This document shows, one piece after another, positions 1 through 64,000 of a stretch of 64,000 nucleotides of DNA (positions are counted from its first letter, which is position 1; each line of letters begins with the position of its first letter). The translations under genes were made by a program, and so were the position numbers. This stretch comes from Escherichia coli. Lineage in GTDB: Bacteria; Pseudomonadota; Gammaproteobacteria; Enterobacterales; Enterobacteriaceae. The notes beneath the pieces were generated by a model. It worked only from the letters and a program-made list of their open reading frames with translations, was not told where the DNA came from and searched no databases. The DNA is taken from assembly GCF_009931435.1 (NCBI RefSeq), contig NZ_CP043414.1; one strand, given 5' to 3'.

Positions 1-648
1 CATTACTTCCCAGACGTTCGCCAGGTGCTGTTCCAGTTCTTCTTTGCTGTGCAGCGCCAGCTCGTTTTTCATCATCAGACCAGAGAGTGACAGCCCGGTC
101 TCCTGACAATGTTTTTGAAGATCGGCAGCGGAACTGTACGGATAAGGAACTTCAACCGGTGCGCTATCCTGCTGGCCAAAATGTTCTTCATCAACAATAA
201 AGCCACCGCCGATAGAGTAGTAAGTCTGGCTGTAAACGACTTTATCGCCCGCCAGCGCGGTAATGCGCATGCCGTTTTCATGCAGAGAAAGGTTATCGGC
301 ATGGAAGTTCATGCACTGATCAACCGGGAACTCCACTTCGTGCTGACCGTTTGCCAACATCAGGCGACCATGAGTATTCACATCCTGAATAAAACCAGGG
401 ATGGAATCGATATCCACGGTATCCGGCAGGTTACCCGCCAGACCCATAATTATGGCGATATCTGTGTGGTGGCCTTTACCGGTCAGAGAGAGCGAGCCGT
501 ACACGTCAACCACCACGCGGGTCACGTCTTTAAGCAGGTTACGGGCAATCAGATCGTCGGTAAATTGCTTACCCGCTTTCATTGGTCCAACGGTATGAGA
601 ACTGGAAGGGCCAATGCCGATTTTGAAAATATCGAATACGCTAATCAT
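1..648 (-). CDS. sdaB: L-serine dehydratase 2, N-terminal 216 codons (gene continues beyond window start)
   Basis: ATG at 648-646 on minus strand; translation MISVFDIFKIGIGPSSSHTVGPM... and the in-frame segment ...ALHSKEELEQHLANVWEVM at the window edge match the Fe-S L-serine dehydratase family; lies directly downstream of sdaC as in the sdaCB operon. Confidence 0.9.
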   Translation of the reverse strand, partial: MISVFDIFKIGIGPSSSHTVGPMKAGKQFTDDLIARNLLKDVTRVVVDVYGSLSLTGKGHHTDIAIIMGLAGNLPDTVDIDSIPGFIQDVNTHGRLMLANGQHEVEFPVDQCMNFHADNLSLHENGMRITALAGDKVVYSQTYYSIGGGFIVDEEHFGQQDSAPVEVPYPYSSAADLQKHCQETGLSLSGLMMKNELALHSKEELEQHLANVWEVM

Positions 649-705
649 AGGAAATACATCGCGTTAAAACGGAGGAAGCGCCGCCCGAAAGCGGCGCGAA
701 AGGAC

Positions 706-1995
706 TTAGCTGAACAGAGAGTAGAAGATTGCGGAGATTGCAATCAGACCCATCACGACAACGAATACGTTGCTGATGTGACCGCTGTATTTACGCATTG
801 CCGGTACTTTCTGAATTGCGTACATCGGCATCAGGAACAGGATCATCGCGATGATTGGGCCGCCCAGGGTTTCAATCATACCCAGGATGCTCGGGTTCAG
901 GGTGGCAACAATCCAGGTCGTTACCAGCATGAACAGCGCAGTGATACGGTTCAGCTTGTTGATTTCGATAGACTTACCTTTACCACGCAGAGATTTAATC
1001 ACCATACCGTTGAAGCCTTCACGTGCACCCAGGTAGTGGCCGAGGAAGGATTTGGTGATAGCGATAATCGCGATAATCGGAGCCATCCACGCGATAACCG
1101 GTGCGTTAAAGTGGTTAGCCAAGTAAGACAGAATCGAGATGTTCTGCTCTTTAGCCGCAGCCAGGTCTGCCGGAGTCAGGCTCAGTACGCAGCTGAATAC
1201 GAAGAACATTACGGTCAGCACCATCATGATGTGTGCGAATGCCAGGATCTTCGAGCATTTCTGTTCTGCCATATCGCCGTACTCTTCACGCTTCGCAACG
1301 GCGAAAGAAGAGATGATTGGAGAGTGGTTGAACGAGAACACCATGACCGGAATCGCCAGCCACAGGGTCATCCACAGACCGTTGCCGGTTGCCGATGCAG
1401 TGTCCAGAGACAGCGTTTCCAGTGCTGCGCCGTTCCACTGCGGGATCAGGTACAGAGCCAGCAGCATCAGTACACCAACAAACGGGAATACCAGAATACT
1501 CATCGCCTTCACGATCATCTGCTCACCGAAGCGAACAATGGTCATCATACCCACGATCAGGATCAGAGACAGAATCGCACGCGGCGGCGGCGTCATACCC
1601 AGCTGGTGAGACATGAAGCTTTCAACCGTGTTGGTGATTGCCACACTGTAAACCAGCAGGATCGGGTAGATAGCAAAGAAGTAGAGCAGGGTAATCAGTT
1701 TACCTGCACCAATACCAAAGTGTTCTTCTACAACCTCGGTGATGTCTTCGCCCGGGTTTTTACCAGACAGTACGAAGCGAGTCAGGCCGCGGTGAGCAAA
1801 AAACGTCATCGGGAACGCAAGGATAGCCATGATGATCAGCGGGATCATACCGCCAACACCGGCGTTGATTGGCAGGAACAGCACGCCCGCGCCGATTGCC
1901 GTGCCGTAAAGGCCCAGCATCCACATGGTGTCTGTCTTGCGCCATGCACTACGTGAGTCTTTCGACACAATCGTGCTGGTTTGAGTCGTTTCCAT
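706..1995 (-). CDS. sdaC: serine:H+ symporter SdaC (HAAAP family)
   Basis: ORF track 706..1998 begins with TTG; the ATG one codon downstream (1995-1993) gives [20 protein letters not shown]..., 429 aa, with AGGAGA RBS upstream; polytopic membrane protein. Confidence 0.93.
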
Positions 1996-2551
1996 CAATT
2001 TCTCCTGGAGGAATGCAAATAATTCAGCTTTTAGCCAGTTCAGCCCGGGAAGGTGCCTGACCGTAAAAATGAAATCTGTCTATCGGCGATGGCTTAATCA
2101 TTTTCCGCCGTAATAATTTGAGGGCGGAAAGATACACACAAGTTATGTATCTATCAGTGATCTTGATCTCAAATACAATAATCTACTTGGAAGATAGATA
2201 ATCTCAACGCTTTACTCTGTAAATCAAAAGTAAAAGAGAATTTAAGGGCAATATTTGCCCATTAAACGACATCTGACCTCTTCCGGGGCGCGCAATATAT
2301 GTAGGTTGAGCTGAAAAAATCAATACTTTTAGTGAATAATGGGGATAATTTATTTTTCATAGCGATAAAATGTGGTTTGTGAAAACAGGGAAACGTTTGC
2401 GTTGCAATATAAATTGTATGACATATTAACTGTGATGATATTTATCGCGTGAGGATGGTAAGAAACATTTATATAACAAATGAAATGAATTGATGAGTAA
2501 GTAACCAAAAACGAGAAAACCCGGCAACAAACGTCACCGGGGAAGGGGAGA

Positions 2552-3916
2552 TTACGTGCAGATTTCGTAGCAAGGGATGTAGGCTGAGCCTGGCAACTTC
2601 ATACGATGCTGGGCAACAAAACCCTGTAGCAGGTCGTCCATACGACGCATAATCTCTTTATCGCCGTTGATTTTGTAAGGACCAAACTCTTCAATGGCGC
2701 GAATACCGACTTCTTTTACGTTACCCGCCACAATACCGGAGAACGCACGACGCAGATCAGCGGCCAAAACTTCTACTGGCTGATCCGGATACAGTTTCAG
2801 ATTAGCCATGTTCTCGTGAGACGGCTCAAACGGCATTTGCAGATCGGGCGCAATGCGCATTGACCAGTTAAAGCTGTAGGCATCGCCCGTATCGCGACGG
2901 TTTTCTTTCACCAGCGGCATCGATTTTTTCATCTGACGAGCGACTTCAGCGGCGTCATCAATGATGATGCGATAATGGCGTCGCGCGTTTTCTCCCAGCG
3001 TATGCACGACAAACTCGTCCAGTACGCGGAAGTAGTCTGCGCTCTCTTTCGGGCCGGTGAGGATCAATGGTAAAACCTGATCTTTGTTGGCCGGGTTCAT
3101 TAAAATTCCCAGCAAATACAGCAACTCTTCTGCCGTACCCACACCGCCAGGGAAGATAATGATACCGTGAGCGATACGGACAAACGCTTCCAGACGTTTT
3201 TCGATATCTGGCATGATGATCAATTCGTTGACCAGCGGGTTAGGCGGTTCAGCGGCGATAATCGACGGCTCTGTCATACCAATAAAACGACTGTCTTTGT
3301 AACGCTGCTGTGCGTGTCCGACCGCAGCACCTTTCATCGGCGCTTCCATCGCTCCCGGACCACAGCCGGTGCAGATATTCAGCTCACGCAGGCCCAGCTG
3401 ATTCCCGACGCGACGGGCATACAAATACTCGTTTTCGTTAATTGAGTGCCCGCCCCAGCAGACCACCATATTTGGCGCTTCACCGACATGCAGTGCGCGA
3501 GCGTTACGCAAGATGGAAAAGACCAGGTTAGTGATGTGGACGGAGTTGTCGAGATTCAGGTTGGGAAAACGAACGGTGTTATGGATTTGCCCGTAAACGA
3601 AGAGAATGTCACGCAGAACCGCGAACAAGTTGGCCTGCAAAGCGCGGATAATACGCCCATCGACAAAAGCTTCTTCCGGGGGATTAATCAGTTCCAGCTT
3701 TACGCCGCGTTCACGGCGCAGGACGTTAATATCGAAATTTTCAAAACGAGACAGCAATTCTTTGCTGTTATCGGTCAAACTACCGGAGTTCAGTACGGCA
3801 AGTGAACAGTTGCGAAACAGTTGATAGAGGTCGCTGCTGGCGGTGCGTTTAAGCATATCCACTTCCAGCTGCGACAACATATCCATGGAGCCAAGCGGGC
3901 TAATATGTGTAATCAA
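2552..3916 (-). CDS. ppnN: pyrimidine/purine nucleotide 5'-monophosphate nucleosidase (LOG-family, YgdH)
   Basis: 454-aa [28 protein letters not shown]..., recognised as the YgdH/PpnN family. Confidence 0.9.
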
Positions 3917-4027
3917 GAAAAACTCCTTATGGGACGAATATCGTCATTCCCTTTGATTACAATAGCCCTGCCTGATGACCTTTCACAACCTTCTGCGTGA
4001 ATCCAGCACGCAAAATTGAGAAAAAAT

Positions 4028-4876
4028 TTATTGCCGAACCAGTCTTGTGGTCGATGGGACAAAATCGCTATTACTGCGCCACGGGTTAATGTCCAGACCG
4101 CCACGACGGGTATAACGTGCGTAAACGCTCAATTTCTCTGGCTGGCAGAAGCGTAACAGGTCATTAAAGATGCGTTCCACGCACTGTTCGTGGAACTCGT
4201 TGTGATGACGGAATGAGACCAGGTAACGCAGCAGTTTTTCTCTGTCAATTTGGCGTCCACGATACTGAATTTGGATCGAACCCCAATCTGGTTGATGGGT
4301 GATCAGGCAGTTTGATTTCAGCAGGTGGCTGACGAGCGTCTCTTCTACTACTTTTTCACCACTGGTGGCATTCTCAAGATAGTCAGTAGTGAATTCATAG
4401 TTATCGATAGTGATATCCTGGTCATCAATGCAGGTGCCATTGAAATGACCTATCGGCTGGCCTTCCAGTTCATCAAGACGATATAACGCCACGCTAACCT
4501 TACCCTGAGCGCAAGTGCTTAAGTCGCGCTCCAGCGTCTGGCGCACCTCATCCCAGTTATTAAAACGCGTCTGGTTAAAACTGTTGAGATAAAGCTTAAA
4601 ACTCTTCGACTCAATCAGATTTACGCTGGTGTAATCAAGTTCAACATGACCGACAGCGACCTGCGGCAAACCTTTCGCATTCAGCCAGGAAAGTTCATAC
4701 AGCGTCCAGATATCCGTACCGTGAAAAGGCAGGTTATCCGCTTTCAGACCCAGCGGGTCGCGATTCAGGCTGCGTGGAACGCCTTGCAGTAGGCTAGCGT
4801 CATAGGTATCCCGGTAATCGGTTGATTTTCCAAGAGTCAGGCCCGCAAGTGCCTGATGGTTTGCATAAGAAGACAT
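4028..4876 (-). CDS. queF: NADPH-dependent 7-cyano-7-deazaguanine reductase
   Basis: 282-aa [26 protein letters not shown]..., ATG at 4876-4874; two-domain QueF type. Confidence 0.93.
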
Positions 4877-4943
4877 GTTTCACCGTCATAAACCAGATAA
4901 ACTAAACGACAAGTGTATCTGGTTTAAGTGAAGAGAGAAATTA

Positions 4944-5489
4944 GTGGACGATTTGACCGCACAAGCCCTGAAAGATTTTACTGCACGCTACTGCGATGCG
5001 TGGCATGAAGAGCATAAAAGCTGGCCGTTAAGTGAGGAACTGTACGGCGTTCCTTCACCGTGCATTATTTCAACCACCGAAGACGCTGTATACTGGCAAC
5101 CCCAGCCGTTTACCGGTGAACAAAATGTAAACGCGGTTGAACGTGCTTTTGATATTGTGATACAACCCACGGTTCATACTTTTTACACGACCCAGTTTGC
5201 CGGGGATATGCACGCGCAGTTTGGCGATATCAAACTGACATTGCTGCAAACCTGGAGTGAAGACGACTTCCGTCGGGTGCAGGAAAATCTGATTGGTCAT
5301 CTGGTGACTCAGAAAAGGCTAAAACTGCCGCCCACGCTATTTATCGCAACGCTGGAAGAAGAGTTAGAGGTCATCTCGGTGTGTAATCTCTCCGGTGAAG
5401 TGTGCAAAGAGACGCTGGGAACACGCAAACGGACGCATTTAGCCTCAAATCTTGCGGAATTCCTTAATCAACTTAAGCCTCTTCTGTAA
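4944..5489 (+). CDS. syd: SecY-interacting protein Syd
   Basis: 181-aa [46 protein letters not shown]...; GTG start at 4944. Confidence 0.9.
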
Positions 5490-5699
5490 TCCAAATACCC
5501 CATCTTGTTGTGAGAGATCTCTTACAGACTCTGTAGGAGATCGCCAGGAAATAAGCGAATACTTAAAAAGATAAGAATCGTTATTTTCATTTAAAATCAA
5601 TATATTGCTTGTTAATTCTTAACTTTCATATGAAATTTTCCTTAAGGCATTGTCTGTAAGCGCCTTGTAAGACTTCGCGAAAAAGACGATTCTATCTTC

Positions 5700-6066
5700 G
5701 TCGACAGGGAGTCAGACAACGAAGTGAACATCAGGATGATGACACTTCTGAAGGACACACCAGGAGGGTGTTTCAGGGAAAGGCTTCTGGATGAAGCGAA
5801 GAGGATGACGCAGGACGCGTTAAAGGACACCTCCAGGATGGAGAATGAGAACCGGTCAGGATGATTCGGTGGGTCAGGAAGGCCAAGGACACTTCAGGAT
5901 GAAGTATCATATCGGGGTGGTGTGAGCAGGAAGCAATAGTTCAGGATGAACGATTGGCCGCAAGGCCAGAGGAAAAGTTGTCAAGGATGAGCAGGGAGCA
6001 ACAAAAGTAGCTGGAATGCTGCGAAACGAACCGGGAGCACTGTGAATACAGTGCTCCCTTTTTTTA
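5700..6066 (+). ncRNA. csrB: CsrB small RNA (CsrA-sequestering)
   Basis: Starts GTCGACAGGGAGTCAGACAACGAAGTGAACATCAGGATGATGAC...; about 18-20 reiterated CAGGA(U/A)G / AGGA motifs across about 360 nt; ends in hairpin GGGAGCACTGTGAATACAGTGCTCCC plus T8 (6031-6066); no long ORF in the region. Confidence 0.93.
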
Positions 6067-6110
6067 TTCCTGCTATCCTTCGCGGCAGTTTTTCTTATTG
6101 AGGTTGCTTT

Positions 6111-6440
6111 ATGACCACTCATGACCGCGTTCGTCTCCAGTTGCAGGCGCTTGAAGCGTTACTGCGTGAACATCAGCACTGGCGAAACGATGAACCCCAG
6201 CCGCATCAATTTAACAGTACCCAACCGTTCTTTATGGACACCATGGAACCACTGGAGTGGTTGCAGTGGGGGCTGATCCCGCGAATGCACGATTTGTTAG
6301 ATAATAACCAGCCATTACCGGGCGCTTTTGCTGTTGCACCCTATTATGAAATGGCGCTGGCGACGGACCATCCGCAACGCGCGCTTATTCTGGCTGAGCT
6401 GGAAAAACTGGATGCTCTTTTTGCGGATGATGCGAGCTGA
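6111..6440 (+). CDS. yqcC: DUF446-family protein YqcC
   Basis: 109-aa ORF MTTHDRVRLQLQALEALLREHQHW...; GAGG RBS at 6100-6103; stop overlaps the truC start. Confidence 0.85.
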   Translation: MTTHDRVRLQLQALEALLREHQHWRNDEPQPHQFNSTQPFFMDTMEPLEWLQWGLIPRMHDLLDNNQPLPGAFAVAPYYEMALATDHPQRALILAELEKLDALFADDAS

Positions 6441-7222
6441 TGCTGGAAATAATCTACCAGGATGAATGGCTGGTTGCGGTAAATAAACCCTCCGGCTGGC
6501 TGGTTCACCGCAGCTGGCTGGATCGCGACGAGAAAGTAGTGGTCATGCAAACCGTGCGTGACCAGATTGGTCAGCATGTATTTACCGCGCATCGGCTGGA
6601 TCGACCGACGTCCGGCGTATTGCTGATGGGACTATCCAGCGAGGCCGGACGGCTGTTGGCACAACAGTTTGAACAGCACCAAATCCAGAAACGTTACCAT
6701 GCGATTGTGCGCGGCTGGCTGATGGAAGAGGCTGTGCTGGATTATCCGCTGGTGGAAGAACTGGACAAAATCGCTGATAAATTCGTCCGCGAAGATAAAG
6801 GTCCACAGCCAGCGGTGACACATTATCGCGGTCTGGCGACCGTAGAAATGCCTGTAGCGACCGGACGTTACCCGACTACGCGCTACGGTCTGGTGGAACT
6901 GGAGCCGAAAACAGGACGCAAGCATCAGCTCCGTCGCCATCTTGCCCACTTGCGCCATCCGATTATTGGCGACAGCAAACATGGTGATTTACGTCAAAAT
7001 CGTAGCGGTGCTGAACATTTTGGCCTTCAGCGGTTAATGCTGCATGCCAGTCAGTTGTCATTGACACATCCTTTTACTGGCGAGCCGTTGACTATTCACG
7101 CGGGCCTGGACGGCACCTGGATGCAGGCGTTATCACAATTTGGCTGGCGGGGTCTGCTTCCTGAAAATGAAAGGGTTGAGTTCAGTGCGCCATCGGGTCA
7201 GGATGGAGAGATAAGTTCCTAA
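6440..7222 (+). CDS. truC: tRNA pseudouridine(65) synthase
   Basis: 260-aa [27 protein letters not shown]... with RluA-family pseudouridine synthase motifs (HRLDRPTSG); start overlaps yqcC stop (TGATG). Confidence 0.92.
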
Positions 7223-7239
7223 TCCAGGGAGAAAACGGT

Positions 7240-7689
7240 ATGGCGGAAATTGGTATTTTTGTGGGCACAATGTACGGAAATTCGCTGTTAGTGGCGGAAG
7301 AAGCGGAAGCAATTCTGACCGCGCAGGGCCACAAAGCAACGGTATTTGAAGATCCTGAATTAAGCGACTGGCTGCCCTATCAGGATAAGTATGTTCTGGT
7401 GGTTACGTCCACGACCGGGCAGGGCGACCTTCCTGATAGCATTGTGCCGCTCTTTCAGGGAATTAAAGATACCCTGGGCTTCCAGCCGAATCTGCGTTAT
7501 GGCGTGATTGCGCTCGGCGACAGTAGTTATGTGAATTTCTGCAATGGCGGCAAACAGTTCGATGCCTTGTTGCAGGAACAGAGTGCGCAGCGGATAGGGG
7601 AAATGCTGCTGATTGACGCCAGTGATAACCCGGAACCGGAAACGGAATCAAATCCGTGGGTCGAACAGTGGGGCACGCTGTTGTCCTGA
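7240..7689 (+). CDS. yqcA: flavodoxin-like FMN protein YqcA
   Basis: 149-aa [26 protein letters not shown]... (flavodoxin fold signature). Confidence 0.88.
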
Positions 7690-8108
7690 AAAATTGCCGT
7701 TTTAAGCAAACTGAATCGAATCTTTTCAGGCAAATGCCAGTAAAAACTGCTTCATAGCGCGGATTTTTACTGGCGTTTGCCTGGAGTCAAGCGATCCATT
7801 TCATACTCTTCTTTATTTCTTCGTTTTAATCCTTCCTTTCTTGTTCTTGTTTTCATTTCCGTGAAGTGGATTCCACCGTCCAGGGCTAATGCCAAAATCG
7901 GGCCTCATTGAACGCATTAATGTTGTGTTGTTGCACGGTGAGCCGCTATGGCGCGCTTTTTATACTGCTATTGCCAGATATAAACACGCGCCGTATTCGG
8001 CGAACGACCTATAAAAACGGCAAAAAACACCCTACGTCACCTCTGATTTCCTGGCGATGTCGCAGTCCAGAGTGAGCGTGGCTAACGCGAATTTTCAGGA
8101 GTGCAACA

Positions 8109-9461
8109 ATGAGTTCTTTAAGTCAGGCTGCGAGCAGTGTGGAAAAACGCACGAATGCTCGTTACTGGATAGTGGTGATGTTGTTTATCGTCACATCCTT
8201 CAACTACGGCGACCGCGCTACGCTCTCTATCGCCGGTTCGGAAATGGCCAAAGATATCGGCCTTGATCCTGTGGGAATGGGCTATGTGTTCTCTGCTTTC
8301 TCATGGGCTTATGTTATCGGGCAGATCCCTGGTGGCTGGTTGCTGGACCGTTTTGGTTCAAAACGCGTCTACTTCTGGTCGATCTTTATCTGGTCGATGT
8401 TTACCTTGCTGCAAGGCTTCGTCGATATCTTTAGTGGATTCGGCATTATCGTTGCCCTGTTTACGCTGCGCTTCCTGGTCGGGCTTGCTGAAGCGCCATC
8501 TTTCCCCGGTAACAGTCGCATTGTAGCGGCCTGGTTTCCGGCGCAGGAAAGGGGAACTGCAGTGTCTATTTTTAACTCCGCCCAATACTTCGCAACGGTG
8601 ATCTTCGCGCCGATTATGGGCTGGCTGACTCATGAAGTGGGTTGGTCACATGTCTTCTTCTTCATGGGCGGTCTGGGCATTGTCATCAGCTTTATCTGGT
8701 TGAAAGTCATCCATGAGCCAAATCAACATCCGGGCGTAAATCAGAAAGAGCTGGAGTACATCGCCGCGGGTGGTGCGCTGATCAATATGGATCAGCAAAA
8801 TACCAAAGTTAAAGTGTCGTTCAGCGTGAAGTGGGGGCAGATCAAACAGCTGCTCGGGTCACGGATGATGATCGGCGTTTATATCGGTCAGTACTGTATC
8901 AACGCCCTGACTTACTTCTTCATTACCTGGTTTCCGGTTTATCTGGTGCAGGCACGCGGGATGTCGATTCTGAAAGCGGGCTTTGTGGCTTCCGTACCGG
9001 CGGTTTGCGGTTTTATCGGCGGCGTGTTGGGGGGGATTATTTCAGACTGGCTGATGCGCCGCACAGGTTCGCTGAACATTGCGCGTAAAACACCGATCGT
9101 GATGGGCATGTTGCTATCAATGGTGATGGTGTTCTGTAACTACGTCAACGTTGAGTGGATGATCATCGGCTTTATGGCGCTGGCCTTCTTCGGTAAGGGC
9201 ATTGGGGCGCTGGGTTGGGCAGTAATGGCAGATACCGCGCCAAAAGAGATCAGCGGTCTTTCCGGTGGCCTGTTCAATATGTTTGGTAACATTTCCGGTA
9301 TCGTCACGCCAATCGCAATTGGTTATATCGTTGGCACGACTGGCTCCTTTAATGGGGCGCTGATTTATGTTGGTGTTCATGCCCTAATCGCGGTACTGAG
9401 CTACCTGGTGCTGGTGGGCGATATCAAGCGTATCGAGCTGAAACCTGTCGCGGGGCAATAA
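8109..9461 (+). CDS. gudP: glucarate/galactarate MFS transporter
   Basis: 450-aa [27 protein letters not shown]..., 12-TM MFS profile; CAGGAG RBS at 8096-8101. Confidence 0.92.
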
Positions 9462-9462
9462 G

Positions 9463-10803
9463 ATGACGACACAATCCAGTCCTGTTATTACTGATATGAA
9501 GGTTATTCCGGTCGCCGGGCACGACAGCATGTTGCTTAATATTGGTGGTGCACATAACGCATATTTCACCCGCAATATTGTGGTACTCACCGATAACGCC
9601 GGGCATACCGGTATTGGTGAAGCGCCCGGCGGAGAGGTGATTTATCAAACACTGGTCGATGCTATTCCGATGGTGCTGGGCCAGGAGATCGCACGACTGA
9701 ATAAAGTGGTTCAGCAGGTGCATAAAGGTAATCAGGCAGCCGATTTTGATACCTTCGGCAAAGGTGCCTGGACTTTTGAATTGCGCGTTAATGCCGTGGC
9801 GGCGCTGGAAGCTGCCTTGCTTGACCTGCTAGGTAAGGCGCTGAATGTTCCGGTCTGCGAACTGTTAGGGCCAGGCAAGCAACGCGATGCTATTACTGTC
9901 CTTGGTTATCTGTTTTATATCGGTGATCGGACCAAAACCGATCTTCCTTATCTGGAAAATACGCCGGGCAACCATGAGTGGTATCAATTGCGGCATCAGA
10001 AAGCGATGAACAGCGAAGCCGTTGTGCGTCTGGCGGAAGCTTCACAGGATCGCTATGGCTTTAAAGATTTCAAACTTAAGGGCGGAGTGTTACCTGGCGA
10101 GCAAGAAATCGACACTGTTCGTGCATTGAAGAAACGCTTCCCGGATGCGCGAATTACCGTTGATCCCAACGGTGCATGGCTGCTTGATGAAGCCATTTCT
10201 CTGTGCAAAGGGCTGAATGATGTTCTCACCTATGCCGAAGACCCGTGCGGCGCTGAGCAGGGTTTCTCCGGACGTGAAGTGATGGCGGAGTTTCGACGGG
10301 CGACCGGCTTGCCCGTCGCGACTAACATGATCGCCACCAACTGGCGCGAAATGGGCCATGCGGTGATGCTCAATGCGGTAGATATTCCACTTGCCGATCC
10401 GCATTTCTGGACGCTTTCCGGTGCAGTCCGCGTGGCGCAACTTTGCGACGACTGGGGGCTGACCTGGGGCTGCCATTCTAATAACCACTTTGATATCTCT
10501 CTGGCGATGTTTACCCATGTGGGCGCGGCGGCACCGGGTAATCCTACCGCTATCGATACCCACTGGATTTGGCAGGAGGGCGATTGTCGTCTGACCAAAA
10601 ATCCGCTGGAGATTAAAAACGGAAAAATTGCCGTTCCTGATGCGCCCGGTCTGGGCGTGGAACTGGACTGGGAACAGGTACAAAAGGCACATGAGGCCTA
10701 TAAACGTCTGCCTGGCGGTGCGCGTAACGACGCAGGCCCGATGCAATACCTGATCCCCGGCTGGACCTTTGACCGTAAACGTCCCGTTTTCGGCCGTCAT
10801 TGA
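9463..10803 (+). CDS. gudX: glucarate dehydratase-related protein (enolase superfamily paralogue)
   Basis: 446-aa [34 protein letters not shown]...; tandem paralogue of the following gudD. Confidence 0.9.
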
Positions 10804-10823
10804 TTTTGAAAAAGGACATAGAT

Positions 10824-12164
10824 ATGAGTTTTCAATTTACGACGCCTGTTGTTACTGAAATGCAGGTCATCCCGGTGGCGGGCCATGACAGTATGCTGAT
10901 GAATCTGAGTGGTGCACACGCACCGTTCTTCACGCGTAATATTTTGATTATCAAAGATAATTCTGGTCACACTGGCGTAGGGGAAATTCCCGGCGGCGAG
11001 AAAATCCGTAAAACGCTGGAAGATGCAATTCCGCTGGTGGTGGGTAAAACGCTGGGTGAATACAAAAACGTTCTGACGCTGGTGCGTAATACATTTGCCG
11101 ATCGTGATGCCGGCGGGCGCGGTTTGCAGACATTTGATTTGCGGACCACTATTCATGTGGTTACTGGGATAGAAGCGGCAATGCTGGATCTGCTGGGGCA
11201 GCATCTGGGGGTTAACGTGGCATCGCTGCTGGGCGATGGTCAACAGCGTAGCGAAGTCGAAATGCTCGGTTATCTGTTCTTCGTCGGTAATCGCAAAGCC
11301 ACACCGCTGCCGTATCAAAGCCAGCCGGATGACTCATGCGACTGGTATCGCCTGCGTCACGAAGAAGCGATGACGCCGGATGCGGTGGTGCGCCTGGCGG
11401 AAGCGGCATATGAAAAATATGGCTTCAACGATTTCAAACTGAAGGGCGGTGTACTGGCCGGAGAAGAAGAAGCCGAATCTATTGTGGCACTGGCGCAACG
11501 CTTCCCGCAGGCGCGTATTACCCTCGATCCTAACGGTGCCTGGTCGCTGAACGAAGCGATTAAAATCGGTAAATACCTGAAAGGTTCGCTGGCTTATGCA
11601 GAAGATCCGTGTGGTGCGGAGCAAGGTTTCTCCGGGCGTGAAGTGATGGCAGAGTTCCGTCGCGCGACTGGCCTGCCGACCGCAACCAATATGATCGCCA
11701 CCGACTGGCGGCAGATGGGCCATACGCTCTCGTTACAATCCGTTGATATCCCGCTGGCGGATCCGCATTTCTGGACGATGCAAGGTTCGGTACGTGTGGC
11801 GCAAATGTGCCATGAATTTGGCCTGACCTGGGGGTCACACTCTAACAACCACTTCGATATTTCCCTGGCGATGTTTACCCATGTAGCCGCTGCTGCACCG
11901 GGTAAAATTACTGCTATTGATACGCACTGGATCTGGCAGGAAGGCAATCAGCGTCTGACCAAAGAACCGTTTGAGATCAAAGGCGGGCTGGTACAGGTGC
12001 CGCAAAAACCAGGATTGGGCGTAGAAATCGATATGGATCAGGTGATGAAAGCCCACGAGCTGTATCAGAAACACGGGCTTGGCGCGCGTGACGATGCAAT
12101 GGGAATGCAGTATCTGATTCCTGGCTGGACGTTCGATAACAAGCGTCCGTGCATGGTGCGTTAA
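10824..12164 (+). CDS. gudD: D-glucarate dehydratase
   Basis: ORF track starts at 10800; the ATG at 10824 gives [39 protein letters not shown]..., the expected enolase-superfamily N-terminus. Confidence 0.92.
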
Positions 12165-12199
12165 GACAGAAAACCAAAACCGGCTCTGTCAGGAGCCGG

Positions 12200-12335
12200 G
12201 TTGAGTCTGATGCCAAACGCAAAATTGCTTGTTGCGCTACGTATCAGGCCTACATTATTTTTTTAATTCATTGAATTTAATTGGTGTTTATGCCGGATAA
12301 GGCGTTAACGCCGCATCCGGCATAAACACAGGCAC
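12200..12335. repeat. REP/BIME-like palindromic units in the convergent gudD-barA intergenic region
   Basis: GCGCTACGTATCAGGCCTACA and the imperfect palindrome GCCGGATAAGGCGTTAACGCCGCATCCGGC match the REP consensus style. Confidence 0.6.
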
Positions 12336-12395
12336 CTTGTCACCAGTCTGAAACCAGCGTTATAAAAAGCCGATTGCTACTCGACAAGACGTCCA

Positions 12396-15152
12396 TTACC
12401 CAAGAATTTTGCTGGCTTCGCGCGCCACATTATCCATCTCGTCCAGCAGTTCCAGAAGCTCTGGCTCCAAATCTTCTTCTTTAGTACCGCTGCGTAGCTG
12501 TTGTTCGATCAGTTGGCAGAGATTCTTCATACGCGGCACACCGCTATAGCCGCAACTGCCATGCAGTTTATGAATCAAATCAACCAGGCCTTCCGGGTTT
12601 TCTCCAACCAGCTGTTCCTCAACTTTGTTGCGAACTTCAGGCAGGAAATCGAGTAACATTTGCAGCATATCGCGCGCTAAATCGGTTTTTCCTGCTGCCT
12701 GGCGTAGTGCCAGTTGCCAGTCGAGGGTCGCATTCGGGTTCACCACAATTTCATTGAATTCGGGGGTCACGACGCGAGAGGAAATACCGCTGCCAGGCTT
12801 GTAGCGCAACAGCAAATTATGCAATCGTTCTTCTTCAATCGGTTTCGCCAGATAATCGCTCATCCCTGCGCCAAGCAGCTTCTCTTTTTGCCCGGCCATT
12901 GCATGCGCCGTTACCGCGATAACCGGCGTTTGTTGCTGATGGGGGAGCTGGTGGATGAGTTCGCAGGCCCGAATACCGTCCATGTCCGGCATTTGAATAT
13001 CCATTAAGATCAAATCGAACGGCATCTGTTTCGCCCGTTCAACCGCCTGATGCCCGCTATCGCAAAGTTCCACATGTTGCACCATATCTTCCAGCAATGC
13101 GCCGATAAGTTTCAGGTTAGCGGGGTTGTCATCAACCGCCATGACTGTCATTGCCAGCTTACTTTCATCGGTTACAGGCAAAAGCGTGTTTTGTTTGTGA
13201 TGACAAAATTCCGTCAGGGCAGGGAACAGGCGCGTAGGTGTTAATGGTTTCAGCAGACACGCGCCGATACCATCTTGCTTAAGTTTTTCAGCATTGACTT
13301 GTGCATGGCAAGGAAGTGCCAGCATCAGAAAATCGGTCATCGATACCGCTTTCGCTAATCGCTCATGTTGCATTGTTAGCGGCTCGCGGAAGGTCACCGC
13401 AATGCCTAATAACATCATGTCGTAATGCGCGGGAGGCAGCGCGGAGAACGTTGGGCTATAAACCACTTCCAGCGGCGTTTCACTTAAAATATCCAGCGTG
13501 CATTGCGCTGCTGCGGAGTTTGGTTCGACATAGGCCAGGCGCTTGCCGGCGAGGCACTGGGTGGATGGCCCTTCGATAATAATGTTCGGATTCAGATCGA
13601 GATTAATGTGGAACCAGAAAGTTGAACCGCGATTCGGCTGGCTATGGAACGAAATATCGCCGCCCATTTCATTAACCAGTTTCTGTGTGATCACCAGCCC
13701 CAGCCCGGTGCCACCATGACGGCGGGAAATACTGGCATCAGCCTGTCGGAAGGCCTGGAATAAGCGCGATTGATCGCGTTCAGGAATACCAATGCCGGTA
13801 TCCCGAATCTGCACTTCAATCTGCACTTTGGTATTACTCAGCGCACGTTTTTCTACCAGAATATCAATGTTGCCATTCTCGGTGAATTTAATTGCATTCC
13901 CTACCAGGTTAGTGATGATTTGCTGTAATCGCAGTGGGTCGCCAATTACGTTATCGGGCACGTCGCTCTTAATATTGAGCGTCAGTTCCAGCCCTTTATC
14001 GTGAGAAGAATGTGCCAGCAGGGTAACGACTTCATCCAGCGTGCTGCGTAGTGGGAATGGAATACTTTCCAGAATCAGCTTACCTGCTTCCAGTTTCGAG
14101 AAGTCGAGAACATCATTAATAATTGCCAGCAAATTATTTGCCGAACGTTCAATCGTATTCAGGTGATCGCGCTGCGTTGGTGTTAATTCTGTTTTCAGCG
14201 TCAGGCGGGTAAAGCCAATAACACCATTCAGTGGTGTACGCAGCTCGTGTGACATATTTGCCAGAAACTCGGATTTAATACGCGCCGCTTCCTGGGCGCG
14301 CTTTTTCGCCAGATCCAACTCAACGTTCTGAATTTCCATCTGCTCCAGCGTTTCACGCAGATCGGACGTCGCCTGGTCGATATTGTGCTGCATCTCTTCG
14401 TGATAAGCTGCCAGCGACATTGCCATCGAGTTGATGCCATTTTTCAGCATATCCAGCTCGCCGAGCATAAATCCTTCCACTCGGCTGTCGAGTTGTCCGC
14501 GACGGATACGGTCGACGGTATTCACCATGTTGCGAATTGGACCGGTTACATCACGCATGAGTCGCCAGCCAAAAATAAGCGCAATACCGATACAAAACAG
14601 CATCATCACGCTGGAAATAAAGATCTCTTTATATTGCTGCAAGCGAACCGATTTAAGATCCAGCTCAAGCGCAATATATCCCAACATATTTTGACTATTT
14701 TTGGCATCGCTACTGGGCGATTCGTCGGGGGAGTAACTCTCAGAAATAATCGGCGTGCGGAGGATCATAATATCGCCGTCACGAGTGACAGTGAGCTGGC
14801 GAGGAAACGGCACGTTGCTGCCGAGCTGCATTGATGAGGGATCAAGATGAAAATTGGAGGTGACAAAGAGTCGGTTATTTTCATCATAAACCGAAATCGC
14901 GCGAACAATATCGGAATGGCGACGATGCAGTACGCTTATTAACTGACCGATAGATTCGCGATTTTGCAGGCTCATGCCATATTCAGTAGAAACTGCAAGC
15001 GGCTCAATAATGCTGGCTCCGGCATCTTCCAGTTGACGCTGCAAGTCGTTATAGCGATGCACGACGAAAAAGATACTCAGCAATAAACCAATAAGGACGG
15101 TCGGTGCCAGGATCAGAATCATCATGCGTGCGCGCAGGCTGTAGTTGGTCAT
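12396..15152 (-). CDS. barA: hybrid sensor histidine kinase BarA (BarA/UvrY two-component system)
   Basis: 918-aa [27 protein letters not shown]... with HAMP, HisKA (SHELRTPLN), ATPase, receiver ([14 protein letters not shown]) and HPt domains. Confidence 0.95.
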
Positions 15153-15208
15153 GGAGTTCCGTTATGGGACAATTAAGGTCACACTGTTAAATTGAGAAAG
15201 TCTCGCCA

Positions 15209-16510
15209 ATGGCGCAATTCTACTCTGCAAAACGACGCACGACGACGCGTCAGATCATAACTGTTTCAGTCAACGACCTCGACTCTTTTGGTCAGGGCGT
15301 GGCACGACATAACGGCAAAGCGTTATTTATTCCTGGATTATTGCCACAGGAAAACGCGGAAGTTACTGTTACTGAAGATAAAAAACAGTACGCCCGCGCT
15401 AAAGTCGTGCGCCGGTTAAGCGATAGCCCGGAACGCGAAACGCCACGCTGCCCTCATTTTGGCGTATGCGGTGGCTGTCAGCAACAACACGCCAGCGAGG
15501 ATTTACAGCAGCGAAGCAAAAGTGCGGCACTCGCCCGATTAATGAAACACGAAGTCTCTGAAGTGATCGCCGATGTTCCCTGGGGCTATCGCCGTCGCGC
15601 GCGTTTAAGTCTGAACTACTTACCGAAAACACAGCAACTTCAGATGGGGTTTCGCAAAGCGGGCTCCAGTGACATTGTCGACGTTAAACAATGCCCCATT
15701 TTAGTGCCCCAACTTGAAGCATTGCTGCCCAAAGTCAGGGCATGCCTGGGCAGCTTACAAGCTATGCGCCATCTTGGTCATGTTGAACTGGTACAGGCAA
15801 CCAGCGGCACGCTGATGATTTTGCGCCATACCGCACCGCTAAGTTCGGCAGATCGCGAAAAACTGGAACGCTTTTCGCATTCTGAAGGCCTGGATCTGTA
15901 TCTCGCCCCCGATAGTGAGATACTCGAAACCGTCTCTGGTGAGATGCCCTGGTATGACTCAAACGGGTTGCGCTTAACTTTTAGCCCGCGCGATTTTATT
16001 CAGGTCAATGCGGGTGTGAACCAAAAAATGGTAGCGCGTGCGTTGGAATGGCTGGATGTACAACCTGAAGATCGCGTACTGGATCTGTTCTGCGGTATGG
16101 GCAACTTTACACTGCCATTGGCGACACAAGCTGCCAGTGTGGTGGGTGTAGAAGGCGTTCCGGCGCTGGTTGAAAAAGGCCAGCAGAATGCGCGTCTTAA
16201 TGGCTTACACAATGTGACGTTTTATCACGAAAATCTTGAAGAAGATGTCACAAAGCAGCCGTGGGCGAAAAACGGCTTCGATAAAGTGTTGCTGGACCCG
16301 GCGCGAGCAGGTGCCGCAGGTGTTATGCAGCAAATTATAAAACTGGAACCTATTCGTATAGTTTATGTATCCTGTAATCCTGCAACGCTGGCTCGGGATA
16401 GCGAAGCGTTATTAAAAGCAGGATATACCATTGCGCGACTGGCGATGCTGGATATGTTCCCACACACGGGACATCTGGAATCGATGGTACTTTTCTCGCG
16501 CGTTAAATAG
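15209..16510 (+). CDS. rlmD: 23S rRNA (uracil1939-C5)-methyltransferase
   Basis: 433-aa [33 protein letters not shown]... with TRAM domain, Cys cluster ([11 protein letters not shown]) and SAM-MTase motif. Confidence 0.93.
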
Positions 16511-16557
16511 TTACGATTTGTCGATTTCGGCAGGTCTGGTCCCTAAAGGAGAGGACG

Positions 16558-18792
16558 ATGGTTGCGGTAAGAAGTGCACATATCAATAAGGCTGGTGAAT
16601 TTGATCCGGAAAAATGGATCGCAAGTCTGGGTATTACCAGCCAGAAGTCGTGTGAGTGCTTAGCCGAAACCTGGGCGTATTGTCTGCAACAGACGCAGGG
16701 GCATCCGGATGCCAGTCTGTTATTGTGGCGTGGTGTTGAGATGGTGGAGATCCTCTCGACATTAAGTATGGACATTGACACGCTGCGGGCGGCGCTGCTG
16801 TTCCCTCTGGCGGATGCCAACGTAGTTAGCGAAGATGTGCTGCGTGAGAGCGTCGGTAAGTCGGTCGTTAACCTTATTCACGGCGTGCGTGATATGGCGG
16901 CGATCCGCCAGCTGAAAGCGACGCATACTGATTCTGTTTCCTCCGAACAGGTCGATAACGTTCGCCGGATGTTATTGGCGATGGTCGATGATTTCCGCTG
17001 CGTGGTCATCAAACTGGCAGAGCGTATTGCTCATCTGCGCGAAGTAAAAGACGCGCCGGAAGATGAGCGCGTACTGGCGGCAAAAGAGTGCACCAATATC
17101 TACGCGCCGTTGGCGAACCGTCTTGGGATTGGACAACTGAAATGGGAGCTGGAAGATTACTGCTTCCGTTATCTCCACCCGACCGAATACAAACGCATCG
17201 CAAAACTGCTGCATGAACGCCGTCTCGACCGCGAACACTATATCGAAGAGTTTGTCGGTCATCTGCGCGCTGAGATGAAAGCTGAAGGCGTTAAAGCTGA
17301 AGTGTATGGTCGTCCGAAACACATCTACAGTATCTGGCGCAAAATGCAGAAAAAGAACCTCGCCTTCGATGAGCTGTTTGATGTGCGTGCGGTACGTATT
17401 GTCGCCGAGCGTTTACAGGATTGTTATGCCGCACTGGGGATAGTGCACACTCACTATCGCCACCTGCCGGATGAGTTTGACGATTACGTTGCTAACCCGA
17501 AACCAAACGGTTATCAGTCTATTCATACCGTGGTTCTGGGGCCGGGTGGCAAAACCGTTGAGATCCAAATCCGCACCAAACAGATGCATGAAGATGCAGA
17601 GTTGGGTGTTGCTGCGCACTGGAAATATAAAGAAGGCGCGGCAGCTGGCGGCGCACGTTCGGGACATGAAGACCGAATTGCCTGGCTGCGTAAACTGATT
17701 GCGTGGCAGGAAGAGATGGCTGATTCCGGCGAAATGCTCGACGAAGTACGCAGCCAGGTCTTTGACGACCGGGTGTATGTCTTTACGCCGAAAGGTGATG
17801 TCGTTGATTTGCCTGCGGGATCAACGCCGCTGGACTTCGCTTACCACATCCACAGTGATGTCGGACACCGCTGCATCGGGGCAAAAATAGGCGGGCGCAT
17901 TGTGCCGTTCACCTACCAGTTGCAGATGGGCGACCAGATTGAAATTATCACCCAGAAACAGCCGAACCCCAGCCGTGACTGGTTAAACCCAAACCTCGGT
18001 TACGTCACAACCAGCCGTGGGCGTTCGAAAATTCACGCCTGGTTCCGTAAACAGGACCGTGACAAAAACATTCTGGCAGGGCGGCAAATCCTTGACGACG
18101 AGCTGGAACATCTGGGGATCAGCCTGAAAGAAGCAGAAAAACATCTGCTGCCGCGTTACAACTTCAATGATGTCGACGAGTTGTTAGCAGCGATTGGTGG
18201 CGGGGATATCCGTCTCAATCAGATGGTGAACTTCCTGCAATCGCAATTTAATAAGCCGAGTGCCGAAGAGCAGGATGCCGCCGCGCTGAAGCAACTTCAG
18301 CAAAAAAGCTATACGCCGCAAAACCGCAGTAAAGATAACGGTCGTGTGGTGGTAGAAGGTGTCGGCAACCTGATGCACCACATCGCGCGTTGCTGCCAGC
18401 CGATTCCTGGAGATGAGATTGTCGGCTTCATTACCCAGGGGCGCGGTATTTCAGTACACCGCGCCGATTGCGAACAACTGGCGGAACTGCGCTCCCATGC
18501 GCCAGAACGCATTGTTGACGCGGTATGGGGTGAGAGCTACTCCGCCGGATATTCGCTGGTGGTCCGCGTGGTGGCTAATGATCGTAGTGGGTTGTTACGT
18601 GATATCACGACCATTCTCGCCAACGAGAAAGTGAACGTGCTTGGCGTTGCCAGCCGTAGCGACACCAAACAGCAACTGGCAACCATCGACATGACTATTG
18701 AGATTTACAACCTGCAAGTGCTGGGCCGCGTGCTGGGTAAACTCAACCAGGTGCCGGATGTTATCGACGCGCGTCGGTTGCACGGGAGTTAG
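16558..18792 (+). CDS. relA: GTP pyrophosphokinase ((p)ppGpp synthetase I)
   Basis: 744-aa ORF MVAVRSAHINKAGEFDPEKWIASLG...; GGAGAGG RBS 9 nt upstream. Confidence 0.96.
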   Translation: MVAVRSAHINKAGEFDPEKWIASLGITSQKSCECLAETWAYCLQQTQGHPDASLLLWRGVEMVEILSTLSMDIDTLRAALLFPLADANVVSEDVLRESVGKSVVNLIHGVRDMAAIRQLKATHTDSVSSEQVDNVRRMLLAMVDDFRCVVIKLAERIAHLREVKDAPEDERVLAAKECTNIYAPLANRLGIGQLKWELEDYCFRYLHPTEYKRIAKLLHERRLDREHYIEEFVGHLRAEMKAEGVKAEVYGRPKHIYSIWRKMQKKNLAFDELFDVRAVRIVAERLQDCYAALGIVHTHYRHLPDEFDDYVANPKPNGYQSIHTVVLGPGGKTVEIQIRTKQMHEDAELGVAAHWKYKEGAAAGGARSGHEDRIAWLRKLIAWQEEMADSGEMLDEVRSQVFDDRVYVFTPKGDVVDLPAGSTPLDFAYHIHSDVGHRCIGAKIGGRIVPFTYQLQMGDQIEIITQKQPNPSRDWLNPNLGYVTTSRGRSKIHAWFRKQDRDKNILAGRQILDDELEHLGISLKEAEKHLLPRYNFNDVDELLAAIGGGDIRLNQMVNFLQSQFNKPSAEEQDAAALKQLQQKSYTPQNRSKDNGRVVVEGVGNLMHHIARCCQPIPGDEIVGFITQGRGISVHRADCEQLAELRSHAPERIVDAVWGESYSAGYSLVVRVVANDRSGLLRDITTILANEKVNVLGVASRSDTKQQLATIDMTIEIYNLQVLGRVLGKLNQVPDVIDARRLHGS

Positions 18793-18804
18793 GCCGAAAT
18801 TAGC

Positions 18805-18860
18805 TCGTATCTACAATGTAGATTGATATATACTGTATCTACATATGATAGCGGTTTGAG
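18805..18860 (+). promoter_or_regulatory. mazEF promoter/operator region with alternating palindrome
   Basis: ATCTACAATGTAGAT perfect palindrome (18809-18823) and the related TATCTACATATGATAG immediately upstream of the mazE RBS. Confidence 0.6.
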
Positions 18861-18869
18861 GAAAGGGTT

Positions 18870-19118
18870 ATGATCCACAGTAGCGTAAAGCGTTGGGGAA
18901 ATTCACCGGCGGTGCGGATCCCGGCTACGTTAATGCAGGCGCTCAATCTGAATATTGATGATGAAGTGAAGATTGACCTGGTGGATGGCAAATTAATTAT
19001 TGAGCCAGTGCGTAAAGAGCCCGTATTTACGCTTGCTGAACTGGTCAACGACATCACGCCGGAAAACCTCCACGAGAATATCGACTGGGGGGAGCCGAAA
19101 GATAAGGAAGTCTGGTAA
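18870..19118 (+). CDS. mazE: antitoxin MazE
   Basis: 82-aa [50 protein letters not shown]... Confidence 0.95.
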
Positions 19119-19453
19119 TGGTAAGCCGATACGTACCCGATACGGGCGATCTGATTTGGGTTGATTTTGACCCGACAAAAGGTAGCGAGCAAGCCGGACA
19201 TCGTCCGGCTGTTGTCCTGAGTCCGTTCATGTACAACAACAAAACAGGTATGTGTCTGTGTGTTCCTTGTACAACGCAATCAAAAGGATATCCGTTCGAA
19301 GTTGTTTTATCCGGTCAGGAACGTGATGGTGTAGCGTTAGCTGATCAGGTAAAAAGTATCGCCTGGCGGGCAAGAGGAGCAACGAAGAAAGGAACGGTTG
19401 CCCCAGAGGAATTACAACTCATTAAAGCCAAAATTAACGTGCTGATTGGCTAG
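19118..19453 (+). CDS. mazF: mRNA interferase toxin MazF
   Basis: 111-aa [60 protein letters not shown]...; start overlaps mazE stop. Confidence 0.95.
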   Translation: MVSRYVPDTGDLIWVDFDPTKGSEQAGHRPAVVLSPFMYNNKTGMCLCVPCTTQSKGYPFEVVLSGQERDGVALADQVKSIAWRARGATKKGTVAPEELQLIKAKINVLIG

Positions 19454-19524
19454 GTGTTACTAACTCACTTCTATTCTGGTCACAGGTTTCCACCTGACAG
19501 ACCCGCAATTTTCAGGACATTCTA

Positions 19525-20316
19525 ATGAATCAAATCGACCGTTTGCTCACTATTATGCAGCGTCTTCGCGACCCGGAAAACGGCTGCCCGTGGGATAAAG
19601 AGCAGACATTTGCCACCATTGCACCTTACACCCTTGAAGAAACCTACGAAGTGCTGGACGCCATCGCCCGCGAAGACTTTGACGATCTGCGCGGTGAACT
19701 CGGCGATCTGTTGTTCCAGGTGGTGTTTTACGCGCAAATGGCTCAGGAAGAAGGGCGCTTTGACTTTAATGATATTTGCGCTGCGATTAGCGATAAATTA
19801 GAGCGTCGCCATCCGCATGTTTTTGCTGACAGTTCTGCCGAAAACAGTAATGAAGTGCTCGCCCGTTGGGAGCAAATCAAAACCGAAGAGCGCGCGCAGA
19901 AAGCGCAGCATTCGGCGCTGGACGATATTCCTCGTAGTTTGCCGGCTTTAATGCGTGCGCAAAAAATCCAGAAACGTTGCGCCAACGTTGGCTTTGACTG
20001 GACGACGCTCGGCCCGGTAGTCGATAAGGTCTACGAAGAGATCGACGAGGTGATGTACGAGGCGCGGCAGGCTGTTGTCGACCAGGCTAAACTGGAGGAG
20101 GAAATGGGTGACCTGCTGTTTGCCACGGTCAATCTGGCTCGTCATTTAGGGACAAAAGCGGAAATCGCATTGCAAAAAGCCAATGAAAAATTCGAGCGCC
20201 GTTTTCGCGAAGTGGAGCGTATTGTTGCCGCGCGTGGACTGGAAATGACAGGTGTTGACCTCGAAACAATGGAAGAAGTCTGGCAACAGGTAAAACGGCA
20301 GGAAATTGATCTCTAA
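19525..20316 (+). CDS. mazG: nucleoside triphosphate pyrophosphohydrolase MazG
   Basis: 263-aa ORF MNQIDRLLTIMQRLRDPENGCPWDKEQTF... Confidence 0.93.
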   Translation: MNQIDRLLTIMQRLRDPENGCPWDKEQTFATIAPYTLEETYEVLDAIAREDFDDLRGELGDLLFQVVFYAQMAQEEGRFDFNDICAAISDKLERRHPHVFADSSAENSNEVLARWEQIKTEERAQKAQHSALDDIPRSLPALMRAQKIQKRCANVGFDWTTLGPVVDKVYEEIDEVMYEARQAVVDQAKLEEEMGDLLFATVNLARHLGTKAEIALQKANEKFERRFREVERIVAARGLEMTGVDLETMEEVWQQVKRQEIDL

Positions 20317-20528
20317 GGGAATTACGCGGTCAAGCGCGATTTGTGTCATTTTTTAAATGACAAGCGCTTGATTTGCGTCAAAAACATTTACCCCAAAGGG
20401 GCTATTTTCTCACTCCTGATTTCAATAGTGCGCTGGCGAAGAGGAGGGATAATGAAAGTTTGTGGCACAGGTCATGTTCGGGTATACTGCTTTCCCGTCC
20501 TGGTTATTCCATCGTCTTTTCAACCTAA

Positions 20529-22181
<1,653 letters not shown>

Positions 22182-22198
22182 GTAAAAAAGTTAGAACG

Positions 22199-22232
22199 GC
22201 AACGCGTACCCAGGGTACGCGTTGTTTGTCTG
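22199..22232 (+). terminator. hairpin plus T-rich tract between pyrG and eno
   Basis: CAACGCGTACCCAGGGTACGCGTTG (11-bp stem) followed by TTTGTCT. Confidence 0.5.
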
Positions 22233-22253
22233 GAGTTTCAGTTTAACTAGTGA

Positions 22254-23567
<1,314 letters not shown>

Positions 23568-23589
23568 GCCTGACTTTATCTGATTTAAA

Positions 23590-23619
23590 AATGCCAGCCT
23601 TCGGGCTGGCATTTTTTAT
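23590..23619. terminator. bidirectional intrinsic terminator between convergent eno and the TPM gene
   Basis: AAAAATGCCAGCCTTCGGGCTGGCATTTTTTAT: GC-rich stem with a U-run on the plus strand and an A-run giving a U-run on the minus strand. Confidence 0.8.
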
Positions 23620-23626
23620 GGTTGAG

Positions 23627-24520
23627 TTACCAGCGGCCAGACGCGCCGCCACCGCCAGAAGAACCGCCACCTCCGCTAAATCCGCCGCCACTTGAGCCGC
23701 CACCGGAAGAGGATGAAGAAGAACCTTTTCTTGAAGCTCTTTCTTTACCGAGCGTCTTGTATTTGGCTCGTAGCTTTTTATTAACGATAAGCCAAAAGAT
23801 AAGCAGCGCTACGATCGCAAAAGGCGTTAACATACCGCAGGCAACGATTAAATTCGTCCATGGTCCTGGCTCGGCAACATAGAGGAATACCATCCCGTAA
23901 ATTGCGGCAGTGAGAGTTATCCAGGGTAAATTCGACGGATCGGTAAAAACAATAAAATATGAAAGCACTGCCAGCAATATAATTACAGCAAGCGAAAATG
24001 GGATAGGGGGATTGATACTGTAATAATTCCCCCTGCCTTCCGGTAATTCACCATTCATCAGAAGTGCGCCGATATTTTCGCTTGCCAGTGTTAACCCCCC
24101 CATCAGGTCATCACTTTTGAAAGCAGGGATTAATATATCACGGATAATCTTTGCCGCTTGCAGGTCGGTAACCACCCCTTCCAGCCCATAGCCGACTTCT
24201 ATACGAACAGCATGATCTTCCCAGGCAACCAGAAGTAAAATGCCATCGTTTCGCTGCTTATCTCCCAGTTTCCAGCTATCAAAAACGCGTGTTGCATATT
24301 GTTCAATGGTATCGTCTCCGGTGGATGGCACTATTAATACGGCAACCTGTGCCCGTGTTTTTTGTGTAATATCCTGCAGCTGTTGTGTCAGTGATTGTTG
24401 TTCAGACGTGCTTAAGGTACCAGTAATATCGGTCACCTGTTGGCGCAGCTCCGGCACAGCAATTTGCTGGGCAAGCACAGGAAGGCACCATAAAGTGAGT
24501 AGAAAAAGGATTATACGCAT
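23627..24520 (-). CDS. TPM-domain membrane protein (YgcG-like), paralogue 1
   Basis: ORF 23627..24532 starts with TTG; the ATG at 24520 gives MRIILFLLTLWCLPVLAQQ... (signal peptide), TPM-type N-terminal domain, hydrophobic segments and a C-terminal Gly/Ser tail ending GGGGASGRW. Confidence 0.8.
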   Translation of the reverse strand: MRIILFLLTLWCLPVLAQQIAVPELRQQVTDITGTLSTSEQQSLTQQLQDITQKTRAQVAVLIVPSTGDDTIEQYATRVFDSWKLGDKQRNDGILLLVAWEDHAVRIEVGYGLEGVVTDLQAAKIIRDILIPAFKSDDLMGGLTLASENIGALLMNGELPEGRGNYYSINPPIPFSLAVIILLAVLSYFIVFTDPSNLPWITLTAAIYGMVFLYVAEPGPWTNLIVACGMLTPFAIVALLIFWLIVNKKLRAKYKTLGKERASRKGSSSSSSGGGSSGGGFSGGGGSSGGGGASGRW

Positions 24521-24525
24521 AACGA

Positions 24526-25674
24526 TCACCAACGGTCGGATGAACCGCCACCGCCAGAAGAACCGCCGCCACCGCGGAAAGAGTTTTTCGACGAAGAACG
24601 AGAATGAGCATTACGATTCCCCGTTTTCTTGTTGCTTTTATGCCCTGATCCCAGTTTAAGATTGCCAGTAGATTTGGCCACAATGATCAGCAGAACGATG
24701 CCAGCAATGGTTATTGGGCCGATAAAATGATCAATTAGCCCAATAATTGTTGAGATGAACGCAATATCTTTATTACTGGCAAATACCAGGCACCATCCCA
24801 CAACAATTATCAGCAGCACGACAAACAATGAATTTCGTCCTGATTCACGAACCTGCGGAGCCTTCTTTTGTTTTTTCACTTTAGCGTTTTTATTTTGGGG
24901 GGCCAGCATCATAGGAAATGCGCGGCATATATTAAAAACTACCGCGAGACGCTGCCAGCAGATTGCTGCGAAAAATAAACTAAAACAAACGACCGATATC
25001 CGTCGAATGATGACATCGTTCTGAAAGCAGAAAAACCAGACCATAGGGGTAATCATCGATATCATCCATATGCCAGGCCCTGGATGGGTGGTAAATCGCC
25101 AGAGGACAACGATGGCAACGATCATCAGCAGTGTCCAGGCAAGACATGGCAGAGAGCGTTGCGGATTAGCAAACAGATGATTGGCTAAAGCATCCAAAGG
25201 GCTAAGATTCGCTTTTATATAGGTAAACTGTGCGATGCCTTCAATTCCCTGCGTTAACCCGGAGAAGAGATTATTTTTTTTGAATTCCGGTTGCATATGG
25301 TAATGAACAATTTGCGCAGCTTGTTCCGGTGGCAGCATCTCTTCCAGTCCATGCCCAATCTTCATTGACGCCAGCCCTTCCGGCCAAACGACGAGAATTA
25401 AGATACCTTCGCCGTACCGCTTCTCTCCAACAGGTTTCCAGTGATATAACCCGTAGCTTTGCGAGGCTGCAAGTTTAATGTCTTTACCCCCAGTGGTCGG
25501 CGTTACCAACACGGCCACCTGAAAGTGGTTTTGCTGCTCGAGAGTCTGTAATTGTTGAGTTAAAGCAGTTTGTTCTTCTGTCGTTAATGTCCCGGTTAAG
25601 TCAGTTACTGAAGGCAATTGTTCAGCGAATGCCTGGAAACCACATAGCATCAGAAGTAAGAGAAAAATACGCAT
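24526..25674 (-). CDS. TPM-domain membrane protein, paralogue 2 (longer, polytopic)
   Basis: 382-aa ORF MRIFLLLLMLCGFQAFAEQLPSVTDLTGTLTTEEQ...; ATG at 25674-25672 with AAGGAA RBS; C-terminus GGGGSSGGGGSSDRW. Confidence 0.8.
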   Translation of the reverse strand: MRIFLLLLMLCGFQAFAEQLPSVTDLTGTLTTEEQTALTQQLQTLEQQNHFQVAVLVTPTTGGKDIKLAASQSYGLYHWKPVGEKRYGEGILILVVWPEGLASMKIGHGLEEMLPPEQAAQIVHYHMQPEFKKNNLFSGLTQGIEGIAQFTYIKANLSPLDALANHLFANPQRSLPCLAWTLLMIVAIVVLWRFTTHPGPGIWMISMITPMVWFFCFQNDVIIRRISVVCFSLFFAAICWQRLAVVFNICRAFPMMLAPQNKNAKVKKQKKAPQVRESGRNSLFVVLLIIVVGWCLVFASNKDIAFISTIIGLIDHFIGPITIAGIVLLIIVAKSTGNLKLGSGHKSNKKTGNRNAHSRSSSKNSFRGGGGSSGGGGSSDRW

Positions 25675-25688
25675 TTCAATTCCTTTTG

Positions 25689-26621
25689 TTACCAGCGCCC
25701 GGAGGCGCCACCGCCGCCAGATGAACCGCCGCCGCCGCTGAAATTATCATTGTCAAAAGAGGATGAAGAGGAAGATGACGACGATGATGAAGAACGCCAG
25801 GAGGCCGAGTTACTTCTTTCGTAGCGTGACGGTCGGTTGGCACTGCGCATCGAATCCCGAACCTTTTTGCCGAAGGGGGTAAAAGCGATAGCGACAGCCA
25901 GGAACGGTGTGGCGAAGCAGAGTAATGTTGCGAGTACTCCCCAGCTTCCGCCGAAACCTGCTATAGGTAAAACAAAGGCCAGTACAATAGCTGTGAAGCA
26001 AATTAGTCCCAGCGTTTTGAAATATCCTCTGGCGGAAATAAAGGTCAGTACTATTGCCCAGACTAACAAAGCCCACCAACCGCTAAAGGGCAAAGGGTGA
26101 TCGGTCGGTGTTATCGTTGCTAAATTATTCCCCGTCAGACGATTATCAATATCGCTTATTCCCTTTTGCAAGCCGCCAGCAAGGTCGCCATTTTTAAATG
26201 CCGGAATAATACTGTTGCGAATAATTTTCCCGGACTGCGCATCCGTAATAACGCCTTCCAGTCCGTAACCGATTTCAATACGCACGGTATGATCCTGCCA
26301 GGCGACTAACAGTAGAACGCCATCATCGCGGTCTTTATCACCCGGTTTCCAGCTATCGAATACCCGCGTAGCGTACTGCTCGATGGTTTCATCGCCCGTT
26401 GTTTCAACCACTAACACGACCAGTTGTGCGTGGCTTTTTTGCGTCAGCTCTTTAATCTGATTGGTCAAAGTATTTACTTCATCGTTCGTCAATTTACCGG
26501 TTAAGTCATTCACATACCTGGGTGATTCAGGCACTGGAATTTGTATGGCAAACACAGATGAACAAAAGAAAGCCATAAGGAAGATAAAATTTCGCACAGG
26601 ACTTCCTCGCTTAATGAGCAT
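25689..26621 (-). CDS. TPM-domain membrane protein, paralogue 3
   Basis: 310-aa ORF; shares identical stretches with paralogue 1 (TIEQYATRVFDSWK); C-terminal poly-Ser then GGGGSSGGGGASGRW; start codon uncertain (ATG at 26621 overlaps lemA by 11 nt; an internal Met before the signal peptide is possible). Confidence 0.75.
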   Translation of the reverse strand: MLIKRGSPVRNFIFLMAFFCSSVFAIQIPVPESPRYVNDLTGKLTNDEVNTLTNQIKELTQKSHAQLVVLVVETTGDETIEQYATRVFDSWKPGDKDRDDGVLLLVAWQDHTVRIEIGYGLEGVITDAQSGKIIRNSIIPAFKNGDLAGGLQKGISDIDNRLTGNNLATITPTDHPLPFSGWWALLVWAIVLTFISARGYFKTLGLICFTAIVLAFVLPIAGFGGSWGVLATLLCFATPFLAVAIAFTPFGKKVRDSMRSANRPSRYERSNSASWRSSSSSSSSSSSSFDNDNFSGGGGSSGGGGASGRW

Positions 26622-27213
26622 TAGTATTCTGGCTAAAATCTATTGTCGGGGCTTTACTCACAGCGGCGACATCATCCGGCAAATAATTTTTCTTTGGTGT
26701 GTAATCCATGACTTTTGCGGTTAACACTGCGGGGAATTTGCGGATAGTGACATTATATTGTTCGATGGCTTTAATATATCTTCCTCGCGCAACGGCAATT
26801 CGATTTTCACTTCCTTCGAGCTGTACCATCAAATTTTGATAGAGTTCCTGGGCCTTTAGCTCAGGGTAACGTTCACTAATTATCGTTAACTGACCGAGAG
26901 TGCGAGACACCTGCGCCTGAGCTTGTTGCCAGGTTTGTAATTTTTGTTCATCTCCCGGAGTTTGCTGAAGAGCGTTACTGGCGCGATTAGCCTGACTACG
27001 TGCCAATGTTACGGCTTCCAGTACCTCTTGTTCATGGCTGGAATAACCTTTAATACTGGCGACAAGATTAGGAATAAGATCGGCGCGACGTTGATATTGA
27101 TTTAATACCTCAGACCAGGAAGCGTTAACCTGCTCATCATAGGTTTGAATATCGTTATATCCACAGCCTGATAAATTGAAAATAAATATAATTACGATGA
27201 ATGTTCTGAGCAT
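26611..27213 (-). CDS. lemA: LemA-family lipoprotein
   Basis: 200-aa ORF MLRTFIVIIFIFNLSGCGYNDIQ... with lipobox LSGC and LemA-like coiled region; first gene of a four-gene minus-strand operon. Confidence 0.8.
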   Translation of the reverse strand: MLRTFIVIIFIFNLSGCGYNDIQTYDEQVNASWSEVLNQYQRRADLIPNLVASIKGYSSHEQEVLEAVTLARSQANRASNALQQTPGDEQKLQTWQQAQAQVSRTLGQLTIISERYPELKAQELYQNLMVQLEGSENRIAVARGRYIKAIEQYNVTIRKFPAVLTAKVMDYTPKKNYLPDDVAAVSKAPTIDFSQNTNAH

Positions 27214-27385
27214 GGTTAAATCCCTTTTAATTAATTCCTTAAAACATAATACGCCACTTCATTTTATTCTTTATGATCTAATCCACTTTTTGCCTTAAAC
27301 CTGCCTGTAACAGAATGTTAATAAGGCATGATTGTTGTGGCAGGATCTGCAATAATTAACAATTATCCACTTCACAGAGAATGCT

Positions 27386-28057
27386 ATGCAGTACCCGATT
27401 AACGAGATGTTCCAGACCCTGCAAGGTGAGGGTTACTTTACCGGCGTCCCCGCCATTTTTATTCGTTTACAGGGATGCCCGGTCGGCTGTGCCTGGTGCG
27501 ACACCAAACACACCTGGGAAAAGCTTGAGGATCGGGAAGTCTCCCTTTTCAGCATTCTGGCGAAGACCAAAGAGAGTGATAAGTGGGGGGCGGCGAGCAG
27601 TGAAGATTTGCTGGCTGTCATTGGTCGTCAGGGATACACCGCGCGGCATGTGGTGATTACGGGTGGTGAGCCTTGCATTCATGATTTGCTGCCACTGACT
27701 GACCTGCTCGAAAAGAACGGTTTTAGCTGCCAGATCGAAACCAGCGGTACTCATGAAGTACGCTGCACGCCGAATACCTGGGTTACCGTATCGCCAAAGC
27801 TGAACATGCGCGGCGGCTATGAAGTGTTGTCACAGGCACTGGAGCGAGCCAACGAAATCAAGCATCCAGTGGGACGCGTACGTGATATTGAAGCACTGGA
27901 TGAACTACTGGCAACGCTGACCGATGATAAACCACGAGTCATTGCACTGCAGCCGATTAGCCAAAAGGATGATGCCACACGTTTGTGCATTGAAACCTGC
28001 ATTGCGCGCAACTGGCGTTTGTCGATGCAAACACATAAATATTTAAATATTGCCTGA
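27386..28057 (+). CDS. queE: 7-carboxy-7-deazaguanine synthase (radical SAM)
   Basis: 223-aa ORF MQYPINEMFQTLQGEGYFTGVPAIFIRLQGCPVGCAWCDTKHTW... with CxxxCxxC radical-SAM cluster motif. Confidence 0.93.
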   Translation: MQYPINEMFQTLQGEGYFTGVPAIFIRLQGCPVGCAWCDTKHTWEKLEDREVSLFSILAKTKESDKWGAASSEDLLAVIGRQGYTARHVVITGGEPCIHDLLPLTDLLEKNGFSCQIETSGTHEVRCTPNTWVTVSPKLNMRGGYEVLSQALERANEIKHPVGRVRDIEALDELLATLTDDKPRVIALQPISQKDDATRLCIETCIARNWRLSMQTHKYLNIA

Positions 28058-28226
28058 TTAAACATTTATAAGCGTTATAAATGGGTGGAACCTGTAAAGA
28101 CTTCTGCTCATTTATATTCTTTGTCGCCTCTGAAAAACCTCCATTTTGCCCGTCCTGGACTAATCATTATCATTCTCTACAAATTCTCTGGCGTTAATTT
28201 TTCGCTGGAGTGAAAATTATTGCAGT

Positions 28227-28395
28227 GAAGTTTGGTAGATTTTAGTGGGTATAGAGTTATCTTAAACATTTACCTTTTTAATCAATGGATTAAGTGTTCT
28301 TTAACATAATGGATGTGTTGTTTGTGTGATCCTGTAAAGTTGGTAGATTGTGACTGGCTTAAAAAATCATTAATTAATAATAGGTTATGTTTAGA
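28227..28395 (+). promoter_or_regulatory. CRISPR leader of the queE-proximal array
   Basis: AT-rich; AGTTGGTAGATTGT motif at 28339-28352, 43 bp before repeat 1, and a related TTTGGTAGATTTT at 28231-28243. Confidence 0.7.
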
Positions 28396-29218
28396 GAGTT
28401 CCCCGCGCCAGCGGGGATAAACCGGCGGTAAAATTGTTGCTACCGTCTGGCCCTTGCGAGTTCCCCGCGCCAGCGGGGATAAACCGACGGTGCAGGATCT
28501 GTAATTCTTGCTCGCGATGAGTTCCCCGCGCCAGCGGGGATAAACCGAGTTATCAGGATTATTCCCGCTCCGCCGCCAGGAGTTCCCCGCGCCAGCGGGG
28601 ATAAACCGTCGTTTTTGTGGTGGGAGTGTGCGGATTGGTAGAGTTCCCCGCGCCAGCGGGGATAAACCGGCTGACATTGTCAGCTATAACCTTACAATGT
28701 GGAGTTCCCCGCGCCAGCGGGGATAAACCGACGTCCCGCTATTTCCTGGACAGTGTGTAGCGGAGTTCCCCGCGCCAGCGGGGATAAACCGGCGGCGCTA
28801 ACGTGATAATCACGATCAATTATGAGTTCCCCGCGCCAGCGGGGATAAACCGCGGGCGTTAACCTTTTTATAGGCATCTTCCTTGAGTTCCCCGCGCCAG
28901 CGGGGATAAACCGGCTTGCAGCAGCTGCGCCAACATCTGAATACGGAGTTCCCCGCGCCAGCGGGGATAAACCGCTTTTTCCCGTGACAAGATCCAGTTA
29001 ACTGTTGAGTTCCCCGCGCCAGCGGGGATAAACCGCATCACTGGACGCCCATTTGAATAACTCACAGGAGTTCCCCGCGCCAGCGGGGATAAACCGATTC
29101 AGCAAATAGCGAATTTCATAAATATGATGTGTTCCCCGCGCCAGCGGGGATAAACCGTACGTTAAACGCCATCTGTCATGGGTCGTCATGTGTTCCCCGC
29201 GCCAGCGGGGATAAACCA
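28396..29218 (+). CRISPR. type I-E CRISPR array: 14 repeats, 13 spacers (32-33 bp)
   Basis: 29-bp repeat GAGTTCCCCGCGCCAGCGGGGATAAACCG at 28396, 28458, 28519, 28580, 28641, 28702, 28763, 28824, 28885, 28946, 29007, 29068; last two repeats (29129, 29190) are GTGTT variants and the final one ends ...AAACCA. Confidence 0.97.
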
Positions 29219-29671
29219 CCATATAACCCGTTATCTCTTTCTCAAGTTTTTATATTAGCTGTACTTGTAATAAGCAACATATCCACATAACACCTCATGT
29301 TCAAAATAGTTCCCCATGCCAGATAAGTTCACAATTATCGATACAAAAAATCAAATTTAATCAAAGTGTTATATGTATAATCCTTAAACCGTTAAGAAAT
29401 TTTAATATATTATTTTTTTAATATTAATTAATGCCTGTTAATTTTTTCTTTAGAATAACAGTGTATTTTTTAAGCTTGTTATTCATTGATTAAGTAATAA
29501 ATCTGGAAGTTTGTCTTTGTTTTGAGGCTAATGAGTGGTTTTACATAACCGCCTCTATACGCTGTTGATGAATAGTTCTTATGAATAAAGATATCCAGTT
29601 CATACTTTAAGTGAAAATTGATAAAGTGCGATTCGTATTGTCTTTTATTCTAAAGACATCGAGTGTAGTTA

Positions 29672-29809
29672 ATATTCCTTGTAAAAACAGGGATAAACCG
29701 AACTAGTTAAAGTTTTTATTATGTTCCCTGCATCAGCGGGGATAAACCGGACTTGTTATCATTTTTTAAGTTGTCGAACTTATGTTCCCCGCGCCAGCGG
29801 GGATAACCA
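29672..29809 (+). CRISPR. degenerate mini-array remnant (about 3 decayed repeats, one clear 32-bp spacer)
   Basis: TTCCTTGTAAAAACAGGGATAAACCG (ends 29700), ATGTTCCCTGCATCAGCGGGGATAAACCG (29721-29749), 32-bp spacer 29750-29781, ATGTTCCCCGCGCCAGCGGGGATAACC (29782-29808). Confidence 0.75.
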
Positions 29810-29855
29810 TTCAGGTATGTTCAGGCCGGGCAGTTTCCCGCCCGGCCTTCCTCAC

Positions 29856-31334
29856 TTACGCATTCGACCAGCTCTGGATCGAATCTGCATTCCCCAACTC
29901 ACCATGCATCACTTCATACGATTTTTTCAGGATCACATCAGTGTGTTTGGTTAGGTCTTTGAAAATGCCTTTATTCATCGCGTCGTAGCGTTTGGCATTG
30001 CTCTCAATCGGCATAAAGATATCTTTCACGCGAACCATTTTGTCGACAGCCGTTGCGTAATCCGGGTATAGCCCCAGACCTATCGCTGTATTAATCGCGG
30101 CCCCCAGACTTGCGCAACCGTTAATGGCGTTACGGCGTGCCGGAAGGTTGAACACGTCGGCAAAAATCTGCATAAACAGATCGCTGTTCGAACCACCGCC
30201 AGTAATGATCACATGTTTCGCAAAGTGATTCATTTCATGACACATATTGTCGTAATTGTTCTTCAGCGTCAGCGCCACGCTTTCCAGTATCGAACGATAA
30301 ATCCATGCGTAATCCATGCTGGAATCAAAGCCGATCATAATTCCGCGTTTGTACGGTTCCCACGGATTGGTCAGCCAGTCCAGCACCGTCATCAGACCAT
30401 TACAGCCAGGCGGCACACAACAAGCTTTTTTGTTGAGCAAATCTTCCGGTGAAAGATCCTGCGCCCTGGCATCCTGAATTAACGATTCGCCTAGCATGTC
30501 GCGCAGCCAACTCACCGTCCACATACCTTTTCGAATACCATAACCTTCATACAGCAAGGTTTCCGGAATAGAAGACATGATCGGCCAGTACGCAACCGGA
30601 TCTTTCGGCAGTGCTTTGCCGTTCATCATCAACGCGATGTAGGTACCAAGAGAAATTACCGCCGTTTCATCATCCAGTAACCCTGCTCCCAGTGCTTCTA
30701 CCGGTTTATCACTGGTGGTACAAACAACGGGCAGTCCAACCGGGAAATGTGTCGCCAGCGCGGCTTGTGGTGTGATATGCCCAAGTACAGTGCCCGGCAT
30801 TTGCACATCAAAAAGCATCTGTCGGGGAATATTAAACTTCTCCATTACCGCGGTATCTTCGCTCCATGCCCAGGTCTTATAATCCACCGGCCACTGACCA
30901 AAATAGTTGGCGATATTGTCTTTAAACTCGCCGGTTAAACGGTGTGTCAGATAACCTGAAAAAGAGGTGACATATGCCACATCAGGATTGATGTGCTCGT
31001 AGGGACGTGTTACGCGTGCATCCTGCCAGCTAATCAACGGCGCAGCTGGCGTGCCATCGGCTTTCAATAACGCACGGCAGCAACGGATAGATCCCAGACC
31101 AATGCCGACAATATCTTCTTTATTCCCGGCAAACTGGCTCATCAAATCGTGACCAGCAAAACATAATGATGCCCATAAATCATCGTCAGGATGTTCTGCG
31201 GTATCGGCATCTGGAGTGTGCATCGGTTGTAATAAGCCTTTGCCTTCGCAAACCACGTTACCTTCCAGATCGTACATCACCACTTTTGTGCTCTGACTTC
31301 CGCCATCAATCCCTATGATGTATTTTTTCGACAT
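29856..31334 (-). CDS. ygcE: FGGY-family sugar (pentulose/hexulose-type) kinase
   Basis: 492-aa ORF MSKKYIIGIDGGSQSTKVVMYDLEGNVV... (FGGY N-terminal signature). Confidence 0.88.
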   Translation of the reverse strand: MSKKYIIGIDGGSQSTKVVMYDLEGNVVCEGKGLLQPMHTPDADTAEHPDDDLWASLCFAGHDLMSQFAGNKEDIVGIGLGSIRCCRALLKADGTPAAPLISWQDARVTRPYEHINPDVAYVTSFSGYLTHRLTGEFKDNIANYFGQWPVDYKTWAWSEDTAVMEKFNIPRQMLFDVQMPGTVLGHITPQAALATHFPVGLPVVCTTSDKPVEALGAGLLDDETAVISLGTYIALMMNGKALPKDPVAYWPIMSSIPETLLYEGYGIRKGMWTVSWLRDMLGESLIQDARAQDLSPEDLLNKKACCVPPGCNGLMTVLDWLTNPWEPYKRGIMIGFDSSMDYAWIYRSILESVALTLKNNYDNMCHEMNHFAKHVIITGGGSNSDLFMQIFADVFNLPARRNAINGCASLGAAINTAIGLGLYPDYATAVDKMVRVKDIFMPIESNAKRYDAMNKGIFKDLTKHTDVILKKSYEVMHGELGNADSIQSWSNA

Positions 31335-31360
31335 GATTTTTCTCCTGTAATTTTCCTGGC

Positions 31361-32638
31361 TTACTTGCTGCTAGCCATTGCGGGGGCGCTATCAGCAGTA
31401 CGAATTTTTTGGAACAGCAAAAAGGTAAAGACGATCACCATGGCAAGCGCCGCCATGCCCATCAGCCACATATTGCGGTAGGCTTCTGCTGCGGGCAGGG
31501 TGTCTTGCCAGTGGCCGATAATTGGGTAAACGAAGACATCCGGCAGAAATCCAATCACCGAACAAATACCTACCGTGGTGCCCATAATGTAAGACGGTGT
31601 TCTCGCTTCGCCAGGGCAGGCCCAGTACAGCCCGCGTGAGGCGTAACAGGTGAATCCCAGAAGTAAAATCAGACCAATCCCCATCGCGACCGATTGCGGG
31701 TTAGAGTTCGTGATGAGCAGGGCAGTTAACGCCAGCAGGCCGAGTACGGAAAGGATTTGGATCACGCGGGTAGGGGATTTCACTTTGCTGTAGGTGGTGA
31801 TAATGCCACCAAGTGGGCCGCACAGTGCGCGGAAGATTTTGTTGATCACAATCCCCATGTAGCTCGCCGCCACCAGCGACATGCCGTACATTTCGGTCAG
31901 ATAGTTGGTGGAGTAACTCAGAATGGCGTAGATGGTGAAGACGCCAAAAATCACCATGCTGCAGTACCATGTGGTGCTGATACGCAAAACGGCAAGGATG
32001 TCGCTAAGCTGGAATGACTGTTTTTCTTCGGTGTTGGTATTGCACAGGTTGTTGTTATCGCTAACAAAAAACCAGCACAGAATCCCCAACAAGATGTAAA
32101 CCACACTATAGATGATAATGACCGTTTTCAGGCTGGCGCTGTCATCCGGTGCAAAGCGAGAAAAGACCCACATGGTAAACACCGCCAGCGACATTACACC
32201 GACGCCGCGCAGCCCTTCCATCCAGCCCATAATTTTCCCTTGCTCGCTATGATCGCCAAGCAACGATGCGGCTTTAATCGACACCGACCACAGCATTAAA
32301 ATCGTCGTTATCGCAAAGGCGACCTGAATACAGAGCATTACCCACAGCGGTGGATACGTTGCCATTAACAGACCCAGCAATCCGGTAATGATCATCGCGG
32401 AAGTAATCATTTTGCGATGCGAAAATTTATCGGCAATAACGCCGCTGGGGGCATAAAGAATAATAGCCGCAATACCAAAGGTACTCATTATTAAACCTAT
32501 CTCGGTATTGCTGAATCCCATAAATTTCGCCATGGGAATTTGATAAATATAACGTAAATAAGCCAGATCAAAACTAACGCCGCCACTAAAACTAATTATC
32601 GCTAGGGTTATCCAACGGCGATATGAGTTGTGTTGCAT
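31361..32638 (-). CDS. yqcE: MFS transporter
   Basis: 425-aa ORF MQHNSYRRWITLAIISFSGGVSFDLAYLRYIYQ..., polytopic. Confidence 0.85.
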   Translation of the reverse strand: MQHNSYRRWITLAIISFSGGVSFDLAYLRYIYQIPMAKFMGFSNTEIGLIMSTFGIAAIILYAPSGVIADKFSHRKMITSAMIITGLLGLLMATYPPLWVMLCIQVAFAITTILMLWSVSIKAASLLGDHSEQGKIMGWMEGLRGVGVMSLAVFTMWVFSRFAPDDSASLKTVIIIYSVVYILLGILCWFFVSDNNNLCNTNTEEKQSFQLSDILAVLRISTTWYCSMVIFGVFTIYAILSYSTNYLTEMYGMSLVAASYMGIVINKIFRALCGPLGGIITTYSKVKSPTRVIQILSVLGLLALTALLITNSNPQSVAMGIGLILLLGFTCYASRGLYWACPGEARTPSYIMGTTVGICSVIGFLPDVFVYPIIGHWQDTLPAAEAYRNMWLMGMAALAMVIVFTFLLFQKIRTADSAPAMASSK

Positions 32639-32662
32639 ATCGTATTCCCATTTGTAATAGAC

Positions 32663-32710
32663 AAAAAAAAGAGAAAAGTAAGCCGCCCTTTCAGGTGGAT
32701 TACTTTTCTC
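32663..32710 (-). terminator. intrinsic-terminator-like hairpin in the yqcE 5' leader (minus-strand sense)
   Basis: On the minus strand: 11-bp perfect stem GAGAAAAGTAA / TTACTTTTCTC (plus 32671-32710) followed by U8 (plus 32663-32670), ending about 25 nt upstream of the yqcE ATG. Confidence 0.6.
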
Positions 32711-32885
32711 AGGTCTCTAGTAATTGCAATAAGAAATAACATGGAAAGCAGGGGGGTTGTGTGAGAGTAGTCACGCTTCTGCTTTTTAAAATTATTTGAT
32801 AATACGAATATCACACTGTGATTACGATCACATTAGCGCTTATGCCCTTATGCTAAAAATTATCTCCAGTTACCAGAGATAATGA

Positions 32886-32932
32886 GAAAGGTAACTTCCC
32901 TCTCGCGGGGGAAGTTACCTTTCTTTTTTTTT
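32886..32932 (+). terminator. canonical intrinsic terminator hairpin in the ygcW 5' leader
   Basis: 15-bp perfect stem GAAAGGTAACTTCCC / GGGAAGTTACCTTTC with 8-nt loop, followed by T9 (32924-32932); ends 24 nt before the ygcW ATG. Confidence 0.7.
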
Positions 32933-32956
32933 GCCTTACGGAAATTGGAGCTAACT

Positions 32957-33742
32957 ATGTCAATCGAATCTCTCAATGCGTTCTCAATGGATCTTTTCTC
33001 CCTGAAAGGTAAAACCGCAATTGTTACCGGCGGGAATAGCGGTTTAGGCCAGGCATTTGCCATGGCGCTGGCAAAAGCAGGCGCAAATATCTTTATTCCA
33101 AGTTTCGTTAAAGATAATGGCGAAACAAAGGAAATGATTGAAAAACAGGGTGTTGAGGTGGACTTCATGCAGGTGGATATCACCGCAGAAGGCGCGCCGC
33201 AGAAGATAATTACCGCCTGTTGTGAACGTTTCGGCACCGTCGATATTCTGGTTAACAATGCCGGTATATGTAAGCTGAATAAGGTGCTGGATTTCGGTCG
33301 TGCCGACTGGGACCCGATGATTGACGTGAACCTGACCGCCGCATTCGAGTTAAGCTATGAAGCGGCAAAAATTATGATCCCGCAGAAAAGCGGTAAAATC
33401 ATTAATATCTGTTCATTATTCTCTTACTTAGGTGGTCAATGGTCACCTGCTTATTCTGCCACTAAACACGCCCTTGCCGGATTTACCAAAGCCTATTGCG
33501 ATGAATTAGGTCAATATAATATTCAGGTAAATGGTATTGCCCCAGGATATTACGCTACCGATATCACCCTGGCGACACGCAGTAATCCAGAAACCAATCA
33601 GCGCGTTCTTGATCATATTCCAGCAAACCGTTGGGGCGATACTCAGGATTTAATGGGCGCAGCCATATTTCTCGCAAGTCCGGCATCGAATTATGTCAAC
33701 GGGCATTTATTAGTGGTTGATGGCGGTTATTTAGTGCGCTAA
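32957..33742 (+). CDS. ygcW: short-chain dehydrogenase/reductase (KduD/FabG-like)
   Basis: ORF track starts 32882; the ATG at 32957 with GGAG RBS gives MSIESLNAFSMDLFSLKGKTAIVTGGNSGLGQA... (TGxxxGxG NAD-binding motif), 261 aa. Confidence 0.88.
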   Translation: MSIESLNAFSMDLFSLKGKTAIVTGGNSGLGQAFAMALAKAGANIFIPSFVKDNGETKEMIEKQGVEVDFMQVDITAEGAPQKIITACCERFGTVDILVNNAGICKLNKVLDFGRADWDPMIDVNLTAAFELSYEAAKIMIPQKSGKIINICSLFSYLGGQWSPAYSATKHALAGFTKAYCDELGQYNIQVNGIAPGYYATDITLATRSNPETNQRVLDHIPANRWGDTQDLMGAAIFLASPASNYVNGHLLVVDGGYLVR

Positions 33743-33811
33743 TCCATAACGGTGGTTTCTGATTTCTTTTATTAATGACTATTCCATTTTTATTATCAGG
33801 AAGGAATTACT

Positions 33812-35266
33812 ATGTCTTTATCTCGCGCAGCGATTGTCGACCAGCTAAAGGAAATTGTTGGTGCAGATCGCGTAATTACCGATGAAACGGTATTGAAGAA
33901 AAACAGTATTGATCGTTTTCGTAAATTTCCGGATATTCATGGTATTTATACTTTGCCTATTCCGGCAGCGGTCGTAAAACTCGGTTCCACTGAGCAAGTG
34001 TCCCGTGTGCTGAATTTTATGAATGCACACAAAATTAACGGCGTACCACGTACCGGTGCTTCCGCTACCGAAGGCGGGCTGGAAACCGTTGTGGAAAACT
34101 CGGTGGTGCTTGATGGCTCTGCAATGAATCAAATCATTAATATTGATATAGAGAATATGCAGGCGACGGCGCAATGTGGCGTTCCGCTGGAAGTGCTGGA
34201 AAACGCGTTGCGTGAAAAAGGTTACACCACGGGGCACTCTCCGCAGTCAAAACCGTTGGCACAGATGGGGGGACTGGTGGCGACCCGTAGTATCGGGCAG
34301 TTCTCCACACTCTACGGCGCAATCGAGGATATGGTCGTTGGCCTGGAAGCAGTACTGGCTGATGGCACCGTGACACGCATTAAAAACGTGCCACGACGCG
34401 CGGCGGGTCCGGACATTCGTCACATCATCATCGGCAACGAAGGCGCATTGTGCTATATCACTGAAGTTACTGTGAAAATCTTTAAATTCACCCCGGAAAA
34501 CAACCTCTTCTACGGCTATATCCTGGAAGACATGAAAACCGGCTTCAACATCCTGCGTGAAATCATGGTGGAAGGATATCGTCCGTCGATCGCTCGTTTG
34601 TATGACGCTGAAGATGGCACCCAACACTTCACCCATTTTGCCGACGGAAAATGCGTGCTGATCTTTATGGCTGAAGGTAACCCTCGCATTGCGAAGGCGA
34701 CGGGCGAAGGGATTGCTGAAATCGTGGCACGTTACCCGCAATGCCAGCGCGTGGACAGCAAGCTGATCGAAACCTGGTTTAACAACCTGAACTGGGGACC
34801 GGATAAAGTGGCTGCCGAACGTGTGCAGATCCTCAAAACCGGCAACATGGGCTTTACCACCGAAGTCTCCGGCTGCTGGAGCTGCATCCACGAAATCTAC
34901 GAAAGTGTTATTAACCGTATTCGTACCGAGTTCCCACATGCCGACGACATCACTATGCTGGGCGGTCACTCTTCCCACAGCTATCAGAACGGCACCAACA
35001 TGTATTTTGTCTACGACTACAACGTTGTTGACTGTAAGCCGGAAGAGGAAATCGACAAATACCACAATCCGCTCAACAAAATCATCTGCGAAGAAACCAT
35101 TCGCCTCGGCGGTTCGATGGTACACCATCACGGTATCGGTAAACATCGTGTTCACTGGAGCAAACTGGAACACGGCAGCGCGTGGGCGTTGCTGGAAGGG
35201 CTGAAAAAGCAGTTCGATCCTAACGGCATTATGAATACGGGTACTATCTATCCGATTGAAAAATAA
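33812..35266 (+). CDS. ygcU: FAD-linked oxidase (alkyl-DHAP synthase / D-lactate dehydrogenase-like)
   Basis: 484-aa ORF MSLSRAAIVDQLKEIVGADRVITDETVLKKNSIDRF..., FAD-binding PCMH-type domain. Confidence 0.88.
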   Translation: MSLSRAAIVDQLKEIVGADRVITDETVLKKNSIDRFRKFPDIHGIYTLPIPAAVVKLGSTEQVSRVLNFMNAHKINGVPRTGASATEGGLETVVENSVVLDGSAMNQIINIDIENMQATAQCGVPLEVLENALREKGYTTGHSPQSKPLAQMGGLVATRSIGQFSTLYGAIEDMVVGLEAVLADGTVTRIKNVPRRAAGPDIRHIIIGNEGALCYITEVTVKIFKFTPENNLFYGYILEDMKTGFNILREIMVEGYRPSIARLYDAEDGTQHFTHFADGKCVLIFMAEGNPRIAKATGEGIAEIVARYPQCQRVDSKLIETWFNNLNWGPDKVAAERVQILKTGNMGFTTEVSGCWSCIHEIYESVINRIRTEFPHADDITMLGGHSSHSYQNGTNMYFVYDYNVVDCKPEEEIDKYHNPLNKIICEETIRLGGSMVHHHGIGKHRVHWSKLEHGSAWALLEGLKKQFDPNGIMNTGTIYPIEK

Positions 35267-35359
35267 TGTGTCAGGTAGCGTTTCGCGATGACGGGACGTT
35301 GCCTTTTCGGCTTCTCAACCGGGAAGCCGTTCTTATTACCGGACAATGAAGGGGTAAAG

Positions 35360-36697
35360 ATGAACACTTCACCGGTGCGAATGGATGATTTACCACTTAA
35401 CCGTTTTCACTGTCGAATTGCTGCGCTGACTTTCGGCGCACACCTGACCGACGGTTATGTTCTCGGCGTCATTGGTTACGCCATAATTCAGCTTACTCCA
35501 GCCATGCAACTGACGCCGTTTATGGCGGGAATGATCGGCGGCTCGGCGCTACTTGGCCTGTTTATCGGCAGCCTGGTTTTGGGCTGGATCTCCGACCATA
35601 TCGGGCGGCAAAAAATCTTCACCTTCAGCTTTATGCTGATTACACTCGCCTCGTTCCTGCAATTTTTTGCCACCACGCCAGAGCATCTTATTGGACTGCG
35701 CATTTTGATCGGCATTGGGCTGGGAGGCGATTACTCAGTAGGCCACACCTTGCTGGCTGAATTTTCTCCGCGCCGCCATCGCGGTATTTTGCTGGGCGCA
35801 TTCAGCGTGGTGTGGACCGTAGGCTATGTGCTGGCAAGTATTGCCGGACATCACTTTATTAGCGAAAGCCCCGAAGCCTGGCGATGGTTACTTGCATCGG
35901 CGGCATTTCCTGCCCTGTTGATTACGTTGTTACGTTGGGGAACGCCAGAATCGCCACGCTGGCTACTGCGCCAGGGGCGTTTTGCAGAAGCTCACGCTAT
36001 CGTGCATCGCTATTTTGGTCCCCATGTTTTACTGGGCGATGAAGTGGCAACGGCGACCCATAAACACATCAAAACCTTGTTCTCTTCGCGCTACTGGCGG
36101 CGCACGGCGTTTAACAGTGTCTTCTTTGTCTGCCTCGTAATCCCATGGTTTGTAATTTACACCTGGCTGCCAACTATCGCCCAGACTATTGGACTGGAAG
36201 ATGCGCTGACTGCCAGCCTGCTGCTTAACGCGTTATTAATTGTGGGTGCGCTGCTGGGATTATTTCTGACGCACCTGCTGGCACATCGCAAATTTTTACT
36301 TGGCAGTTTTTTGTTGCTGGCGGCAACGCTGGTAGTGATGGCCTGTTTGCCTTCTGGCTGTTCATTAACGCTGCTGCTTTTTGTTCTCTTCAGTACCACC
36401 ATTTCGGCAGTCAGTAATCTGGTGGGCATTTTGCCTGCGGAAAGTTTTCCTACTGACATTCGCTCGCTGGGCGTCGGTTTTGCCACCGCCATGAGTCGGT
36501 TGGGCGCGGCGGTAAGTACTGGCCTGCTGCCGTGGGTGCTGGCACAGTGGGGAATGCAAGTCACCTTATTGCTCCTGGCGGCAGTGTTGTTGGTTGGTTT
36601 TGTTGTGACCTGGCTATGGGCGCCAGAAACCAAAGCACTCCCGCTGGTGGCGGCGGGAAATGTAGGAGGTGTGAATGAACATTCTGTTAGCGTTTAA
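35360..36697 (+). CDS. ygcS: MFS transporter (sugar/acid porter type)
   Basis: ORF track starts 35288; the ATG at 35360 with GAAGGGG RBS gives MNTSPVRMDDLPLNRFHCRIAALTFGAH..., polytopic. Confidence 0.85.
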   Translation: MNTSPVRMDDLPLNRFHCRIAALTFGAHLTDGYVLGVIGYAIIQLTPAMQLTPFMAGMIGGSALLGLFIGSLVLGWISDHIGRQKIFTFSFMLITLASFLQFFATTPEHLIGLRILIGIGLGGDYSVGHTLLAEFSPRRHRGILLGAFSVVWTVGYVLASIAGHHFISESPEAWRWLLASAAFPALLITLLRWGTPESPRWLLRQGRFAEAHAIVHRYFGPHVLLGDEVATATHKHIKTLFSSRYWRRTAFNSVFFVCLVIPWFVIYTWLPTIAQTIGLEDALTASLLLNALLIVGALLGLFLTHLLAHRKFLLGSFLLLAATLVVMACLPSGCSLTLLLFVLFSTTISAVSNLVGILPAESFPTDIRSLGVGFATAMSRLGAAVSTGLLPWVLAQWGMQVTLLLLAAVLLVGFVVTWLWAPETKALPLVAAGNVGGVNEHSVSV

Positions 36698-37454
36698 AGC
36701 CGAACCGGATGCCGGAATGCTGGCGGAAAAAGAGTGGCAGGCGGCGGCTCAGGGTAATAGCGGACCGGATGTTTCGCTGCTGCGAAGTTTACTCGGTGCT
36801 GATGAACAGGCCGCTGCCGCGCTTCTGTTAGCGCAGAGAAAAAACGGTACGCCGATGTCTTTAACCGCGTTGAGCATGGGGGATGAACGGGCGTTGCACT
36901 GGCTGCGCTATCTCATGGCTCTTGGGTTTGAGGAAGCTGTATTGCTGGAGACGGCGGCAGATCTGCGCTTTGCGCCGGAATTTGTCGCTCGCCATATTGC
37001 CGAATGGCAGCGCCAGAATCCGCTGGATCTGATCATTACTGGCTGCCAGAGCAGCGAAGGGCAGAACGGGCAAACGCCATTTTTGCTGGCGGAAATGCTG
37101 ACCTGGCCCTGTTTTACCCAGGTGGAGCGTTTTACTCTCGACGCACCGTTTATCTCGCTCGAACAGCGTACTGAACATGGATTACGCTGTTGTCGGGTTC
37201 GCTTGCCTGCGGTGATTGCCGTGCGCCAGTGTGGCGAGGTGGCCTTGCCAGTACCGGGAATGCGCCAGCGAATGGCTGCGGGGAAAGCTGAAATTATCCG
37301 CAAAACTGTTACTGCTGAATCGTCAGCGATGCAGTGCCGGCAACTGGAAAGGCCAGAGCAACGACGCGGTGCAACGCTTCTTGATGGGCAAACGGTAGCA
37401 GAAAAAGCGCAAAAGCTATGGCAGGACTATTTACGCCAAAGGATGCAGCCATGA
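36675..37454 (+). CDS. ygcR: electron-transfer flavoprotein beta-subunit-like (FixA-type)
   Basis: 259-aa ORF MNILLAFKAEPDAGMLAEKEWQAAAQG...; GGAGGTG RBS; overlaps the ygcS 3' end. Confidence 0.85.
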   Translation: MNILLAFKAEPDAGMLAEKEWQAAAQGNSGPDVSLLRSLLGADEQAAAALLLAQRKNGTPMSLTALSMGDERALHWLRYLMALGFEEAVLLETAADLRFAPEFVARHIAEWQRQNPLDLIITGCQSSEGQNGQTPFLLAEMLTWPCFTQVERFTLDAPFISLEQRTEHGLRCCRVRLPAVIAVRQCGEVALPVPGMRQRMAAGKAEIIRKTVTAESSAMQCRQLERPEQRRGATLLDGQTVAEKAQKLWQDYLRQRMQP

Positions 37455-38311
37455 ATATCGCCATTGTGACAATAAATCAGGAACATGCCGCAATAGCGGG
37501 CTGGCTGGCGGAGCAGGATTTCAGCGGCAGCACATTAACGCACTGGCAAATCGAGCCGCAGCCGATGGTCGCGGAACAGGTGCTGGATGCGCTGGTAGAA
37601 CAGTGGCAGCGAACGCCTGCGGACGTTGTTCTCTTTCCGCCGGGAACGTTTGGCGATGAACTGGCTACCCGCCTGTCCTGGCGTTTACATGGTGCCAGTA
37701 TATGCCAGGTGACTTCATTAAATATTCCAACCGGAAGCGTACGCAAATCCCAGTGGGGAAATGCGCTAACGGCGACGCTGCAAACAGAAAAACGCCCGCT
37801 ATGCCTTTCCCTTGCCCGCCAGGCGGGAGCAGTGAAAAATGCCACGTTGCCCTCTGGTATGCAGCAACTGAACATTGTCCCCGGCGCGCTTCCCGACTGG
37901 CTGGTTAGCACAGAGGATCTGAAAAATGTTACCCACGACCCATTAGCTGAGGCCAGACGGGTGCTGGTGGTGGGGCAGGGCGGAGAGGCAGATAACCAGG
38001 AAATCGCTATGCTGGCAGAAAAGCTGGGAGCCGAAGCGGGCTACAGTCGGGCGCGAGTAATGAACGGTGGCGTTGATGCCGAAAAAGTGATTGGTATTTC
38101 CGGACATCTGCTGGCACCTGAGGTGTGTATTGTTGTTGGCGCTTCCGGCGCAGCAGCGTTAATGGCGGGCGTCCGCAATAGCAAGTTTGTGGTGGCGATT
38201 AATCATGACGCCAGCGCGGCGGTATTTTCACAGGCAGATGTTGGCGTGGTAGATGACTGGAAAGCGGTGCTGGAGGCACTGGTGACAACCATTCACGCAG
38301 ATTGCCAATAA
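37451..38311 (+). CDS. ygcQ: electron-transfer flavoprotein alpha-subunit-like (FixB-type)
   Basis: ATG at 37451 gives MNIAIVTINQEHAAIAGWLAEQ...; ATGA overlap with the ygcR stop. Confidence 0.85.
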   Translation: MNIAIVTINQEHAAIAGWLAEQDFSGSTLTHWQIEPQPMVAEQVLDALVEQWQRTPADVVLFPPGTFGDELATRLSWRLHGASICQVTSLNIPTGSVRKSQWGNALTATLQTEKRPLCLSLARQAGAVKNATLPSGMQQLNIVPGALPDWLVSTEDLKNVTHDPLAEARRVLVVGQGGEADNQEIAMLAEKLGAEAGYSRARVMNGGVDAEKVIGISGHLLAPEVCIVVGASGAAALMAGVRNSKFVVAINHDASAAVFSQADVGVVDDWKAVLEALVTTIHADCQ

Positions 38312-38315
38312 CGTG

Positions 38316-38428
38316 CTGCCGGATGATCCTGTCTACGGTTCTGGGCTGGGGACTGTAGGCCTGATAAGACGCGTCAAGCGTCGTATCAGGCGCTGAATGC
38401 CGGATTTGGCATGTGGCCTACAAATCAG
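38316..38428. repeat. REP/BIME palindromic units in the convergent ygcQ-ygcP intergenic region
   Basis: GTAGGCCTGATAAGACGCGTCAAGCGTCGTATCAGGCGC plus the flanking TGCCGGAT...GGCCTACA. Confidence 0.7.
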
Positions 38429-38456
38429 ACAAATTCAACTCGTTACGAGTATCCCG

Positions 38457-39032
38457 TCAAAGCAATTTTTTCGCTAACGTCCAGACCCCGGTATTCGTGG
38501 TGGAAAGCGCCACGACACCGGCGTTAATCGCATTACGCGCATCTTCTTCATCGCACACCAGCCCGCCAGCAATCAGCGGCTGGTGGATTTTCTCCGTTAC
38601 CCAGCCCAGCACTTTAGGCATACAGCCTGGCAGAATTTCAATACAATCAGGATTCGATTGCGCAACCTGCTTATCAATGTTGTGAAAAGAAATCGAGTCG
38701 ACAATAAACAAGCGATGAATACAGAAAAAGCCTTCCGCTCTCGCCGCTTTTAGCATTGACGCTTTGGTACTGATAATGCCGTCCGCCTCGGTCACCAGTT
38801 TCAGAAACTGAATTACTACTTCTTTATTTGATGCGCCTTCCAGCAAATCGACATGAATAAAGGCATATTTCCCGGCACTTTTAATCTTTTTGACGATATG
38901 ACTGATGGTGCAGATATTGCCGTATAACACGGAAATAAACTGGCATTCAGAATCGATTGCCAACTGCAGGCTGGCATTATCTTTAACGGCAGCAATCACC
39001 GGATTCTGGCGGAGCAGGTGTAAGAGGGGCAT
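38457..39032 (-). CDS. ygcP: GlpP-family (glycerol-3-phosphate-responsive-type) transcription antiterminator
   Basis: 191-aa ORF MPLLHLLRQNPVIAAVKDNASLQLAIDSECQFISVLYGNI... Confidence 0.85.
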   Translation of the reverse strand: MPLLHLLRQNPVIAAVKDNASLQLAIDSECQFISVLYGNICTISHIVKKIKSAGKYAFIHVDLLEGASNKEVVIQFLKLVTEADGIISTKASMLKAARAEGFFCIHRLFIVDSISFHNIDKQVAQSNPDCIEILPGCMPKVLGWVTEKIHQPLIAGGLVCDEEDARNAINAGVVALSTTNTGVWTLAKKLL

Positions 39033-39048
39033 AAATTATCCTTATTAT

Positions 39049-39309
39049 TTATCCAAAGCGGTAGGTGATGCCGAATCCGGAAGGCGGATAGCGCCACTGT
39101 TGTAGGTTTTTTTCATCACACAGTAAACGGCAGGTGCCACACTCCAGGCAGCCGCGATAATCAACGCGTAAGTCGCCTTCCGGCGTGAGCGAAAAAAGAC
39201 CAGCCGGACAAGCGTTAATCAACCGTTCTGCCGTCTGGCGCTCAACGGAGTCTGCCGGAACAATATGTGGCGCATCAGCAGCGCGCCAGAGATTACGGGC
39301 TACAGACAT
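39049..39309 (-). CDS. ygcO: ferredoxin-like protein (FixX-type)
   Basis: ORF track 39049..39345; the ATG at 39309 gives MSVARNLWRAADAPHIVPADS... with Cys motif CLECGTCRLLC; 86 aa. Confidence 0.8.
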   Translation of the reverse strand: MSVARNLWRAADAPHIVPADSVERQTAERLINACPAGLFSLTPEGDLRVDYRGCLECGTCRLLCDEKNLQQWRYPPSGFGITYRFG

Positions 39310-40571
39310 CGAATACTCCTGACAACATCGCCCGCCAGATGCCACAGGCCATGACGACGTAAATGACGCCAGAGCAACTGACGCAGCGGCGGAACAGGTT
39401 TATCACCCTGATCCCATAAATCACGGGAAATATCCTGCATTAACACAGGCCACTTACGGTACCATCCAGGGCGTTGCAAAAGCGCCGGAACATGCTGATA
39501 GCGCTGTAGAACATCCCACAGCAGGCTGCGCTCTACGTTGTAATGATAAAGCGGAAACAGATTTTGCGGCTCGCGGTGCTGGCAGGCGCTTATCAGCGTT
39601 TGTGCCGCCGCCTGTGCGCCAGCCAGCGCCATATCCATGCCGCGCACGGAAATTCCGGTATTGACGCAACTGCGCAACGTATCGCCCACCAGCAGCCAGC
39701 CGTTACCGGCGTATTGCACCGGCATACTGTGCAAGCCACCTTCTGGCACCAGATGCGCACCATACTCCAGTGATTCCGTGTTTTTGATAAGCGGGCGCAC
39801 TGCCGGATGCGTTTTAAAGCGAGCCAGCAGCTCGCTTGCCGGAACACGACTTTGCGTAAGTGAAGAGAGCGGGCAAACAATCCCTAACGAGAGCGTTTGT
39901 TGATTAGTATAAAGAAATGCGCCGCCGGGTAAGTCATCACAGATTCCGCCGCTGAACAGCAACGCTGCGCCTTCGTTATTCTCCAGATGAAAACGTTCTT
40001 CAATAGCGGATGTTTCCAGTGAAAGAACTTCTTTGATCCCCAACGCCATCGCTTCGCCAGCAGGACGAGTCACTAACCCGTGACGCTCAGCCAGGACGCT
40101 GTTGGCACCTTCTGCCAGCGCCACATAACGGGCGCGGAGAATATCGTCACCGCAAATGACACCACACACCCTGCCGTTTTCTTCATACAGCGCATCTACC
40201 GTCGCACCAGGGATGCATTCGACACCTTCTTTTTCGGCTTCGGCAACCAGCCACGGATCGAACCGTGCACGTAATACGCTCCAGGATTCACCGCCGGGCT
40301 GTAAGCTGGAAAACGTCGTTGCGCCATCCGGCGTTAGCAGAGAAAGACTTTCGTGAGTGATGCGTCGTTCAAGAGGCGCGGTCAGGTGAAACTGAGGGAG
40401 GAGTTCCGCGAGCGCATGGGTGTATAAACGCCCGCCGGAAAGGTTTTTACTGCCGGGAATTTCAGCGCGTTCCAGTAACAGAACGGATAAACCTGCCCGC
40501 GCGCAGCGTAAAGCACAAGCGGTGCCTGCTATACCCGCACCAATAATAATAATGTCGCAGTCGTCTTCCAT
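39300..40571 (-). CDS. ygcN: FAD-dependent oxidoreductase (FixC / ETF-quinone oxidoreductase-like)
   Basis: The ATG at 40571 gives MEDDCDIIIIGAGIAGTACALRCARAGLSVLLLER (Rossmann GxGxxG immediately N-terminal); the ORF track's longer GTG start at 40601 lacks support. Confidence 0.83.
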   Translation of the reverse strand: MEDDCDIIIIGAGIAGTACALRCARAGLSVLLLERAEIPGSKNLSGGRLYTHALAELLPQFHLTAPLERRITHESLSLLTPDGATTFSSLQPGGESWSVLRARFDPWLVAEAEKEGVECIPGATVDALYEENGRVCGVICGDDILRARYVALAEGANSVLAERHGLVTRPAGEAMALGIKEVLSLETSAIEERFHLENNEGAALLFSGGICDDLPGGAFLYTNQQTLSLGIVCPLSSLTQSRVPASELLARFKTHPAVRPLIKNTESLEYGAHLVPEGGLHSMPVQYAGNGWLLVGDTLRSCVNTGISVRGMDMALAGAQAAAQTLISACQHREPQNLFPLYHYNVERSLLWDVLQRYQHVPALLQRPGWYRKWPVLMQDISRDLWDQGDKPVPPLRQLLWRHLRRHGLWHLAGDVVRSIRCL

Positions 40572-40648
40572 GTCATGCCCCAGATATCCAGAGCGCAACA
40601 CCCTAACATAGCGTTACTTAAGGGAAATTGACCGCCGACACACTCTTA

Positions 40649-41014
40649 TCATTCGCCGCGATAGATGCAACCTGCGGTGCAGGTTTCTTTCACCATAACC
40701 GCACTTAACAGCGGAACAACCGGTTTAACCTGATTCCAAATCCATTTTGCTAAAACCTCGCTGGTCGGGTTTTCCAGGCCAGGAATATCATTGAGATAAT
40801 AGTGATCGAGGCGATCATAGGTTGGTTTAAATGCCGCTTTCAGTTCAGCGAAATCGATAATCCAGCCCGTATGCGGATCGACTTCCCCGGTAATTTCCAG
40901 TCGCACCATAAAGGAATGCCCGTGCAGGCGACCACATTTATGTCCTTCCGGGACGTGTGGTAAGCGGTGAGCGGCTTCGAAGGTGAAATCTTTAAATAAC
41001 GTGGTGGACATCAT
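40649..41014 (-). CDS. queD: 6-carboxy-5,6,7,8-tetrahydropterin synthase
   Basis: The ATG at 41014 gives [35 protein letters not shown]..., 121 aa. Confidence 0.9.
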
Positions 41015-41329
41015 AATTTCTCTACATGACGATAAAACCGCCGTAGAGTACCGGAAAGGCTTTTTTTTCGCATTATCTAAAACGACTTTGTTGCGCAAAA
41101 TCGCTGATTTATCTTAATGATTGGCTAAATTCATTTGTTTTTCATTGGGTTGGTTAATCTGTTTTGTTGTTAAAGACTATTGCTAAAACAGGTTAGTCGA
41201 TTTGGTTATTAGTTATCGCTATCCCGTCTTTAATCCACACCGTTCACCCCGTTAACCTTACCTTCTCTTCTGTTTTATGGGCGCTGACAGGGCGCAGAAA
41301 CAGCTTTGCTTACTGGAACATAACGACGC

Positions 41330-43135
41330 ATGACGACACAGGTCCCACCTTCCGCGTTGCTTCCGTTGAACCCGGAGCAACTGGCACGCCTTCAGGCGGC
41401 CACGACCGATTTAACTCCCACCCAGCTTGCCTGGGTTTCTGGCTATTTCTGGGGCGTGCTCAACCAACAGCCTGCTGCGCTTACAGCGACGCCAGCGCCC
41501 GCCCCCGCCGCAGAAATGCCGGGTATAACTATTATCTCCGCTTCGCAAACCGGCAATGCGCGCCGGGTTGCTGAAACATTACGCGATGATTTATTAGCGG
41601 CAAAACTGAACGTTAAGCTGGTGAACGCGGGCGACTATAAATTCAAACAAATCGCCAGCGAAAAACTGCTCATCGTGGTGACGTCAACGCAAGGTGAAGG
41701 GGAACCGCCGGAGGAGGCCGTCGCGCTGCATAAGTTCCTGTTCTCCAAAAAAGCGCCGAAGCTGGAAAACACCGCGTTTGCTGTGTTTAGTCTCGGCGAT
41801 AGCTCTTATGAATTTTTCTGCCAGTCCGGGAAAGATTTTGACAGCAAGCTGGCGGAACTGGGCGGTGAACGCCTGCTCGACCGTGTCGATGCCGACGTTG
41901 AATACCAGGCTGCTGCCATCGAGTGGCGCGCCCGCGTGGTTGATGTTCTGAAGTCCCGTACGCCTGTCGCGGCACCTTCGCAATCCGTCGCTACTGGCGC
42001 GGTAAATGAAATCCACACCAGCCCGTACAGCAAAGACGCGCCGCTGGTGGCGAGCCTCTCTGTTAACCAGAAAATTACCGGGCGTAACTCTGAAAAAGAC
42101 GTTCGCCATATCGAAATTGACTTAGGTGACTCGGGCCTGCGTTACCAGCCGGGTGACGCGCTGGGCGTCTGGTATCAGAACGATCCGGCACTGGTGAAAG
42201 AACTTGTCGAACTGCTGTGGCTGAAAGGCGATGAACCTGTCACCGTCGAGGGCAAAACGTTACCTCTGAACGAGGCCCTACAGTGGCACTTCGAACTGAC
42301 CGTCAACACCGCCAACATCGTTGAGAACTACGCCACGCTTACCCGCAGTGAAACGCTGCTGCCGCTGGTGGGCGATAAAGCGAAGTTACAGCATTACGCC
42401 GCGACGACGCCGATTGTCGATATGGTGCGTTTCTCTCCGGCACAGCTTGACGCTGAAGCCCTCATTAACTTGCTGCGCCCGCTGACGCCGCGCCTGTATT
42501 CCATCGCCTCCTCGCAGGCGGAAGTCGAGAACGAAGTACACGTCACCGTTGGTGTCGTTCGTTATGACATTGAAGGCCGCGCCCGTGCCGGTGGTGCCTC
42601 TAGTTTCCTCGCGGATCGTGTGGAAGAAGAGGGCGAAGTCCGCGTCTTTATCGAACATAACGACAACTTCCGTCTGCCAGCCAACCCGGAAACGCCGGTG
42701 ATTATGATTGGTCCAGGCACCGGCATCGCGCCGTTCCGCGCCTTTATGCAGCAACGTGCTGCTGACGAAGCGCCGGGTAAAAACTGGCTGTTCTTTGGCA
42801 ACCCACACTTTACGGAAGATTTCCTCTATCAGGTGGAGTGGCAGCGCTACGTCAAAGAGGGCGTGCTGACACGTATCGATCTTGCCTGGTCGCGCGATCA
42901 AAAAGAAAAAATTTACGTACAAGACAAACTGCGCGAACAGGGCGCAGAGCTGTGGCGCTGGATCAATGACGGAGCCCACATTTATGTCTGCGGCGACGCT
43001 AATCGCATGGCGAAAGACGTTGAACAGGCACTTCTGGAAGTGATTGCCGAATTTGGTGGCATGGACACCGAAGCGGCGGATGAATTTTTAAGTGAGCTGC
43101 GCGTAGAGCGCCGTTATCAGCGAGATGTCTACTAA
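41330..43135 (+). CDS. cysJ: sulfite reductase (NADPH) flavoprotein alpha subunit
   Basis: 601-aa [33 protein letters not shown]... with flavodoxin and FNR-like domains. Confidence 0.96.
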
Positions 43136-44847
43136 TGAACGAAAAACATCCAGGGCCTTTAGTGGTCGAAGGAAAACTGACAGACGCCGAGCGCATGAAG
43201 CTTGAGAGCAACTACCTGCGCGGGACCATTGCGGAAGATTTAAACGACGGTCTGACCGGCGGCTTTAAGGGCGACAACTTCCTGCTGATCCGTTTCCACG
43301 GTATGTATCAGCAGGATGACCGCGATATCCGCGCCGAACGTGCTGAACAGAAGCTGGAACCGCGTCATGCGATGCTGCTGCGCTGCCGTCTGCCGGGTGG
43401 GGTGATCACCACTAAACAGTGGCAGGCAATTGATAAATTCGCCGGTGAAAACACCATTTATGGCAGCATTCGCCTGACCAACCGCCAGACGTTCCAGTTC
43501 CACGGCATTCTGAAAAAGAACGTCAAACCGGTGCACCAGATGCTGCACTCGGTCGGTCTTGATGCGCTGGCGACCGCCAACGACATGAACCGTAATGTAC
43601 TCTGCACCTCGAACCCATTTGAATCTCAGTTGCACGCGGAAGCGTATGAGTGGGCGAAGAAAATCTCTGAACATCTGCTGCCGCGAACCCGCGCCTATGC
43701 GGAGATCTGGCTCGATCAGGAGAAAGTCGCCACTACTGACGAAGAACCGATCCTCGGTCAGACCTATCTGCCGCGTAAATTCAAAACCACGGTAGTGATC
43801 CCGCCGCAGAACGATATCGATCTGCACGCCAACGACATGAACTTTGTGGCGATCGCGGAAAACGGCAAGCTGGTGGGCTTCAACCTGCTGGTGGGCGGTG
43901 GGCTTTCTATCGAACACGGCAACAAGAAAACCTACGCCCGCACGGCGAGTGAGTTTGGTTATCTGCCGCTGGAGCATACGCTGGCGGTGGCGGAAGCCGT
44001 CGTGACAACTCAGCGCGACTGGGGTAACCGAACCGATCGTAAAAATGCCAAAACCAAATACACGCTGGAGCGCGTGGGGGTCGAGACGTTTAAAGCAGAA
44101 GTGGAACGTCGCGCGGGGATCAAATTTGAGCCGATCCGTCCATATGAATTTACCGGGCGCGGCGATCGTATCGGCTGGGTAAAAGGGATCGACGACAAAT
44201 GGCACCTGACGCTGTTTATCGAAAATGGCCGAATTCTTGATTATCCGGGGCGTCCGCTGAAAACCGGCCTGCTGGAGATCGCGAAGATCCACAAAGGTGA
44301 TTTCCGCATTACGGCGAACCAGAATCTGATCATCGCTGGTGTACCGGAAAGCGAGAAAGCGAAGATTGAGAAGATCGCCAAAGAGAGCGGATTGATGAAT
44401 GCCGTCACGCCGCAGCGCGAAAACTCAATGGCCTGCGTGTCATTCCCGACTTGCCCGTTGGCGATGGCGGAAGCGGAGCGTTTCCTGCCGTCGTTTATCG
44501 ATAACATCGATAATTTAATGGCGAAACATGGTGTCAGCGATGAGCACATCGTGATGCGTGTAACAGGCTGCCCGAACGGTTGTGGTCGCGCGATGCTGGC
44601 GGAAGTTGGCCTGGTGGGTAAAGCGCCGGGTCGCTACAACCTGCATCTTGGTGGCAACCGCATTGGGACACGTATCCCACGGATGCATAAAGAAAACATC
44701 ACCGAGCCGGAAATCCTGGCGACGCTTGATGAACTGATAGGGCGCTGGGCGAAAGAACGTGAAGCGGGTGAAGGCTTCGGCGACTTTACGGTGCGTGCGG
44801 GCATCATTCGCCCGGTGCTCGATCCGGCGCGTGATTTGTGGGATTAA
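43135..44847 (+). CDS. cysI: sulfite reductase hemoprotein beta subunit
   Basis: 570-aa [45 protein letters not shown]... Confidence 0.96.
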
Positions 44848-44860
44848 CCATCAGTCCAGT

Positions 44861-44903
44861 CTTGTAGGCCTGATAAGACGCGTAAGCGTCGCATCAGGCA
44901 AGG
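44861..44903. repeat. REP palindromic unit between cysI and cysH
   Basis: CTTGTAGGCCTGATAAGACGCGTAAGCGTCGCATCAGGCAAGG. Confidence 0.7.
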
Positions 44904-44920
44904 CAAACAGTGAGGAATCT

Positions 44921-45655
44921 ATGTCCAAACTCGATCTAAATGCCCTGAACGAACTGCCGAAGGTAGATCGCATTCTGGCGCTGGCGGAAACTAACGCCGA
45001 GCTTGAAAAACTGGATGCTGAAGGCCGTGTTGCCTGGGCGCTGGATAATCTGCCCGGTGAATATGTGCTTTCTTCCAGCTTCGGTATCCAGGCGGCGGTT
45101 AGTCTGCATCTGGTGAATCAGATTCGCCCGGATATTCCGGTGATCCTCACCGATACCGGTTATCTGTTTCCGGAAACCTACCGCTTTATTGACGAGTTAA
45201 CGGACAAACTCAAGCTCAACCTGAAAGTGTACCGCGCTACCGAAAGCGCCGCCTGGCAGGAAGCACGCTACGGCAAACTGTGGGAGCAGGGCGTTGAAGG
45301 CATTGAAAAGTACAACGATATCAACAAAGTCGAACCGATGAACCGGGCGCTGAAAGAACTGAACGCACAAACGTGGTTTGCTGGCCTGCGCCGTGAACAA
45401 TCCGGCAGCCGCGCTAATTTACCGGTGTTGGCAATTCAGCGTGGCGTATTTAAAGTGCTGCCGATTATCGACTGGGATAACCGAACTATTTATCAGTATC
45501 TGCAAAAACATGGCCTGAAATATCACCCATTATGGGACGAAGGATATTTATCGGTTGGTGATACCCATACAACCCGTAAATGGGAACCTGGTATGGCGGA
45601 AGAAGAAACGCGTTTCTTTGGCTTAAAAAGGGAATGTGGGCTGCACGAAGGGTAA
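44921..45655 (+). CDS. cysH: phosphoadenosine phosphosulfate (PAPS) reductase
   Basis: ORF track starts 44759; the ATG at 44921 with GAGGAA RBS gives [57 protein letters not shown]..., 244 aa. Confidence 0.95.
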
Positions 45656-45671
45656 ATATTGCCGGATAAAA

Positions 45672-45712
45672 TAAACGCCTCTGTCAGAAATGATGGGGGC
45701 GTTTTTATTTTG
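45672..45712 (+). terminator. cysH terminator-like hairpin
   Basis: AAACGCC...GGCGTTT stem followed by TTATTTT. Confidence 0.5.
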
Positions 45713-45918
45713 CGAGCCGCATTCCGGCATTTAAACATGAATATAGCAGGGGAAATCAACAGTTATAGAATGGCGTCGGGTGCTTGAGGCTGTCTGGCGT
45801 TGAGCATTCGCGAGGTTCCAGATGGACAAAAGCCCCGGGCGATATTTCTATCAACCTGAGGCTCGCGTTCGAACGTAGCAATTCGAATGTTAGTCTCTTC
45901 TTTGCAGGGAGGCAAGAC

Positions 45919-46071
45919 ATGCTGACAAAATATGCCCTTGTGGCAATCATCGTACTGTGTTGTACAGTACTGGGATTCACGCTGATGGTAGGCGACTCGT
46001 TGTGTGAGTTGAGTATCAGAGAACGTGGTATGGAGTTTAAGGCAGTTCTCGCTTACGAACCGAAGAAGTAG
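45919..46071 (+). CDS. Hok/Gef-family type I toxin (hok-like; position corresponds to the K-12 sokX locus)
   Basis: 50-aa [53 protein letters not shown] with GGGAGG RBS; N-terminal TM helix, conserved SLCE and AYE motifs; upstream GCTTGAGGCT element typical of hok mRNA 5' ends. Confidence 0.7.
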
Positions 46072-46139
46072 CCACCACGCGGGGGTAAAACCCCGCGTAT
46101 TGAATTGTGATGGTTTGGTCTCCTGCACCCTTTTTTTCA

Positions 46140-46309
46140 TTTATATTGTTTTTGTGAATATTATGCCTGTGTTTATTATTTATATATATCACAGATGAAA
46201 ATCATTGAATTATTCATAATGTAAATATTTTATTGAACGATATATATCACAGATAATTTTTAATATATGCGTAAATATCCTTTAAGTTTTACTGAAGGAT
46301 AAAAACATT
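46140..46309 (+). promoter_or_regulatory. AT-rich cas3 upstream region with 15-bp direct repeat
   Basis: ATATATATCACAGAT at 46182-46196 and 46240-46254 within a strongly AT-rich tract immediately upstream of the cas3 start. Confidence 0.45.
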
Positions 46310-48967
46310 GTGACTTTCTTTGATTTCTGGGGAAAAACCCGACGTGGCGAGAAAGAGGGTGGCGACGATTATCACCTTCTTTGCTGGCATTCGCTGGATG
46401 TAGCCGCGATAGGCTATTTAATGGTCAAAAACAACTGTTTCGGGCTGGCTGACTATTTTCGTCAATTAGGTTTCGCTGACACGGATCAGGCAGCACAATT
46501 TTTCGCCTGGTTGTTGTGCTGGCACGATACTGGAAAATTTGCCCGCTCATTTCAGCAACTTTACCTGCACCCACAACTCAAGGTTCCGGAAGGCGCAAGA
46601 AAGAATTACGAAAAGATCTCTCATTCAACGCTGGGTTACTGGTTGTGGCATCATTATTTAATTGAATGTGAAGAGTTGCTTCCTTCATCTTCACTCTCTT
46701 TGCGCAAACTTAAACGAGTAATAGATATGTGGATGCCCGTGACGACCGGGCATCATGGTCGGCCTCCTGACCGTATCGATGAACTGGACAACTTTCTGCC
46801 TGAAGACAAAGCTGCCGCACGGGATTTTCTCCTTGAAATCAAGGTACTGTTTCCGCTCATCGAGATCCCTACATTCTGGGATGATGACGAGGGCGTTGAA
46901 CTTATAAAACATTTTTCCTGGTATATCTCTGCAACCGTCGTACTCGCAGACTGGACGGGATCGTCAACGCGGTTTTTTCCACGCGTTGCACAGGCAATGG
47001 ATATTAAAGATTACTGGCAGAAGGCTTTAGTTCAGGCTCAAAACGCATTAACCGTCTTTCCCCCAAAAGCAGAAAGCGCGCCTTTCACTGGAATTAATAC
47101 GCTGTTTCCTTTTATTGAGAACCCAACACCGTTACAGCAAAAGGTGTTGGATCTGGATATCAGCCAGCCAGGACCACAGTTGTTTATTCTGGAAGATGTG
47201 ACTGGCGCAGGTAAAACAGAAGCGGCGCTTATCCTGGCGCACAGGTTGATGTCTGCGGGGAAAGCACAGGGTTTGTTTTTTGGCCTGCCAACAATGGCAA
47301 CGGCCAATGCCATGTACGATAGGCTGGTAAAAACCTGGCTTGCTTTCTATTCGCCACAATCCCGCCCCAGCCTGGTGCTGGCACACAGCGCTCGTTCGCT
47401 AATGGATCGCTTTAACGCATCGCTGTGGTCTGGTGATTTTGTGGGGTCAGAAGAACCGGATGAACAAGCGTTCAGTCAGGGATGTGCGGCCTGGTTTGCT
47501 GACAGTAACAAGAAGGCGTTGCTGGCTGAAATTGGCGTCGGCACGCTGGATCAGGCGATGATGGCGGTGATGCCGTTCAAACATAATAATCTGCGGCTTC
47601 TGGGGCTGAGTAACAAAATCCTGCTAGCCGATGAGATCCACGCCTGTGACGCTTATATGTCGTGCATTCTTGAAGGGCTGATCGAGCGGCAGGCGCGTGG
47701 CGGAAACAGCGTTATTTTGCTTTCTGCTACGTTGTCTCAACAGCAGCGTGACAAACTCGTCGCCGCCTTTGCGCGTGGTGCAGAGGGCCAGCAAGAAGCT
47801 CCGTTGCTGGAAAAAGATGATTATCCCTGGCTGACGCATGTCACGAAATCCGATGTGCATTCGCACCGGGTAGCGACGCGCAAAGACGTTGAGCGCAGCG
47901 TGAGTGTGGGTTGGCTTCATAGCGAACAAGAGTGTATTGCGCGTATCGAATCGGCGGTAAGTCAGGGGAAATGCATCGCCTGGATTCGGAATTCTGTCGA
48001 TGACGCCATCCAGGTTCATCGTCAGCTGCTTGCCCGCGGCGTCATTCCTGCTTCCAGCCTTTCACTTTTTCATAGCCGCTTTGCTTTCAGCGATCGCCAG
48101 CGAATTGAAACGGAGACGCTGGCACGCTTTGGTAAAGAAGACTGTTCACAGCGTGCCGGAAAAGTCCTCATTTGTACTCAGGTCCTGGAGCAGAGCGTCG
48201 ACTGCGACCTGGACGAAATGATTTCCGACCTTGCCCCTGTTGATTTACTGATCCAGCGAGCAGGGCGATTACAGCGACATATCCGCGATATTAATGGTCA
48301 GTTAAAGCGTGACGGTAAAGACGAGCGTCACCCTCCTGTATTGCTGATTCTGGCCCCCGTCTGGAACGACTCTCCGGGTGAAGAATGGTTTGGCTGTGCC
48401 ATGCGTAACAGTGCATTTGTCTATCCCGATCATGGGCGAATCTGGTTGACGCAGCGTGTGCTGCGTGAACAAGGCGCGATTCAGATGCCACACTCAGCCC
48501 GGCTTCTGATTGAATCAGTCTACGGTGAGGACGTGGTAATGCCGGAAGGGTTTGCCCGCAGCGAGCAGGAGCAAGTGGGCAAATACTACTGCGATCGTTC
48601 AATGGCTAATAAGTTTGTGCTGAACTTCAGGCCCGGCTATGCCGCCAATATCAACGATTACCTCCCGGAAAAACTGTCGACACGTCTGGCTGAAGAGTCT
48701 GTTTCCCTGTGGCTGGCTAGCTGTATTGGCGGTGTGGTGAAGCCTTATGCCACCGGTGCACACGCATGGGAAATGAGCGTTGTCAGAGTGCGCCAAAGCT
48801 GGTGGAAAAAACATCGGGATAAGTTTTCTTTACTGGAAGGGGATGCGTTCAGGCAGTGGTGCGTTGAACAGCGGCAAGATCCGGAGATGGCAAACGTGAT
48901 TTTGGTCACCGATGACGAAAGTTGTGGATATTCGGCTACGGAGGGATTGATTGGCAAGGTTGGTTGA
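46310..48967 (+). CDS. cas3: Cas3 HD-nuclease/helicase (type I-E)
   Basis: 885-aa ORF (GTG start, AAGGA RBS); HD motif ...LLCWHDTGKF..., Walker A VTGAGKTEA, DEIH box LLADEIHACD, then helicase C-terminal region. Confidence 0.93.
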   Translation: MTFFDFWGKTRRGEKEGGDDYHLLCWHSLDVAAIGYLMVKNNCFGLADYFRQLGFADTDQAAQFFAWLLCWHDTGKFARSFQQLYLHPQLKVPEGARKNYEKISHSTLGYWLWHHYLIECEELLPSSSLSLRKLKRVIDMWMPVTTGHHGRPPDRIDELDNFLPEDKAAARDFLLEIKVLFPLIEIPTFWDDDEGVELIKHFSWYISATVVLADWTGSSTRFFPRVAQAMDIKDYWQKALVQAQNALTVFPPKAESAPFTGINTLFPFIENPTPLQQKVLDLDISQPGPQLFILEDVTGAGKTEAALILAHRLMSAGKAQGLFFGLPTMATANAMYDRLVKTWLAFYSPQSRPSLVLAHSARSLMDRFNASLWSGDFVGSEEPDEQAFSQGCAAWFADSNKKALLAEIGVGTLDQAMMAVMPFKHNNLRLLGLSNKILLADEIHACDAYMSCILEGLIERQARGGNSVILLSATLSQQQRDKLVAAFARGAEGQQEAPLLEKDDYPWLTHVTKSDVHSHRVATRKDVERSVSVGWLHSEQECIARIESAVSQGKCIAWIRNSVDDAIQVHRQLLARGVIPASSLSLFHSRFAFSDRQRIETETLARFGKEDCSQRAGKVLICTQVLEQSVDCDLDEMISDLAPVDLLIQRAGRLQRHIRDINGQLKRDGKDERHPPVLLILAPVWNDSPGEEWFGCAMRNSAFVYPDHGRIWLTQRVLREQGAIQMPHSARLLIESVYGEDVVMPEGFARSEQEQVGKYYCDRSMANKFVLNFRPGYAANINDYLPEKLSTRLAEESVSLWLASCIGGVVKPYATGAHAWEMSVVRVRQSWWKKHRDKFSLLEGDAFRQWCVEQRQDPEMANVILVTDDESCGYSATEGLIGKVG

Positions 48968-49063
48968 TATGCCTGCGACAGGATTCTCTGAATAGTTGAT
49001 ACACAAAAAAGGATGGAAGGATGGATAACCGACCTGGGATGGTCTTTTTACGAGAGGATGCGT

Positions 49064-50626
49064 ATGAACTCGTTTTCACTTCTGACAACCCCGTGGTTGC
49101 CCGTTCGTTATAAAGACGGAACGACAGGCAAACTGGCGCCAGTCGATCTGGCGGATGAAAATGTTGTCGATATCGCTGCGCCGCGGGCAGATCTCCAGGG
49201 TGCGGCATGGCAGTTTTTGCTGGGACTACTACAAACCAGCTTCGCGCCCAAAAATCACGGTCGTTGGGATGATATATGGGAAGACGGACTGGAAGCTGAA
49301 AAGCTAAGGGAAGCATTGCTGTCTTTAGAACATGCTTTCCAGTTTGGCCCAGATTCCCCTTCATTTATGCAGGATTTCGAGGCGCTTACGGGAGATAAAG
49401 TTCCTGTCGCTTCGTTACTGCCTGAAATTCCCGGCGCTCAAACAACGAAGTTCAATAAAGACCACTTTATTAAGCGTGGCGTGACTGAACACATATGCCC
49501 TCATTGTTCCGCGTTAGCGCTGTTTTCCCTACAGTTAAATGCGCCGTCAGGCGGCAAAGGCTATCGCACCGGTTTGCGCGGCGGTGGGCCAATGACGACG
49601 CTGATTGAATTACAGGAATATCAGGGCAATCAACAAACACCCTTGTGGCGCAAACTGTGGCTCAACGTGATGCCGCAGGATGAATCTGACTTACCGCTAC
49701 CCAAAAAATTTGGCGATCTGGTTTTCCCCTGGCTTGGCCCGACGCGTACCAGTGAACTGGCCGGTGCGGTGGTAACTGATGATCAGGTCAACAAACTCCA
49801 GGCGTACTGGGGAATGCCTCGGCGCATACGTGTTGATTTTAATACCACGACAGTCGGCAACTGCGATATTTGCGGTGAGCAGAGCGACGCGCTCCTGAGC
49901 CTGATGACGACCAAAAATTACGGTGCGAATTATGCCATGTGGCAGCATCCCTTAACGCCCTACCGTATACCACTTAAAGAGGGCGGCGAGCTTTACTCGG
50001 TTAAACCACAACCGGGCGGTTTAATCTGGCGCGACTGGCTAGGACTTATCGAAACGGGTAAGTCAGAAAACAATACGGAACTTCCCGCGCTGGTGGTGAA
50101 ACTCTTTAATGCCAGCAGTCTGAAACAGGCAAAAGTGGGCCTGTGGGGATTTGGCTATGATTTCGACAACATGAAAGCGCGCTGTTGGTACGAACACCAT
50201 TTCCCGCTACTGCTCAATAAAAAAGAAGGCCAGATACCAAAGCTGCGGCTGGCTGCGCAAACGGCTTCACGGATTCTAAGTCTGTTACGGAGTGCATTGA
50301 AAGAAGCATGGTTCTCCGATCCAAAAGGTGCACGGGGTGATTTCAGTTTTGTGGATATCGACTTCTGGAACAAAACTCAGCATCGCTTCCTGAGGTTAGT
50401 GCGTCAAATTGAAGAAGGTCAGGAGCCGGATGAATTACTCAGCAAATGGCAAAAGGAAATGTGGTTATTCGCGCGTCAGGATTTTGACGAGCGGGTATTC
50501 ACTAATCCTTATGAGCCCGTTGATTTGAAACGCGTCATGACCGCGCGCAAGAAATATTTTACAACATCGGCGGAGAAGCAAAGTGCTAAAGCCGCCAGGG
50601 AGAAAAAGCAGGAGGCTGCTGAATGA
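49064..50626 (+). CDS. casA: Cse1/CasA, Cascade large subunit
   Basis: ORF track starts 49013; the ATG at 49064 has a GAGAGG RBS and gives MNSFSLLTTPWLPVRYKDGTTGK..., a Cse1-family N-terminus; about 520 aa. Confidence 0.85.
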   Translation: MNSFSLLTTPWLPVRYKDGTTGKLAPVDLADENVVDIAAPRADLQGAAWQFLLGLLQTSFAPKNHGRWDDIWEDGLEAEKLREALLSLEHAFQFGPDSPSFMQDFEALTGDKVPVASLLPEIPGAQTTKFNKDHFIKRGVTEHICPHCSALALFSLQLNAPSGGKGYRTGLRGGGPMTTLIELQEYQGNQQTPLWRKLWLNVMPQDESDLPLPKKFGDLVFPWLGPTRTSELAGAVVTDDQVNKLQAYWGMPRRIRVDFNTTTVGNCDICGEQSDALLSLMTTKNYGANYAMWQHPLTPYRIPLKEGGELYSVKPQPGGLIWRDWLGLIETGKSENNTELPALVVKLFNASSLKQAKVGLWGFGYDFDNMKARCWYEHHFPLLLNKKEGQIPKLRLAAQTASRILSLLRSALKEAWFSDPKGARGDFSFVDIDFWNKTQHRFLRLVRQIEEGQEPDELLSKWQKEMWLFARQDFDERVFTNPYEPVDLKRVMTARKKYFTTSAEKQSAKAAREKKQEAAE

Positions 50627-51159
50627 GTATTGTAAAAGAGGAGCACAAAGCCACGCTGCGCAAATGGCACGAGGAATTGCAGGAAAAACGCGGCAATCGT
50701 GCCAGTCTGCGGCGTAGTACGACGGTTAATGATGTTTGTTTGTCAGAAGGGTTTCGTTCTCTGCTGATGCAGACCCACACGTTGTGGAAAGTTGAAGCGC
50801 AAGAGTGGCGTTTTACCGCACTGGCACTGGTCGCTGCAGTTAGCGCCAATGTAAAAGCCATTGATGAACGGCAGCCTTTTGCCGCGCAGCTGGCGGCAGT
50901 AATGTCAGAAGGGCGGTTTTCGCGCCTGTCGGCAGTAAAAACGCCGGATGATTTACTGCGCCAGTTACGTCGCGCGGTCAAATTATTAAACGGTTCCGTC
51001 AATCTTATCTCTTTGGCAGACGATATTTTCCGCTGGTGCCAGGAGAGTGACGACCTGCTCAACCATCACCGCCGTCAGCAGCGGCCAACAGAATTTATCC
51101 GTATCCGCTGGGCGCTGGAATATTACCAGGCTGGCGACGCCGATAACGAACAAAATTAA
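50623..51159 (+). CDS. casB: Cse2/CasB, Cascade small subunit
   Basis: 178-aa ORF; GGAGG RBS; ATGA overlap with the casA stop; operon position. Confidence 0.85.
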   Translation: MSIVKEEHKATLRKWHEELQEKRGNRASLRRSTTVNDVCLSEGFRSLLMQTHTLWKVEAQEWRFTALALVAAVSANVKAIDERQPFAAQLAAVMSEGRFSRLSAVKTPDDLLRQLRRAVKLLNGSVNLISLADDIFRWCQESDDLLNHHRRQQRPTEFIRIRWALEYYQAGDADNEQN

Positions 51160-51173
51160 TAAAGGACTATCTC

Positions 51174-52229
51174 ATGACGACATTTATTCAGCTCCATTTG
51201 TTAACCGCTTACCCTGCAGCCAACCTTAACCGTGATGACACCGGTGCGCCGAAAACCGTGGTGCTGGGTGGAGCAACGCGTCTGCGCGTTTCCTCGCAAA
51301 GTCTGAAACGTGCGTGGCGCACTTCTGCACTTTTTGAACAGGCGCTGGCGGGCCATATTGGTATTCGTAGTGGGCGTATCGCGCGCGAGGCAGCAACTAT
51401 CATGATTGAGAAAGGAATCGAAGAAAAAAAAGCCATCGAATGGGCGGCAGATATTGCCGATTATCTTGGTAAAGCCAAAAAAGACAAAAAAACAAAAGAT
51501 CCGCTCACTAACGCTGAAACTGAACAGCTCGTCCATATCAGCCCTGCAGAATTTGACGCCGTAAAAGCGCTGGCCCATCAACTGGCAGAAGAAAAGCGCG
51601 CGCCAAAAGAGGACGATCTCGCTTTGTTACGTAAAGATCGTATGGCGGTAGATATCGCCATGTTTGGTCGTATGCTGGCGAATAAACCCGAGTTTAATGT
51701 TGAAGCCGCCTGTCAGGTCGCGCACGCGTTTGGTGTCAGTGAAACGATTGTCGAAGATGATTTTTTCACCGCCGTTGATGATTTGCGCCAGGCCTCTGAA
51801 GATGCTGGTGCAGGGCATCTTGGTGAAACTGGGTTTGGTTCTGCGCTGTTCTACACCTATATCTGCATTGATAAAGATCTGCTGGTCGAAAACCTCGGCG
51901 GTGACGAAGCATTAGCTAATCAGACCCTGCGCGCCTTTACGGAAGCAGCGTTTAAAGTTTCCCCAACCGGTAAACAAAACAGCTTTGCCAGCCGTGCCTA
52001 CGCCTCCTGGGCGCTGGCAGAAAAAGGCACCGAACAACCGCGTTCTCTGGCGGCGGCTTTCTATGAACCCATTAATGGCACACGTCAGTTAGATGTGGCA
52101 GTGCAGCGTATTACAACGCTTCGCGAAAACATGAATACGGTTTACGAACAGAAGACCGAATGCGCAAGTTTTGACGTGATGAACAAACAGGGAAGCATGA
52201 AGGACGTGCTGGACTTTATCTGCGCGTAA
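51174..52229 (+). CDS. casC: Cas7e/CasC, Cascade backbone
   Basis: 351-aa ORF MTTFIQLHLLTAYPAANLNRDDTGAPKTVVLGGATRLRVSSQSLKRAWR... (Cas7 RAMP signature). Confidence 0.9.
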   Translation: MTTFIQLHLLTAYPAANLNRDDTGAPKTVVLGGATRLRVSSQSLKRAWRTSALFEQALAGHIGIRSGRIAREAATIMIEKGIEEKKAIEWAADIADYLGKAKKDKKTKDPLTNAETEQLVHISPAEFDAVKALAHQLAEEKRAPKEDDLALLRKDRMAVDIAMFGRMLANKPEFNVEAACQVAHAFGVSETIVEDDFFTAVDDLRQASEDAGAGHLGETGFGSALFYTYICIDKDLLVENLGGDEALANQTLRAFTEAAFKVSPTGKQNSFASRAYASWALAEKGTEQPRSLAAAFYEPINGTRQLDVAVQRITTLRENMNTVYEQKTECASFDVMNKQGSMKDVLDFICA

Positions 52230-52239
52230 GGGGCGGCTT

Positions 52240-52986
52240 ATGAGCCAATATCTGATTTTTCAGCTTCATGGGCCAATGGCATCCTGGGGCGTTGATGCAC
52301 CCGGTGAGGTGCGTCATACCCATGAACTGCCTTCGCGTTCAGCATTGCTGGGGCTGCTGGCTGCCGGGTTAGGGATACGGCGTGATGACACCGAATGCTT
52401 AAACGCGTTTAATCGCCACTATTCACTGGTGGTTTGCGCCAGCCGTAACCCGCGCTGGGCACGGGATTATCACACGGTCCAGATGCCAAAAGAGGTGCGT
52501 AAAGCGCGTTATTTCAGCCGTCGCGAAGAGTTGAGCGACCCTGATCTTCTAAGCGCGATTATCTCCCGGCGCGACTACTACACCGATGCCTGGTGGATGG
52601 TGGCCGTGGCAACAACAGCTGATGCGCCTTACAGCCTCGAACAGTTGCAGGAAGGTTTACGCCATCCGGTTTTTCCGCTTTATCTGGGGCGAAAAAGCCA
52701 TCCGCTGGCGTTACCCCTTGCGCCGTTACTGCTCGAAGGCAACGCGTCTGATGCCTTACGTACCGCATATCAACAGTATCAGGATCGTTTCCACGAACTA
52801 AAAGTCTCACTCCCGAAACTTCAGGATGAATGCTGGTGGGAAGGGGAACACGACGGCCTGGTCGCGAGCAAAATATTACGCCGCCGGGATGTTCCTTTAA
52901 ATCGTCAGCAGTGGCTGTTTGGGGAACGCACTGTCAATCAGGGGCCGTGGCTCAGCAAGGAGGAACCATGTACCTCTCAAGAATAA
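52240..52986 (+). CDS. casD: Cas5e/CasD
   Basis: 248-aa ORF MSQYLIFQLHGPMASWGVDAPGEVRHTHELPSRSALLGLLAAGLGIRRDD... (Cas5e N-terminal signature). Confidence 0.9.
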   Translation: MSQYLIFQLHGPMASWGVDAPGEVRHTHELPSRSALLGLLAAGLGIRRDDTECLNAFNRHYSLVVCASRNPRWARDYHTVQMPKEVRKARYFSRREELSDPDLLSAIISRRDYYTDAWWMVAVATTADAPYSLEQLQEGLRHPVFPLYLGRKSHPLALPLAPLLLEGNASDALRTAYQQYQDRFHELKVSLPKLQDECWWEGEHDGLVASKILRRRDVPLNRQQWLFGERTVNQGPWLSKEEPCTSQE

Positions 52987-53614
52987 CCTTACATACCGGC
53001 CAGCTTTCCCCAGCGCAGTTGCTGCATCTGGTGGATCGCGGTGAATATGTGATGCATCAGTGGCTGTGGGATCTTTTCCCTGGCGGCAAAGAAAGGCAAT
53101 TTCTTTATCGTCGGGAAGAACTCCAGGGCGCGTTTCGCTTTTTTGTCCTGTCGCAGGAACGCCCGGCGGAAAGTGAAACGTTCACCATCGAATGCCGGTC
53201 ATTTGCGCCGGAGCTGCGTACCGGACAATCCCTTTTTTTCAACCTGCGAGCGAATCCAACAGTCTGTAAAGCGGGTAAGCGCCACGATCTGCTGATGGAG
53301 GCGAAACGGCAGGTGAGGGGGCAGGCGGAAGGAAGTGATGTCTGGTTGCATCAACAACAGGCGGCGCTGGGCTGGCTGGCTGCGCAGGGAGAGAGAAGTG
53401 GTTTTACACTGCTGGATACCTCGGTCGATGCCTACCGACAACAGCAACTGCGGCGGGAAAATGCCCGGCAACTGATCCAGTTCAGTAGCGTGGATTATAC
53501 GGGGATGCTGACGGTCACCGAGCCAGGGTTATTTCTGCAACGTCTCTGCCTGGGGTATGGCAAAAGCCGGGCGTTCGGCTGTGGTCTGATGTTAATCAAA
53601 CCCGGAGCAGAGGC

Positions 53615-53618
<4 letters not shown>
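52968..53618 (+). CDS. casE: Cas6e/CasE, pre-crRNA endoribonuclease
   Basis: ORF track starts 52830; the ATG at 52968 with AGGAGG RBS gives MYLSRITLHTGQLSPAQLLHL...; contains FNLRANP and C-terminal glycine-rich GYGKSRAFGCGLM motifs. Confidence 0.88.
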
Positions 53619-54828
<1,210 letters not shown>

Positions 54829-54924
54829 GTTACCCGTTCTTTAAAAATAAGGAAATGTTTGAATTTAGTTGGTAGATTGTTGATGTGGAATAAAATTGTT
54901 TAAAAACAGATACGTATGCTTAGT
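54829..54924 (+). promoter_or_regulatory. CRISPR leader of the cas2-proximal array
   Basis: AT-rich 96 bp; AGTTGGTAGATTGT at 54868-54881, 43 bp upstream of the first repeat. Confidence 0.8.
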
Positions 54925-56050
54925 GTGTTCCCCGCGCCAGCGGGGATAAACCGTGGATTATGACGCCAGAGAGCTTCCTGTTTGCGTGTTCCCCGCGCCA
55001 GCGGGGATAAACCGCTGGCTAATAACATCCCACTGAATATTATTTCGTGTTCCCCGCGCCAGCGGGGATAAACCGAGGTGTGGCATGCGGGGAATTATGA
55101 TCCGGTAGTGTTCCCCGCGCCAGCGGGGATAAACCGTGACAACGGCCGGCCGCTCTTTTTGCGGTCATGTGTTCCCCGCGCCAGCGGGGATAAACCGATC
55201 ATCGGCATCATCTCGTGATACTCATCCGGCGTGTTCCCCGCGCCAGCGGGGATAAACCGCCCAGGCTTTACGTGAGCTGGCGGATGTGGCCGTGTTCCCC
55301 GCGCCAGCGGGGATAAACCATACGGTCAAGCGATATCAGGGGTACTGTGTCGTGTTCCCCGCGCCAGCGGGGATAAACCGGGCGCCGCATCTTTATCGTA
55401 AAGCATGTAAAGGTGTTCCCCGCGCCAGCGGGGATAAACCGACCGCTCACACCCAGACAAGCGCCACTAACGTGTGTTCCCCGCGCCAGCGGGGATAAAC
55501 CGAACGCCGCATCAGCTAAATACGCTAAAAAAATGTGTTCCCCGCGCCAGCGGGGATAAACCGCGGCTGATACTCAGGAGCAGGCCAGAGAGCGTGTGTT
55601 CCCCGCGCCAGCGGGGATAAACCGTACCACCTGTGTATTGAGTTACGTCGCCGGGGGTGTTCCCCGCGCCAGCGGGGATAAACCGGAGCTTCATCGGTGG
55701 TTCTGGGAGCAACGGGAGTGTTCCCCGCGCCAGCGGGGATAAACCGGCACAAGTGACTACATCAAGGATGGGGAATGGGTGTTCCCCGCGCCAGCGGGGA
55801 TAAACCGATTAACATTGCAATTGAATTGACGCGTATGAGGTGTTCCCCGCGCCAGCGGGGATAAACCGCAGGCAGCACGGCGGGTTTTGCCCGGATATTT
55901 GTGTTCCCCGCGCCAGCGGGGATAAACCGCAAAACCAATAGGTGCTTTCCACATTGCAGAAGTGTTCCCCGCGCCAGCGGGGATAAACCGCTCTCGGTTC
56001 TGGGGTACTGTTACCCATAACTGAGCTCCCCCGCGTCAGCGGGGGAACTC
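54925..56050 (+). CRISPR. type I-E CRISPR array: 19 repeats (18 canonical plus degenerate terminal), 18 spacers
   Basis: 29-bp repeat GTGTTCCCCGCGCCAGCGGGGATAAACCG at 54925, 54986, 55047, 55108, 55169, 55231, 55292, 55352, 55413, 55474, 55535, 55596, 55657, 55718, 55779, 55840, 55901, 55962; terminal degenerate GAGCTCCCCCGCGTCAGCGGGGGAACTC (56023-56050); spacers 31-33 bp. Confidence 0.97.
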
Positions 56051-56072
56051 CCAGCTCCCATTTTCAAACGCC

Positions 56073-57110
56073 TCATGACGCCTTCACCAGCTCCTTCACC
56101 AGCGGTAGCATTATCCGCATAACGTCACGGCAGCGACGTTCTATTCTTCCAGGAAGCGCCTTATCAATATGCTGTTGATTATCAAGCCTTACATCATGCC
56201 AGCTATTTCCCGCCGGGAAGGCCGGTGTTTTTGCGCGTTGCTGATAACCATCCTTATTTCCAAGATTCCAGTTGGTCGCCTCCACCGAAAGTACCGCAAT
56301 ACCGGCTTTGTCGAAAACTTCTGCATCATTACAACACCCGGTGCCTTTCGGATAGTTTTTATTCAAACCTGGATTTGTTGTCGCTGCAATCCCATGATTA
56401 CGCGCAATTGCCAGCGCTCGATCACGGGTTAATTTCCTGACAGCCTCTGGTGTATTTACACCACTATTAAAATACAATTTATCGCCAACAATTAAGTTAT
56501 CGAGATTAATCACCAGCAGCGTATTTTTCTTTTCGGTGTCACTCATCCGTTTGAGTAAATTCTCAGCGCCTAATTTTCCTTCCTCTTCGCCGCTGGTCGC
56601 CACAAATCGAATACCATACTCGGTAGGCGTATTTTTCAGGCGTTCAGCCAGTTCCAGCATGACACCTAAACCTGCGGCGTTATCATCCATTCCTTGTAAC
56701 GTTAGCCCGCCGAGATTGGCATCGGCGTCAGCATCGCTCAGCGGGGCGTAAGTATCCAGATGCGCCATAATGATGATCTGCTGCGGCGCTTTGCCTTCAT
56801 GAGCGGCAATCACCGTACTTCCCGTCACGTTATGCCAGCTCTTGCGATTATCGCGGGCGGTGTAAATATATCGGCTATTAAATGTCCGAATATCACTGCG
56901 ATAACCCATCTGTTGAAACTGTTGGCGAATATAATCGGCAGATAACATTTCTGCAGGAGTTCCGGTCATGCGTCCCGGAAAGAAAGTAGCAATATGTCGT
57001 GCCTGTGTATTAGCAAAATCACCAGGTTTAGGTGACGAGGCGTGTACGGGGAGAATAAAGCATACGCCGAGCGCCAGGGCAGCGGTACGGTGGCGCAATG
57101 CGGAAAACAT
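56073..57110 (-). CDS. iap: alkaline phosphatase isozyme conversion aminopeptidase
   Basis: 345-aa ORF MFSALRHRTAALALGVCFILPVHASSPKPGDF... (signal peptide, M28-type peptidase). Confidence 0.92.
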   Translation of the reverse strand: MFSALRHRTAALALGVCFILPVHASSPKPGDFANTQARHIATFFPGRMTGTPAEMLSADYIRQQFQQMGYRSDIRTFNSRYIYTARDNRKSWHNVTGSTVIAAHEGKAPQQIIIMAHLDTYAPLSDADADANLGGLTLQGMDDNAAGLGVMLELAERLKNTPTEYGIRFVATSGEEEGKLGAENLLKRMSDTEKKNTLLVINLDNLIVGDKLYFNSGVNTPEAVRKLTRDRALAIARNHGIAATTNPGLNKNYPKGTGCCNDAEVFDKAGIAVLSVEATNWNLGNKDGYQQRAKTPAFPAGNSWHDVRLDNQQHIDKALPGRIERRCRDVMRIMLPLVKELVKAS

Positions 57111-57361
57111 AGTGAGTCCTTAAATACCATGCAAATTTTTTTACCGCCATAGTATGAAACTGCCGCTGCGCTAAAACAATTTCAAATCTTCCTAAACGCC
57201 CGAAATCCGGTGCCTTAAGCACTTTTTGATATTAGCTTTGCCAAATCGTTATTCCGTTAAGGAACTACTCATTCTAATTGGTAATTTCATTCGTTCTCTT
57301 ACGCTCCCTATAGTCGAAACATCTGATGGCAAGAAAATAGCGGTATTGCAAAGGAACGGTT

Positions 57362-58270
57362 ATGGATCAAAAACGACTTACTCACCTGCGGCAACTGGAG
57401 GCGGAAAGCATCCACATTATTCGCGAGGTGGCGGCAGAATTCTCAAATCCGGTGATGCTCTACTCTATCGGTAAAGATTCCAGCGTCATGCTGCATCTGG
57501 CGCGCAAGGCGTTTTATCCGGGTACGCTGCCTTTCCCTCTGCTGCATGTTGATACTGGCTGGAAATTCCGCGAGATGTATGAGTTTCGCGATCGTACGGC
57601 TAAAGCCTATGGCTGCGAGTTGCTGGTGCATAAAAACCCGGAAGGCGTGGCGATGGGGATTAATCCATTCGTACACGGCAGCGCAAAACATACCGATATT
57701 ATGAAAACCGAAGGTTTGAAGCAGGCGTTGAACAAGTACGGTTTTGATGCCGCCTTCGGTGGCGCACGTCGTGACGAAGAGAAATCCCGCGCTAAAGAGC
57801 GTATCTACTCTTTCCGTGATCGCTTCCATCGCTGGGACCCGAAAAATCAGCGCCCGGAACTGTGGCACAACTACAACGGGCAAATTAACAAAGGCGAAAG
57901 TATTCGTGTCTTCCCGCTCTCTAACTGGACCGAGCAGGATATCTGGCAATACATCTGGCTGGAAAATATTGACATTGTCCCACTGTATCTCGCCGCTGAA
58001 CGTCCGGTTCTGGAACGCGACGGTATGTTGATGATGATTGATGACAACCGTATCGACCTGCAACCGGGCGAAGTGATTAAAAAACGGATGGTGCGTTTCC
58101 GTACGCTGGGCTGCTGGCCGCTGACCGGCGCGGTGGAGTCAAATGCGCAAACACTGCCGGAAATCATCGAAGAGATGCTGGTTTCCACCACCAGTGAACG
58201 TCAGGGGCGCGTGATTGACCGCGACCAGGCGGGATCCATGGAGCTGAAAAAACGTCAGGGGTATTTTTAA
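57362..58270 (+). CDS. cysD: sulfate adenylyltransferase subunit 2
   Basis: 302-aa [30 protein letters not shown]... Confidence 0.96.
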
Positions 58271-58271
58271 G

Positions 58272-59699
58272 ATGAACACCGTACTTGCACAACAAATCGC
58301 CAACGAAGGCGGCGTCGAAGCCTGGATGATTGCGCAACAACATAAAAGCCTGCTGCGTTTTCTGACCTGTGGTAGCGTCGATGACGGCAAAAGTACCCTG
58401 ATTGGTCGCCTGCTGCACGATACCCGCCAAATCTACGAAGATCAGCTCTCATCACTGCATAACGACAGTAAACGTCACGGCACCCAGGGCGAAAAACTGG
58501 ATCTGGCCCTGCTGGTGGACGGCCTGCAAGCTGAGCGTGAACAGGGCATCACCATTGATGTGGCTTACCGCTATTTCTCCACCGAGAAGCGTAAATTTAT
58601 CATTGCCGACACTCCCGGGCACGAGCAGTACACCCGCAATATGGCGACTGGCGCATCGACATGCGAACTGGCGATCTTACTGATCGATGCCCGTAAAGGC
58701 GTGCTCGATCAAACCCGTCGTCACAGTTTTATCTCCACGCTGTTGGGTATCAAACATCTGGTCGTGGCGATCAACAAAATGGATCTGGTGGGTTACAGCG
58801 AAGAGACGTTCACCCGCATTCGTGAAGATTATCTGACCTTTGCCGGGCAGCTGCCGGGTAATCTGGATATCCGCTTTGTGCCGCTCTCCGCACTGGAAGG
58901 CGACAACGTGGCTTCGCAAAGTGAAAGTATGCCGTGGTACAGCGGTCCGACACTGCTCGAAGTGCTGGAAACCGTGGAAATCCAGCGAGTGGTGGATGCT
59001 CAGCCAATGCGCTTTCCGGTGCAGTACGTTAACCGCCCGAATCTCGATTTTCGTGGCTACGCCGGAACGCTGGCATCCGGTCGCGTGGAAGTCGGGCAAC
59101 GTGTCAAAGTGCTGCCCTCTGGTGTGGAATCAAACGTCGCGCGGATCGTGACCTTTGATGGCGATCGCGAAGAAGCCTTTGCCGGAGAAGCGATCACCCT
59201 GGTGCTGACGGATGAGATCGACATCAGCCGTGGCGATCTGCTGCTGGCGGCAGACGAAGTGTTACCGGCTGTGCAGAGTGCGTCGGTGGATGTGGTGTGG
59301 ATGGCGGAACAGCCGCTTTCCCCGGGCCAGAGTTACGACATCAAAATTGCCGGTAAGAAGACGCGTGCTCGTGTTGATGGCATTCGTTATCAGGTTGATA
59401 TCAATAACCTTACCCAACGCGAAGTTGAAAACCTACCGCTGAACGGCATCGGCCTGGTAGATCTCACCTTTGACGAGCCACTGGTGTTAGATCGTTATCA
59501 GCAAAACCCGGTTACCGGTGGGCTGATTTTTATCGATCGCCTGAGTAATGTGACCGTAGGTGCCGGTATGGTGCACGAGCCAGTTAGCCAGGCAACTGCT
59601 GTGCCATCTGAATTCAGTGCATTCGAACTGGAATTGAATGCCCTGGTCCGTCGTCATTTCCCGCACTGGGGCGCTCGCGATTTACGGGGAGATAAATAA
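58272..59699 (+). CDS. cysN: sulfate adenylyltransferase subunit 1 (GTPase)
   Basis: 475-aa ORF with G-domain motifs ([21 protein letters not shown]). Confidence 0.96.
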
Positions 59700-60304
59700 T
59701 GGCGCTGCATGACGAAAACGTCGTCTGGCATAGCCATCCGGTCACAGTGCAACAACGCGAGCAACACCACGGTCATCGTGGTGTTGTGTTGTGGTTTACC
59801 GGCCTATCCGGGTCCGGTAAATCCACGGTCGCCGGGGCGCTGGAGGAGGCGTTACATAACCTTGGTGTCAGTACGTATTTGCTGGATGGCGACAACGTCC
59901 GCCACGGCTTATGCAGCGATCTCGGTTTTAGCGATGCCGATCGTAAAGAGAATATCCGTCGCGTCGGTGAAGTGGCGAATTTAATGGTTGAAGCTGGACT
60001 GGTGGTGCTGACCGCTTTTATCTCGCCACACCGCGCCGAACGCCAGATGGTTCGCGAACGCGTAGGAGAAGGGCGTTTTATCGAAGTGTTTGTCGATACG
60101 CCGCTGGCGATTTGCGAGGCCCGCGATCCAAAAGGCTTATATAAGAAAGCACGTGCCGGTGAACTGCGTAACTTTACGGGAATAGATTCCGTTTACGAAG
60201 CACCTGAATCGGCAGAAATTCATCTCAATGGTGAACAATTAGTAACAAATTTGGTACAGCAATTATTAGATCTGTTGAGACAGAACGATATTATCAGATC
60301 CTGA
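59699..60304 (+). CDS. cysC: adenylyl-sulfate (APS) kinase
   Basis: 201-aa ORF with P-loop GLSGSGKST; start overlaps the cysN stop. Confidence 0.96.
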
Positions 60305-60353
60305 GACACCACCGGGTTTCCATGCCCGGTCCGTCAAAGTTACAGGATCAAAT

Positions 60354-60677
60354 ATGCGTAATAGCCATAACATTACACTAACAAATAACGACAGCCTTAC
60401 TGAGGATGAAGAAACCACATGGTCACTGCCAGGTGCTGTGGTCGGTTTTGTCTCCTGGTTATTTGCGCTGGCGATGCCGATGTTGATTTATGGCTCTAAC
60501 ACGCTGTTCTTCTTTATCTACACCTGGCCTTTCTTTCTGGCACTGATGCCTGTCGCGGTGGTGGTGGGGATTGCACTGCATTCATTGATGGACGGAAAGC
60601 TACGCTACAGTATTGTTTTCACCCTGGTGACAGTCGGCATTATGTTTGGCGCACTGTTTATGTGGCTACTGGGCTAA
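60354..60677 (+). CDS. ygbE: DUF3561 inner-membrane protein
   Basis: 107-aa hydrophobic ORF MRNSHNITLTNNDSLTEDEETTWSLPGAVVGFVSWLF... Confidence 0.8.
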   Translation: MRNSHNITLTNNDSLTEDEETTWSLPGAVVGFVSWLFALAMPMLIYGSNTLFFFIYTWPFFLALMPVAVVVGIALHSLMDGKLRYSIVFTLVTVGIMFGALFMWLLG

Positions 60678-60870
60678 TTTGTACTTTCCCGTCTCCTCTG
60701 TTCATAATTCAAACCGTAACGAATAATGAGATTATGTTCTGCACGCCCTGGGTATACGTAACAATGGACAAATGTGGTACATTTGCCCGCGTTGTCGCGG
60801 TATCCCCAACAGAGGATGTAGAGTCGTCTTCGGATGCATGGGATGATGATGCCGTTTTTCAGGGGGCAGG

Positions 60871-61182
60871 ATGGGTAAACTAACGCTGCTGTTGCTGGCT
60901 ATTCTGGTCTGGCTACAGTATTCGCTGTGGTTCGGTAAGAACGGTATACATGACTATACCCGCGTCAATGATGATGTGGCGGCACAGCAAGCTACAAACG
61001 CGAAACTTAAAGCGCGAAACGATCAACTTTTTGCCGAAATTGACGATCTCAATGGCGGCCAGGAGGCGCTCGAAGAGCGTGCGCGTAATGAACTCAGCAT
61101 GACCAGGCCGGGCGAAACTTTTTATCGTCTGGTGCCTGACGCGTCGAAACGCGCACAGTCTGCGGGGCAAAACACTCGATAA
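60871..61182 (+). CDS. ftsB: cell division protein FtsB
   Basis: 103-aa [56 protein letters not shown]... (TM plus coiled coil). Confidence 0.93.
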
Positions 61183-61200
61183 ATCAGCCCGGGAATTAAC

Positions 61201-61911
61201 ATGGCAACCACTCATTTGGATGTTTGCGCCGTGGTTCCGGCGGCCGGATTTGGCCGTCGAATGCAAACGGAATGTCCTAAGCAATATCTCTCAATCGGTA
61301 ATCAAACCATTCTTGAACACTCGGTGCATGCGCTGCTGGCGCATCCCCGGGTGACTCGTGTCGTCATTGCCATAAGTCCTGGCGATAGCCGCTTTGCACA
61401 ACTTCCTCTGGCGAATCATCCGCAAATTACCGTTGTAGATGGCGGTAATGAGCGTGCCGATTCCGTGCTGGCAGGTCTGAAAGCCGCTGACGGCGCGCAG
61501 TGGGTATTGGTGCATGACGCCGCTCGTCCTTGTCTGCATCAGGATGACCTTGCGCGATTGTTGGCGTTGAGCGAAACCAGTCGCACAGGGGGGATCCTCG
61601 CCGCACCGGTGCGCGATACCATGAAACGTGCCGAACCTGGCAAAAATGCCATTGCTCATACCGTTGATCGCAACGGCTTATGGCACGCGCTGACGCCGCA
61701 ATTTTTCCCTCGTGAGCTGTTACATGACTGTCTGACGCGCGCTTTAAATGAAGGTGCGACTATTACCGACGAAGCCTCGGCGCTGGAATATTGCGGATTC
61801 CATCCGCAGTTGGTCGAAGGCCGCGCGGATAACATTAAAGTCACGCGTCCGGAAGATTTGGCACTGGCCGAGTTTTACCTCACCCGAACCATCCATCAGG
61901 AGAATACATAA
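61201..61911 (+). CDS. ispD: 2-C-methyl-D-erythritol 4-phosphate cytidylyltransferase
   Basis: 236-aa [25 protein letters not shown]... Confidence 0.95.
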
Positions 61912-62390
61912 TGCGAATTGGACACGGTTTTGACGTACACGCCTTTGGCGGTGAAGGCCCAATTATCATTGGTGGCGTACGCATTCCTTACGAAAAAGGG
62001 TTGCTGGCGCATTCTGATGGCGACGTGGCGTTACATGCGCTGACCGATGCATTGCTTGGTGCAGCGGCGTTGGGGGATATCGGCAAGCTGTTCCCGGATA
62101 CCGATCCATCATTTAAAGGGGCCGACAGCCGCGAATTGCTGCGCGAAGCCTGGCGTCGTATTCAGGCGAAGGGGTATACCCTCGGTAACGTCGATGTCAC
62201 TATCATCGCTCAGGCACCGAAGATGTTGCCGCATATTCCACAAATGCGCGTGTTTATTGCCGAAGATCTCGGCTGCCATATGGATGATGTTAACGTGAAA
62301 GCCACTACTACGGAAAAATTAGGATTTACCGGGCGTGGGGAAGGGATTGCCTGTGAAGCGGTGGCGCTACTCATTAAGGCAACAAAATGA
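61911..62390 (+). CDS. ispF: 2-C-methyl-D-erythritol 2,4-cyclodiphosphate synthase
   Basis: 159-aa [47 protein letters not shown]...; 1-nt overlap with the ispD stop. Confidence 0.96.
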
Positions 62391-63436
62391 TTGAGTTTGA
62401 TAATCTCACTTACCTCCACGGTAAACCGCAAGGTACCGGGCTGCTGAAAGCCAATCCGGAAGACTTTGTGGTGGTGGAAGATTTGGGCTTTGAGCCTGAT
62501 GGTGAAGGTGAGCATATTCTGGTTAGAATCCTCAAAAACGGCTGTAATACCCGTTTTGTGGCGGATGCACTGGCGAAATTCCTGAAAATTCATGCCCGTG
62601 AAGTCAGCTTCGCTGGGCAAAAAGACAAACATGCTGTTACGGAACAGTGGTTATGCGCTCGCGTGCCAGGCAAAGAGATGCCCGATCTCAGTGCTTTTCA
62701 ACTGGAAGGTTGTCAGGTGCTGGAGTATGCGCGGCACAAGCGTAAGCTGCGTTTAGGGGCGCTGAAAGGTAACGCTTTTACCCTGGTACTCCGCGAAGTG
62801 AGCAATCGTGATGACGTTGAACAACGTCTGATCGATATTTGCGTAAAAGGTGTACCGAACTACTTTGGTGCCCAACGTTTTGGTATTAGCGGCAGCAACT
62901 TGCAGGGTGCGCTGCGCTGGGCGCAAACCAATACTCCGGTGCGTGATCGCAATAAACGGAGTTTTTGGTTGTCGGCAGCCCGCAGTGCGTTGTTTAATCA
63001 GATTGTTGCTGAGCGCCTCAAAAAAGCAGACGTTAATCAAGTTGTTGACGGCGATGCGCTACAATTAGCCGGACGTGGCAGCTGGTTTGTTGCCTCCAAT
63101 GAAGAACTGGCGGAATTACAGCGTCGCGTCAACGATAAAGAGCTGATGATTACTGCTGCATTGCCGGGCAGTGGCGAATGGGGAACTCAGCGTGAAGCGC
63201 TGGCATTCGAACAAGCAGCTGTCGCCGAAGAAACTGAATTGCAAGCCTTACTGGTGCGCGAAAAAGTTGAAGCCGCGCGCAGAGCGATGCTGCTGTATCC
63301 GCAACAATTAAGCTGGAACTGGTGGGATGACGTCACCGTAGAAATCCGTTTCTGGCTTCCGGCAGGCAGTTTTGCGACCAGCGTTGTCAGGGAACTTATC
63401 AACACAACAGGTGATTATGCGCATATTGCTGAGTAA
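62387..63436 (+). CDS. truD: tRNA pseudouridine(13) synthase
   Basis: 349-aa [49 protein letters not shown]... Confidence 0.94.
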
Positions 63437-64000
63437 TGATGACGGGGTACATGCACCCGGTATACAAACGCTGGCGAAAGCCTTGCGTGAGTTTGCTGAC
63501 GTTCAGGTGGTCGCCCCCGATCGTAACCGCAGCGGCGCTTCAAATTCTCTGACACTGGAATCCTCCTTGCGCACGTTTACCTTTGAAAATGGTGATATTG
63601 CTGTGCAAATGGGAACCCCGACCGATTGCGTCTATCTTGGCGTGAATGCTCTGATGCGTCCGCGCCCGGACATTGTTGTGTCGGGGATTAACGCCGGGCC
63701 GAATCTGGGGGATGATGTTATTTATTCCGGTACGGTAGCCGCCGCGATGGAGGGCCGTCATTTAGGCTTTCCGGCGCTTGCTGTCTCGCTTGACGGGCAT
63801 AAACATTACGACACTGCCGCGGCGGTAACCTGTTCCATTTTGCGCGCACTGTGTAAAGAGCCGTTGCGCACCGGGCGTATTCTCAATATTAACGTACCGG
63901 ATTTACCGTTGGATCAAATCAAAGGTATTCGCGTGACGCGCTGCGGTACCCGACATCCGGCAGATCAGGTGATCCCGCAGCAAGATCCGCGCGGCAATAC
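63417..64000 (+). CDS. surE: 5'/3'-nucleotidase SurE (N-terminal part; gene continues past window end)
   Basis: The ATG at 63417 gives [48 protein letters not shown]...; overlaps the truD 3' end by 20 nt. Confidence 0.9.

Follow-up and report, generated by a model that had tools for sequence, protein, structure and literature searches.

The window analyzed here is a 64,000-nt stretch of the Escherichia coli contig NZ_CP043414.1 (assembly GCF_009931435.1), and it carries two CRISPR arrays together with cas1e and cas2e. Compared over 2 kb, its sequence shows 100% identity to E. coli strain 2020CK-00188. Array 1 adjoins queE (ygcF), on its downstream side, and represents CRISPR-2. Its first repeat, the target of integration, occupies 28396..28424 on the plus strand (GAGTTCCCC... 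/ GAGTTCCCCGCG...), and the array of 14 repeats ends at about 29220. Array 2, which lies downstream of cas2e and represents CRISPR-1, starts with the repeat at 54925..54953 on the same strand (GTGTTCCCC... / GTGTTCCCCGCG...), has 18 repeats and ends at about 55992. The repeats of both arrays are of the I-E type (GTGTTCCCCGCGCCAGCGGGGATAAACCG). Both cas genes are on the plus strand and comprise full-length ORFs: cas1e (53615..54538; 307 aa; TIGR03638, E = 1.5e-114), predicted to encode the integrase subunit that contacts the motif described below, and cas2e (54535..54828; TIGR01873, E = 3.2e-39). Along its entire length, the Cas1 protein matches the Cas1 chain of E. coli present in eight PDB entries, including 5wfe, the Cas1-Cas2-IHF-DNA complex.

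The two leaders share a 14-base motif, AGTTGGTAGATTGT, which occurs in exactly two copies in the window, both on the plus strand: at 28338..28351 in front of array 1, on the queE side, and at 54867..54880 in front of the cas2-adjacent array 2. In both leaders the gap between the motif and the first repeat is 44 bp, and both copies occupy leader positions -58..-45. The core GTAG (28343-28346 and 54872-54875) falls at -53..-50, the published integrase anchoring site. A preliminary description of this DNA had recognized the motif and its equal distance from the repeat in the two arrays; these observations hold, while the coordinates it gave (28339-28352 and 54868-54881) are each one base too high, and the distance is 44 bp rather than 43. 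The expected number of exact 14-mer matches in 128 kb over two strands is ~5e-4 by simple arithmetic, and shuffled sequences contained on average 0.37 matches when up to two mismatches to the 14-mer were allowed. A related sequence, TTTGGTAGATTTT, lies at 28231-28243, exactly where it had been placed earlier, and we return to it below.

In addition, a degenerate mini-array of two mutated repeats (29721 and 29782) lies at 29690-29812, 500 bp downstream of array 1, with a truncated GGGATAAACCG at about 29691. Presumably it is the CRISPR-2.2 remnant. No TTGGTAGATT-like motif was found upstream of it, and for this reason the mini-array probably cannot acquire spacers.

The leaders of the window and both leaders of E. 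coli K-12 can be aligned from -70 to -1 without gaps. The two leaders of the window are clearly paralogues, judging by this alignment, so the recurrence of the motif is not an independent coincidence. The motif is the longest and best-conserved block of this region, the two window leaders being identical at 14 of 14 positions within it, compared to 26 of 56 (46%) in the rest of the 70 nt. Over its last 70 bases, the array 1 leader differs from K-12 CRISPR-2 at two positions only, -65 and -62, with no difference in -61..-1. In K-12 CRISPR-1, positions -58..-45 are occupied by the variant GGTTGGTGGGTTGT, meaning that the sequence drifts while the spacing is kept. In nine diverse E. coli CRISPR-2 leaders the motif is invariant, while 57 of the 338 intergenic positions vary.

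Two further features of the array 1 leader lie upstream of the motif. At 28329-28336 (-67..-60), K-12 CRISPR-2 reads TGATACTAT, resembling an extended -10 element (TGnTACTAT), and this strain reads TGATCCTGT; the two changes abolish the resemblance. Immediately upstream, at 28298-28328 (-98..-68), the 31-nt stretch TCTTTAACATAATGGATGTGTTGTTTGTGTG is fully invariant in the nine E. coli CRISPR-2 leaders, while 17% of the intergenic positions vary. Given that the likely CRISPR-2 transcription start has been placed ~95 nt upstream of the first repeat (see below), this stretch may be a promoter or belong to the 5'-leader RNA.

The spacing was then compared across species. We sampled leaders downstream of Cas2e homologues from one genome per species, yielding 80 loci, and the presence of the motif was not a criterion. 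An array started 80-250 nt after cas2 in 71 of the 80 loci, and removal of leaders with at least 90% identity left 60 leaders. In 53 leaders the tetranucleotide GGTR starts at -54; in five it starts at -53 and in one at -56, while one leader (L034) lacks it. Hence, the motif is, as a rule, neither missing nor variably placed in other I-E leaders, as 59 of the 60 keep it within 2 nt of -54, and the fixed spacing proposed in the preliminary description is a general property of this sample. Information content rises sharply to a peak at -56..-45, where the consensus is TTGGTRGA.T.T; the most conserved bases are G-53 (98%), T-45 (90%), G-54 (88%), and G-50 (80%). A separate second peak at -22..-16 (AAAWCAA) corresponds to the WATCAA core of the IHF site, with C-18 and A-17 each conserved in 95% of the leaders, and there are minor peaks at T-10 and at -5..-1 (TTAGA).

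Two of the sampled loci are unusual. The only cas2-adjacent leader without the motif, L034, comes from a metagenome-assembled genome of an uncultured Enterobacteriaceae bacterium and precedes atypical repeats (GGGTTCCTCTTGCGAGTGGGGATAAACC). In L005, from Escherichia sp. MOD1-EC7003, just 18 nt of the first repeat precede a truncation or replacement, and the motif has the sequence TTGGTAAATTGT. L034 and L005 are possibly decaying loci. Leader length, measured from the end of cas2 to the first repeat, is in most cases either 86-87 nt or 98-99 nt (loci L003-L082), which defines two classes.

The position and sequence of the motif make it very probable that this is the upstream element by which Cas1-Cas2 recognizes the type I-E leader, also called the integrase anchoring site or upstream recognition motif. 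As such it is already known, being a characterized upstream docking site established in 2016-2017. In an alignment of I-E leaders, Yoganand et al. (NAR 2017; PMC5224486) recognized two conserved boxes, an IHF site at -9..-35 and a second box at -44..-59. In that study, randomizing -46..-57 (CBS2) or just -50..-53 (CBS2(C)) abolished spacer acquisition in vivo, and both the IHF-dependent supershift with Cas1-2 and integration in vitro were lost as well, while the mutation of -46..-57 affected IHF binding only slightly and did not affect bending; the positions -50..-53 were named the integrase anchoring site, IAS (PMC5224486). Both copies in the window, at -58..-45, lie inside the published -44..-59 box, with GTAG at the essential positions -53..-50. 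In the account of Wright et al. (2017) given by a 2023 review (PMC10011333), IHF bends the leader by ~180 degrees, and -50..-55 contacts Cas1-Cas2 at the junction. The same delivery of the upstream motif to Cas1 by an IHF bend is described in PMC5815122 and in a preprint on the type I-F structure (bioRxiv 10.1101/2023.05.26.542337).

Following the published work on E. coli leaders, IHF would bind the leader at approximately -35..-9 and bend it sharply. By folding the DNA back on itself, the bend would allow the positions around -50..-55 to touch Cas1 of the Cas1-Cas2-prespacer complex that sits on the leader-repeat junction. Such a two-part contact, with the junction and with the upstream motif, would pick the first repeat over any other and drive the initial nucleophilic attack, on the leader side. 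The constant 44 bp between motif and repeat would then correspond to the stretch of DNA required to pass around IHF and come back to the integrase. While the sequence of the motif, its location and its conservation at a constant distance are observed here, the protein contacts and the loss of acquisition upon mutation come from the published work, and we infer that both leaders of this strain function as the tested ones do. The suggestion of the preliminary description that the motif is a positioned protein-contact element directing Cas1-Cas2 to the leader-proximal repeat agrees with the fixed spacing in I-E leaders and with the literature, while the IHF-type site that it named as one option does not.

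Indeed, the sequences expected to bind IHF are located elsewhere in the same leaders. An IHF-like site lies between the motif and the repeat in both of them, in the region -35..-9 taken from the literature. In array 1 (28361..28387, plus strand), an A-tract is followed by TAATAATAGGTTA at 28375-28387 (-21..-9), with two mismatches to the consensus WATCAANNNNTTR; in array 2 (54890..54916, plus strand), an A-tract is followed by the core AAACAGATACGTA at 54904-54916, also with two mismatches. At the sequence level, by a consensus scan, two mismatches in the -21..-9 core is the commonest value among the 60 leaders (28 of 60). That the motif itself is the IHF binding site is hard to believe. It does sit in the AT-rich leader of an IHF-dependent system, and the minus strand of its array 2 copy, AATCTACCAACTA, has two mismatches to WATCAANNNNTTR. 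However, two or three mismatches over the nine specified positions of WATCAANNNNTTR is what the motif region has on either strand in both leaders, so the comparison with the consensus yields no IHF site in the motif, and the IHF stretch is separate, at -35..-9. Moreover, the cross-species profile has a distinct peak of the WATCAA type at -22..-16, and the published IHF site is at -9..-35, with the minor effect on binding and the lack of effect on bending reported for the -46..-57 mutation (PMC5224486) also speaking against IHF as the ligand of the motif.

Two other explanations dispense with the docking of the integrase altogether. One is that the motif has no function, the leaders being recent duplicates and the 14-mer a leftover of their identity. 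The leaders are, indeed, evident paralogues, with a gap-free alignment over -70..-1. However, identity that is merely left over would not be concentrated in one block, where it is complete as opposed to 46% in the remaining 56 of the 70 nt, nor would the core retain its position in 53 of 60 leaders from distant Gammaproteobacteria with diverged flanks, and the published mutagenesis shows function (PMC5224486); we give this explanation almost no credence. The other takes TTGGTA for the -35 hexamer of the sigma-70 promoter from which the pre-crRNA is transcribed, so that the geometry of a promoter, and not the docking of the integrase, would set the constant distance to the repeat. CRISPR leaders are known to carry the array promoter, and in array 2 TTGGTA is followed, after 16 nt, by TAAAAT (9 of 12 consensus positions; 54869-54896), while array 1 has a weaker pair, TTGGTA-16-AAAAAT (8 of 12). 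However, an acceptable -10 element (at least four of six positions, with A2 and T6) is found 16-18 nt after TTG in just 8 of the 60 leaders, and a 9 of 12 match in one; as a usable -10 element is this rare, a sigma-70 promoter does not explain the conservation. Besides, the best-conserved bases, G-53 (98%) and G-50 (80%), are the non-consensus ones in a -35 hexamer. The promoter geometry predicts a start near -22, whereas a review quoting Pul et al. (2010) gives transcription starts ~50 nt (CRISPR-1) and ~95 nt (CRISPR-2) upstream of the first repeat. Finally, integration in vitro, which is free of transcription, is lost upon mutation of -50..-53 (PMC5224486). Altogether, we consider the promoter explanation unlikely, the integrase anchoring site being the preferred one. 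A minor overlapping promoter role in this lineage is a possibility, and the motif bases, whose conserved G's may lie near the CRISPR-1 start, may also be constrained by transcription initiation.

The claim made earlier that arrays 1 and 2 are both competent for adaptation is plausible from the sequence. Both leaders have the motif, the IHF-like core at -21..-9, TTAG(A/T) at -5..-1 and an intact first repeat, while cas1e and cas2e are intact; together with the identity of the array 1 leader to that of K-12 CRISPR-2 over -61..-1, this makes competence likely. As a counterpoint to the reading as an anchoring site, the proximal IHF cores have two mismatches to the 13-nt consensus, and array 1 carries T rather than the 95%-conserved C at -18. 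For array 1 this is offset by the same identity to K-12 CRISPR-2.

Further upstream, both leaders contain a second pair of similar elements. The related sequence TTTGGTAGATTTT at 28231..28243 (plus strand) is at -165..-153 of array 1, shares the GGTRGA core with the docking motif, and is a candidate distal docking motif. Downstream of it, a perfect IHF consensus, AATCAATGGATTA, occupies 28280..28292 (plus strand; -116..-104) and is a candidate distal IHF site. In array 2, the counterparts are found at the 3' end of cas2e: GGTGGATTT at 54774-54782, in codons 80-82 (Pro80-Val81-Asp82), and the perfect IHF consensus AATCAATAAGTTA at 54820..54832 (plus strand; -105..-93), which spans the two final codons of cas2, its stop codon and GTTA. 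In both leaders of the window (28234 and 54774) and in K-12 CRISPR-1, the GGTRGA precedes the distal IHF consensus by exactly 46 nt. The window has ten perfect matches to WATCAANNNNTTR, compared to 2.65 expected from shuffles, and two of the matches are the plus-strand ones described here, one per leader. Another of the ten, at 29359-29371, falls within the AT-rich spacer that separates array 1 from the mini-array.

Of the 60 leaders, 31 match the distal IHF consensus perfectly and 41 with no more than one mismatch; in 37 of these 41, the match starts 6 nt before the end of cas2. Its commonest positions are -93, in 24 leaders, and -105, in 8, with a 12-nt step between the two. In the sampled loci L003-L082 the distal pair lies at about 1738-1803, embedded in cas2 codons 80-82 and 96-97 and the stop codon. 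The position of the distal consensus, -93 or -105, follows the leader-length class, and in the orphan array of the window it is -116, so the steps are 12 and 11 nt; being close to one helical turn, these steps hint at a phasing constraint.

As the pair overlaps a coding region, we considered codon usage in 44 cas2 genes less than 93% identical at the DNA level, the reference being the same amino acid elsewhere in cas1 and cas2. Kinship being ignored in all four Fisher tests, Pro80 is encoded by CCG in 37 of 44 genes (84%, compared to 38% elsewhere; p = 9e-10), Val81 by GTA or GTG in 40 of 42 (95% and 49%; p = 3e-10), Asn96 by AAT in 33 of 34 (97% and 67%; p = 5.4e-05), and Gln97 by CAA in 31 of 36 (86% and 40%; p = 7.1e-08). 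In contrast to Pro80, Pro93 is never encoded by CCG (0 of 44), and the bias persists in most genomes that use CCG rarely. In the nine E. coli CRISPR-2 leaders, one of the 13 positions of the distal motif varies (A<->G, with GGTRGA kept), compared to 12 of 30 in the flanks. These patterns point to selection acting at the DNA level on the pair comprised of the distal motif and the IHF site.

The pair could serve as a second docking module, have a transcriptional role, or be an mRNA feature. We tentatively suggest the first, while considering it less probable than its opposite by a wide margin. E. coli-type I-E leaders would then carry a second, distal docking module, in which GGTRGA precedes a perfect IHF consensus by 46 nt. 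In cas2-adjacent leaders the module would be encoded within the final 18 codons of cas2 and maintained by selection on synonymous sites, while the orphan CRISPR-2 leader would retain it as non-coding DNA. As in the I-F leaders with their two IHF sites, a second IHF bend could offer the integrase a second Cas1-binding motif, tuning the efficiency or fidelity of integration. As the part of the leader essential for acquisition is, according to work cited in PMC5224486, the segment of up to ~60 bp adjoining the first repeat, the distal pair would be at most modulatory. The I-E system of E. coli has been described as having one IHF and one motif ~50 bp upstream (bioRxiv 10.1101/2023.05.26.542337); the same preprint refers to Santiago-Frangos et al. 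(2021) for multiple IHF sites in some I-E leaders. Our literature search for a distal IHF site in I-E leaders yielded only this I-F structure preprint; Santiago-Frangos et al. (2021) may already cover the distal I-E module.

We also considered whether the DNA upstream of the array 1 leader is a decayed 3' end of cas2, and do not claim this. The scores of local alignments were non-significant, being reached by 123 of 500 and 218 of 500 shuffles, and by 68 of 1000 and 470 of 1000 (with the cas2 genes of the window and K-12). In the single register set by the distal IHF consensus, the identity was 30/80 and 32/80, compared to ~20-22 +/- 4 expected (p ~0.01-0.04), which is suggestive only.

The main element explains how new spacers come to enter a I-E array exclusively at its leader end, and this has been known since 2016-2017. 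Its presence in another E. coli strain provides independent confirmation only, the motif and its spacing being seen in 59 of the 60 leaders that were collected blind to the motif. New value may reside only in the distal pair of GGTRGA and the IHF consensus overlapping the end of cas2. Should this pair prove functional, a regulatory layer would be missing from the minimal 60-bp leader on which most adaptation assays in E. coli rely, and a protein-coding gene would carry a recombination signal in its synonymous sites.

In type II-A systems, a leader-anchoring sequence was reportedly found by McGinn and Marraffini in 2016 to fix integration to the first repeat. That sequence, which has been contrasted with the I-E case (PMC5224486), abuts the repeat and requires no bending protein, whereas the I-E motif requires IHF and is separated from the repeat by 44 bp. 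A parallel in geometry is the analogy drawn by Yoganand et al. (PMC5224486) with the arm-type Int sites of phage lambda attP, where IHF U-turns bring a distant site to the recombinase bound at the core, although the enzyme family, the sequences and the number of sites differ. In the type I-F leader (bioRxiv 10.1101/2023.05.26.542337), ~150 bp with two IHF sites and inverted-repeat motifs are folded, and, likewise, IHF-bent DNA offers upstream motifs to the integrase; unlike in I-E, the motifs are inverted repeats contacted by Cas2/3. The same preprint mentions some I-E leaders with multiple IHF sites and motifs 100-200 bp upstream, an arrangement that the candidate distal GGTRGA and IHF consensus described here would resemble at the level of sequence. 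The closest match is the IAS of the E. coli I-E system itself (PMC5224486), with the same system, the same position and the same intervening IHF site, the array 1 leader being the K-12 CRISPR-2 leader from -61 to -1. Nothing substantive differs from the IAS of K-12, except that the cas2-adjacent leader of this strain has the identical 14-mer, while K-12 CRISPR-1 has GGTTGGTGGGTTGT.

Follow-up and report, generated by a model that had tools for sequence, protein, structure and literature searches.

The GAGTT/GTGTT repeat switch in the queE-side CRISPR array of an Escherichia coli genome: block structure, probable history and candidate origins

Two forms of a single repeat meet in the CRISPR array beside queE in the stretch of Escherichia coli DNA analysed here (64,000 nucleotides of contig NZ_CP043414.1, referred to as the window), which raises the question of which form is the older, how the change between them came about, and what it reveals of the order in which the spacers were acquired. 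The array occupies exactly positions 28396-29218 on the + strand and consists of 14 repeats of 29 bp (R1-R14) and 13 spacers (S1-S13), of which 12 are 32 nt long and S1 is 33 nt. Repeats R1-R12, which start at 28396, 28458, 28519, 28580, 28641, 28702, 28763, 28824, 28885, 28946, 29007 and 29068, all read GAGTTCCCCGCGCCAGCGGGGATAAACCG; R13 at 29129 is GTGTT...CCG and R14 at 29190 is GTGTT...CCA. Repeat reading thus bore out exactly the division that the original prediction had drawn between twelve GAGTT repeats and two GTGTT repeats. The sole difference between the two forms (R1-R12 compared with R13) lies at position 2, and they are called A-type and T-type below. With random placement, the chance that two T-type repeats among 14 would both fall at the leader-distal end is 1/91. 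The array accordingly divides into a leader-proximal, younger block of R1-R12 with S1-S11 (28396-29096); a boundary spacer, S12 (29097-29128), with a GAGTT repeat on its 5' side and a GTGTT repeat on its 3' side; and an oldest block of R13, S13 and the terminal R14 (29129-29218).

The array is the standard E. coli type I-E array 'CRISPR-II' (CRISPR2.3 in the naming of the Mojica group), lying between queE and ygcE, and the flanks of the locus are 98-99% identical to E. coli chromosomes. The gene order is the canonical E. coli type I-E arrangement: queE (ygcF; 27386-28057, + strand, an open reading frame at the position where queE is annotated in relatives), the leader (leader2.3; 28276-28395, +), the array, a 0.5-kb trailer (29219-29698, +), a two-repeat remnant array (CRISPR2.2; 29721-29810, +), ygcE (29856-31334, - strand, an open reading frame also annotated in relatives), cys and ygc genes, cas3-casABCDE-cas1-cas2, a second leader, a second array ('CRISPR-I', alias CRISPR2.1) and iap. 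The 29-bp repeat GWGTTCCCCGCGCCAGCGGGGATAAACCG, the spacers of 32-33 nt and the period of 61-62 bp are those of CRISPR-II, as are the position in the queE-ygcE interval with the conserved leader2.3 on the 5' side and the CRISPR2.2 remnant about 0.5 kb on the 3' side, and the presence in the same genome of type I-E cas3, casABCDE, cas1 and cas2. The leader ends ...AATAGGTTATGTTTAGA (...TAGGTTATGTTTAGA), as in K-12, and its last 120 nt represent a haplotype, H1, found identically in N96, R32_14_1F, the MFDS strains, 2013C-4282 and 24A16. The remnant comprises two degenerate ATGTT repeats and one conserved spacer, which every E. coli locus examined, K-12 among them, also has.

The orientation of the array is confirmed because four observations agree: a conserved AT-rich leader precedes 28396; the array closes, at its other end, with the degenerate ...CCA repeat; spacers in common with other strains occur only at that end; and the protospacers of S11 and S13, located in E. 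coli prophage genes for replication and terminase, respectively, each have AAG directly on their 5' side. These are the two spacers with detectable targets, and in both the AAG is on the leader-proximal side, as a CRISPR-II array requires. When the concatenated spacers were searched by megablast against 5,426 complete E. coli genomes, only S12 and S13 had matches in arrays (two genomes each); S1-S11 were absent from the arrays of these genomes, and S1-S10 were absent from these genomes altogether. Separately, S9 (28914-28945) was seen to be near-identical (at most two mismatches) to spacer 3 of GF43, and spacers 7 and 15 of the SMS-3-5 cas-side array are equally close to spacers in the queE-side arrays of PK8277 and O104. 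The strains are unrelated and the positions do not correspond, or lie in the opposite array; these pairs suggest that one protospacer was sampled independently or that spacers were passed between arrays.

The behaviour expected of repeat variants in this system has been worked out previously. Insertion of a spacer by Cas1-Cas2 at the leader end duplicates the leader-adjacent repeat, and a variant at that position is inherited by all later repeats while older repeats retain the older variant. In experiments in BL21-AI, the GAG and GTG forms were exchanged between the two repeats of a short array, and it was invariably repeat 1 that the new repeat resembled (Yosef, Goren & Qimron 2012, PMC3384332); the same authors remarked on an array whose repeats mostly share one variant while repeat 14 carries the alternative one. 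First-repeat copying had earlier been inferred from 'stretches of conserved repeat variants' by Touchon & Rocha (2010, PMC2886076), who also reported that terminal repeats are modified in 86-100% of cases. Diez-Villasenor 2013 (PMC3737337) names the two variants CRISPR-A and CRISPR-T and shows both to be competent for acquisition; at the cas-side array, the repeat variant is linked to the leader type (leader-A or leader-T) and the cas variant (cas-EO or cas-EK). That paper uses the opposite strand, so that its CRISPR-A is GTGTT here and its CRISPR-T is GAGTT. Like CRISPR-A and CRISPR-T, the two forms in the window differ at a single base, the second counted from the leader-proximal end, which is either A or T. 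GAGTT is one of two species-wide alleles and not, as had been supposed, a mutation private to this array. Both forms support acquisition and processing, and the variant has no evident functional role. The available text of Diez-Villasenor 2013 (PMC3737337) and of Almendros 2014 (PMC3903273) describes the queE-side leader as alike in all strains, and we found in it no description of a switch within a queE-side array. The phenomenon and its mechanism are nevertheless already known, being textbook for this system, and nothing about them is novel.

Contiguous blocks with a single boundary are what first-repeat duplication should leave behind, and this is what was found throughout. In a survey of 21 distinct E. 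coli queE-side arrays, plus K-12, the letters at position 2 are contiguous, with at most one switch, in 21 of 21, and likewise in K-12; among the E. coli and outgroup arrays examined, there is a single boundary in all six that hold at least two copies of each variant. Interspersed GAGTT and GTGTT repeats, the pattern that would speak against the original prediction, were sought in these 21 arrays and seen in none, though the polarity of the blocks runs both ways. An order of GAGTT proximal and GTGTT distal is confined to the spacer group of the window. The reverse order is found in 8 of the 21 (A34, GF43, D4, PK8277, TBU0218, 25-06685, 602354 and others) and also in K-12, where six T-type repeats are followed by an A-type ...CCA repeat; seven of the queE-side arrays are A-type throughout and two T-type throughout. 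The expectation that GAGTT repeats would always be leader-proximal consequently fails at the level of the species. From the spacers that the 21 arrays share it follows that the allele switched independently three times or more, from A to T as well as from T to A. Leader-proximal blocks are also formed by further single-nucleotide variants of the repeat, namely 14C>T, carried by eight repeats of the cas-side array of 24A16, and 9C>T, carried by 18 repeats in SMS-3-5. In an outgroup scan of about 60 Enterobacterales species, one genome per species, GTGTT is overwhelmingly the form of the repeat; GAGTT blocks have arisen independently in Enterobacter sp. ENT03 (29 A-type then six T-type repeats), Pseudocitrobacter vendiensis (19 T-type then ten A-type), Leminorella and Entomohabitans, and apart from isolated single-repeat variants the outgroup variants are again in blocks.

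The survey yielded some observations of a different kind. A double-variant repeat, GAGTTCCCCACGTCAGCGGGG... (G10A+C13T, of which G10A breaks a hairpin pair), is leader-adjacent in the queE-side arrays of N96, MFDS1022581, 24A16 and 2017-02-2CC, which have unrelated spacer sets, and it is also repeat 9 of the GF43 queE-side array; as a first repeat it has not been propagated to the next repeats. This pattern suggests that recombination is spreading the leader-R1 segment or, alternatively, that acquisition is blocked once the variant is in place. In 24A16 the 14C>T variant makes up cas-side repeats 1-8 and also recurs as a single internal repeat, repeat 9, of the queE-side array, which is either inter-array exchange or coincidence. 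A rule based on the last base of the leader (AGA followed by GAG, AGT followed by GTG) was considered and rejected, since GAGTT follows leaders ending ...AGA, ...ACA and ...AGT, and GTGTT can follow ...AGA.

The direction of the switch in this particular array was assessed from its relatives. Among the 5,426 complete E. coli genomes, S12 is present in MFDS1022581 and MFDS1019527 and S13 in N96 and R32_14_1F; there is no close relative that shares the spacers of the GAGTT block and would let the boundary be followed one spacer at a time. The arrays of N96 and R32_14_1F end ...GAGTT-S13-GTGTT(CCA), and that of MFDS1022581, the MFDS array that was read, ends GAGTT-S12-GTGTT(CCA). The newer repeats in N96, R32_14_1F and the two MFDS strains are all GAGTT, and the terminal repeat is the same GTGTT...CCA; the variant and spacer comparison across related strains thus supports the proposed polarity within this group, with GTGTT distal and GAGTT newer. 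The trailer (480 of 480 positions) and the last 120 nt of the leader are identical in the window strain, N96, R32_14_1F and MFDS, while the GAGTT-block spacers of the four related arrays are entirely different from those of the window. Because relatives sharing S12 or S13 keep the GTGTT...CCA terminal repeat, GTGTT appears to be the older state in the lineage of this array, and the switch would precede the divergence of the window strain from these relatives. The claim that GTGTT is ancestral therefore stands for this lineage, where the four relatives and the Enterobacterales consensus agree with it, but not as a rule for the species, given the A-type fossil repeat of the cas-side array (see below) and the occurrence of both polarities. 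Upstream of the conserved part of the leader, between queE and the array (28060-28275), the window differs from N96, R32_14_1F and MFDS at 9-12 sites, which points to a putative breakpoint of recombination, some 120 nt ahead of the array, in the lineage of the window.

The following history is proposed. The array would have been founded with GTGTT repeats, S13 and then S12 being acquired, to give an ancestor of the form leader-T-S12-T-S13-T(CCA), which is the most parsimonious reconstruction. The leader-adjacent repeat would then have become GAGTT in an ancestor shared by the window strain, N96, R32_14_1F and both MFDS strains, after which the lineages would have gained different spacers, all with A-type repeats, eleven of them (S11 to S1) in the lineage of the window. 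The MFDS lineage would have lost S13 by recombination between R13 and R14. In N96 and R32_14_1F the repeat before S13 is GAGTT and not GTGTT, and the proposed history therefore requires an additional deletion of S12; this could plausibly have occurred by recombination of an A-type repeat with R13, the hybrid repeat retaining A because position 2 is at its extreme 5' end. The order of these events, like the origin of the switch, we infer from the comparisons above. That the GAGTT/GTGTT switch is the established A/T dimorphism at position 2, passed on by first-repeat copying, and that the array has the history proposed, we put at a probability of about 85%.

On this history, the relative timeline for 12 acquisition events that was originally read from the array shortens to 11 (S11 to S1), with S12 at the boundary, since 12 GAGTT repeats correspond to one switched repeat plus 11 duplications. 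The count of 12 holds only if the change arose in the repair of the gaps left by the insertion of S12 itself. Eleven is moreover a minimum, because deletions between repeats occur in this spacer group.

The change in the leader-adjacent repeat was originally taken to be a de novo T-to-A transversion in this array, subsequently propagated by duplication. The propagation is well founded, on the 21 of 21 blocks, the outgroups and the experiments of Yosef 2012 (PMC3384332), but de novo mutation cannot be separated from recombination or conversion over a short tract at the junction of leader and R1. In the second case the leader and first bases of R1 would have come from an array of GAGTT type, through a short tract of homologous recombination or gene conversion. 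We consider this the somewhat better-favoured origin, because the leader groups with all-GAGTT arrays and the trailer with an all-GTGTT array. The window-group leader shows no difference in 120 positions from those of the all-GAGTT arrays of 24A16 and 2013C-4282, whereas its trailer differs from theirs at 34-38 of 480 positions and is closest to that of the all-GTGTT array of WP4-S18-ESBL-09 (5 of 480), the leader of which differs from that of the window group at 3 of 120. This discordance cannot be assigned specifically to the boundary between A-type and T-type repeats, because the whole 26-58 kb region proved in a 500-bp sliding comparison to be a fine recombination mosaic, and the incongruence could have arisen instead by recombination in the lineage of 24A16 and 2013C-4282. 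Leader-R1 segments do seem to move between strains, since the G10A+C13T first repeat fronts unrelated spacer sets in four of them; and the blocks of A34 (six T-type repeats, two GAGCT, two GAGTT) and of GF43 (eight T-type repeats upstream of the G10A+C13T repeat) are beyond any single mutation of R1. Any such tract must have ended inside R1, because the arrays of the window group have no donor spacers in common, and a tract of this kind is formally indistinguishable from a point mutation. Later propagation is the same in either event.

A transversion within this array is the simplest single-step change and remains a serious, if lesser, candidate. Variants such as 14C>T (24A16), 9C>T (SMS-3-5) and 4T>C (A34) arise and propagate in the same way; the GAGTT blocks in several distant genera indicate that position 2 tolerates, and recurrently acquires, an A; and no donor spacers are detectable. 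Against it, the two alleles toggle in both directions at least three times in 21 E. coli arrays, so that exchange of co-circulating alleles would be easier, and the leader and trailer of the window group have the affinities just described. The intermediate that mutation predicts, an H1 leader followed by a GTGTT first repeat, is absent from the 5,426 genomes, although H1 is so rare (three genomes within one mismatch) that this is weak evidence. A population-scale search for the common K-12-type leader haplotype (H2) joined to an exact GAGTT first repeat also gave no match. Routes other than recombination or conversion and de novo mutation account for the small remaining share of the probability.

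Among the wider alternatives to the history proposed here, it is improbable that the GAGTT block was imported whole, with some of its spacers, from the array of another strain by recombination within a repeat, the boundary being then the junction of two arrays. It is documented that CRISPR loci of E. coli recombine and exchange modules (Kupczok 2015; Almendros 2014, PMC3903273), the block sequences of A34 and GF43 are not to be explained by single mutations of R1, and the region is mosaic; but S1-S11 are in no array of the 5,426 complete genomes, and because the four related arrays have entirely different spacers in their GAGTT blocks, an import shared by the group would have held no spacers at all. 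Still less can be said for independent decay of R13 and R14 at a non-functional trailer end. Terminal repeats are commonly degenerate (86-100% modified; Touchon & Rocha, PMC2886076) and R14 has the usual ...CCA end, yet R13 and R14 coincide in both the site and the base concerned and are otherwise perfect, T at position 2 is the consensus across the Enterobacterales, and the related strains have the same GTGTT state; the relatives, the survey of 21 arrays and the Enterobacterales scan together effectively refute this explanation.

The second array allows a further check on which allele is ancestral. It lies at 54925-56051 on the + strand, on the iap side of cas2, behind a leader (54829-54924, +) that ends ...ACGTATGCTTAGT and is unlike the K-12 cas-side leader. 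Eighteen well-formed repeats (54925-55990) are all GTGTT, which upholds the statement that every repeat of this array has that form as far as these go, but a degenerate terminal repeat overlooked in the original prediction, GAGCTCCCCCGCGTCAGCGGGGGAACTCC at 56023-56051, begins GAGCT and has A at position 2. Between them is the 18th spacer (55991-56022), CTCTCGGTTCTGGGGTACTGTTACCCATAACT, which also occurs in 2013C-4282, N96, 24A16 and 2017-02-2CC; spacers 11-14 and the last spacer are common to N96 and other relatives. The cas-side array is thus a run of 18 T-type repeats followed by an A-type fossil, a polarity the reverse of that on the queE side, and all E. coli cas-side arrays examined, including that of K-12, end in a degenerate repeat beginning GAG or GAA. 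Because its oldest repeat is A-type, likeness to the cas-side array is no argument for the ancestry of GTGTT, and the ancestry of the position-2 allele within E. coli is locus-specific, even though T is the family consensus.

The whole cas operon spans 46267-54828 (+ strand), with casA-casB-cas7-cas5-cas6e-cas1-cas2 at 49064-54828. Its products are 30% (Cas7), 24% (CasA) and 84% (Cas1 and Cas2) identical to those of K-12, and since the Cascade proteins are only 24-30% identical the operon belongs to the type I-E variant other than that of K-12 (cas-EO type, here called the non-K-12 variant) and is accompanied by a cas-side leader of its own, ending ...GCTTAGT. This leader ending accompanies GTGTT repeats in nine genomes of the non-K-12 type, and ...TTTTAGA accompanies GAGTT in K-12 and WP4-S18-ESBL-09, so that in the window, too, the cas-side repeat type co-occurs with the matching leader type and cas variant. 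According to Diez-Villasenor 2013, the two cas variants also differ in PAM, AAG alone serving the K-12 variant and both AAG and ATG the non-K-12 one. In cas3 (46267-48967, + strand) there is a 1-nt insertion in a T run some 20 nt past the ATG (AAGTTTTACTG versus AAGTTTACTG in SMS-3-5), which brings in a stop codon at 46300-46302; an open reading frame of 885 amino acids starts from a GTG in frame at 46310. The gene is annotated as frameshifted by PGAP in the four closest relatives, 2013C-4282, N96, 24A16 and 2017-02-2CC. Judged from the frameshift, interference may be impaired while the adaptation genes are intact.

In nine of the ten genomes in which both arrays were read, a small and phylogenetically non-independent sample, the allele at position 2 of the leader-adjacent repeat in one array is the opposite of that in the other: GTGTT on the cas side and GAGTT on the queE side with the non-K-12 cas variant, and the reverse with the K-12 variant, GF43 being the exception. 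It might be asked whether the difference between the arrays serves a function, such as adjusting them to the cas variant present or keeping the two apart. We think this very unlikely. Position 2 sits in the single-stranded stretch 5' of the K-12 crRNA hairpin, and is not known to have a role in recognition. The exception of GF43 and the nature of the sample also weigh against a function, and in published assays both variants work with either Cas1-Cas2 variant (PMC3384332; PMC3737337). A different reading of the same opposition is that the switch in the queE-side array could be a trace left when one cas module gave way to another. The old GTGTT repeats of the window are accompanied by a trailer closest to that of WP4-S18-ESBL-09, a strain with the K-12 variant, and the old GAGTT terminal repeat of K-12 by a trailer identical to that of CT02, which has the non-K-12 variant. 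We regard the idea as a doubtful one; if it were true, the boundary in the window would separate spacers acquired under two Cas machineries, and there would be an undescribed coupling between exchange of the cas module and the leader and first repeat of a distant array.

Taken as the product of first-repeat copying, the array is a clean natural illustration of the first repeat as template, which matters little beyond annotation. The single-nucleotide difference gives one relative time marker, the switch separating S12 and S13, which came earlier, from S11 to S1, which came later; a relative timeline is already given by spacer order, to which only this marker is added. For E. coli CRISPR typing and the study of array history, blocks at position 2 are useful lineage markers, but neither allele can be presumed ancestral in order to polarise them, since the species shows switches either way, and recombination and deletions between repeats can shift or erase the boundary.

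The closest familiar counterpart is K-12 MG1655, which has the same two loci (on the iap/cas2 side and the queE/ygcE side), the same 29-bp repeat and the same queE-side leader, and in which likewise the two arrays have different variants at position 2 and a terminal repeat carrying the other variant. The arrangement is a mirror image of that in the window: the K-12 cas-side array has 12 GAGTT repeats and a last repeat of GTGTT type, and its queE-side array six GTGTT repeats and a GAGTT...CCA terminal repeat. K-12 differs in having the other cas variant, with Cascade proteins 24-30% identical, and a different cas-side leader. In passing, Yosef 2012 (PMC3384332) prints the repeats of K-12 as mostly GTG and those of BL21-AI as mostly GAG; the MG1655 record has GAGTT in 12 of 13 cas-side repeats, and in Diez-Villasenor 2013 (PMC3737337) the BL21 array is of the other type, so that the strain assignment in the former paper appears to be swapped. 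The cas-side array of the window fits the combination of cas-EO, leader-A and CRISPR-A set out in Diez-Villasenor 2013. With the work of Yosef 2012 (PMC3384332) the queE-side array shares both the mechanism and the GAG/GTG label, the one being an experiment in BL21-AI and the other a natural array.

What the first reader, a model, noticed from the sequence alone, without database searches (positions are those of the whole stretch)
29219..29671. Extremely AT-rich 450-bp tract between the two CRISPR elements
The 29330-29520 core is about 80% A+T, with homopolymeric runs and no credible ORF. It may be a vestigial leader for the decayed mini-array, an H-NS nucleation site, or the location of a small transcript.
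Basis: seen in the sequence. Interest (0 to 1): 0.3.

Follow-up and report, generated by a model that had tools for sequence, protein, structure and literature searches.

The report
AT-rich spacer splitting E. coli CRISPR-II
This is the already-described 0.5-kb AT-rich, H-NS-bound "promoter island" that splits the second E. coli type I-E CRISPR array into CRISPR2.3 and the CRISPR2.2 mini-array; the one new point is that its last 118 bases and the mini-array form a nearly invariant block of unknown function.

Summary
Positions 29219-29671 are 72% A+T, with an 80% core, and this is the most AT-rich stretch in the window. No ORF there is longer than 31 codons. The window is the E. coli CRISPR-II locus: queE, leader, CRISPR2.3, tract, CRISPR2.2, then ygcE.

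The tract is already in the literature under two names. It is the ~0.5-kb AT-rich non-coding sequence that splits CRISPR2. It is also promoter island 2901670_347 (ygcE/queE) of K-12, which binds RNA polymerase and is H-NS-bound in all three published ChIP data sets.

The vestigial-leader idea fits the geometry but fails a profile test built from four real I-E leaders. A small transcript has been predicted but remains unverified.

New detail found here: the tract is a mosaic.
- The first ~117 nt are two decayed repeat-spacer units.
- Positions 29336-29553 are fast-evolving AT-rich DNA.
- Positions 29554-29793 (the last 118 nt plus most of CRISPR2.2) are at least 99% identical in 4000 of 4162 genomes, while both flanks are polymorphic.

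The function of that invariant block is unknown. Overall the finding is already known and of modest interest.

The parts
28058..28395 (+). Leader of CRISPR2.3, given for context. It is the true I-E leader, with the motif GTTGGTAGATTGT at -57..-44 and a boxA-like GTTCTTTAACAT at 28296-28307.
   Evidence: The repeat-proximal ~60 nt are almost invariant in 11 E. coli strains and in E69, while the distal part is variable.
28396..29218 (+). CRISPR2.3 array: 14 type I-E repeats spaced at 61 nt.
29219..29335 (+). Two decayed repeat-spacer units at the trailer end of CRISPR2.3. Layout: spacer 29219-29250, fossil repeat ~29251-29279, spacer remnant 29280-29307, fossil repeat 29308-29332 (TAGTTCCCCATGCCAG..ATAAG).
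   Evidence: the 29308 remnant scores 22 against a shuffle maximum of 18; the diverged Escherichia genome E69 keeps GTTCCCTGTATCAGC..ATAAATAAC in phase, one spacer length after the last intact repeat, at the position of 29251-29279. That E69 match scores 14, below the shuffle 95th percentile of 16, so its support comes from the exact phase rather than the score.
29336..29553 (.). AT-rich, fast-evolving core. It forms the bulk of K-12 'promoter island' 2901670_347, which maps to window ~29236-29581 and is bound by H-NS and RNA polymerase in K-12.
   Evidence: for composition and polymorphism: 15.6 non-singleton segregating sites per 100 nt, and 55-70% identity to E69. for the literature mapping and H-NS/RNAP occupancy.
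29554..29793 (+). Nearly invariant 240-nt block: the last 118 nt of the tract, then CRISPR2.2 repeat 1, spacer 1, repeat 2, spacer 2 and the start of repeat 3. Function unknown.
   Evidence: zero variable sites in 11 diverse E. coli strains; at least 99% identity in 4000 of 4162 genomes, against 68 of 4150 for the adjacent 220 nt; 0-1.7 non-singleton segregating sites per 100 nt against 13-18 in the flanks. P ~3e-12 for such a gap under random placement of variable sites.
29640..29657 (+). Hairpin GTCTTT-TATTCT-AAAGAC inside the invariant block.
   Evidence: in the minimum-free-energy fold. By my reading of the alignments, the four E69 substitutions all keep pairing on the + strand RNA: one U-A to C-G, and two G-C to G-U. 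RNAalifold on two sequences was inconclusive.
29672..29810 (+). CRISPR2.2 mini-array. Repeat 1 at 29672-29700 is very degenerate. Spacer 1 at 29701-29720 is 20 nt. Repeat 2 is at 29721-29749. Spacer 2 is at 29750-29781. The terminal truncated repeat is at 29782-29810.
   Evidence: [quoted passage not shown] The terminal repeat GGGGATAACCA is shared by arrays that lack the tract.
29824..29848 (.). GC-rich hairpin GGCCGGGCAGTTTCCCGCCCGGCC just downstream of the convergent gene ygcE (29856-31334, minus strand).

Best explanation
[quoted passage not shown] It is a mosaic of three parts, not one element.

(1) Its first ~117 nt are two fossil repeat-spacer units at the trailer end of CRISPR2.3. This is shown.

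(2) Its centre (about 29336-29553) is rapidly evolving DNA of about 78-80% A+T. It carries no gene and acts as a platform for the nucleoid silencer H-NS and for non-productive RNA polymerase binding, which is what the literature calls a 'promoter island'. Occupancy is shown in K-12 by published ChIP and is inferred for this strain from 97% identity. The likely consequence is that this convergent queE/ygcE intergenic region stays transcriptionally silent. It may also stop pre-crRNA read-through from running antisense into ygcE. Both consequences are inferred.

(3) Its last 118 nt, together with the CRISPR2.2 mini-array, form a 240-nt block that is almost invariant across E. coli. It is therefore under selection, but not as a recognisable type I-E leader. 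The constraint is shown; the function is unknown.
For: Locus identity and literature names.

Composition.

Fossil repeats.

Promoter-island identity and H-NS/RNAP occupancy. The U00096.2 coordinates 2901670-2902016 map to window ~29236-29581. I checked the +1977 offset to NC_000913.3 against the neighbouring queE/yqcG island. ygcE is H-NS-bound.

No gene in the tract.

Single-copy and chromosomal, in 4163 of 5426 complete E. coli genomes, never annotated. No phage or true plasmid match.

Mosaic conservation.
Against: H-NS and RNAP occupancy were measured in K-12, not in this strain. I could read only the summary table, not the ChIP profiles, so nucleation specifically inside the tract is an inference.

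The simple sigma-70 scan finds no excess of promoter-like sites here: 5 found against 4.2 expected. A scan for the H-NS high-affinity motif is uninformative.

The silencing or insulating role is not tested.

The strong constraint on the 3' block shows that part of the tract is more than passive AT-rich filler.
Confidence: 0.6

Rival explanations
1. Vestigial or still functional leader of CRISPR2.2. In this reading the 336 non-repeat bases were once the leader of a separate array. The conserved repeat-proximal 118 nt would be its promoter or integration-signal region.
For: The tract lies directly 5' of same-orientation repeats. It is AT-rich like real leaders. The non-repeat part is 336 nt, against 338 nt for leader 2.3. 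Its conservation pattern, with a variable distal part and a conserved repeat-proximal part, parallels leader 2.3. An anchored ungapped comparison with leader 2.3 gives 45% identity, p = 0.011, which is about what two true leaders give (46%). TTGATAAAGTG sits where real leaders have TTGGTAGATTG.
Against: Smith-Waterman similarity to leaders 2.3 and 2.1 is at chance, z = 0.1-1.1. A profile of four real I-E leaders scores the tract end at -33.6 bits, p = 0.43, while true leaders score +18 to +42. CRISPR2.2 never gains spacers. Its first repeat is the most degenerate one. Outgroup Escherichia arrays run from leader 2.3 straight to the same terminal repeat, so CRISPR2.2 looks like the old trailer of a single array.
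Confidence: 0.15
2. The tract, or its invariant 3' block, encodes an independent small RNA on either strand, or an orphan crRNA unit with its own upstream control region. The predicted sRNA HB_171 is one candidate.
For: Near-invariance of 29554-29793 across more than 4000 genomes while both flanks vary. A hairpin at 29640-29657 keeps pairing through four substitutions in E69. Repeats 2 and 3 keep a Cas6e-type hairpin and the ATAAACCG handle around the 32-nt spacer 2 (sequence inspection). An sRNA has been predicted in this intergenic region.
Against: No Rfam hit. No sigma-70-like promoter or intrinsic terminator in the block. No RNA is annotated in K-12. Spacer 2 has no phage or plasmid target. 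E69 has deleted repeat 1-3'/spacer 1/repeat 2-5'. The RNAalifold signal is equally 'unbroken' on both strands. Promoter islands are reported to be nearly silent.
Confidence: 0.15
3. The whole 453 nt is only a decayed stretch of array (old repeats and spacers) with no function. In this reading the conservation reflects hitch-hiking or a recent recombinational sweep.
For: Two in-phase fossil repeats at the 5' end. Repeat degeneracy increases towards the centre from both sides. Rare 96%-identity variants of the block exist.
Against: No repeat remnant above chance lies between 29336 and 29671. A composition of 80% A+T is far from that of spacers and repeats. A 240-nt monomorphic block flanked on both sides by 13-18 common polymorphisms per 100 nt, across phylogroups, is not expected from neutral decay.
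Confidence: 0.08
4. Remnant of a mobile element or other foreign DNA that inserted into a continuous CRISPR-II array and was then silenced by H-NS.
For: The tract is absent from E. albertii, E. whittamii, another Escherichia sp. and about 23% of E. coli. In those genomes the array runs uninterrupted to the same terminal repeat. The AT-rich, H-NS-bound character is typical of acquired DNA. IS insertions do occur here.
Against: No terminal inverted repeats or target duplication. Single copy in every genome. No similarity to any phage or true plasmid. A diverged allele in the E69 lineage shows the tract is old. Loss by repeat-repeat recombination explains the absences equally well, and unit deletions of this kind are seen.
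Confidence: 0.12

Closest known systems
The ~0.5-kb sequence separating CRISPR2.2 and CRISPR2.3 in the E. coli CRISPR-II (ygcE-ygcF) locus. Nomenclature of Diez-Villasenor et al. 2010, as cited in PMC3903273, PMC4489801 and PMC10910852; also Touchon & Rocha 2010, PMC2886076.
   Same: Same locus, same flanking genes, same size, and same three-repeat CRISPR2.2 with two invariable spacers. The tract is 93-100% identical in 4163 of 5426 complete genomes.
   Different: Nothing differs; this is that sequence. In the texts I could read it is described only as 'AT-rich' or as 'non-coding, highly conserved'. Those texts do not give the fossil repeats, the polymorphic core or the invariant 3' block described here.
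Promoter island 2901670_347 ygcE(+)/queE(-), one of 78 such islands in E. coli K-12 (Shavkunov et al. 2009, PMC2731890; Panyukov & Ozoline 2013, PMC3661553).
   Same: The coordinates map onto window ~29236-29581, which is the AT core. The island is classed as 'intergenic convergent', H-NS-bound in all studies compared, RNAP-bound and nearly untranscribed.
   Different: Promoter islands are usually linked to silencing of an adjacent acquired gene. This one sits inside a CRISPR array between two convergent genes, so there is no downstream gene to silence.
Type I-E CRISPR leaders of Enterobacteriaceae: E. coli CRISPR2.1 and CRISPR2.3, and Klebsiella.
   Same: AT-rich, a few hundred bp long, directly upstream of repeats in the same orientation, with a conserved repeat-proximal part.
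   Different: It lacks the shared GTTGGTAGATTGT and TTTAGA signature (profile p = 0.43). The array downstream is frozen and its first repeat is degenerate.

Membership tests
Type I-E CRISPR leader | Lies immediately 5' of the first repeat, in the same orientation as the array | tested here: met
   The tract ends at 29671 and repeat 1 of CRISPR2.2 starts at 29672 on the + strand, like CRISPR2.3.
Type I-E CRISPR leader | Conserved repeat-proximal sequence signature shared by enterobacterial I-E leaders: GTTGGTAGATTGT at about -57..-44 and a TTTAGA junction | tested here: not met
   A PSSM from 4 leaders gives true leaders +18 to +42 bits in leave-one-out. The tract end scores -33.6, against a null of -34.3 +/- 7.1, p = 0.43. 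Smith-Waterman z is 0.1-1.1.
Type I-E CRISPR leader | The adjacent array shows leader-proximal spacer turnover between strains | tested here: not met
   CRISPR2.2 repeats 1-2 and both spacers are identical in 11 diverse strains and at least 99% identical in 4000 of 4162 genomes. The literature describes 'two invariable spacers'.
Type I-E CRISPR leader | Contains the promoter of the pre-crRNA and an IHF site used by Cas1-Cas2 | tested here: inconclusive
   The consensus scan finds no sigma-70-like site in 29554-29671. I found no WATCAANNNNTTR match by eye. There are no functional data.
Promoter island (Shavkunov/Ozoline) | Listed region of at least 300 bp with extreme density of PlatProm-predicted start points | tested here: met
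   K-12 island 2901670-2902016 (U00096.2), 'ygcE(+)/queE(-) intergenic convergent', maps to window ~29236-29581. PlatProm itself could not be run. The simple scan shows no excess.
Promoter island (Shavkunov/Ozoline) | Binds RNA polymerase and H-NS in vivo but gives little full-length RNA | not testable with these tools
   Taken from the literature for K-12. H column = 'A', meaning all ChIP studies. All 78 islands bind RNAP and produce only short oligonucleotides.
Decayed CRISPR array | Repeat remnants in phase (about 61 nt) with the neighbouring array | tested here: met
   Met for 29219-29335 only. The 29308 remnant scores 22 against a shuffle maximum of 18, and an in-phase remnant is kept in E69. 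Nothing above chance is found in 29336-29671.
Small RNA gene | Match to a described family, or a promoter plus terminator bounding a conserved structured transcript | tested here: not met
   No relevant Rfam hit at E <= 10. No promoter/terminator pair. No RNA feature in K-12. Structure conservation is inconclusive.
Small protein gene | ORF with start signals and a coding-type substitution pattern | tested here: not met
   The longest ORF is 31 codons (29611-29706), starts at GTG and has no Shine-Dalgarno sequence. Against E69 it shows 7 non-synonymous and 1 synonymous change. The 20-codon minus-strand ORF is truncated in E69.
Insertion sequence / MITE / prophage remnant | Terminal inverted repeats, target duplication, multiple copies, or similarity to mobile elements | tested here: not met
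   No terminal inverted repeats. One copy per genome. No phage hit. The only 'plasmid' hits are mislabelled 4.8-4.9-Mb chromosomes.

The most novel reading that the evidence does not exclude
The 240-nt block 29554-29793 (the last 118 nt of the tract plus CRISPR2.2) may be a selected functional unit that sits next to an H-NS island. One form would be an orphan, Cas6e-processable crRNA or small RNA with its own upstream control region and a fixed spacer serving a host function. Another would be a cis-acting boundary element for the convergent pre-crRNA and ygcE transcription units. Its species-wide invariance would then reflect purifying selection or a gene-specific sweep, not CRISPR immunity.
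Probability: 0.25. Interest if true: 0.55.

Novelty: already known. Interest (0 to 1): 0.28.

Why it matters
The tract itself adds nothing new. It is a named feature of the best-studied CRISPR locus and a catalogued H-NS/RNAP "promoter island".

It matters mainly as a caution. An AT-rich gap next to repeats is not automatically a leader, and here a profile test says it is not one.

The one loose end is the sharp contrast between a hypervariable H-NS-bound core and a nearly invariant block that includes two frozen spacers. If that block is functional, it would be a case of a fossil CRISPR unit kept for a non-immune role in E. coli. This is directly testable in K-12.

Tried and rejected
Similarity and family searches
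- Smith-Waterman comparison of the tract with leaders 2.3 and 2.1 on both strands: at chance.
- Anchored ungapped comparison: borderline, p = 0.011. It did not survive a four-leader profile test, p = 0.43.
- Rfam at E <= 10: nothing relevant.
- Sigma-70 and terminator scan: no excess and nothing in the invariant block.
- BLAST against phages and plasmids: nothing except mislabelled chromosomes.
- Protospacer search for CRISPR2.2 spacer 2 in phages and plasmids: chance-level only.
- H-NS high-affinity motif TCGATAAATT: weak, non-enriched matches.

Coding and structure
- Small-ORF reading of 29611-29706 and 29541-29603: rejected on the substitution pattern and on truncation in E69.
- RNAalifold on E. 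coli plus E69, both strands: neither strand shows broken pairs, so it is uninformative. Whole-block folding z-scores are dominated by the repeat hairpins.

Experimental data I could not reach
- The Cappable-seq TSS table is truncated at 0.96 Mb.
- H-NS ChIP supplements of Kahramanoglou 2011, Singh 2014 and Ueda 2013 are not held.
- Diez-Villasenor 2010 is not held.

Full report
**What is there**

The window is an E. coli chromosome segment. The finding lies in the CRISPR-II locus.
- queE (ygcF) ends at 28057.
- A 338-nt leader follows at 28058-28395.
- Next is a 14-repeat type I-E array at 28396-29218.
- Then comes the tract, 29219-29671.
- Then a degenerate three-repeat mini-array at 29672-29810.
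- Then a GC-rich hairpin.
- Last is the convergent gene ygcE at 29856-31334 on the minus strand.

K-12 MG1655 has the same arrangement between ygcE (b2776) and queE (b2777), with nothing annotated in between. The window also holds the cas operon and the CRISPR2.1 array at 54925-55990.

**Check of the observation**

The tract is 72.4% A+T and its 29330-29520 core is 80.1%, against 49.2% for the window. Only 0.03% of 191-nt windows are as AT-rich. The only other stretch at that level is upstream of cas3, at 46094-46345. Runs of A6, T7, T6, T6 and T5 are present. No ORF inside exceeds 31 codons.

**It is a known feature**

The literature describes the CRISPR-II locus as holding either one array (CRISPR2.2-3) or two arrays "separated by 0.5 kb" (PMC3903273). 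[quoted passage not shown] In the complete-genome collection the tract is present once per genome, always chromosomal. It occurs in 4163 of 5426 genomes at 93-100% identity and is never annotated.

The same DNA also appears in a separate literature. Shavkunov et al. 2009 list a promoter-rich cluster between the convergent genes ygcE and ygcF and mention a predicted sRNA, HB_171 (PMC2731890). Panyukov & Ozoline 2013 give its coordinates as 2901670-2902016 in U00096.2, "ygcE(+)/queE(-), intergenic convergent". They score it as H-NS-bound in all the ChIP studies they compared (PMC3661553).

The offset between U00096.2 and NC_000913.3 is +1977. I checked this against the neighbouring queE/yqcG island and the gene coordinates. 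With that offset the island maps to window ~29236-29581, which is the AT core.

According to that paper's abstract, all 78 islands bind RNA polymerase in vivo and form open complexes. They yield almost no full-length RNA, only 9-14-nt oligonucleotides. Higashi et al. 2016 list ygcE as H-NS-bound, with an unusually high dS of 0.148.

**Anatomy: the tract is a mosaic**

*(a) 5' end.* A repeat remnant, TAGTTCCCCATGCCAG..ATAAG, lies at 29308-29332. It scores 22 against a maximum of 18 in shuffles.

A diverged Escherichia genome, CP089930.1 'E69' (locus L008), carries a homologous tract. Exactly one spacer length after its last intact repeat it keeps GTTCCCTGTATCAGC..ATAAATAAC, at the position of window 29251-29279. 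Its score of 14 is below the shuffle 95th percentile of 16, so the support is its phase. I conclude that 29219-29335 is two decayed repeat-spacer units of the CRISPR2.3 trailer.

*(b) Core.* Positions 29336-29553 show no repeat remnant above chance. They have no paralogue and no phage or true plasmid match. This part is highly polymorphic.
- Among 11 diverse E. coli strains, pi reaches 0.10-0.13. For comparison, ygcE third codon positions give 0.097 and leader 2.3 gives 0.053.
- Only 68 of 4150 genomes are at least 99% identical to the window allele.
- Identity to E69 is only 55-70%, while the ygcE coding sequence is 92% identical and leader 2.3 is 94%.

*(c) 3' block.* From 29554 to 29793 there is not one variable site in the 11 strains. 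Under random placement of the 69 variable sites, P is about 3e-12 for such a gap.
- Species-wide, 29571-29790 is at least 99% identical in 4000 of 4162 genomes.
- I also looked at an independent sample of 64 metagenome contigs. Because they were found with a 25-mer inside the block, those 25 nt are invariant by construction; the rest of the block is not affected. Common polymorphisms per 100 nt were 12.8 (decayed units), 15.6 (core), 1.7 (last 118 nt of the tract), 0.0 (CRISPR2.2 through spacer 2) and 17.6 (right flank).
- Against E69, the block differs at 4-8% of sites, less than half the 19.5% at ygcE third positions.
- Rare variants exist: 96%-identity alleles and deletions of one repeat-spacer unit. 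E69 itself has fused repeats 1 and 2.

**Is it a leader?**

Several things fit: the geometry, the AT-richness, the length of the non-repeat part (336 nt against 338 nt for leader 2.3) and the pattern of a variable distal part with a conserved proximal part. Leader 2.3 shows the same pattern.

However, four real I-E leaders share GTTGGTAGATTGT at -57..-44 and a TTTAGA junction. These are CRISPR2.3, CRISPR2.1 of this strain, K-12 CRISPR-I and Klebsiella spallanzanii. A profile built from them gives each true leader +18 to +42 bits in leave-one-out. The tract end gets -33.6, which is indistinguishable from shuffles (p = 0.43). Smith-Waterman similarity is also at chance. The borderline anchored match, 45% identity with p = 0.011, is not confirmed by the profile.

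The downstream array never acquires spacers, and its first repeat is its most degenerate one. I therefore do not file the tract as a type I-E leader. A leader fossil eroded beyond recognition cannot be excluded.

**Evolutionary context**

In Citrobacter, Klebsiella, Enterobacter, Raoultella and other genera, queE lies 40-100 bp from ygcE. The whole CRISPR-II locus is therefore an insertion specific to Escherichia.

E. albertii, E. whittamii, another Escherichia sp. and the CRISPR2.2-3 type of E. coli have leader 2.3, a few repeats and the same truncated terminal repeat (GGGGATAACCA), with no tract. A further class of E. coli has the queE side replaced altogether.

CRISPR2.2 thus looks like the old trailer of a single array. 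Two histories are possible:
- the tract arose inside the array;
- the tract is ancestral and has been lost repeatedly by repeat-repeat recombination, events of the kind seen directly.

The diverged E69 allele shows that the tract predates E. coli diversification.

**What the invariant block might be**

It is not a conserved ORF. The 31-codon GTG ORF shows 7 non-synonymous and 1 synonymous change against E69, and the 20-codon minus-strand ORF is truncated there. It has no Rfam match and no recognisable promoter or terminator.

A hairpin at 29640-29657 keeps pairing on the + strand through all four E69 substitutions. With only two sequences, however, RNAalifold is uninformative on both strands.

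Repeats 2 and 3 retain the Cas6e-type hairpin and handle around the 32-nt spacer 2. A crRNA could therefore be made if the region is transcribed, for example by read-through from the CRISPR2.3 leader. That leader carries a boxA-like GTTCTTTAACAT at 28296-28307. The boxA consensus is from my own knowledge; Stringer et al. 2020, whose title and abstract opening I saw, concerns boxA-mediated antitermination of CRISPR arrays. Spacer 2 has no phage or plasmid target. The function remains unknown.

**Verdict**

- Observation: confirmed.
- Identity: already known, as the CRISPR2.2/2.3 separator and as a catalogued promoter island bound by H-NS and RNAP.
- Vestigial-leader reading: not supported by sequence.
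- Small-transcript reading: open.

The only new element is the mosaic conservation, especially the near-invariant 240-nt block. It deserves a modest follow-up in K-12.

Noticed in passing
window 28296-28307: Leader 2.3 carries a boxA-like GTTCTTTAACAT (K-12: GCTCTTTAACAT). That would fit Nus-factor antitermination of the CRISPR2.3 transcript, and hence possible read-through into the tract and CRISPR2.2.
   Followed up: partly
window 46094-46345: This is the second most AT-rich stretch of the window (about 80% A+T), just upstream of cas3 (46310-48967). In this strain cas3 and cse1 are only 45 nt apart, unlike the long H-NS-bound cas3-casA spacer of K-12. It is therefore a different cas-E variant.
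   Followed up: no
window 27100-27400: An AT-rich (66-70% A+T) region upstream of queE. The K-12 counterpart (queE/yqcG) is another listed promoter island (2903475_338). The divergent neighbours here are LemA/TPM-family genes rather than K-12's yqcG/ygcG.
   Followed up: partly
window 29856-31334 (ygcE): ygcE is unusually diverse within E. coli: third-codon-position pi is about 0.097, and identity between strains is 94-95%. That is almost as much as between Escherichia species (92-93%). Higashi 2016 lists it as H-NS-bound with dS 0.148.
   Followed up: partly
L010-L036, L082 (Citrobacter, Klebsiella, Enterobacter, Raoultella and others): In other Enterobacteriaceae queE and ygcE are convergent neighbours only 40-100 bp apart. 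The whole CRISPR-II locus is therefore an insertion specific to Escherichia. One 'E. coli'-labelled GTDB representative (L035) has no CRISPR there at all.
   Followed up: partly
L005 (NZ_CP018983.1), and the class of hits that start at query position 633: In a class of E. coli genomes (9 of the 60 sampled rows) the homology ends at the ygcE stop. The queE/CRISPR side is replaced by a carbohydrate porin and an aminoimidazole riboside kinase gene.
   Followed up: no
L008 7470-8240; L096, L097, L166; L111: Natural deletions at this locus: E69 has fused CRISPR2.2 repeats 1 and 2 (a 49-nt loss). Three metagenome contigs have lost one 61-nt repeat-spacer unit of CRISPR2.2. One contig lacks about 150 nt of the AT core. 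IS1 and IS3 insertions also occur here (L003; H34).
   Followed up: partly
window 28358-28370 and 29758-29770: Spacer 2 of CRISPR2.2 (ATCATTTTTTAAG) is 12/13 complementary to a segment of leader 2.3 (CTTAAAAAATCAT). This is at the noise level for AT-rich sequence, but I record it because both segments are invariant.
   Followed up: no
L036 10732-12224 (Klebsiella spallanzanii): A type I-E array of about 20 repeats lies a few kb from queE/ygcE. Its leader shares the GTTGGTAGAATGT and TTTAGA signature with the E. coli leaders.
   Followed up: partly

Follow-up and report, generated by a model that had tools for sequence, protein, structure and literature searches.

The window analyzed here, a 64-kb (64,000-nucleotide) stretch of Escherichia coli DNA, carries the CRISPR-II locus between queE (ygcF) and ygcE. 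At positions 29672-29810, three type I-E repeats (R1, R2, and R3) enclose two spacers (A and B), forming a mini-array that starts 453 bp downstream of the 13-spacer array of this locus, in the identical orientation, and ends 45 bp from the stop codon of ygcE. An initial annotation of this DNA had placed the mini-array about 450 bp downstream of the larger array, in the same orientation and adjoining ygcE, and both placements are correct, the neighboring open reading frame encoding an FGGY kinase whose RefSeq counterpart is ygcE. The cognate cas I-E genes form a complete operon, cas6e included, within the same window. The features of the locus and the related elements of the window are as follows, with the strand given where one applies.

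27386-28057, plus strand: queE (ygcF), flanking the CRISPR-II locus on its upstream side; an open reading frame with a Radical_SAM Pfam match, annotated queE in homologous RefSeq loci.
28240-28395, plus strand: leader 2.3, an AT-rich tract (28-31% GC) abutting the first repeat of the large array.
28396-29218, plus strand: the CRISPR2.3 array, 14 repeats and 13 spacers, with the consensus repeat GAGTTCCCCGCGCCAGCGGGGATAAACCG.
29219-29671: intervening sequence, 453 bp, AT-rich and without a long open reading frame.
29307-29327, plus strand: repeat-like fragment TAGTTCCCCATGCCAGATAAG.
29672-29700, plus strand: R1, ATATTCCTTGTAAAAACAGGGATAAACCG; the most degenerate repeat, 18/29 to the consensus.
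29701-29720, plus strand: spacer A, AACTAGTTAAAGTTTTTATT; 20 nt, falling 12 nt short of the normal length, 15% GC.
29721-29749, plus strand: R2, ATGTTCCCTGCATCAGCGGGGATAAACCG; degenerate, 24/29 to the consensus.
29750-29781, plus strand: spacer B, GACTTGTTATCATTTTTTAAGTTGTCGAACTT; canonical 32 nt, 28% GC.
29782-29810, plus strand: R3, ATGTTCCCCGCGCCAGCGGGGATAACCAT; the terminal repeat, 24/29 to the consensus.
29823-29848: G+C-rich hairpin, GGCCGGGC...GCCCGGCC, in the space separating R3 from the ygcE stop codon.
29856-31334, minus strand: ygcE, an FGGY-family sugar kinase gene (Pfam; RefSeq counterpart annotated ygcE), convergent with the arrays.
46310-54828: the cas I-E operon, cas3, cse1, cse2, cas7, cas5, cas6e, cas1, and cas2 (Pfam).
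54829-54924: leader 2.1.

R2 and R3 stand at the canonical distance of 61 nt, set by the 32-nt spacer B, and R1 and R2 at 49 nt, 12 nt short, set by the 20-nt spacer A. R3 has a perfect core and a truncated 3' end, with ATAACCAT in place of ATAAACCG. The initial annotation had described three degenerate repeats and one clean 32-bp spacer; the three repeats are borne out and spacer B is exact, but spacer A had been overlooked as a second spacer.

The match of R2 and of R3 to the consensus (24/29 each) is well above anything found elsewhere in the 64-kb window, where the best site outside the two true arrays does not exceed 19/29. R1 taken alone is at chance level, six further sites of 18/29 being present on the plus strand; aligned as a unit, R1 plus spacer A against R2 plus spacer B give a score of 34, compared with a shuffle maximum of 24 (0 of 2000 shuffles reaching 34). 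The last 11 nt of R1 are a perfect repeat 3' end with the handle GGGATAAACCG intact, and all three repeats fold on the plus strand as the canonical 7-bp stem with a tetraloop (R1, -7.9; R2, -12.1; R3, -15.1 kcal/mol), the antisense hairpins of R1 and R2 being interrupted (-4.4 and -8.7 kcal/mol). The R1 stem is kept through two C-G to T-A double changes and one G-U wobble, and R2 retains its hairpin, with one G-U wobble, as well as its 3' handle. Given the unit alignment that beats the shuffles, the perfect 11-nt 3' end, and the retained hairpin, R1 is a real repeat despite its chance-level match by itself, and the mini-array is a genuine remnant of a type I-E array system. Formal alignment of the repeats, named by the initial annotation as a possible refutation, thus places the similarity well above chance. 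Descent of spacer A from spacer B as a decayed duplicate was also considered, since the two match ungapped at 12/17 positions, and was rejected: 410 of 2000 shuffles do as well as the spacer-only alignment, and the likeness arises because both spacers are AT-rich in composition.

The mini-array is the published E. coli CRISPR2.2, is already known, and does not constitute a new discovery. CRISPR2.2 has been described as three repeats with two invariable spacers (Garcia-Gutierrez et al., PMC4489801), and the CRISPR-II locus (ygcE-ygcF) as containing either one array (CRISPR2.2-3) or two (CRISPR2.2 and CRISPR2.3) 0.5 kb apart, with leaders named only beside CRISPR2.1 and CRISPR2.3 (Almendros et al., 2014, PMC3903273). 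The same one- or two-array picture, with the leaders likewise, was given by Diez-Villasenor et al. (2013, PMC3737337), in whose account K-12, O157:H7, and BL21-AI all have CRISPR2.2. The nomenclature is that of Diez-Villasenor et al. (2010) as cited in PMC4489801, PMC3903273, and PMC3737337. Over 163 nt around the mini-array, the window is 100% identical to O157:H7 strains and 99.4% identical to K-12 MG1655 derivatives, and its copy is one base apart from that of K-12, in the R3 loop (C vs. T). CRISPR2.2 is presumably also the "CRISPR2b" of STEC typing schemes. In the RefSeq annotation the mini-array is unmarked, the CRISPR feature stopping at the end of CRISPR2.3, and no RefSeq feature lies under it in any of the 40 matches listed. 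Because the NCBI pipeline leaves it unannotated, naive scans will keep rediscovering it, and the main value of the present finding is correct annotation, with little importance beyond that. An Rfam search of the region returned no family, the sole match being a chance one to GadY inside the large array.

The distribution of the mini-array was surveyed by megablast in 5426 complete E. coli genomes, with the interval 29219-29860 (642 nt) as query. This interval was found in 4534 genomes, with coverage of at least 80% in 4123; the mini-array itself (163 nt, coverage at least 80%) is complete in 4039 of the 5426, about three quarters, and all full-length matches listed in a sample spread across the results are at least 97.5% identical over the 163 nt. 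Spacer B is present in identical form in 4048 of the 5426 genomes (4048 of its 4062 carriers), and spacer A is invariant in the sampled E. coli. Approximately one quarter of E. coli genomes, plus natural deletion variants, are without one or both spacers.

Among the sampled strains, variation at the mini-array consists of deletion derivatives only, and polarised spacer acquisition was not seen. R2 and spacer B have been lost from three loci (L005, L091, and L094), leaving R1-spacer A-R3; these loci fall on two different flanking haplotypes, so that this form probably arose by two independent events. In L002 and L003, the array beginning at leader 2.3 is fused and closes directly with a terminal repeat of R3 type, which starts with GAG as in CRISPR2.3 and ends ...ATAACCATTCAGG as in R3. 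IS insertions or larger deletions account for L004, L087/L005, and L093. The initial annotation had proposed a comparison with other strains for longer arrays at this position. None was found in about 65 spread-sampled full-length matches (the matched span differing from the length of the query by no more than 4 nt, apart from one match with a 61-nt deletion), the 20 fetched loci with the mini-array contain three repeats at most, and the published description calls the spacers invariable (PMC4489801). Its other suggestion, of deletion events between repeats, is realized in the R1-spacer A-R3, R1-spacer B-R3, and fused derivatives, and deletion between repeats clearly shapes the locus.

The age of the arrangement was approached by searching a single genome of each species with YgcE as query. 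No array lies beside ygcE in Citrobacter, Enterobacter, and related genera. In Escherichia albertii, Escherichia whittamii, and Escherichia sp. MOD1-EC7003, leader 2.3 is present with at most three full repeats and the same downstream hairpin, and the AT-rich intervening DNA is absent. The terminal junction GGGGATAACCATT(C/T)AG is common to all three, and a ...GGGGATAACCATTCAGG junction closes their arrays and those of L002 and L003. Since the same terminal junction and hairpin are found in three outgroups without the AT-rich DNA, R3 is the repeat with which the entire CRISPR-II locus ended ancestrally in the genus. Genome E69, despite its E. coli label, stands as a separate species representative in the collection, the third codon positions of its ygcE being 19.7% divergent, compared with 8.4% diversity within the E. 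coli sample. Its mini-array reads R1-spacer B-R3, with R1 identical and 2/32 changes in spacer B, and it carries the intervening DNA at 73% identity overall, the DNA further upstream of R1 diverging by 23-31%. The leader 2.3 tract is 92-94% identical in E. albertii and E69. Since E69 shares the intervening DNA as well as R1, spacer B, and R3, both the split arrangement and spacer B are older than the diversification of E. coli, and the initial description of the mini-array as the remains of an ancient array is consistent with such an age. The first three bases of the repeat also change from old to new: the mini-array repeats begin with ATA, ATG, and ATG, the last two of CRISPR2.3 with GTG (the final one ending in A instead of G), and its 12 newest with GAG.

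The mini-array had further been credited with an AT-rich tract of its own. The intervening DNA (29219-29671) is indeed AT-rich, with 27.6% GC overall and 15-16% at 29350-29499, but it has neither similarity to a leader nor a promoter-like site. Leaders 2.1 and 2.3 resemble each other (3 of 1000 shuffles score as well) and share the motif AGTTGGTAGATTG, whereas the 150 nt before R1 resemble neither leader 2.3 nor leader 2.1 (842 and 716 of 1000 shuffles, respectively, score as well); descent of the tract from a leader as a diverged copy was rejected, the scores lying within the shuffles against both. A simple consensus scan detected no sigma-70-like site on the plus strand of 29219-29672, and a consensus scan found no terminator between the two arrays. 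A scan for the IHF consensus missed even the true leaders and is given no weight for the tract. The 5' two-thirds of the tract are hypervariable and the last ~100 nt are conserved, the real diversity outlier being the hypervariable AT-rich core at 29300-29499. An origin from a mobile element was rejected because the tract has no phage or plasmid homologue, three matches in the plasmid collection being 4.8-4.9-Mb E. coli chromosomes filed as plasmids. Derivation of the whole 453 bp from decayed repeat-spacer units was likewise rejected, there being no in-phase remnants besides the fragment at 29307 and no 61-nt GC periodicity.

That fragment (29307-29327), also pointed out in the initial annotation, is present in the window, where it matches consensus positions 2-16 at 13/15 (1 of 2000 shuffles) and lies 365 nt (6 x 61 - 1) upstream of R1, with no other in-phase remnant, but it is unconvincing across other lineages. 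K-12-type alleles match at 12/15 (about 4% of shuffles), and no likeness is detectable in L088, L089, and E69. The extra C that raises the score in the window is derived, T being found in all other alleles including E69, and the GCCAG part of the fragment reads ATATG or CCCCG in other lineages. The fragment was therefore not accepted as a secure relic repeat, being significant only in the lineage of the window; it is probably a chance resemblance, and at best an unprovable vestige.

The search for spacer targets proposed in the initial annotation revealed none in phages or plasmids. A search of 50,697 phage and 72,556 plasmid records gave no credible protospacer for spacer B, with an E value of about 0.3 for the top match to a genuine phage or plasmid; a match at E = 0.02 and three perfect "plasmid" matches are to chromosome-sized records (4.8-5.5 Mb) filed as plasmids. 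With a pattern tolerating the flipped-out every-sixth base, spacer B was found in IMG/VR only as the E. coli locus itself (L103), and within E. coli genomes it occurs at 4074 places in 4062 genomes, with no second site beyond the locus. Spacer A has two unrelated exact 20-nt matches without a PAM in IMG/VR, plausibly chance matches of an AT-rich 20-mer among 2.9 million contigs. Spacers A and B are unusually AT-rich (15 and 28% GC), the remaining 31 spacers of the window averaging 47-51% GC.

Beyond R3, the hairpin at 29823-29848 folds at -21.7 kcal/mol on the plus strand and -28.4 kcal/mol on the minus strand (z about -4.4), and is conserved in all Escherichia loci examined. On the plus strand E. 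coli has a weak T-tract (TTCCTCACTT) and E. albertii a better one (TTTTCCTCATTT), and the consensus terminator scan did not call the hairpin. It is likely a terminator common to the convergent CRISPR and ygcE transcripts.

The observed identity, anatomy, distribution, and deletion variants of CRISPR2.2, its want of leader homology and of targets, and the ancestral status of R3 can be accommodated in a single history, in which CRISPR2.2 is, with high probability, the oldest part, farthest from the leader, of the type I-E array at the Escherichia CRISPR-II (queE-ygcE) locus. Arrays of type I-E gain new spacers only at the leader-repeat junction. In most E. coli, approximately 0.45 kb of AT-rich DNA now separates CRISPR2.2 from the still-growing CRISPR2.3 and leader 2.3, and this DNA perhaps entered an array that was once continuous or took the place of part of it; the direction could also be the opposite, the outgroups having lost the AT-rich DNA by repeat-repeat deletion as occurs within E. 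coli. As acquisition takes place only at the leader-repeat junction, CRISPR2.2, with no recognisable leader, would be unable to grow, so that its two spacers would be frozen while its repeats drift slowly from the consensus, chiefly by GC-to-AT changes. The dynamics that remain would be those of recombination between repeats, with loss either of R2 and spacer B or of spacer A and R2, and, where a CRISPR2.3 repeat recombines with R3, deletion of all that lies between to yield the fused CRISPR2.2-3 array. We infer that CRISPR2.2 is today inert for immunity, subject at most to read-through transcription as far as the hairpin at 29823-29848, although the complete cas operon and the canonical R2-spacer B-R3 unit count against inertness. 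By analogy with terminal degenerate repeats as discussed by Almendros et al. (PMC3903273), it may serve as a recombination-resistant anchor end. Overall, the initial reading holds insofar as a genuine old remnant and deletions are concerned, and needs correction on the single spacer, on the AT-rich tract, which is no recognisable leader, and on the 29307 fragment; its proposed check for longer arrays was negative.

The level of constraint on the mini-array was estimated in 14 strains picked by ygcE identity. The block 29570-29810 has 13 segregating sites in 241 (pi 0.0095), the third codon positions of ygcE 56 in 233 (pi 0.084), and its first and second positions 18 in 464 (pi 0.011), diversity in the block being about 9-fold below that at the third codon (synonymous) positions. 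Divergence from E69 is 7.8% in the block and 19.7% at ygcE third positions. By polymorphism and by E69 divergence, the block evolves at approximately 0.2-0.4 of the synonymous rate, and its polymorphism-to-divergence ratio is not clearly different from that of the third positions. Such a rate seems no lower than that of ordinary constrained intergenic DNA, and the low diversity of the block allows some selective constraint without demanding a special function. Strong purifying selection on the mini-array was suggested by 1/241 segregating sites in the first eight strains and was rejected with the 13/241 of the larger sample, which indicates ordinary intergenic constraint. In R1, 10 of the 11 differences from the consensus are GC-to-AT, and all seven stem pairs are kept; in simulations of AT-biased decay, a fully paired R1 stem has a probability of 0.012-0.035 unconditionally and of 0.13 given five stem transitions. 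Compensatory changes in the R1 stem were consequently not accepted as proof of selection at the RNA level, a chance P of up to 0.13 making them suggestive only.

Three other explanations of the mini-array have to be weighed against its interpretation as the old end of CRISPR-II. That the repeat likeness is a chance or low-complexity artefact, with no array behind it, could be argued from the chance-level match of R1 by itself and from the 29307 fragment, which is not robust across lineages; however, R2 and R3 reach 24/29 at an exact 61-nt spacing where nothing outside the true arrays exceeds 19/29, the R1 unit aligns with the R2 unit better than in all 2000 shuffles, the hairpins are kept, and arrays of other species end in a repeat homologous to R3. 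The artefact explanation is already refuted by the consensus scan, the shuffle test, and the outgroup arrays, and its probability is vanishingly small. Alternatively, the mini-array could once have been a separate growing array with the AT-rich tract as its decayed leader, the locus then consisting of two leader-array units in tandem, with the downstream unit dead. The tract is leader-like in being AT-rich, its last ~100 nt are conserved in E. coli and fairly well in E69, and R1, R2, and R3 share A at position 1 and T at position 2, suggesting that they were copied from one another. In an array growing from the leader end, acquisition is polarised and the leader-proximal repeat is expected to be the best preserved, yet R1, which would occupy that place, is the most degenerate of the three. 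The tract is also unlike both functional I-E leaders, which share motifs with each other, and published descriptions recognise no leader here (PMC3903273, PMC3737337). Finally, R3 ends single leader-2.3 arrays in three outgroup species, which argues that the trailer belongs to the leader-2.3 array, and a separate origin is in our judgment highly improbable.

Wobble pairs in R1 and R2 favour the crRNA-sense strand, and if transcribed, R2-spacer B-R3 would give a canonical crRNA consisting of ATAAACCG, spacer B, and ATGTTCCCCGCGCCAGCGGGG. The mini-array could be a functioning gene kept by selection, encoding one or two invariant crRNAs or a different kind of small RNA. Transcription would start within the conserved ~100-150 nt upstream or reach the mini-array by read-through from CRISPR2.3, and the RNA, cut by Cas6e at the hairpins that remain and loaded into Cascade, would be directed at a chromosomal or long-standing mobile sequence in a regulatory or housekeeping role. 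Consistent with this, R2-spacer B-R3 is canonical, with its 8-nt 5' handle intact, a spacer of 32 nt, and a perfect R3 hairpin; R1 and R2 form full hairpins on the plus strand only; the block 29570-29810 is some 9-fold less diverse than ygcE synonymous sites; R1 is identical in E69 though the DNA further upstream diverges; and a complete I-E cas operon is present. On the other side are the lack of a promoter-like site upstream and of leader homology, of a second spacer B site in E. coli genomes, and of a phage or plasmid target, together with a rate of change in the block that demands no special function, the one quarter of genomes and the deletion variants that do without one or both spacers, and an R1 stem that is compensated by chance in up to 13% of the decay simulations. 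Moreover, Cascade binding in K-12 as assayed by ChIP-seq was attributed only to CRISPR-I spacers and, weakly, to spacer 2 of CRISPR-II, with no signal attributed to further spacers (PMC5904413). A working crRNA or small-RNA gene is thus decidedly unlikely. Low diversity, strand-specific R1 and R2 hairpins, and an R1 unchanged in E69 are nevertheless hints of selection on 29570-29810, which may conceivably be kept for an invariant, non-immune spacer-B crRNA or as a recombination-proof anchor/terminator module for CRISPR-II and ygcE transcripts, though we regard this as unlikely. Should a functional reading prove right, E. coli would possess a gene for an invariant crRNA that has been overlooked in standard work on CRISPR-I and CRISPR-II.

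The window copy shows no material difference from CRISPR2.2 as published, and its sequence is 99-100% identical to those of K-12, O157:H7, and thousands of further genomes. It occupies the same place between CRISPR2.3 and ygcE (453 bp compared with ~0.5 kb), has the same three type-2 (I-E) repeats and two invariable spacers with no leader, and is replaced in some strains by the fused CRISPR2.2-3 form, encountered here in L002 and L003. With anchor repeats, such as the degenerate repeat and spacer at the iap end of CRISPR2.1 (PMC3903273), CRISPR2.2 shares a leader-distal position and drift from the consensus, and in both the oldest unit is kept species-wide and resists loss by recombination with consensus repeats. 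Unlike them, CRISPR2.2 is detached by 453 bp of non-repeat DNA and has three repeats instead of a single one. Orphan or fossil CRISPR arrays resemble CRISPR2.2 in having no leader, no spacer turnover, and degenerate repeats, but CRISPR2.2 differs from these in that the 64-kb window also contains its cognate cas I-E operon and two arrays of the active type; it is orphaned from its leader, not from its CRISPR system. Comparison of the loci portrays a CRISPR-II locus whose terminal repeat, R3, is fixed genus-wide and whose two oldest spacers have stayed frozen from a time before the diversification of E. coli, with repeated deletions between repeats yielding the known single-array and two-array forms.

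The mini-array CRISPR2.2 (29672-29810; three repeats, R1 to R3, enclosing spacers A and B) and the adjoining gene ygcE (29856-31334, minus strand) differ sharply in their relatedness to other strains. The 3' part of ygcE in the window (29860-30560, 701 nt) is a rare allele, matched at 99% identity or more in just one of 5372 genomes and at 94-96% in most of them, whereas most genomes share the segment carrying the mini-array (29660-29822), at a distance of 50 bp, with 99-100% identity. This abrupt shift suggests, from the pattern of sequence identity, that a recombination breakpoint lies where ygcE and CRISPR2.2 meet. The ygcE allele nearest to that of the window was found in strain 2020CK-00188, in which the stretch aligned to 29611-29690 carries a divergent haplotype inside an otherwise near-invariant block (29570-29810). 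Variants of the type seen in E69, a species-level-divergent Escherichia genome labelled E. coli and used here as an outgroup, are present in this haplotype (G to A at 29628 and TA to CG at 29636-37), and the R1 loop has an additional A-to-C change.

The DNA between the mini-array and the larger array CRISPR2.3 (28396-29218) has an AT-rich core (29300-29499) that is hypervariable, with a nucleotide diversity (pi) of about 0.08 among eight E. coli sequences and a divergence from E69 of 23-29%, exceeding that of ygcE third codon positions (19.7%). Two or three deep haplotypes appear to segregate in the aligned core, differing for example at 29318-29322 (GCCAG versus ATATG). Within CRISPR2.3, whose first spacer is 33 nt long, the repeat variant changes along the array: the 12 leader-proximal repeats start with GAG and the last two with GTG, a shift that carries on into the mini-array as ATG/ATA.

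The structure of the locus also varies in other strains. IS1 and IS903B are each inserted in the intervening DNA of one strain (loci L004 and L093, respectively), and in AVS0947 a gene annotated as aminoimidazole riboside kinase directly follows ygcE, with no repeat and no hairpin between the two genes (positions 1-700 of the fetched locus). In two further loci (L087 and L005) a deletion has fused a truncated ygcE to queD, in agreement with a reported deletion of about 12 kb (PMC5359238).

Some database matches to this region are misleading. In the plasmid collection, three entries (NZ_OL790696.1, NZ_CP141089.1, and NZ_CP134663.1), each 4.8-4.9 Mb long, are evidently E. coli chromosomes misfiled among plasmids, and they produce false "plasmid" matches for spacer B. 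Similarly, the "viral" IMG/VR contig IMGVR_UViG_2531839665_000019 holds the E. coli ygcE-CRISPR2.2 locus itself at 11700-11960; this is host chromosome taken into a viral prediction, and the match risks being mistaken for a protospacer.

The window also carries, within 46310-56052, a complete cas operon followed by a leader and an array, the latter bordered by an open reading frame:

46310-54828, type I-E cas operon, complete from cas3 through cas2
directly after the operon, CRISPR2.1 leader, 96 nt
from 54925, CRISPR2.1 array, 18 full repeats with spacers of 31-33 nt
56024, degenerate terminal repeat of CRISPR2.1
56073-57110, minus strand, open reading frame adjoining CRISPR2.1

This reading frame presumably sits where iap sits in the published CRISPR-I locus.

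Follow-up and report, generated by a model that had tools for sequence, protein, structure and literature searches.

The closest described counterpart of the control proposed here is the glp regulon of Bacillus subtilis, in which the antiterminator protein GlpP acts with glycerol-3-phosphate at the leaders of glpD, glpFK and glpTQ, where the promoter is followed, within the 5′ UTR, by a protein-binding site and an intrinsic terminator, in that order; the regulon's own kinase makes the phosphorylated inducer, and catabolite control is layered above (PMC9604022). BglG/LicT-type RAT antitermination, in which a weak hairpin overlapping the 5′ arm of the terminator is stabilised by a ligand-controlled protein, offers an analogy of mechanism only, since protein family and RNA motif are unrelated. 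For the electron-transfer genes, the nearest relatives are the carnitine-linked fixABCX and the ydiQRST genes of E. coli and the diazotroph FixABCX, all of which combine ETF beta and alpha subunits with a FixC-like flavoprotein and a FixX-like ferredoxin, the E. coli fix module being tied to a quaternary-amine pathway (PMC9329746). The LctBCD lactate dehydrogenase/ETF complex of Acetobacterium woodii similarly has a VAO-family flavoenzyme gene beside its own ETF pair. Alkyl-DHAP synthase (ADPS/AGPS, EC 2.5.1.26; mechanism reviewed in PMC3509576), a VAO-fold flavoenzyme, is eukaryotic, peroxisomal, biosynthetic and redox-neutral, and has no redox partner.

The ygc locus of E. coli shares features with each of these systems. 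It resembles the glp regulon in its PF04309 antiterminator protein and in architecture, and differs in gene content: the ygc-type regulon comprises a short-chain dehydrogenase (SDR), an ADPS-like flavoenzyme, an FGGY kinase, MFS, BCCT or OpuC transporters and an MttB-like gene, rather than glpD, glpFK and glpTQ. It also occurs in Proteobacteria, for which, to our knowledge, GlpP-type control has not previously been described. In contrast to fixABCX and ydiQRST, the ygc module is divided, with ygcRQ in the ygcU operon and ygcNO in that of ygcP; all four of its proteins score under the curated cut-offs, and many lineages that keep the core dispense with it. Anaerobic ygc-type clusters carry just such a pairing, a separate LctD-type enzyme (FAD2) together with an ETF that has a ferredoxin domain in its alpha subunit; however, this second module is missing from the window (the whole stretch of 64,000 nucleotides analysed), and the YgcU active site is not LctD-like.

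Organization of the ygc Locus

The region 29856–40571, flanked by CRISPR repeats (28458–28915) on one side and queD on the other, holds ten genes in two divergent operons and a convergent third according to the ORF listing and to the genes annotated on an E. coli chromosome of 98.3% identity, as the first-pass annotation had described. None of the ten reading frames is interrupted, and 5060 of 5426 complete E. coli genomes contain at least 80% of the region. The minus-strand operon consists of yqcE (31361–32638; MFS transporter), its leader-controlled first gene, followed by ygcE (29856–31334; FGGY-family kinase). The divergent plus-strand operon comprises ygcW (32957–33742; KduD-like SDR), ygcU (33812–35266; ADPS-like FAD enzyme), ygcS (35288–36697; sugar-porter/NiaP-like MFS transporter), ygcR (36675–37454; divergent ETF beta subunit) and ygcQ (37451–38311; ETF alpha subunit). 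Convergent to it on the minus strand are ygcN (39300–40571; FixC-like FAD oxidoreductase, a putative ETF:quinone oxidoreductase), which starts 77 nt past the queD stop codon, ygcO (39049–39309; FixX-like ferredoxin) and ygcP (38457–39032; GlpP-family, or G3P_antiterm, RNA-binding antiterminator).

The gene overlaps claimed earlier are present at ygcS/ygcR (23 nt), ygcR/ygcQ (4 nt, ATGA) and ygcO/ygcN (10 nt), and the family assignments (FGGY kinase, two MFS proteins, SDR, FAD flavoprotein, ETF pair, FixC-like, FixX-like and G3P_antiterm) were confirmed. Because every NCBIfam match lies under its curated cut-off, no protein of the cluster is a named equivalog. The longest ORF for ygcW (32882–33742) was rejected in favour of the ATG at 32957 as the true start, because it begins within the leader terminator. 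The convergent ygcQ/ygcP gap holds inverted repeats forming a REP-type palindromic element (38354–38431, unstranded) with a weak match to Rfam naRNA4 (31 bits, under the gathering score).

CRP Sites, Leader RNA and YgcP

Within the 64 kb window, the only two matches to the CRP consensus (≤1 mismatch) are the putative sites TGTGAGAGTAGTCACG (32760–32775, unstranded), whose centre lies 41.5 nt before the start of the yqcE leader, and TGTGATTACGATCACA (32817–32832, unstranded), which has perfect half-sites and its centre 42.5 nt before the start of the ygcW leader. Each of 40 Enterobacterales loci has a near-consensus CRP site 41.5–44.5 nt ahead of a leader start, and a counterpart of TGTGAGAGTAGTCACG at the equivalent position on the yqcE side is kept across Enterobacterales. 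Read from sequence and comparison, each of the two divergent operons opens with a CRP site and, after it, a conserved leader.

The window contains two copies of this leader as scored by covariance model R1, one before ygcW (32867–32935, plus strand; 77.2 bits, E 2.7e-14) and one before yqcE (32661–32726, minus strand; 57.8 bits, E 3.6e-10), and the model finds no such element upstream of ygcN. The ygcW leader terminator (32884–32933) has a 19-bp stem followed by U9 (−34.2 kcal/mol, z −6.9). Seven bases of the terminator 5′ arm can alternatively pair with an upstream AGUUACY to form a weak hairpin with a conserved purine-rich loop (AGAG...GAGAAA); in the ygcW leader this overlapping antiterminator hairpin is AGUUACC/GGUAACU (−6.7 kcal/mol alone). 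The yqcE leader likewise combines an intrinsic terminator with an overlapping alternative hairpin (fold energy −22.3 kcal/mol, z −4.4) and ends 22 nt upstream of the yqcE ATG. The antiterminator helix is 97% paired with compensatory GC↔AU and UA↔CG changes, and the terminator is 88.6% paired with an AU↔GC change at a column common to the antiterminator; both sets of changes represent few independent events among related sequences.

The leader has no match in Rfam 15 and is a previously undescribed RNA, new in this analysis. Searches with nhmmer located 110 copies in 58 of 84 related loci, preceding ygcW, yqcE (directly 5′ of it in 39 loci), BCCT genes, ygcU and other MFS genes, with one before an MttB-like gene and one with no labelled gene nearby; metagenome contigs supplied further copies ahead of MttB and OpuC operons. 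YgcP belongs to PF04309 (E 2.5e-62), although its match to Listeria GlpP (PDB 3KTS; E 3.6e-29) reaches just 105 bits. Leader and YgcP occur together in 55 loci, are both absent from 12 and are discordant in four (Fisher 6e-10, kinship of the loci ignored); three loci initially scored as leader-less later gave covariance-model matches of 25–40 bits. We propose YgcP as the regulator of both leaders.

YgcU Is Related to Alkyl-DHAP Synthase

YgcU has the FAD_binding_4/FAD-oxidase_C domains (Pfam PF01565 and PF02913), and its top NCBIfam match is GlcD. Its closest solved relative in a PDB profile search is nevertheless ADPS (195 bits), well ahead of glycolate oxidase (129) and LctD (93), and ADPS is also the top Foldseek neighbour of its predicted structure, a low-confidence model (pLDDT 62). 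Invariant Arg262, Tyr398 and His438–440 of YgcU align with the catalytic Arg419, Tyr578 and His615–617 of ADPS. At the position where LctD and FAD2 have EHG(I/V)G, YgcU reads HHHGIGK, and the Glu-His metal motif known from D-lactate/glycolate dehydrogenases is missing from it. At the level of sequence, therefore, YgcU resembles the ether-lipid-making flavoenzyme of animals and not a generic oxidase, and the earlier description of an "FAD-linked oxidase" acting on a sugar, polyol or hydroxy-acid mis-specified it.

YgcU is ∼170 residues shorter than ADPS, with ∼160 N-terminal ADPS residues missing, and probably acts on a small, polar molecule instead of a C16 chain. It is encoded in a catabolic operon, in which its gene often directly precedes ETF genes; because ADPS is redox-neutral and needs no ETF, the chemistry of YgcU must differ from that of ADPS somewhere.

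A Conserved Core with Accessory Electron-Transfer Genes

Comparison of loci indicates that the conserved core is smaller than the ten genes. YgcW, YgcU and YgcE are present in every complete locus, usually with YgcP, and the SDR, YgcU and FGGY kinase recur in at least four phyla at 43–85% identity (YgcW, 66–85% across phyla; YgcU, 64–76% outside Enterobacterales; YgcE, 43–57% to orthologues in Bacillota, Desulfobacterota and Actinomycetota). YgcW is nearest in profile searches to KduD and gluconate-5-dehydrogenases (KduD model PRK06935, 348 bits against a cut-off of 369), enzymes that oxidise the carbon adjoining a terminal CH2OH. For YgcE the best NCBIfam matches are XylB (142 bits) and LsrK (137 bits), all under cut-off, and in the PDB the autoinducer-2 kinase LsrK ranks first, ahead of glycerol kinases; xylulokinase and LsrK are at least as near to YgcE as glycerol kinase is, and its substrate could therefore exceed three carbons. 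The co-travel of kinase, SDR, flavoprotein and YgcP-type antiterminator across phyla, together with the same leader element and CRP site on both divergent operons, bears out the view of the cluster as a coherent, co-regulated catabolic unit.

The ETF and FixC/FixX-like genes, judged by their distribution, are accessory to this core. YgcR matches ETF beta at 42 bits and is 28–37% identical to the ETF beta adjoining ygcU in anaerobes; YgcQ matches ETF alpha at 78 bits and is 26–45% identical to its counterparts elsewhere. FixX-like YgcO (82 bits against a cut-off of 166) and FixC-like YgcN (379 and 360 bits, both under cut-off) are confined to Enterobacterales among the loci compared. An ETF pair beside the core is missing in several Enterobacterales, halophilic Bacilli, actinomycetes and SAR324, and in the aerobes sampled. 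The FixABCX-type module noted at first reading is thus present as genes, although it lies outside the conserved core.

Transporters and Candidate Substrates

YqcE is 58% identical to a leader-preceded MFS protein of Photobacterium and weakly resembles galactonate-type anion symporters. YgcS, found only in Enterobacterales among the loci compared, is reported to share 26.5% identity with NiaP, a niacin transporter, and NMN production rises when YgcS is over-expressed (PMC8601175). Outside Enterobacterales, the regulon transporters are of the BCCT or OpuC betaine type, and the regulon includes a gene of the MttB (trimethylamine-methyltransferase-like) family; the BCCT, OpuC and MttB-like genes carry the leader upstream. 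An aspartase-family lyase, a betaine-aldehyde-dehydrogenase-like enzyme and a Zn-dependent alcohol dehydrogenase adjoin the core in Alkalihalobacillus and Neobacillus, and the lyase alone does so in Desulfopila; this triad is core-adjacent in only two or three genomes. The betaine-type transporters and the MttB-family gene suggest that the solute is a quaternary-ammonium or betaine-type compound and not an ordinary sugar. Because Enterobacterales instead use MFS transporters and have neither lyase triad nor MttB gene, the betaine argument applies to this window only indirectly, by way of other lineages.

The cluster probably breaks down a glycerol-linked compound, and this compound may be a betaine. 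The leading and most specific candidate is glyceryl-O-trimethylhomoserine, the backbone left when ether-linked betaine lipids are deacylated. The first-pass remark that no substrate had been assigned holds in the full-text literature searched, where we found no assignment for the ygc cluster; a 2022 review labels YgcRQ "of unknown function" (PMC9329746).

Proposed Mechanism and Alternatives

In the scheme that we put forward, and to which we give an about even chance as a whole, the cluster is a catabolic regulon under CRP and leader/YgcP control, in which YgcU would cleave the C1-X bond of a 1-substituted DHAP. Two divergent class-II-type CRP promoters would drive yqcE-ygcE and ygcWUSRQ, each transcript starting with a leader predicted to fold into a strong intrinsic terminator; by analogy with glycerol-3-phosphate-loaded GlpP opening the Bacillus glp operons, YgcP loaded with a phosphorylated pathway intermediate would bind and stabilise the antiterminator hairpin. 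YqcE (BCCT or OpuC in other phyla) would import a 1-substituted glycerol with an X-CH2-CHOH-CH2OH end. Oxidation of the secondary alcohol by YgcW and phosphorylation of the primary alcohol by YgcE, in either order, would yield X-CH2-CO-CH2-OPO3, a 1-substituted DHAP. YgcU would then follow the ADPS mechanism, with its tyrosine base taking the C1 proton and the carbanion bonding flavin N5, so that the C1-X bond breaks to give a triose phosphate for glycolysis and free XH, which YgcS may export. Where present, YgcRQ and the FixC/FixX-like YgcN/YgcO would carry flavin electrons to quinone, which would make the reaction a net oxidative cleavage or serve flavin re-oxidation under anoxia.

A conventional dehydrogenation, in which a sugar, polyol or hydroxy-acid is taken up, phosphorylated and oxidised by a GlcD/D-lactate-dehydrogenase-type YgcU through ETF to quinone with no bond cleavage, would accord with the superfamily and GlcD match of YgcU, with the symporter and KduD likenesses of YqcE and YgcW, and with ETF genes that directly adjoin ygcU in most anaerobes and Escherichia and whose presence in the loci compared follows an anaerobic lifestyle, as a dehydrogenase would predict. 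We consider it unlikely given the higher ADPS score and the HHHGIGK motif of YgcU, the many lineages with no ETF beside the core, the betaine-type transporters elsewhere and the FAD2 enzyme that anaerobe clusters already possess. YgcU with ETF might instead be an analogue of glycerol-3-phosphate dehydrogenase, converting a substituted glycerol-3-phosphate to the DHAP level, with the C1 substituent kept or removed by another enzyme, and the cluster a glp-regulon paralogue for a glycerol derivative. Regulator, kinase, flavoprotein dehydrogenase and transporter would then mirror GlpP, GlpK, GlpD and GlpF/T, and an ETF to FixC-like to quinone route would parallel the established route of GlpD/GlpABC to quinone; yet the universally conserved YgcW would be left with no role, and simple hydride transfer does not explain the kept proton-abstracting tyrosine and HHH loop of ADPS, making this reading rather improbable.

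Cleavage by YgcU also has to be set against two readings to which we give very little credence. That YgcU is a true biosynthetic alkyl-DHAP synthase making bacterial ether lipids agrees with its catalytic residues and with the name "alkyldihydroxyacetonephosphate synthase" given to homologues in several database sources, but we know of no ether-lipid synthesis in E. coli, the N-terminal ADPS residues are missing, and ygcU has transporter and kinase genes and CRP-dependent promoters around it and is co-regulated with BCCT, OpuC and MttB-like genes, in a context with no acyl-DHAP-forming enzyme or acyl/alkyl-DHAP reductase. Equally hard to credit is the reading that the cluster is decaying and silent in Escherichia, a remnant that no longer has a function there. 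In its favour are the absence of a phenotype in the literature searched and a genomic SELEX study (PMC3946193) that lists the ygcW/yqcE spacer as a site of H-NS; against it stand the wide presence of the region in complete E. coli genomes, the ten intact reading frames, and leader and CRP sites kept across Enterobacterales with compensatory changes.

Organization and Conservation of the ygc Cluster

All ten open reading frames of the ygc cluster are intact at 29856–40571, in the order and orientation described by the first-pass annotation, and the overlapping junctions on which it had based operon structure are present at ygcS/ygcR (23 nt), ygcR/ygcQ (4 nt), and ygcO/ygcN (10 nt). PGAP labels the genes as ygcE and yqcE, then ygcW, ygcU, ygcS, ygcR, and ygcQ, then ygcP, ygcO, and ygcN. 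Family searches bore out all ten proposed family labels, though every NCBIfam score lies below its curated cutoff, and hence no ygc protein is a named equivalog. At least 80% of the cluster is present in 5060 of 5426 complete E. coli genomes (about 93%, by megablast). Across 29856–40571 and the cysJI region (41330–44847), the best identity to a complete E. coli genome is 98.3%, with most at 90–95%; identity of the window to Escherichia sp. MOD1-EC7003 is 93.7% and to E. albertii 92.6%. The window is not typical of E. coli and probably comes from a divergent Escherichia lineage. The cluster is flanked by an orphan CRISPR array on one side and queD on the other. Two CRISPR stretches lie about 150 bp apart upstream of ygcE (28458–28608 and 28763–28915), each with 2.5 repeat-spacer units of the common repeat GAGTTCCCCGCGCCAGCGGGGATAAACCG.

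Because the ygc genes have long been annotated, the bare observation of the cluster is not new, and it ranks among the larger remaining gene blocks of unknown function in E. coli. The full-text literature searched, including searches on ADPS (alkyl-DHAP synthase) combined with ETF and FGGY, on betaine-lipid and homoserine-betaine catabolism, and on GlpP leaders, gives no functional assignment for any ygc gene, in agreement with the earlier statement that no substrate had been assigned. Published observations are that D-serine induces ygcU weakly (1.69-fold), that ygcU deletion has no phenotype, that YgcS affects NMN production (PMC8601175), and that YgcRQ is described in a review as of “unknown function” (PMC9329746); one match to “ygcO” was discarded as a misprint for ycgO. 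The same searches returned no report of an active site of ADPS type in a catabolic context, of a pan-phylum core with transporter swapping, or of a leader under YgcP and CRP control.

A Predicted Catabolic Core Shared across Phyla with Differing Transporters

YgcU is 64–76% identical to proteins of Bacillota, Desulfobacterota, SAR324, Actinomycetota, and Vibrionaceae, and a scan of species-representative genomes found relatives encoded in at least 549 species-level genomes. Mapping of the ten window proteins onto 80 loci fetched from such genomes placed YgcU in every locus (66–84% identity to the window protein), the short-chain dehydrogenase/reductase (SDR) YgcW and the FGGY kinase YgcE in every complete locus (66–85% and 43–57%, respectively), and YgcP in most complete loci (42–75%). 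The ETF pair YgcR/YgcQ occurs in most anaerobes and most Enterobacterales (26–45%), while YgcS (60–66%) and YgcN/YgcO (50–60%, Limnobaculum) are confined to Enterobacterales. Among the loci examined, the core lacks an adjacent ETF pair in Erwinia, Pantoea, Izhakiella, Ewingella, and the Serratia proteamaculans group, in Halobacillus, Virgibacillus, Thalassobacillus, and Alkalihalobacillus, and in Saccharopolyspora, Prauserella, and SAR324.

The transporter beside the core differs by phylum: a YqcE-type MFS protein in Gammaproteobacteria and a few others, a BCCT transporter in 15 non-enteric loci, and an OpuC-type ABC system in 8–12 loci. The BCCT proteins do not reach the NCBIfam cutoffs for carriers of glycine betaine, choline, or carnitine. 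About nine loci encode an MttB-family methyltransferase whose gene has no in-frame stop. On gene content, the constant members of the regulon are a transporter, the SDR, the FGGY kinase, and the ADPS-like flavoenzyme YgcU.

The first-pass annotation proposed a FixABCX-type module. All four members are recognizable, with scores below the curated cutoffs (ETF beta 42, ETF alpha 78, FixC-like 360–379, and FixX-like 82 bits). In contrast to the contiguous fixABCX operon, the four ygc genes are split over two operons on opposite strands, ygcRQ closing the plus-strand ygcW operon and ygcNO heading the minus-strand ygcNOP operon. Anaerobic loci add FAD2, a second flavoenzyme of LctD type, and a second ETF whose alpha subunit carries a ferredoxin domain, which hints at a D-2-hydroxy acid as intermediate or product in these versions. 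Examples are at 13241–14782 of comparison locus L002 and 13187–16591 of L004; in several loci, L004 among them, FAD2 comes with its own ETF pair of this kind.

YgcU Has an ADPS-like Active Site

Precomputed annotation of proteins 99–100% identical to YgcU assigns the domains PF01565 and PF02913 (a VAO/PCMH-type FAD-binding domain and a FAD-oxidase_C cap). The nearest solved structures are the peroxisomal and Dictyostelium alkyl-DHAP synthases (E 3e-40), and a profile built from 13 YgcU orthologues, searched against PDB sequences, scored 195 bits with ADPS, 129 bits with glycolate oxidase, and 93 bits with LctD; glycolate oxidase, LctD, and the D-lactate dehydrogenases all fall far below ADPS in the PDB search. 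In the profile alignment (guinea-pig numbering, anchored by the mutant entries 4bc7, R419H, and 4bca, Y578F), the invariant YgcU residues Arg262, Tyr398, and His438–His440 correspond to ADPS Arg419, Tyr578, and His615–617, for which a catalytic requirement has been established by mutation. A structure model of YgcU from a shallow 13-sequence alignment was poor (pLDDT 62), too poor to judge the C16 hydrophobic channel; that a Foldseek search with this model placed 26 ADPS chains on top (TM about 0.49) gives weak support for the likeness.

The D-2-hydroxyacid dehydrogenases carry a Glu-His pair (EHGIG/EHGVG) near the C terminus as a metal ligand. YgcU, which the first-pass annotation had read as a FAD-linked oxidase in the oxidation of a sugar, polyol, or hydroxy acid, has the motif VHHHGIGK, with HHHGIG at the aligned position where LctD has GEHGIG and FAD2 has SEHGVGK. 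Because it departs from the Glu-His motif, YgcU falls, as judged from its sequence, outside the D-2-hydroxyacid dehydrogenases (GlcD/LctD/D-LDH type).

ADPS removes the C1 proton of acyl-DHAP, bonds the carbanion to flavin N5, expels the C1 substituent, and adds a new one; it requires oxidized flavin, with no net redox change (PMC3509576). ADPS has no electron-transfer partner, whereas in the window, as in most anaerobes, ETF genes lie downstream of ygcU. YgcU (484 residues) aligns with ADPS only from about ADPS residue 158–180, so that the N-terminal ~160 residues are missing, and ADPS residues 430–521 are unaligned. Features particular to ADPS are an extra domain and a gatekeeping helix, besides its C16 hydrophobic channel. 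YgcU cannot be classed as a true ADPS because this N-terminal region is missing, because its context is catabolic, and because it has an ETF partner.

A Conserved Terminator/Antiterminator Leader Precedes ygcW and yqcE

Twenty-four bases upstream of the ygcW ATG, a 19-bp stem is followed by nine U (32884–32933). The terminator folds at −34.2 kcal/mol (z −6.9) and the antiterminator alone at −6.7 kcal/mol, the latter being the signature of a hairpin that needs a protein to win. The ATG annotated at 32957 is the credible ygcW start; the longest open reading frame (from 32882) opens within the terminator. The same element lies upstream of ygcW orthologues from Enterobacterales through Halobacillus, with the consensus AGUUACY-AGAG-N(4-6)-GAGAAARGUAACUUCC-loop-GGAAG-UUGCUUUUCUC-U(7-9), in which seven bases of the terminator 5′ arm (RGUAACU) can pair instead with the upstream AGUUACY. 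Covariation was counted on a 53-sequence alignment, collected with a pattern that did not include the upstream arm. The 7-bp antiterminator helix was paired in 97% of cells (slid controls 17–55%), with GC↔AU (45/8) and UA↔CG (38/10) exchanges, and the 17-bp terminator helix in 88.6% (slid controls 55–68%), with an AU↔GC exchange (41/11) in a column shared with the antiterminator. These exchanges constitute good evidence for both alternative helices, short of overwhelming since they are few in number and come from related sequences.

A covariance model of the leader found two copies in the window, at 32867–32935 on the plus strand before ygcW (77 bits) and at 32726–32661 on the minus strand before yqcE (58 bits), each ending 22 nt before its ATG; it found no others in the window and none before ygcN. 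The yqcE leader has A and U where the ygcW leader has a G-C pair, an independent compensatory change inside one genome. An Rfam 15 scan of the whole cluster returned no family at the leaders. Across 84 loci, 58 contain a total of 110 copies, for which the nearest downstream gene is ygcW (52), yqcE (39), a BCCT gene (8), ygcU (7), another MFS gene (2), or an MttB-like gene (1), with no labeled gene for the remaining copy. A scan of metagenomes with the leader pattern mostly re-found Escherichia loci; further copies on metagenome contigs precede OpuC operons or operons of MttB, PanB-like, and OpuC genes.

Exact matches to the pattern occur in a set of metagenome contigs with small open reading frames (L086, L100, L103, L110, L111, L136, L144, L165, L166, L169, L170, and L182), which are possibly phage-like DNA; a recurring 182-residue reading frame adjoins, and nhmmer gives only about 15 bits. 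The approximately dozen partial matches at ~15 bits in such contigs were set aside as probably chance or partial.

YgcP is the likely protein partner of the leader. It matches PF04309 (G3P_antiterm) over residues 12–184 (E 2.5e-62) and PDB entry 3KTS (E 3.6e-29). By locus, leader and YgcP are both present in 55, both absent in 12, and discordant in 4 (Fisher 6e-10, a value that ignores phylogeny); three loci initially scored as lacking the leader have covariance-model matches of 40, 38, and 25 bits, and the model found no leader in the operons of the YgcP-less loci tested. In the Bacillus GlpP paradigm a promoter is followed by a GlpP site and a 5′-UTR terminator, with glycerol-3-phosphate as the ligand (PMC9604022). 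The ygc system is similar in its promoter, conserved site, 5′-UTR intrinsic terminator, and PF04309 regulator. However, GlpP targets glpD, glpFK, and glpTQ, whereas the ygc leader precedes ygcW, yqcE, BCCT, ygcU, MFS, MttB-like, and OpuC genes, with no glp gene downstream of a leader among the loci and metagenome contigs examined. The leader would represent a previously undescribed protein-dependent RNA switch common to Proteobacteria, Bacillota, and Actinomycetota and, since we know of no GlpP-family antiterminator target described before in Proteobacteria, the first such target there.

Only two matches to the CRP consensus with at most one mismatch (TGTGA-N6-TCACA type) occur in the whole 64 kb window, both within the 140 bp between the leaders (32817–32832 and 32760–32775), their centers 42.5 and 41.5 nt from the leader starts; a putative site with the same spacing is present in 40 of 40 Enterobacterales loci. 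In class II CRP-dependent promoters the site is centered near −41.5 relative to the transcription start. The arrangement indicates a pair of predicted CRP-type promoters, with a terminator/antiterminator leader behind each. Genomic SELEX in E. coli K-12 found the ygcW/yqcE spacer (window 32639–32956) bound by RpoD holoenzyme in both directions, reported divergent sigma-70 promoters there, and marked the spacer “HNS” (PMC3946193), which could account for silence of the cluster in laboratory culture.

Proposed Mechanism and Candidate Substrates

The cluster would operate much as a glp regulon does, but with an ADPS-like enzyme at its center and a Fix-type ETF chain as an optional addition. The SDR and kinase would convert X-CH2-CHOH-CH2OH to X-CH2-CO-CH2-OPO3, where X is the C1 substituent of the proposed substrate; the nearest relatives of YgcW oxidize the carbon adjoining a terminal CH2OH. 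YgcU would then break the C1–X bond on flavin N5 to give a triose phosphate and XH, and YgcP loaded with the kinase product would stabilize the antiterminator. The ETF may serve a net oxidative cleavage or keep the flavin oxidized without O2, and in Enterobacterales YgcN/YgcO may hand the electrons to quinone; its presence in anaerobes and absence in aerobes make us lean toward one of these two roles, which we hold on a par. The analysis thus yields a testable RNA switch, a chemistry for YgcU in which a bond at C1 of a DHAP-like substrate would be broken on the flavin, and a short list of candidate substrates. If YgcU does cleave ether or C–N bonds, a rare flavin mechanism would have gained a new catabolic role.

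That betaine-type transporters and an MttB homologue share the leader suggests that the solute is a quaternary ammonium compound or a zwitterion. Glycerophosphocholine is disfavored because ordinary phosphodiesterases already deal with it, and DHPS because the transporter type is mismatched. Long-chain alkylglycerols clash with the BCCT/OpuC transporters and with the missing ADPS N-terminal region. 3-Amino-1,2-propanediol and (2,3-dihydroxypropyl)trimethylammonium are chemically possible, but we know of no natural source for either and disfavor both on that ground. In DGTS betaine lipids, homoserine betaine is ether-bonded to glycerol, and an ADPS-type enzyme is what opening such an ether needs. 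The regulon might accordingly degrade glyceryl-O-N,N,N-trimethylhomoserine, the water-soluble backbone of deacylated ether-linked betaine lipids, a specific reading that draws on few genomes, none from Enterobacterales, and that we regard as improbable.

Under this betaine-lipid reading, YgcW and YgcE would turn glyceryl-O-N,N,N-trimethylhomoserine into an alkyl-DHAP analogue, and YgcU, as the first catabolic ADPS-type flavin “etherase,” would release DHAP and homoserine betaine. The latter, an alcohol, would fit a three-gene module of an aspartase-family lyase, a betaine-aldehyde-dehydrogenase-like enzyme, and a Zn alcohol dehydrogenase, in that two oxidations would lead to a 2-substituted succinate and then fumarate. 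In Alkalihalobacillus and Neobacillus niacini this module is the immediate neighbor of the SDR/YgcU/FGGY/BCCT module, and in Metabacillus and Priestia it occurs complete, on its own with a BCCT gene; an aspartase-family lyase is also beside the core in Desulfopila. In Bacilli, the Zn alcohol dehydrogenase and aldehyde dehydrogenase would oxidize homoserine betaine to trimethyl-aspartate, which the lyase would split into fumarate and trimethylamine; in anaerobes the leader-controlled MttB homologue might demethylate it; and Enterobacterales might export it, perhaps by YgcS. The betaine-lipid reading fits the occurrence of the cluster in saline, algal, soil, and gut settings. A betaine-lipid backbone or other quaternary amine as substrate would define an unrecognized route through which carbon from algal, fungal, and bacterial membranes passes, possibly with trimethylamine formation in guts and saline sediments.

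The Bacillaceae lyase/aldehyde dehydrogenase/Zn alcohol dehydrogenase/BCCT module is conserved but apparently uncharacterized (L186 5024–15969, L188 5221–15880, L187 6374–13042, and L003 612–7643). A sigma-54 activator and an OpuAC-like binding protein are encoded alongside it in L186, L188, and L003; the first two of these loci also have genes for a sensor kinase, an enolase-superfamily enzyme, and an Fe alcohol dehydrogenase.

Other Features within the Cluster

A GC-rich hairpin at 35308–35329 (CGGCTTCTCAACCGGGAAGCCG, region 35267–35360) lies just 3′ of the ygcU stop, within the annotated N-terminal extension of ygcS; Pluralibacter and an Enterobacter species have a hairpin and T-run at the same place. 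The true ygcS start may therefore be a later one (MNTSPV...), preceded by an internal attenuator. The convergent ygcQ–ygcP gap is occupied by a REP-type palindromic element (38354–38431; GCCTGATAAGACGC / GCGTCGTATCAGGC, flanks TGTAGGCC / GGCCTACA) with a sub-threshold match to Rfam naRNA4 (31 bits). Between the queD stop and the ygcN start are 77 nt (40572–40648) in which neither a terminator-like site nor a leader element was found, and ygcNOP, including the regulator gene, may therefore be transcribed by read-through from queD.
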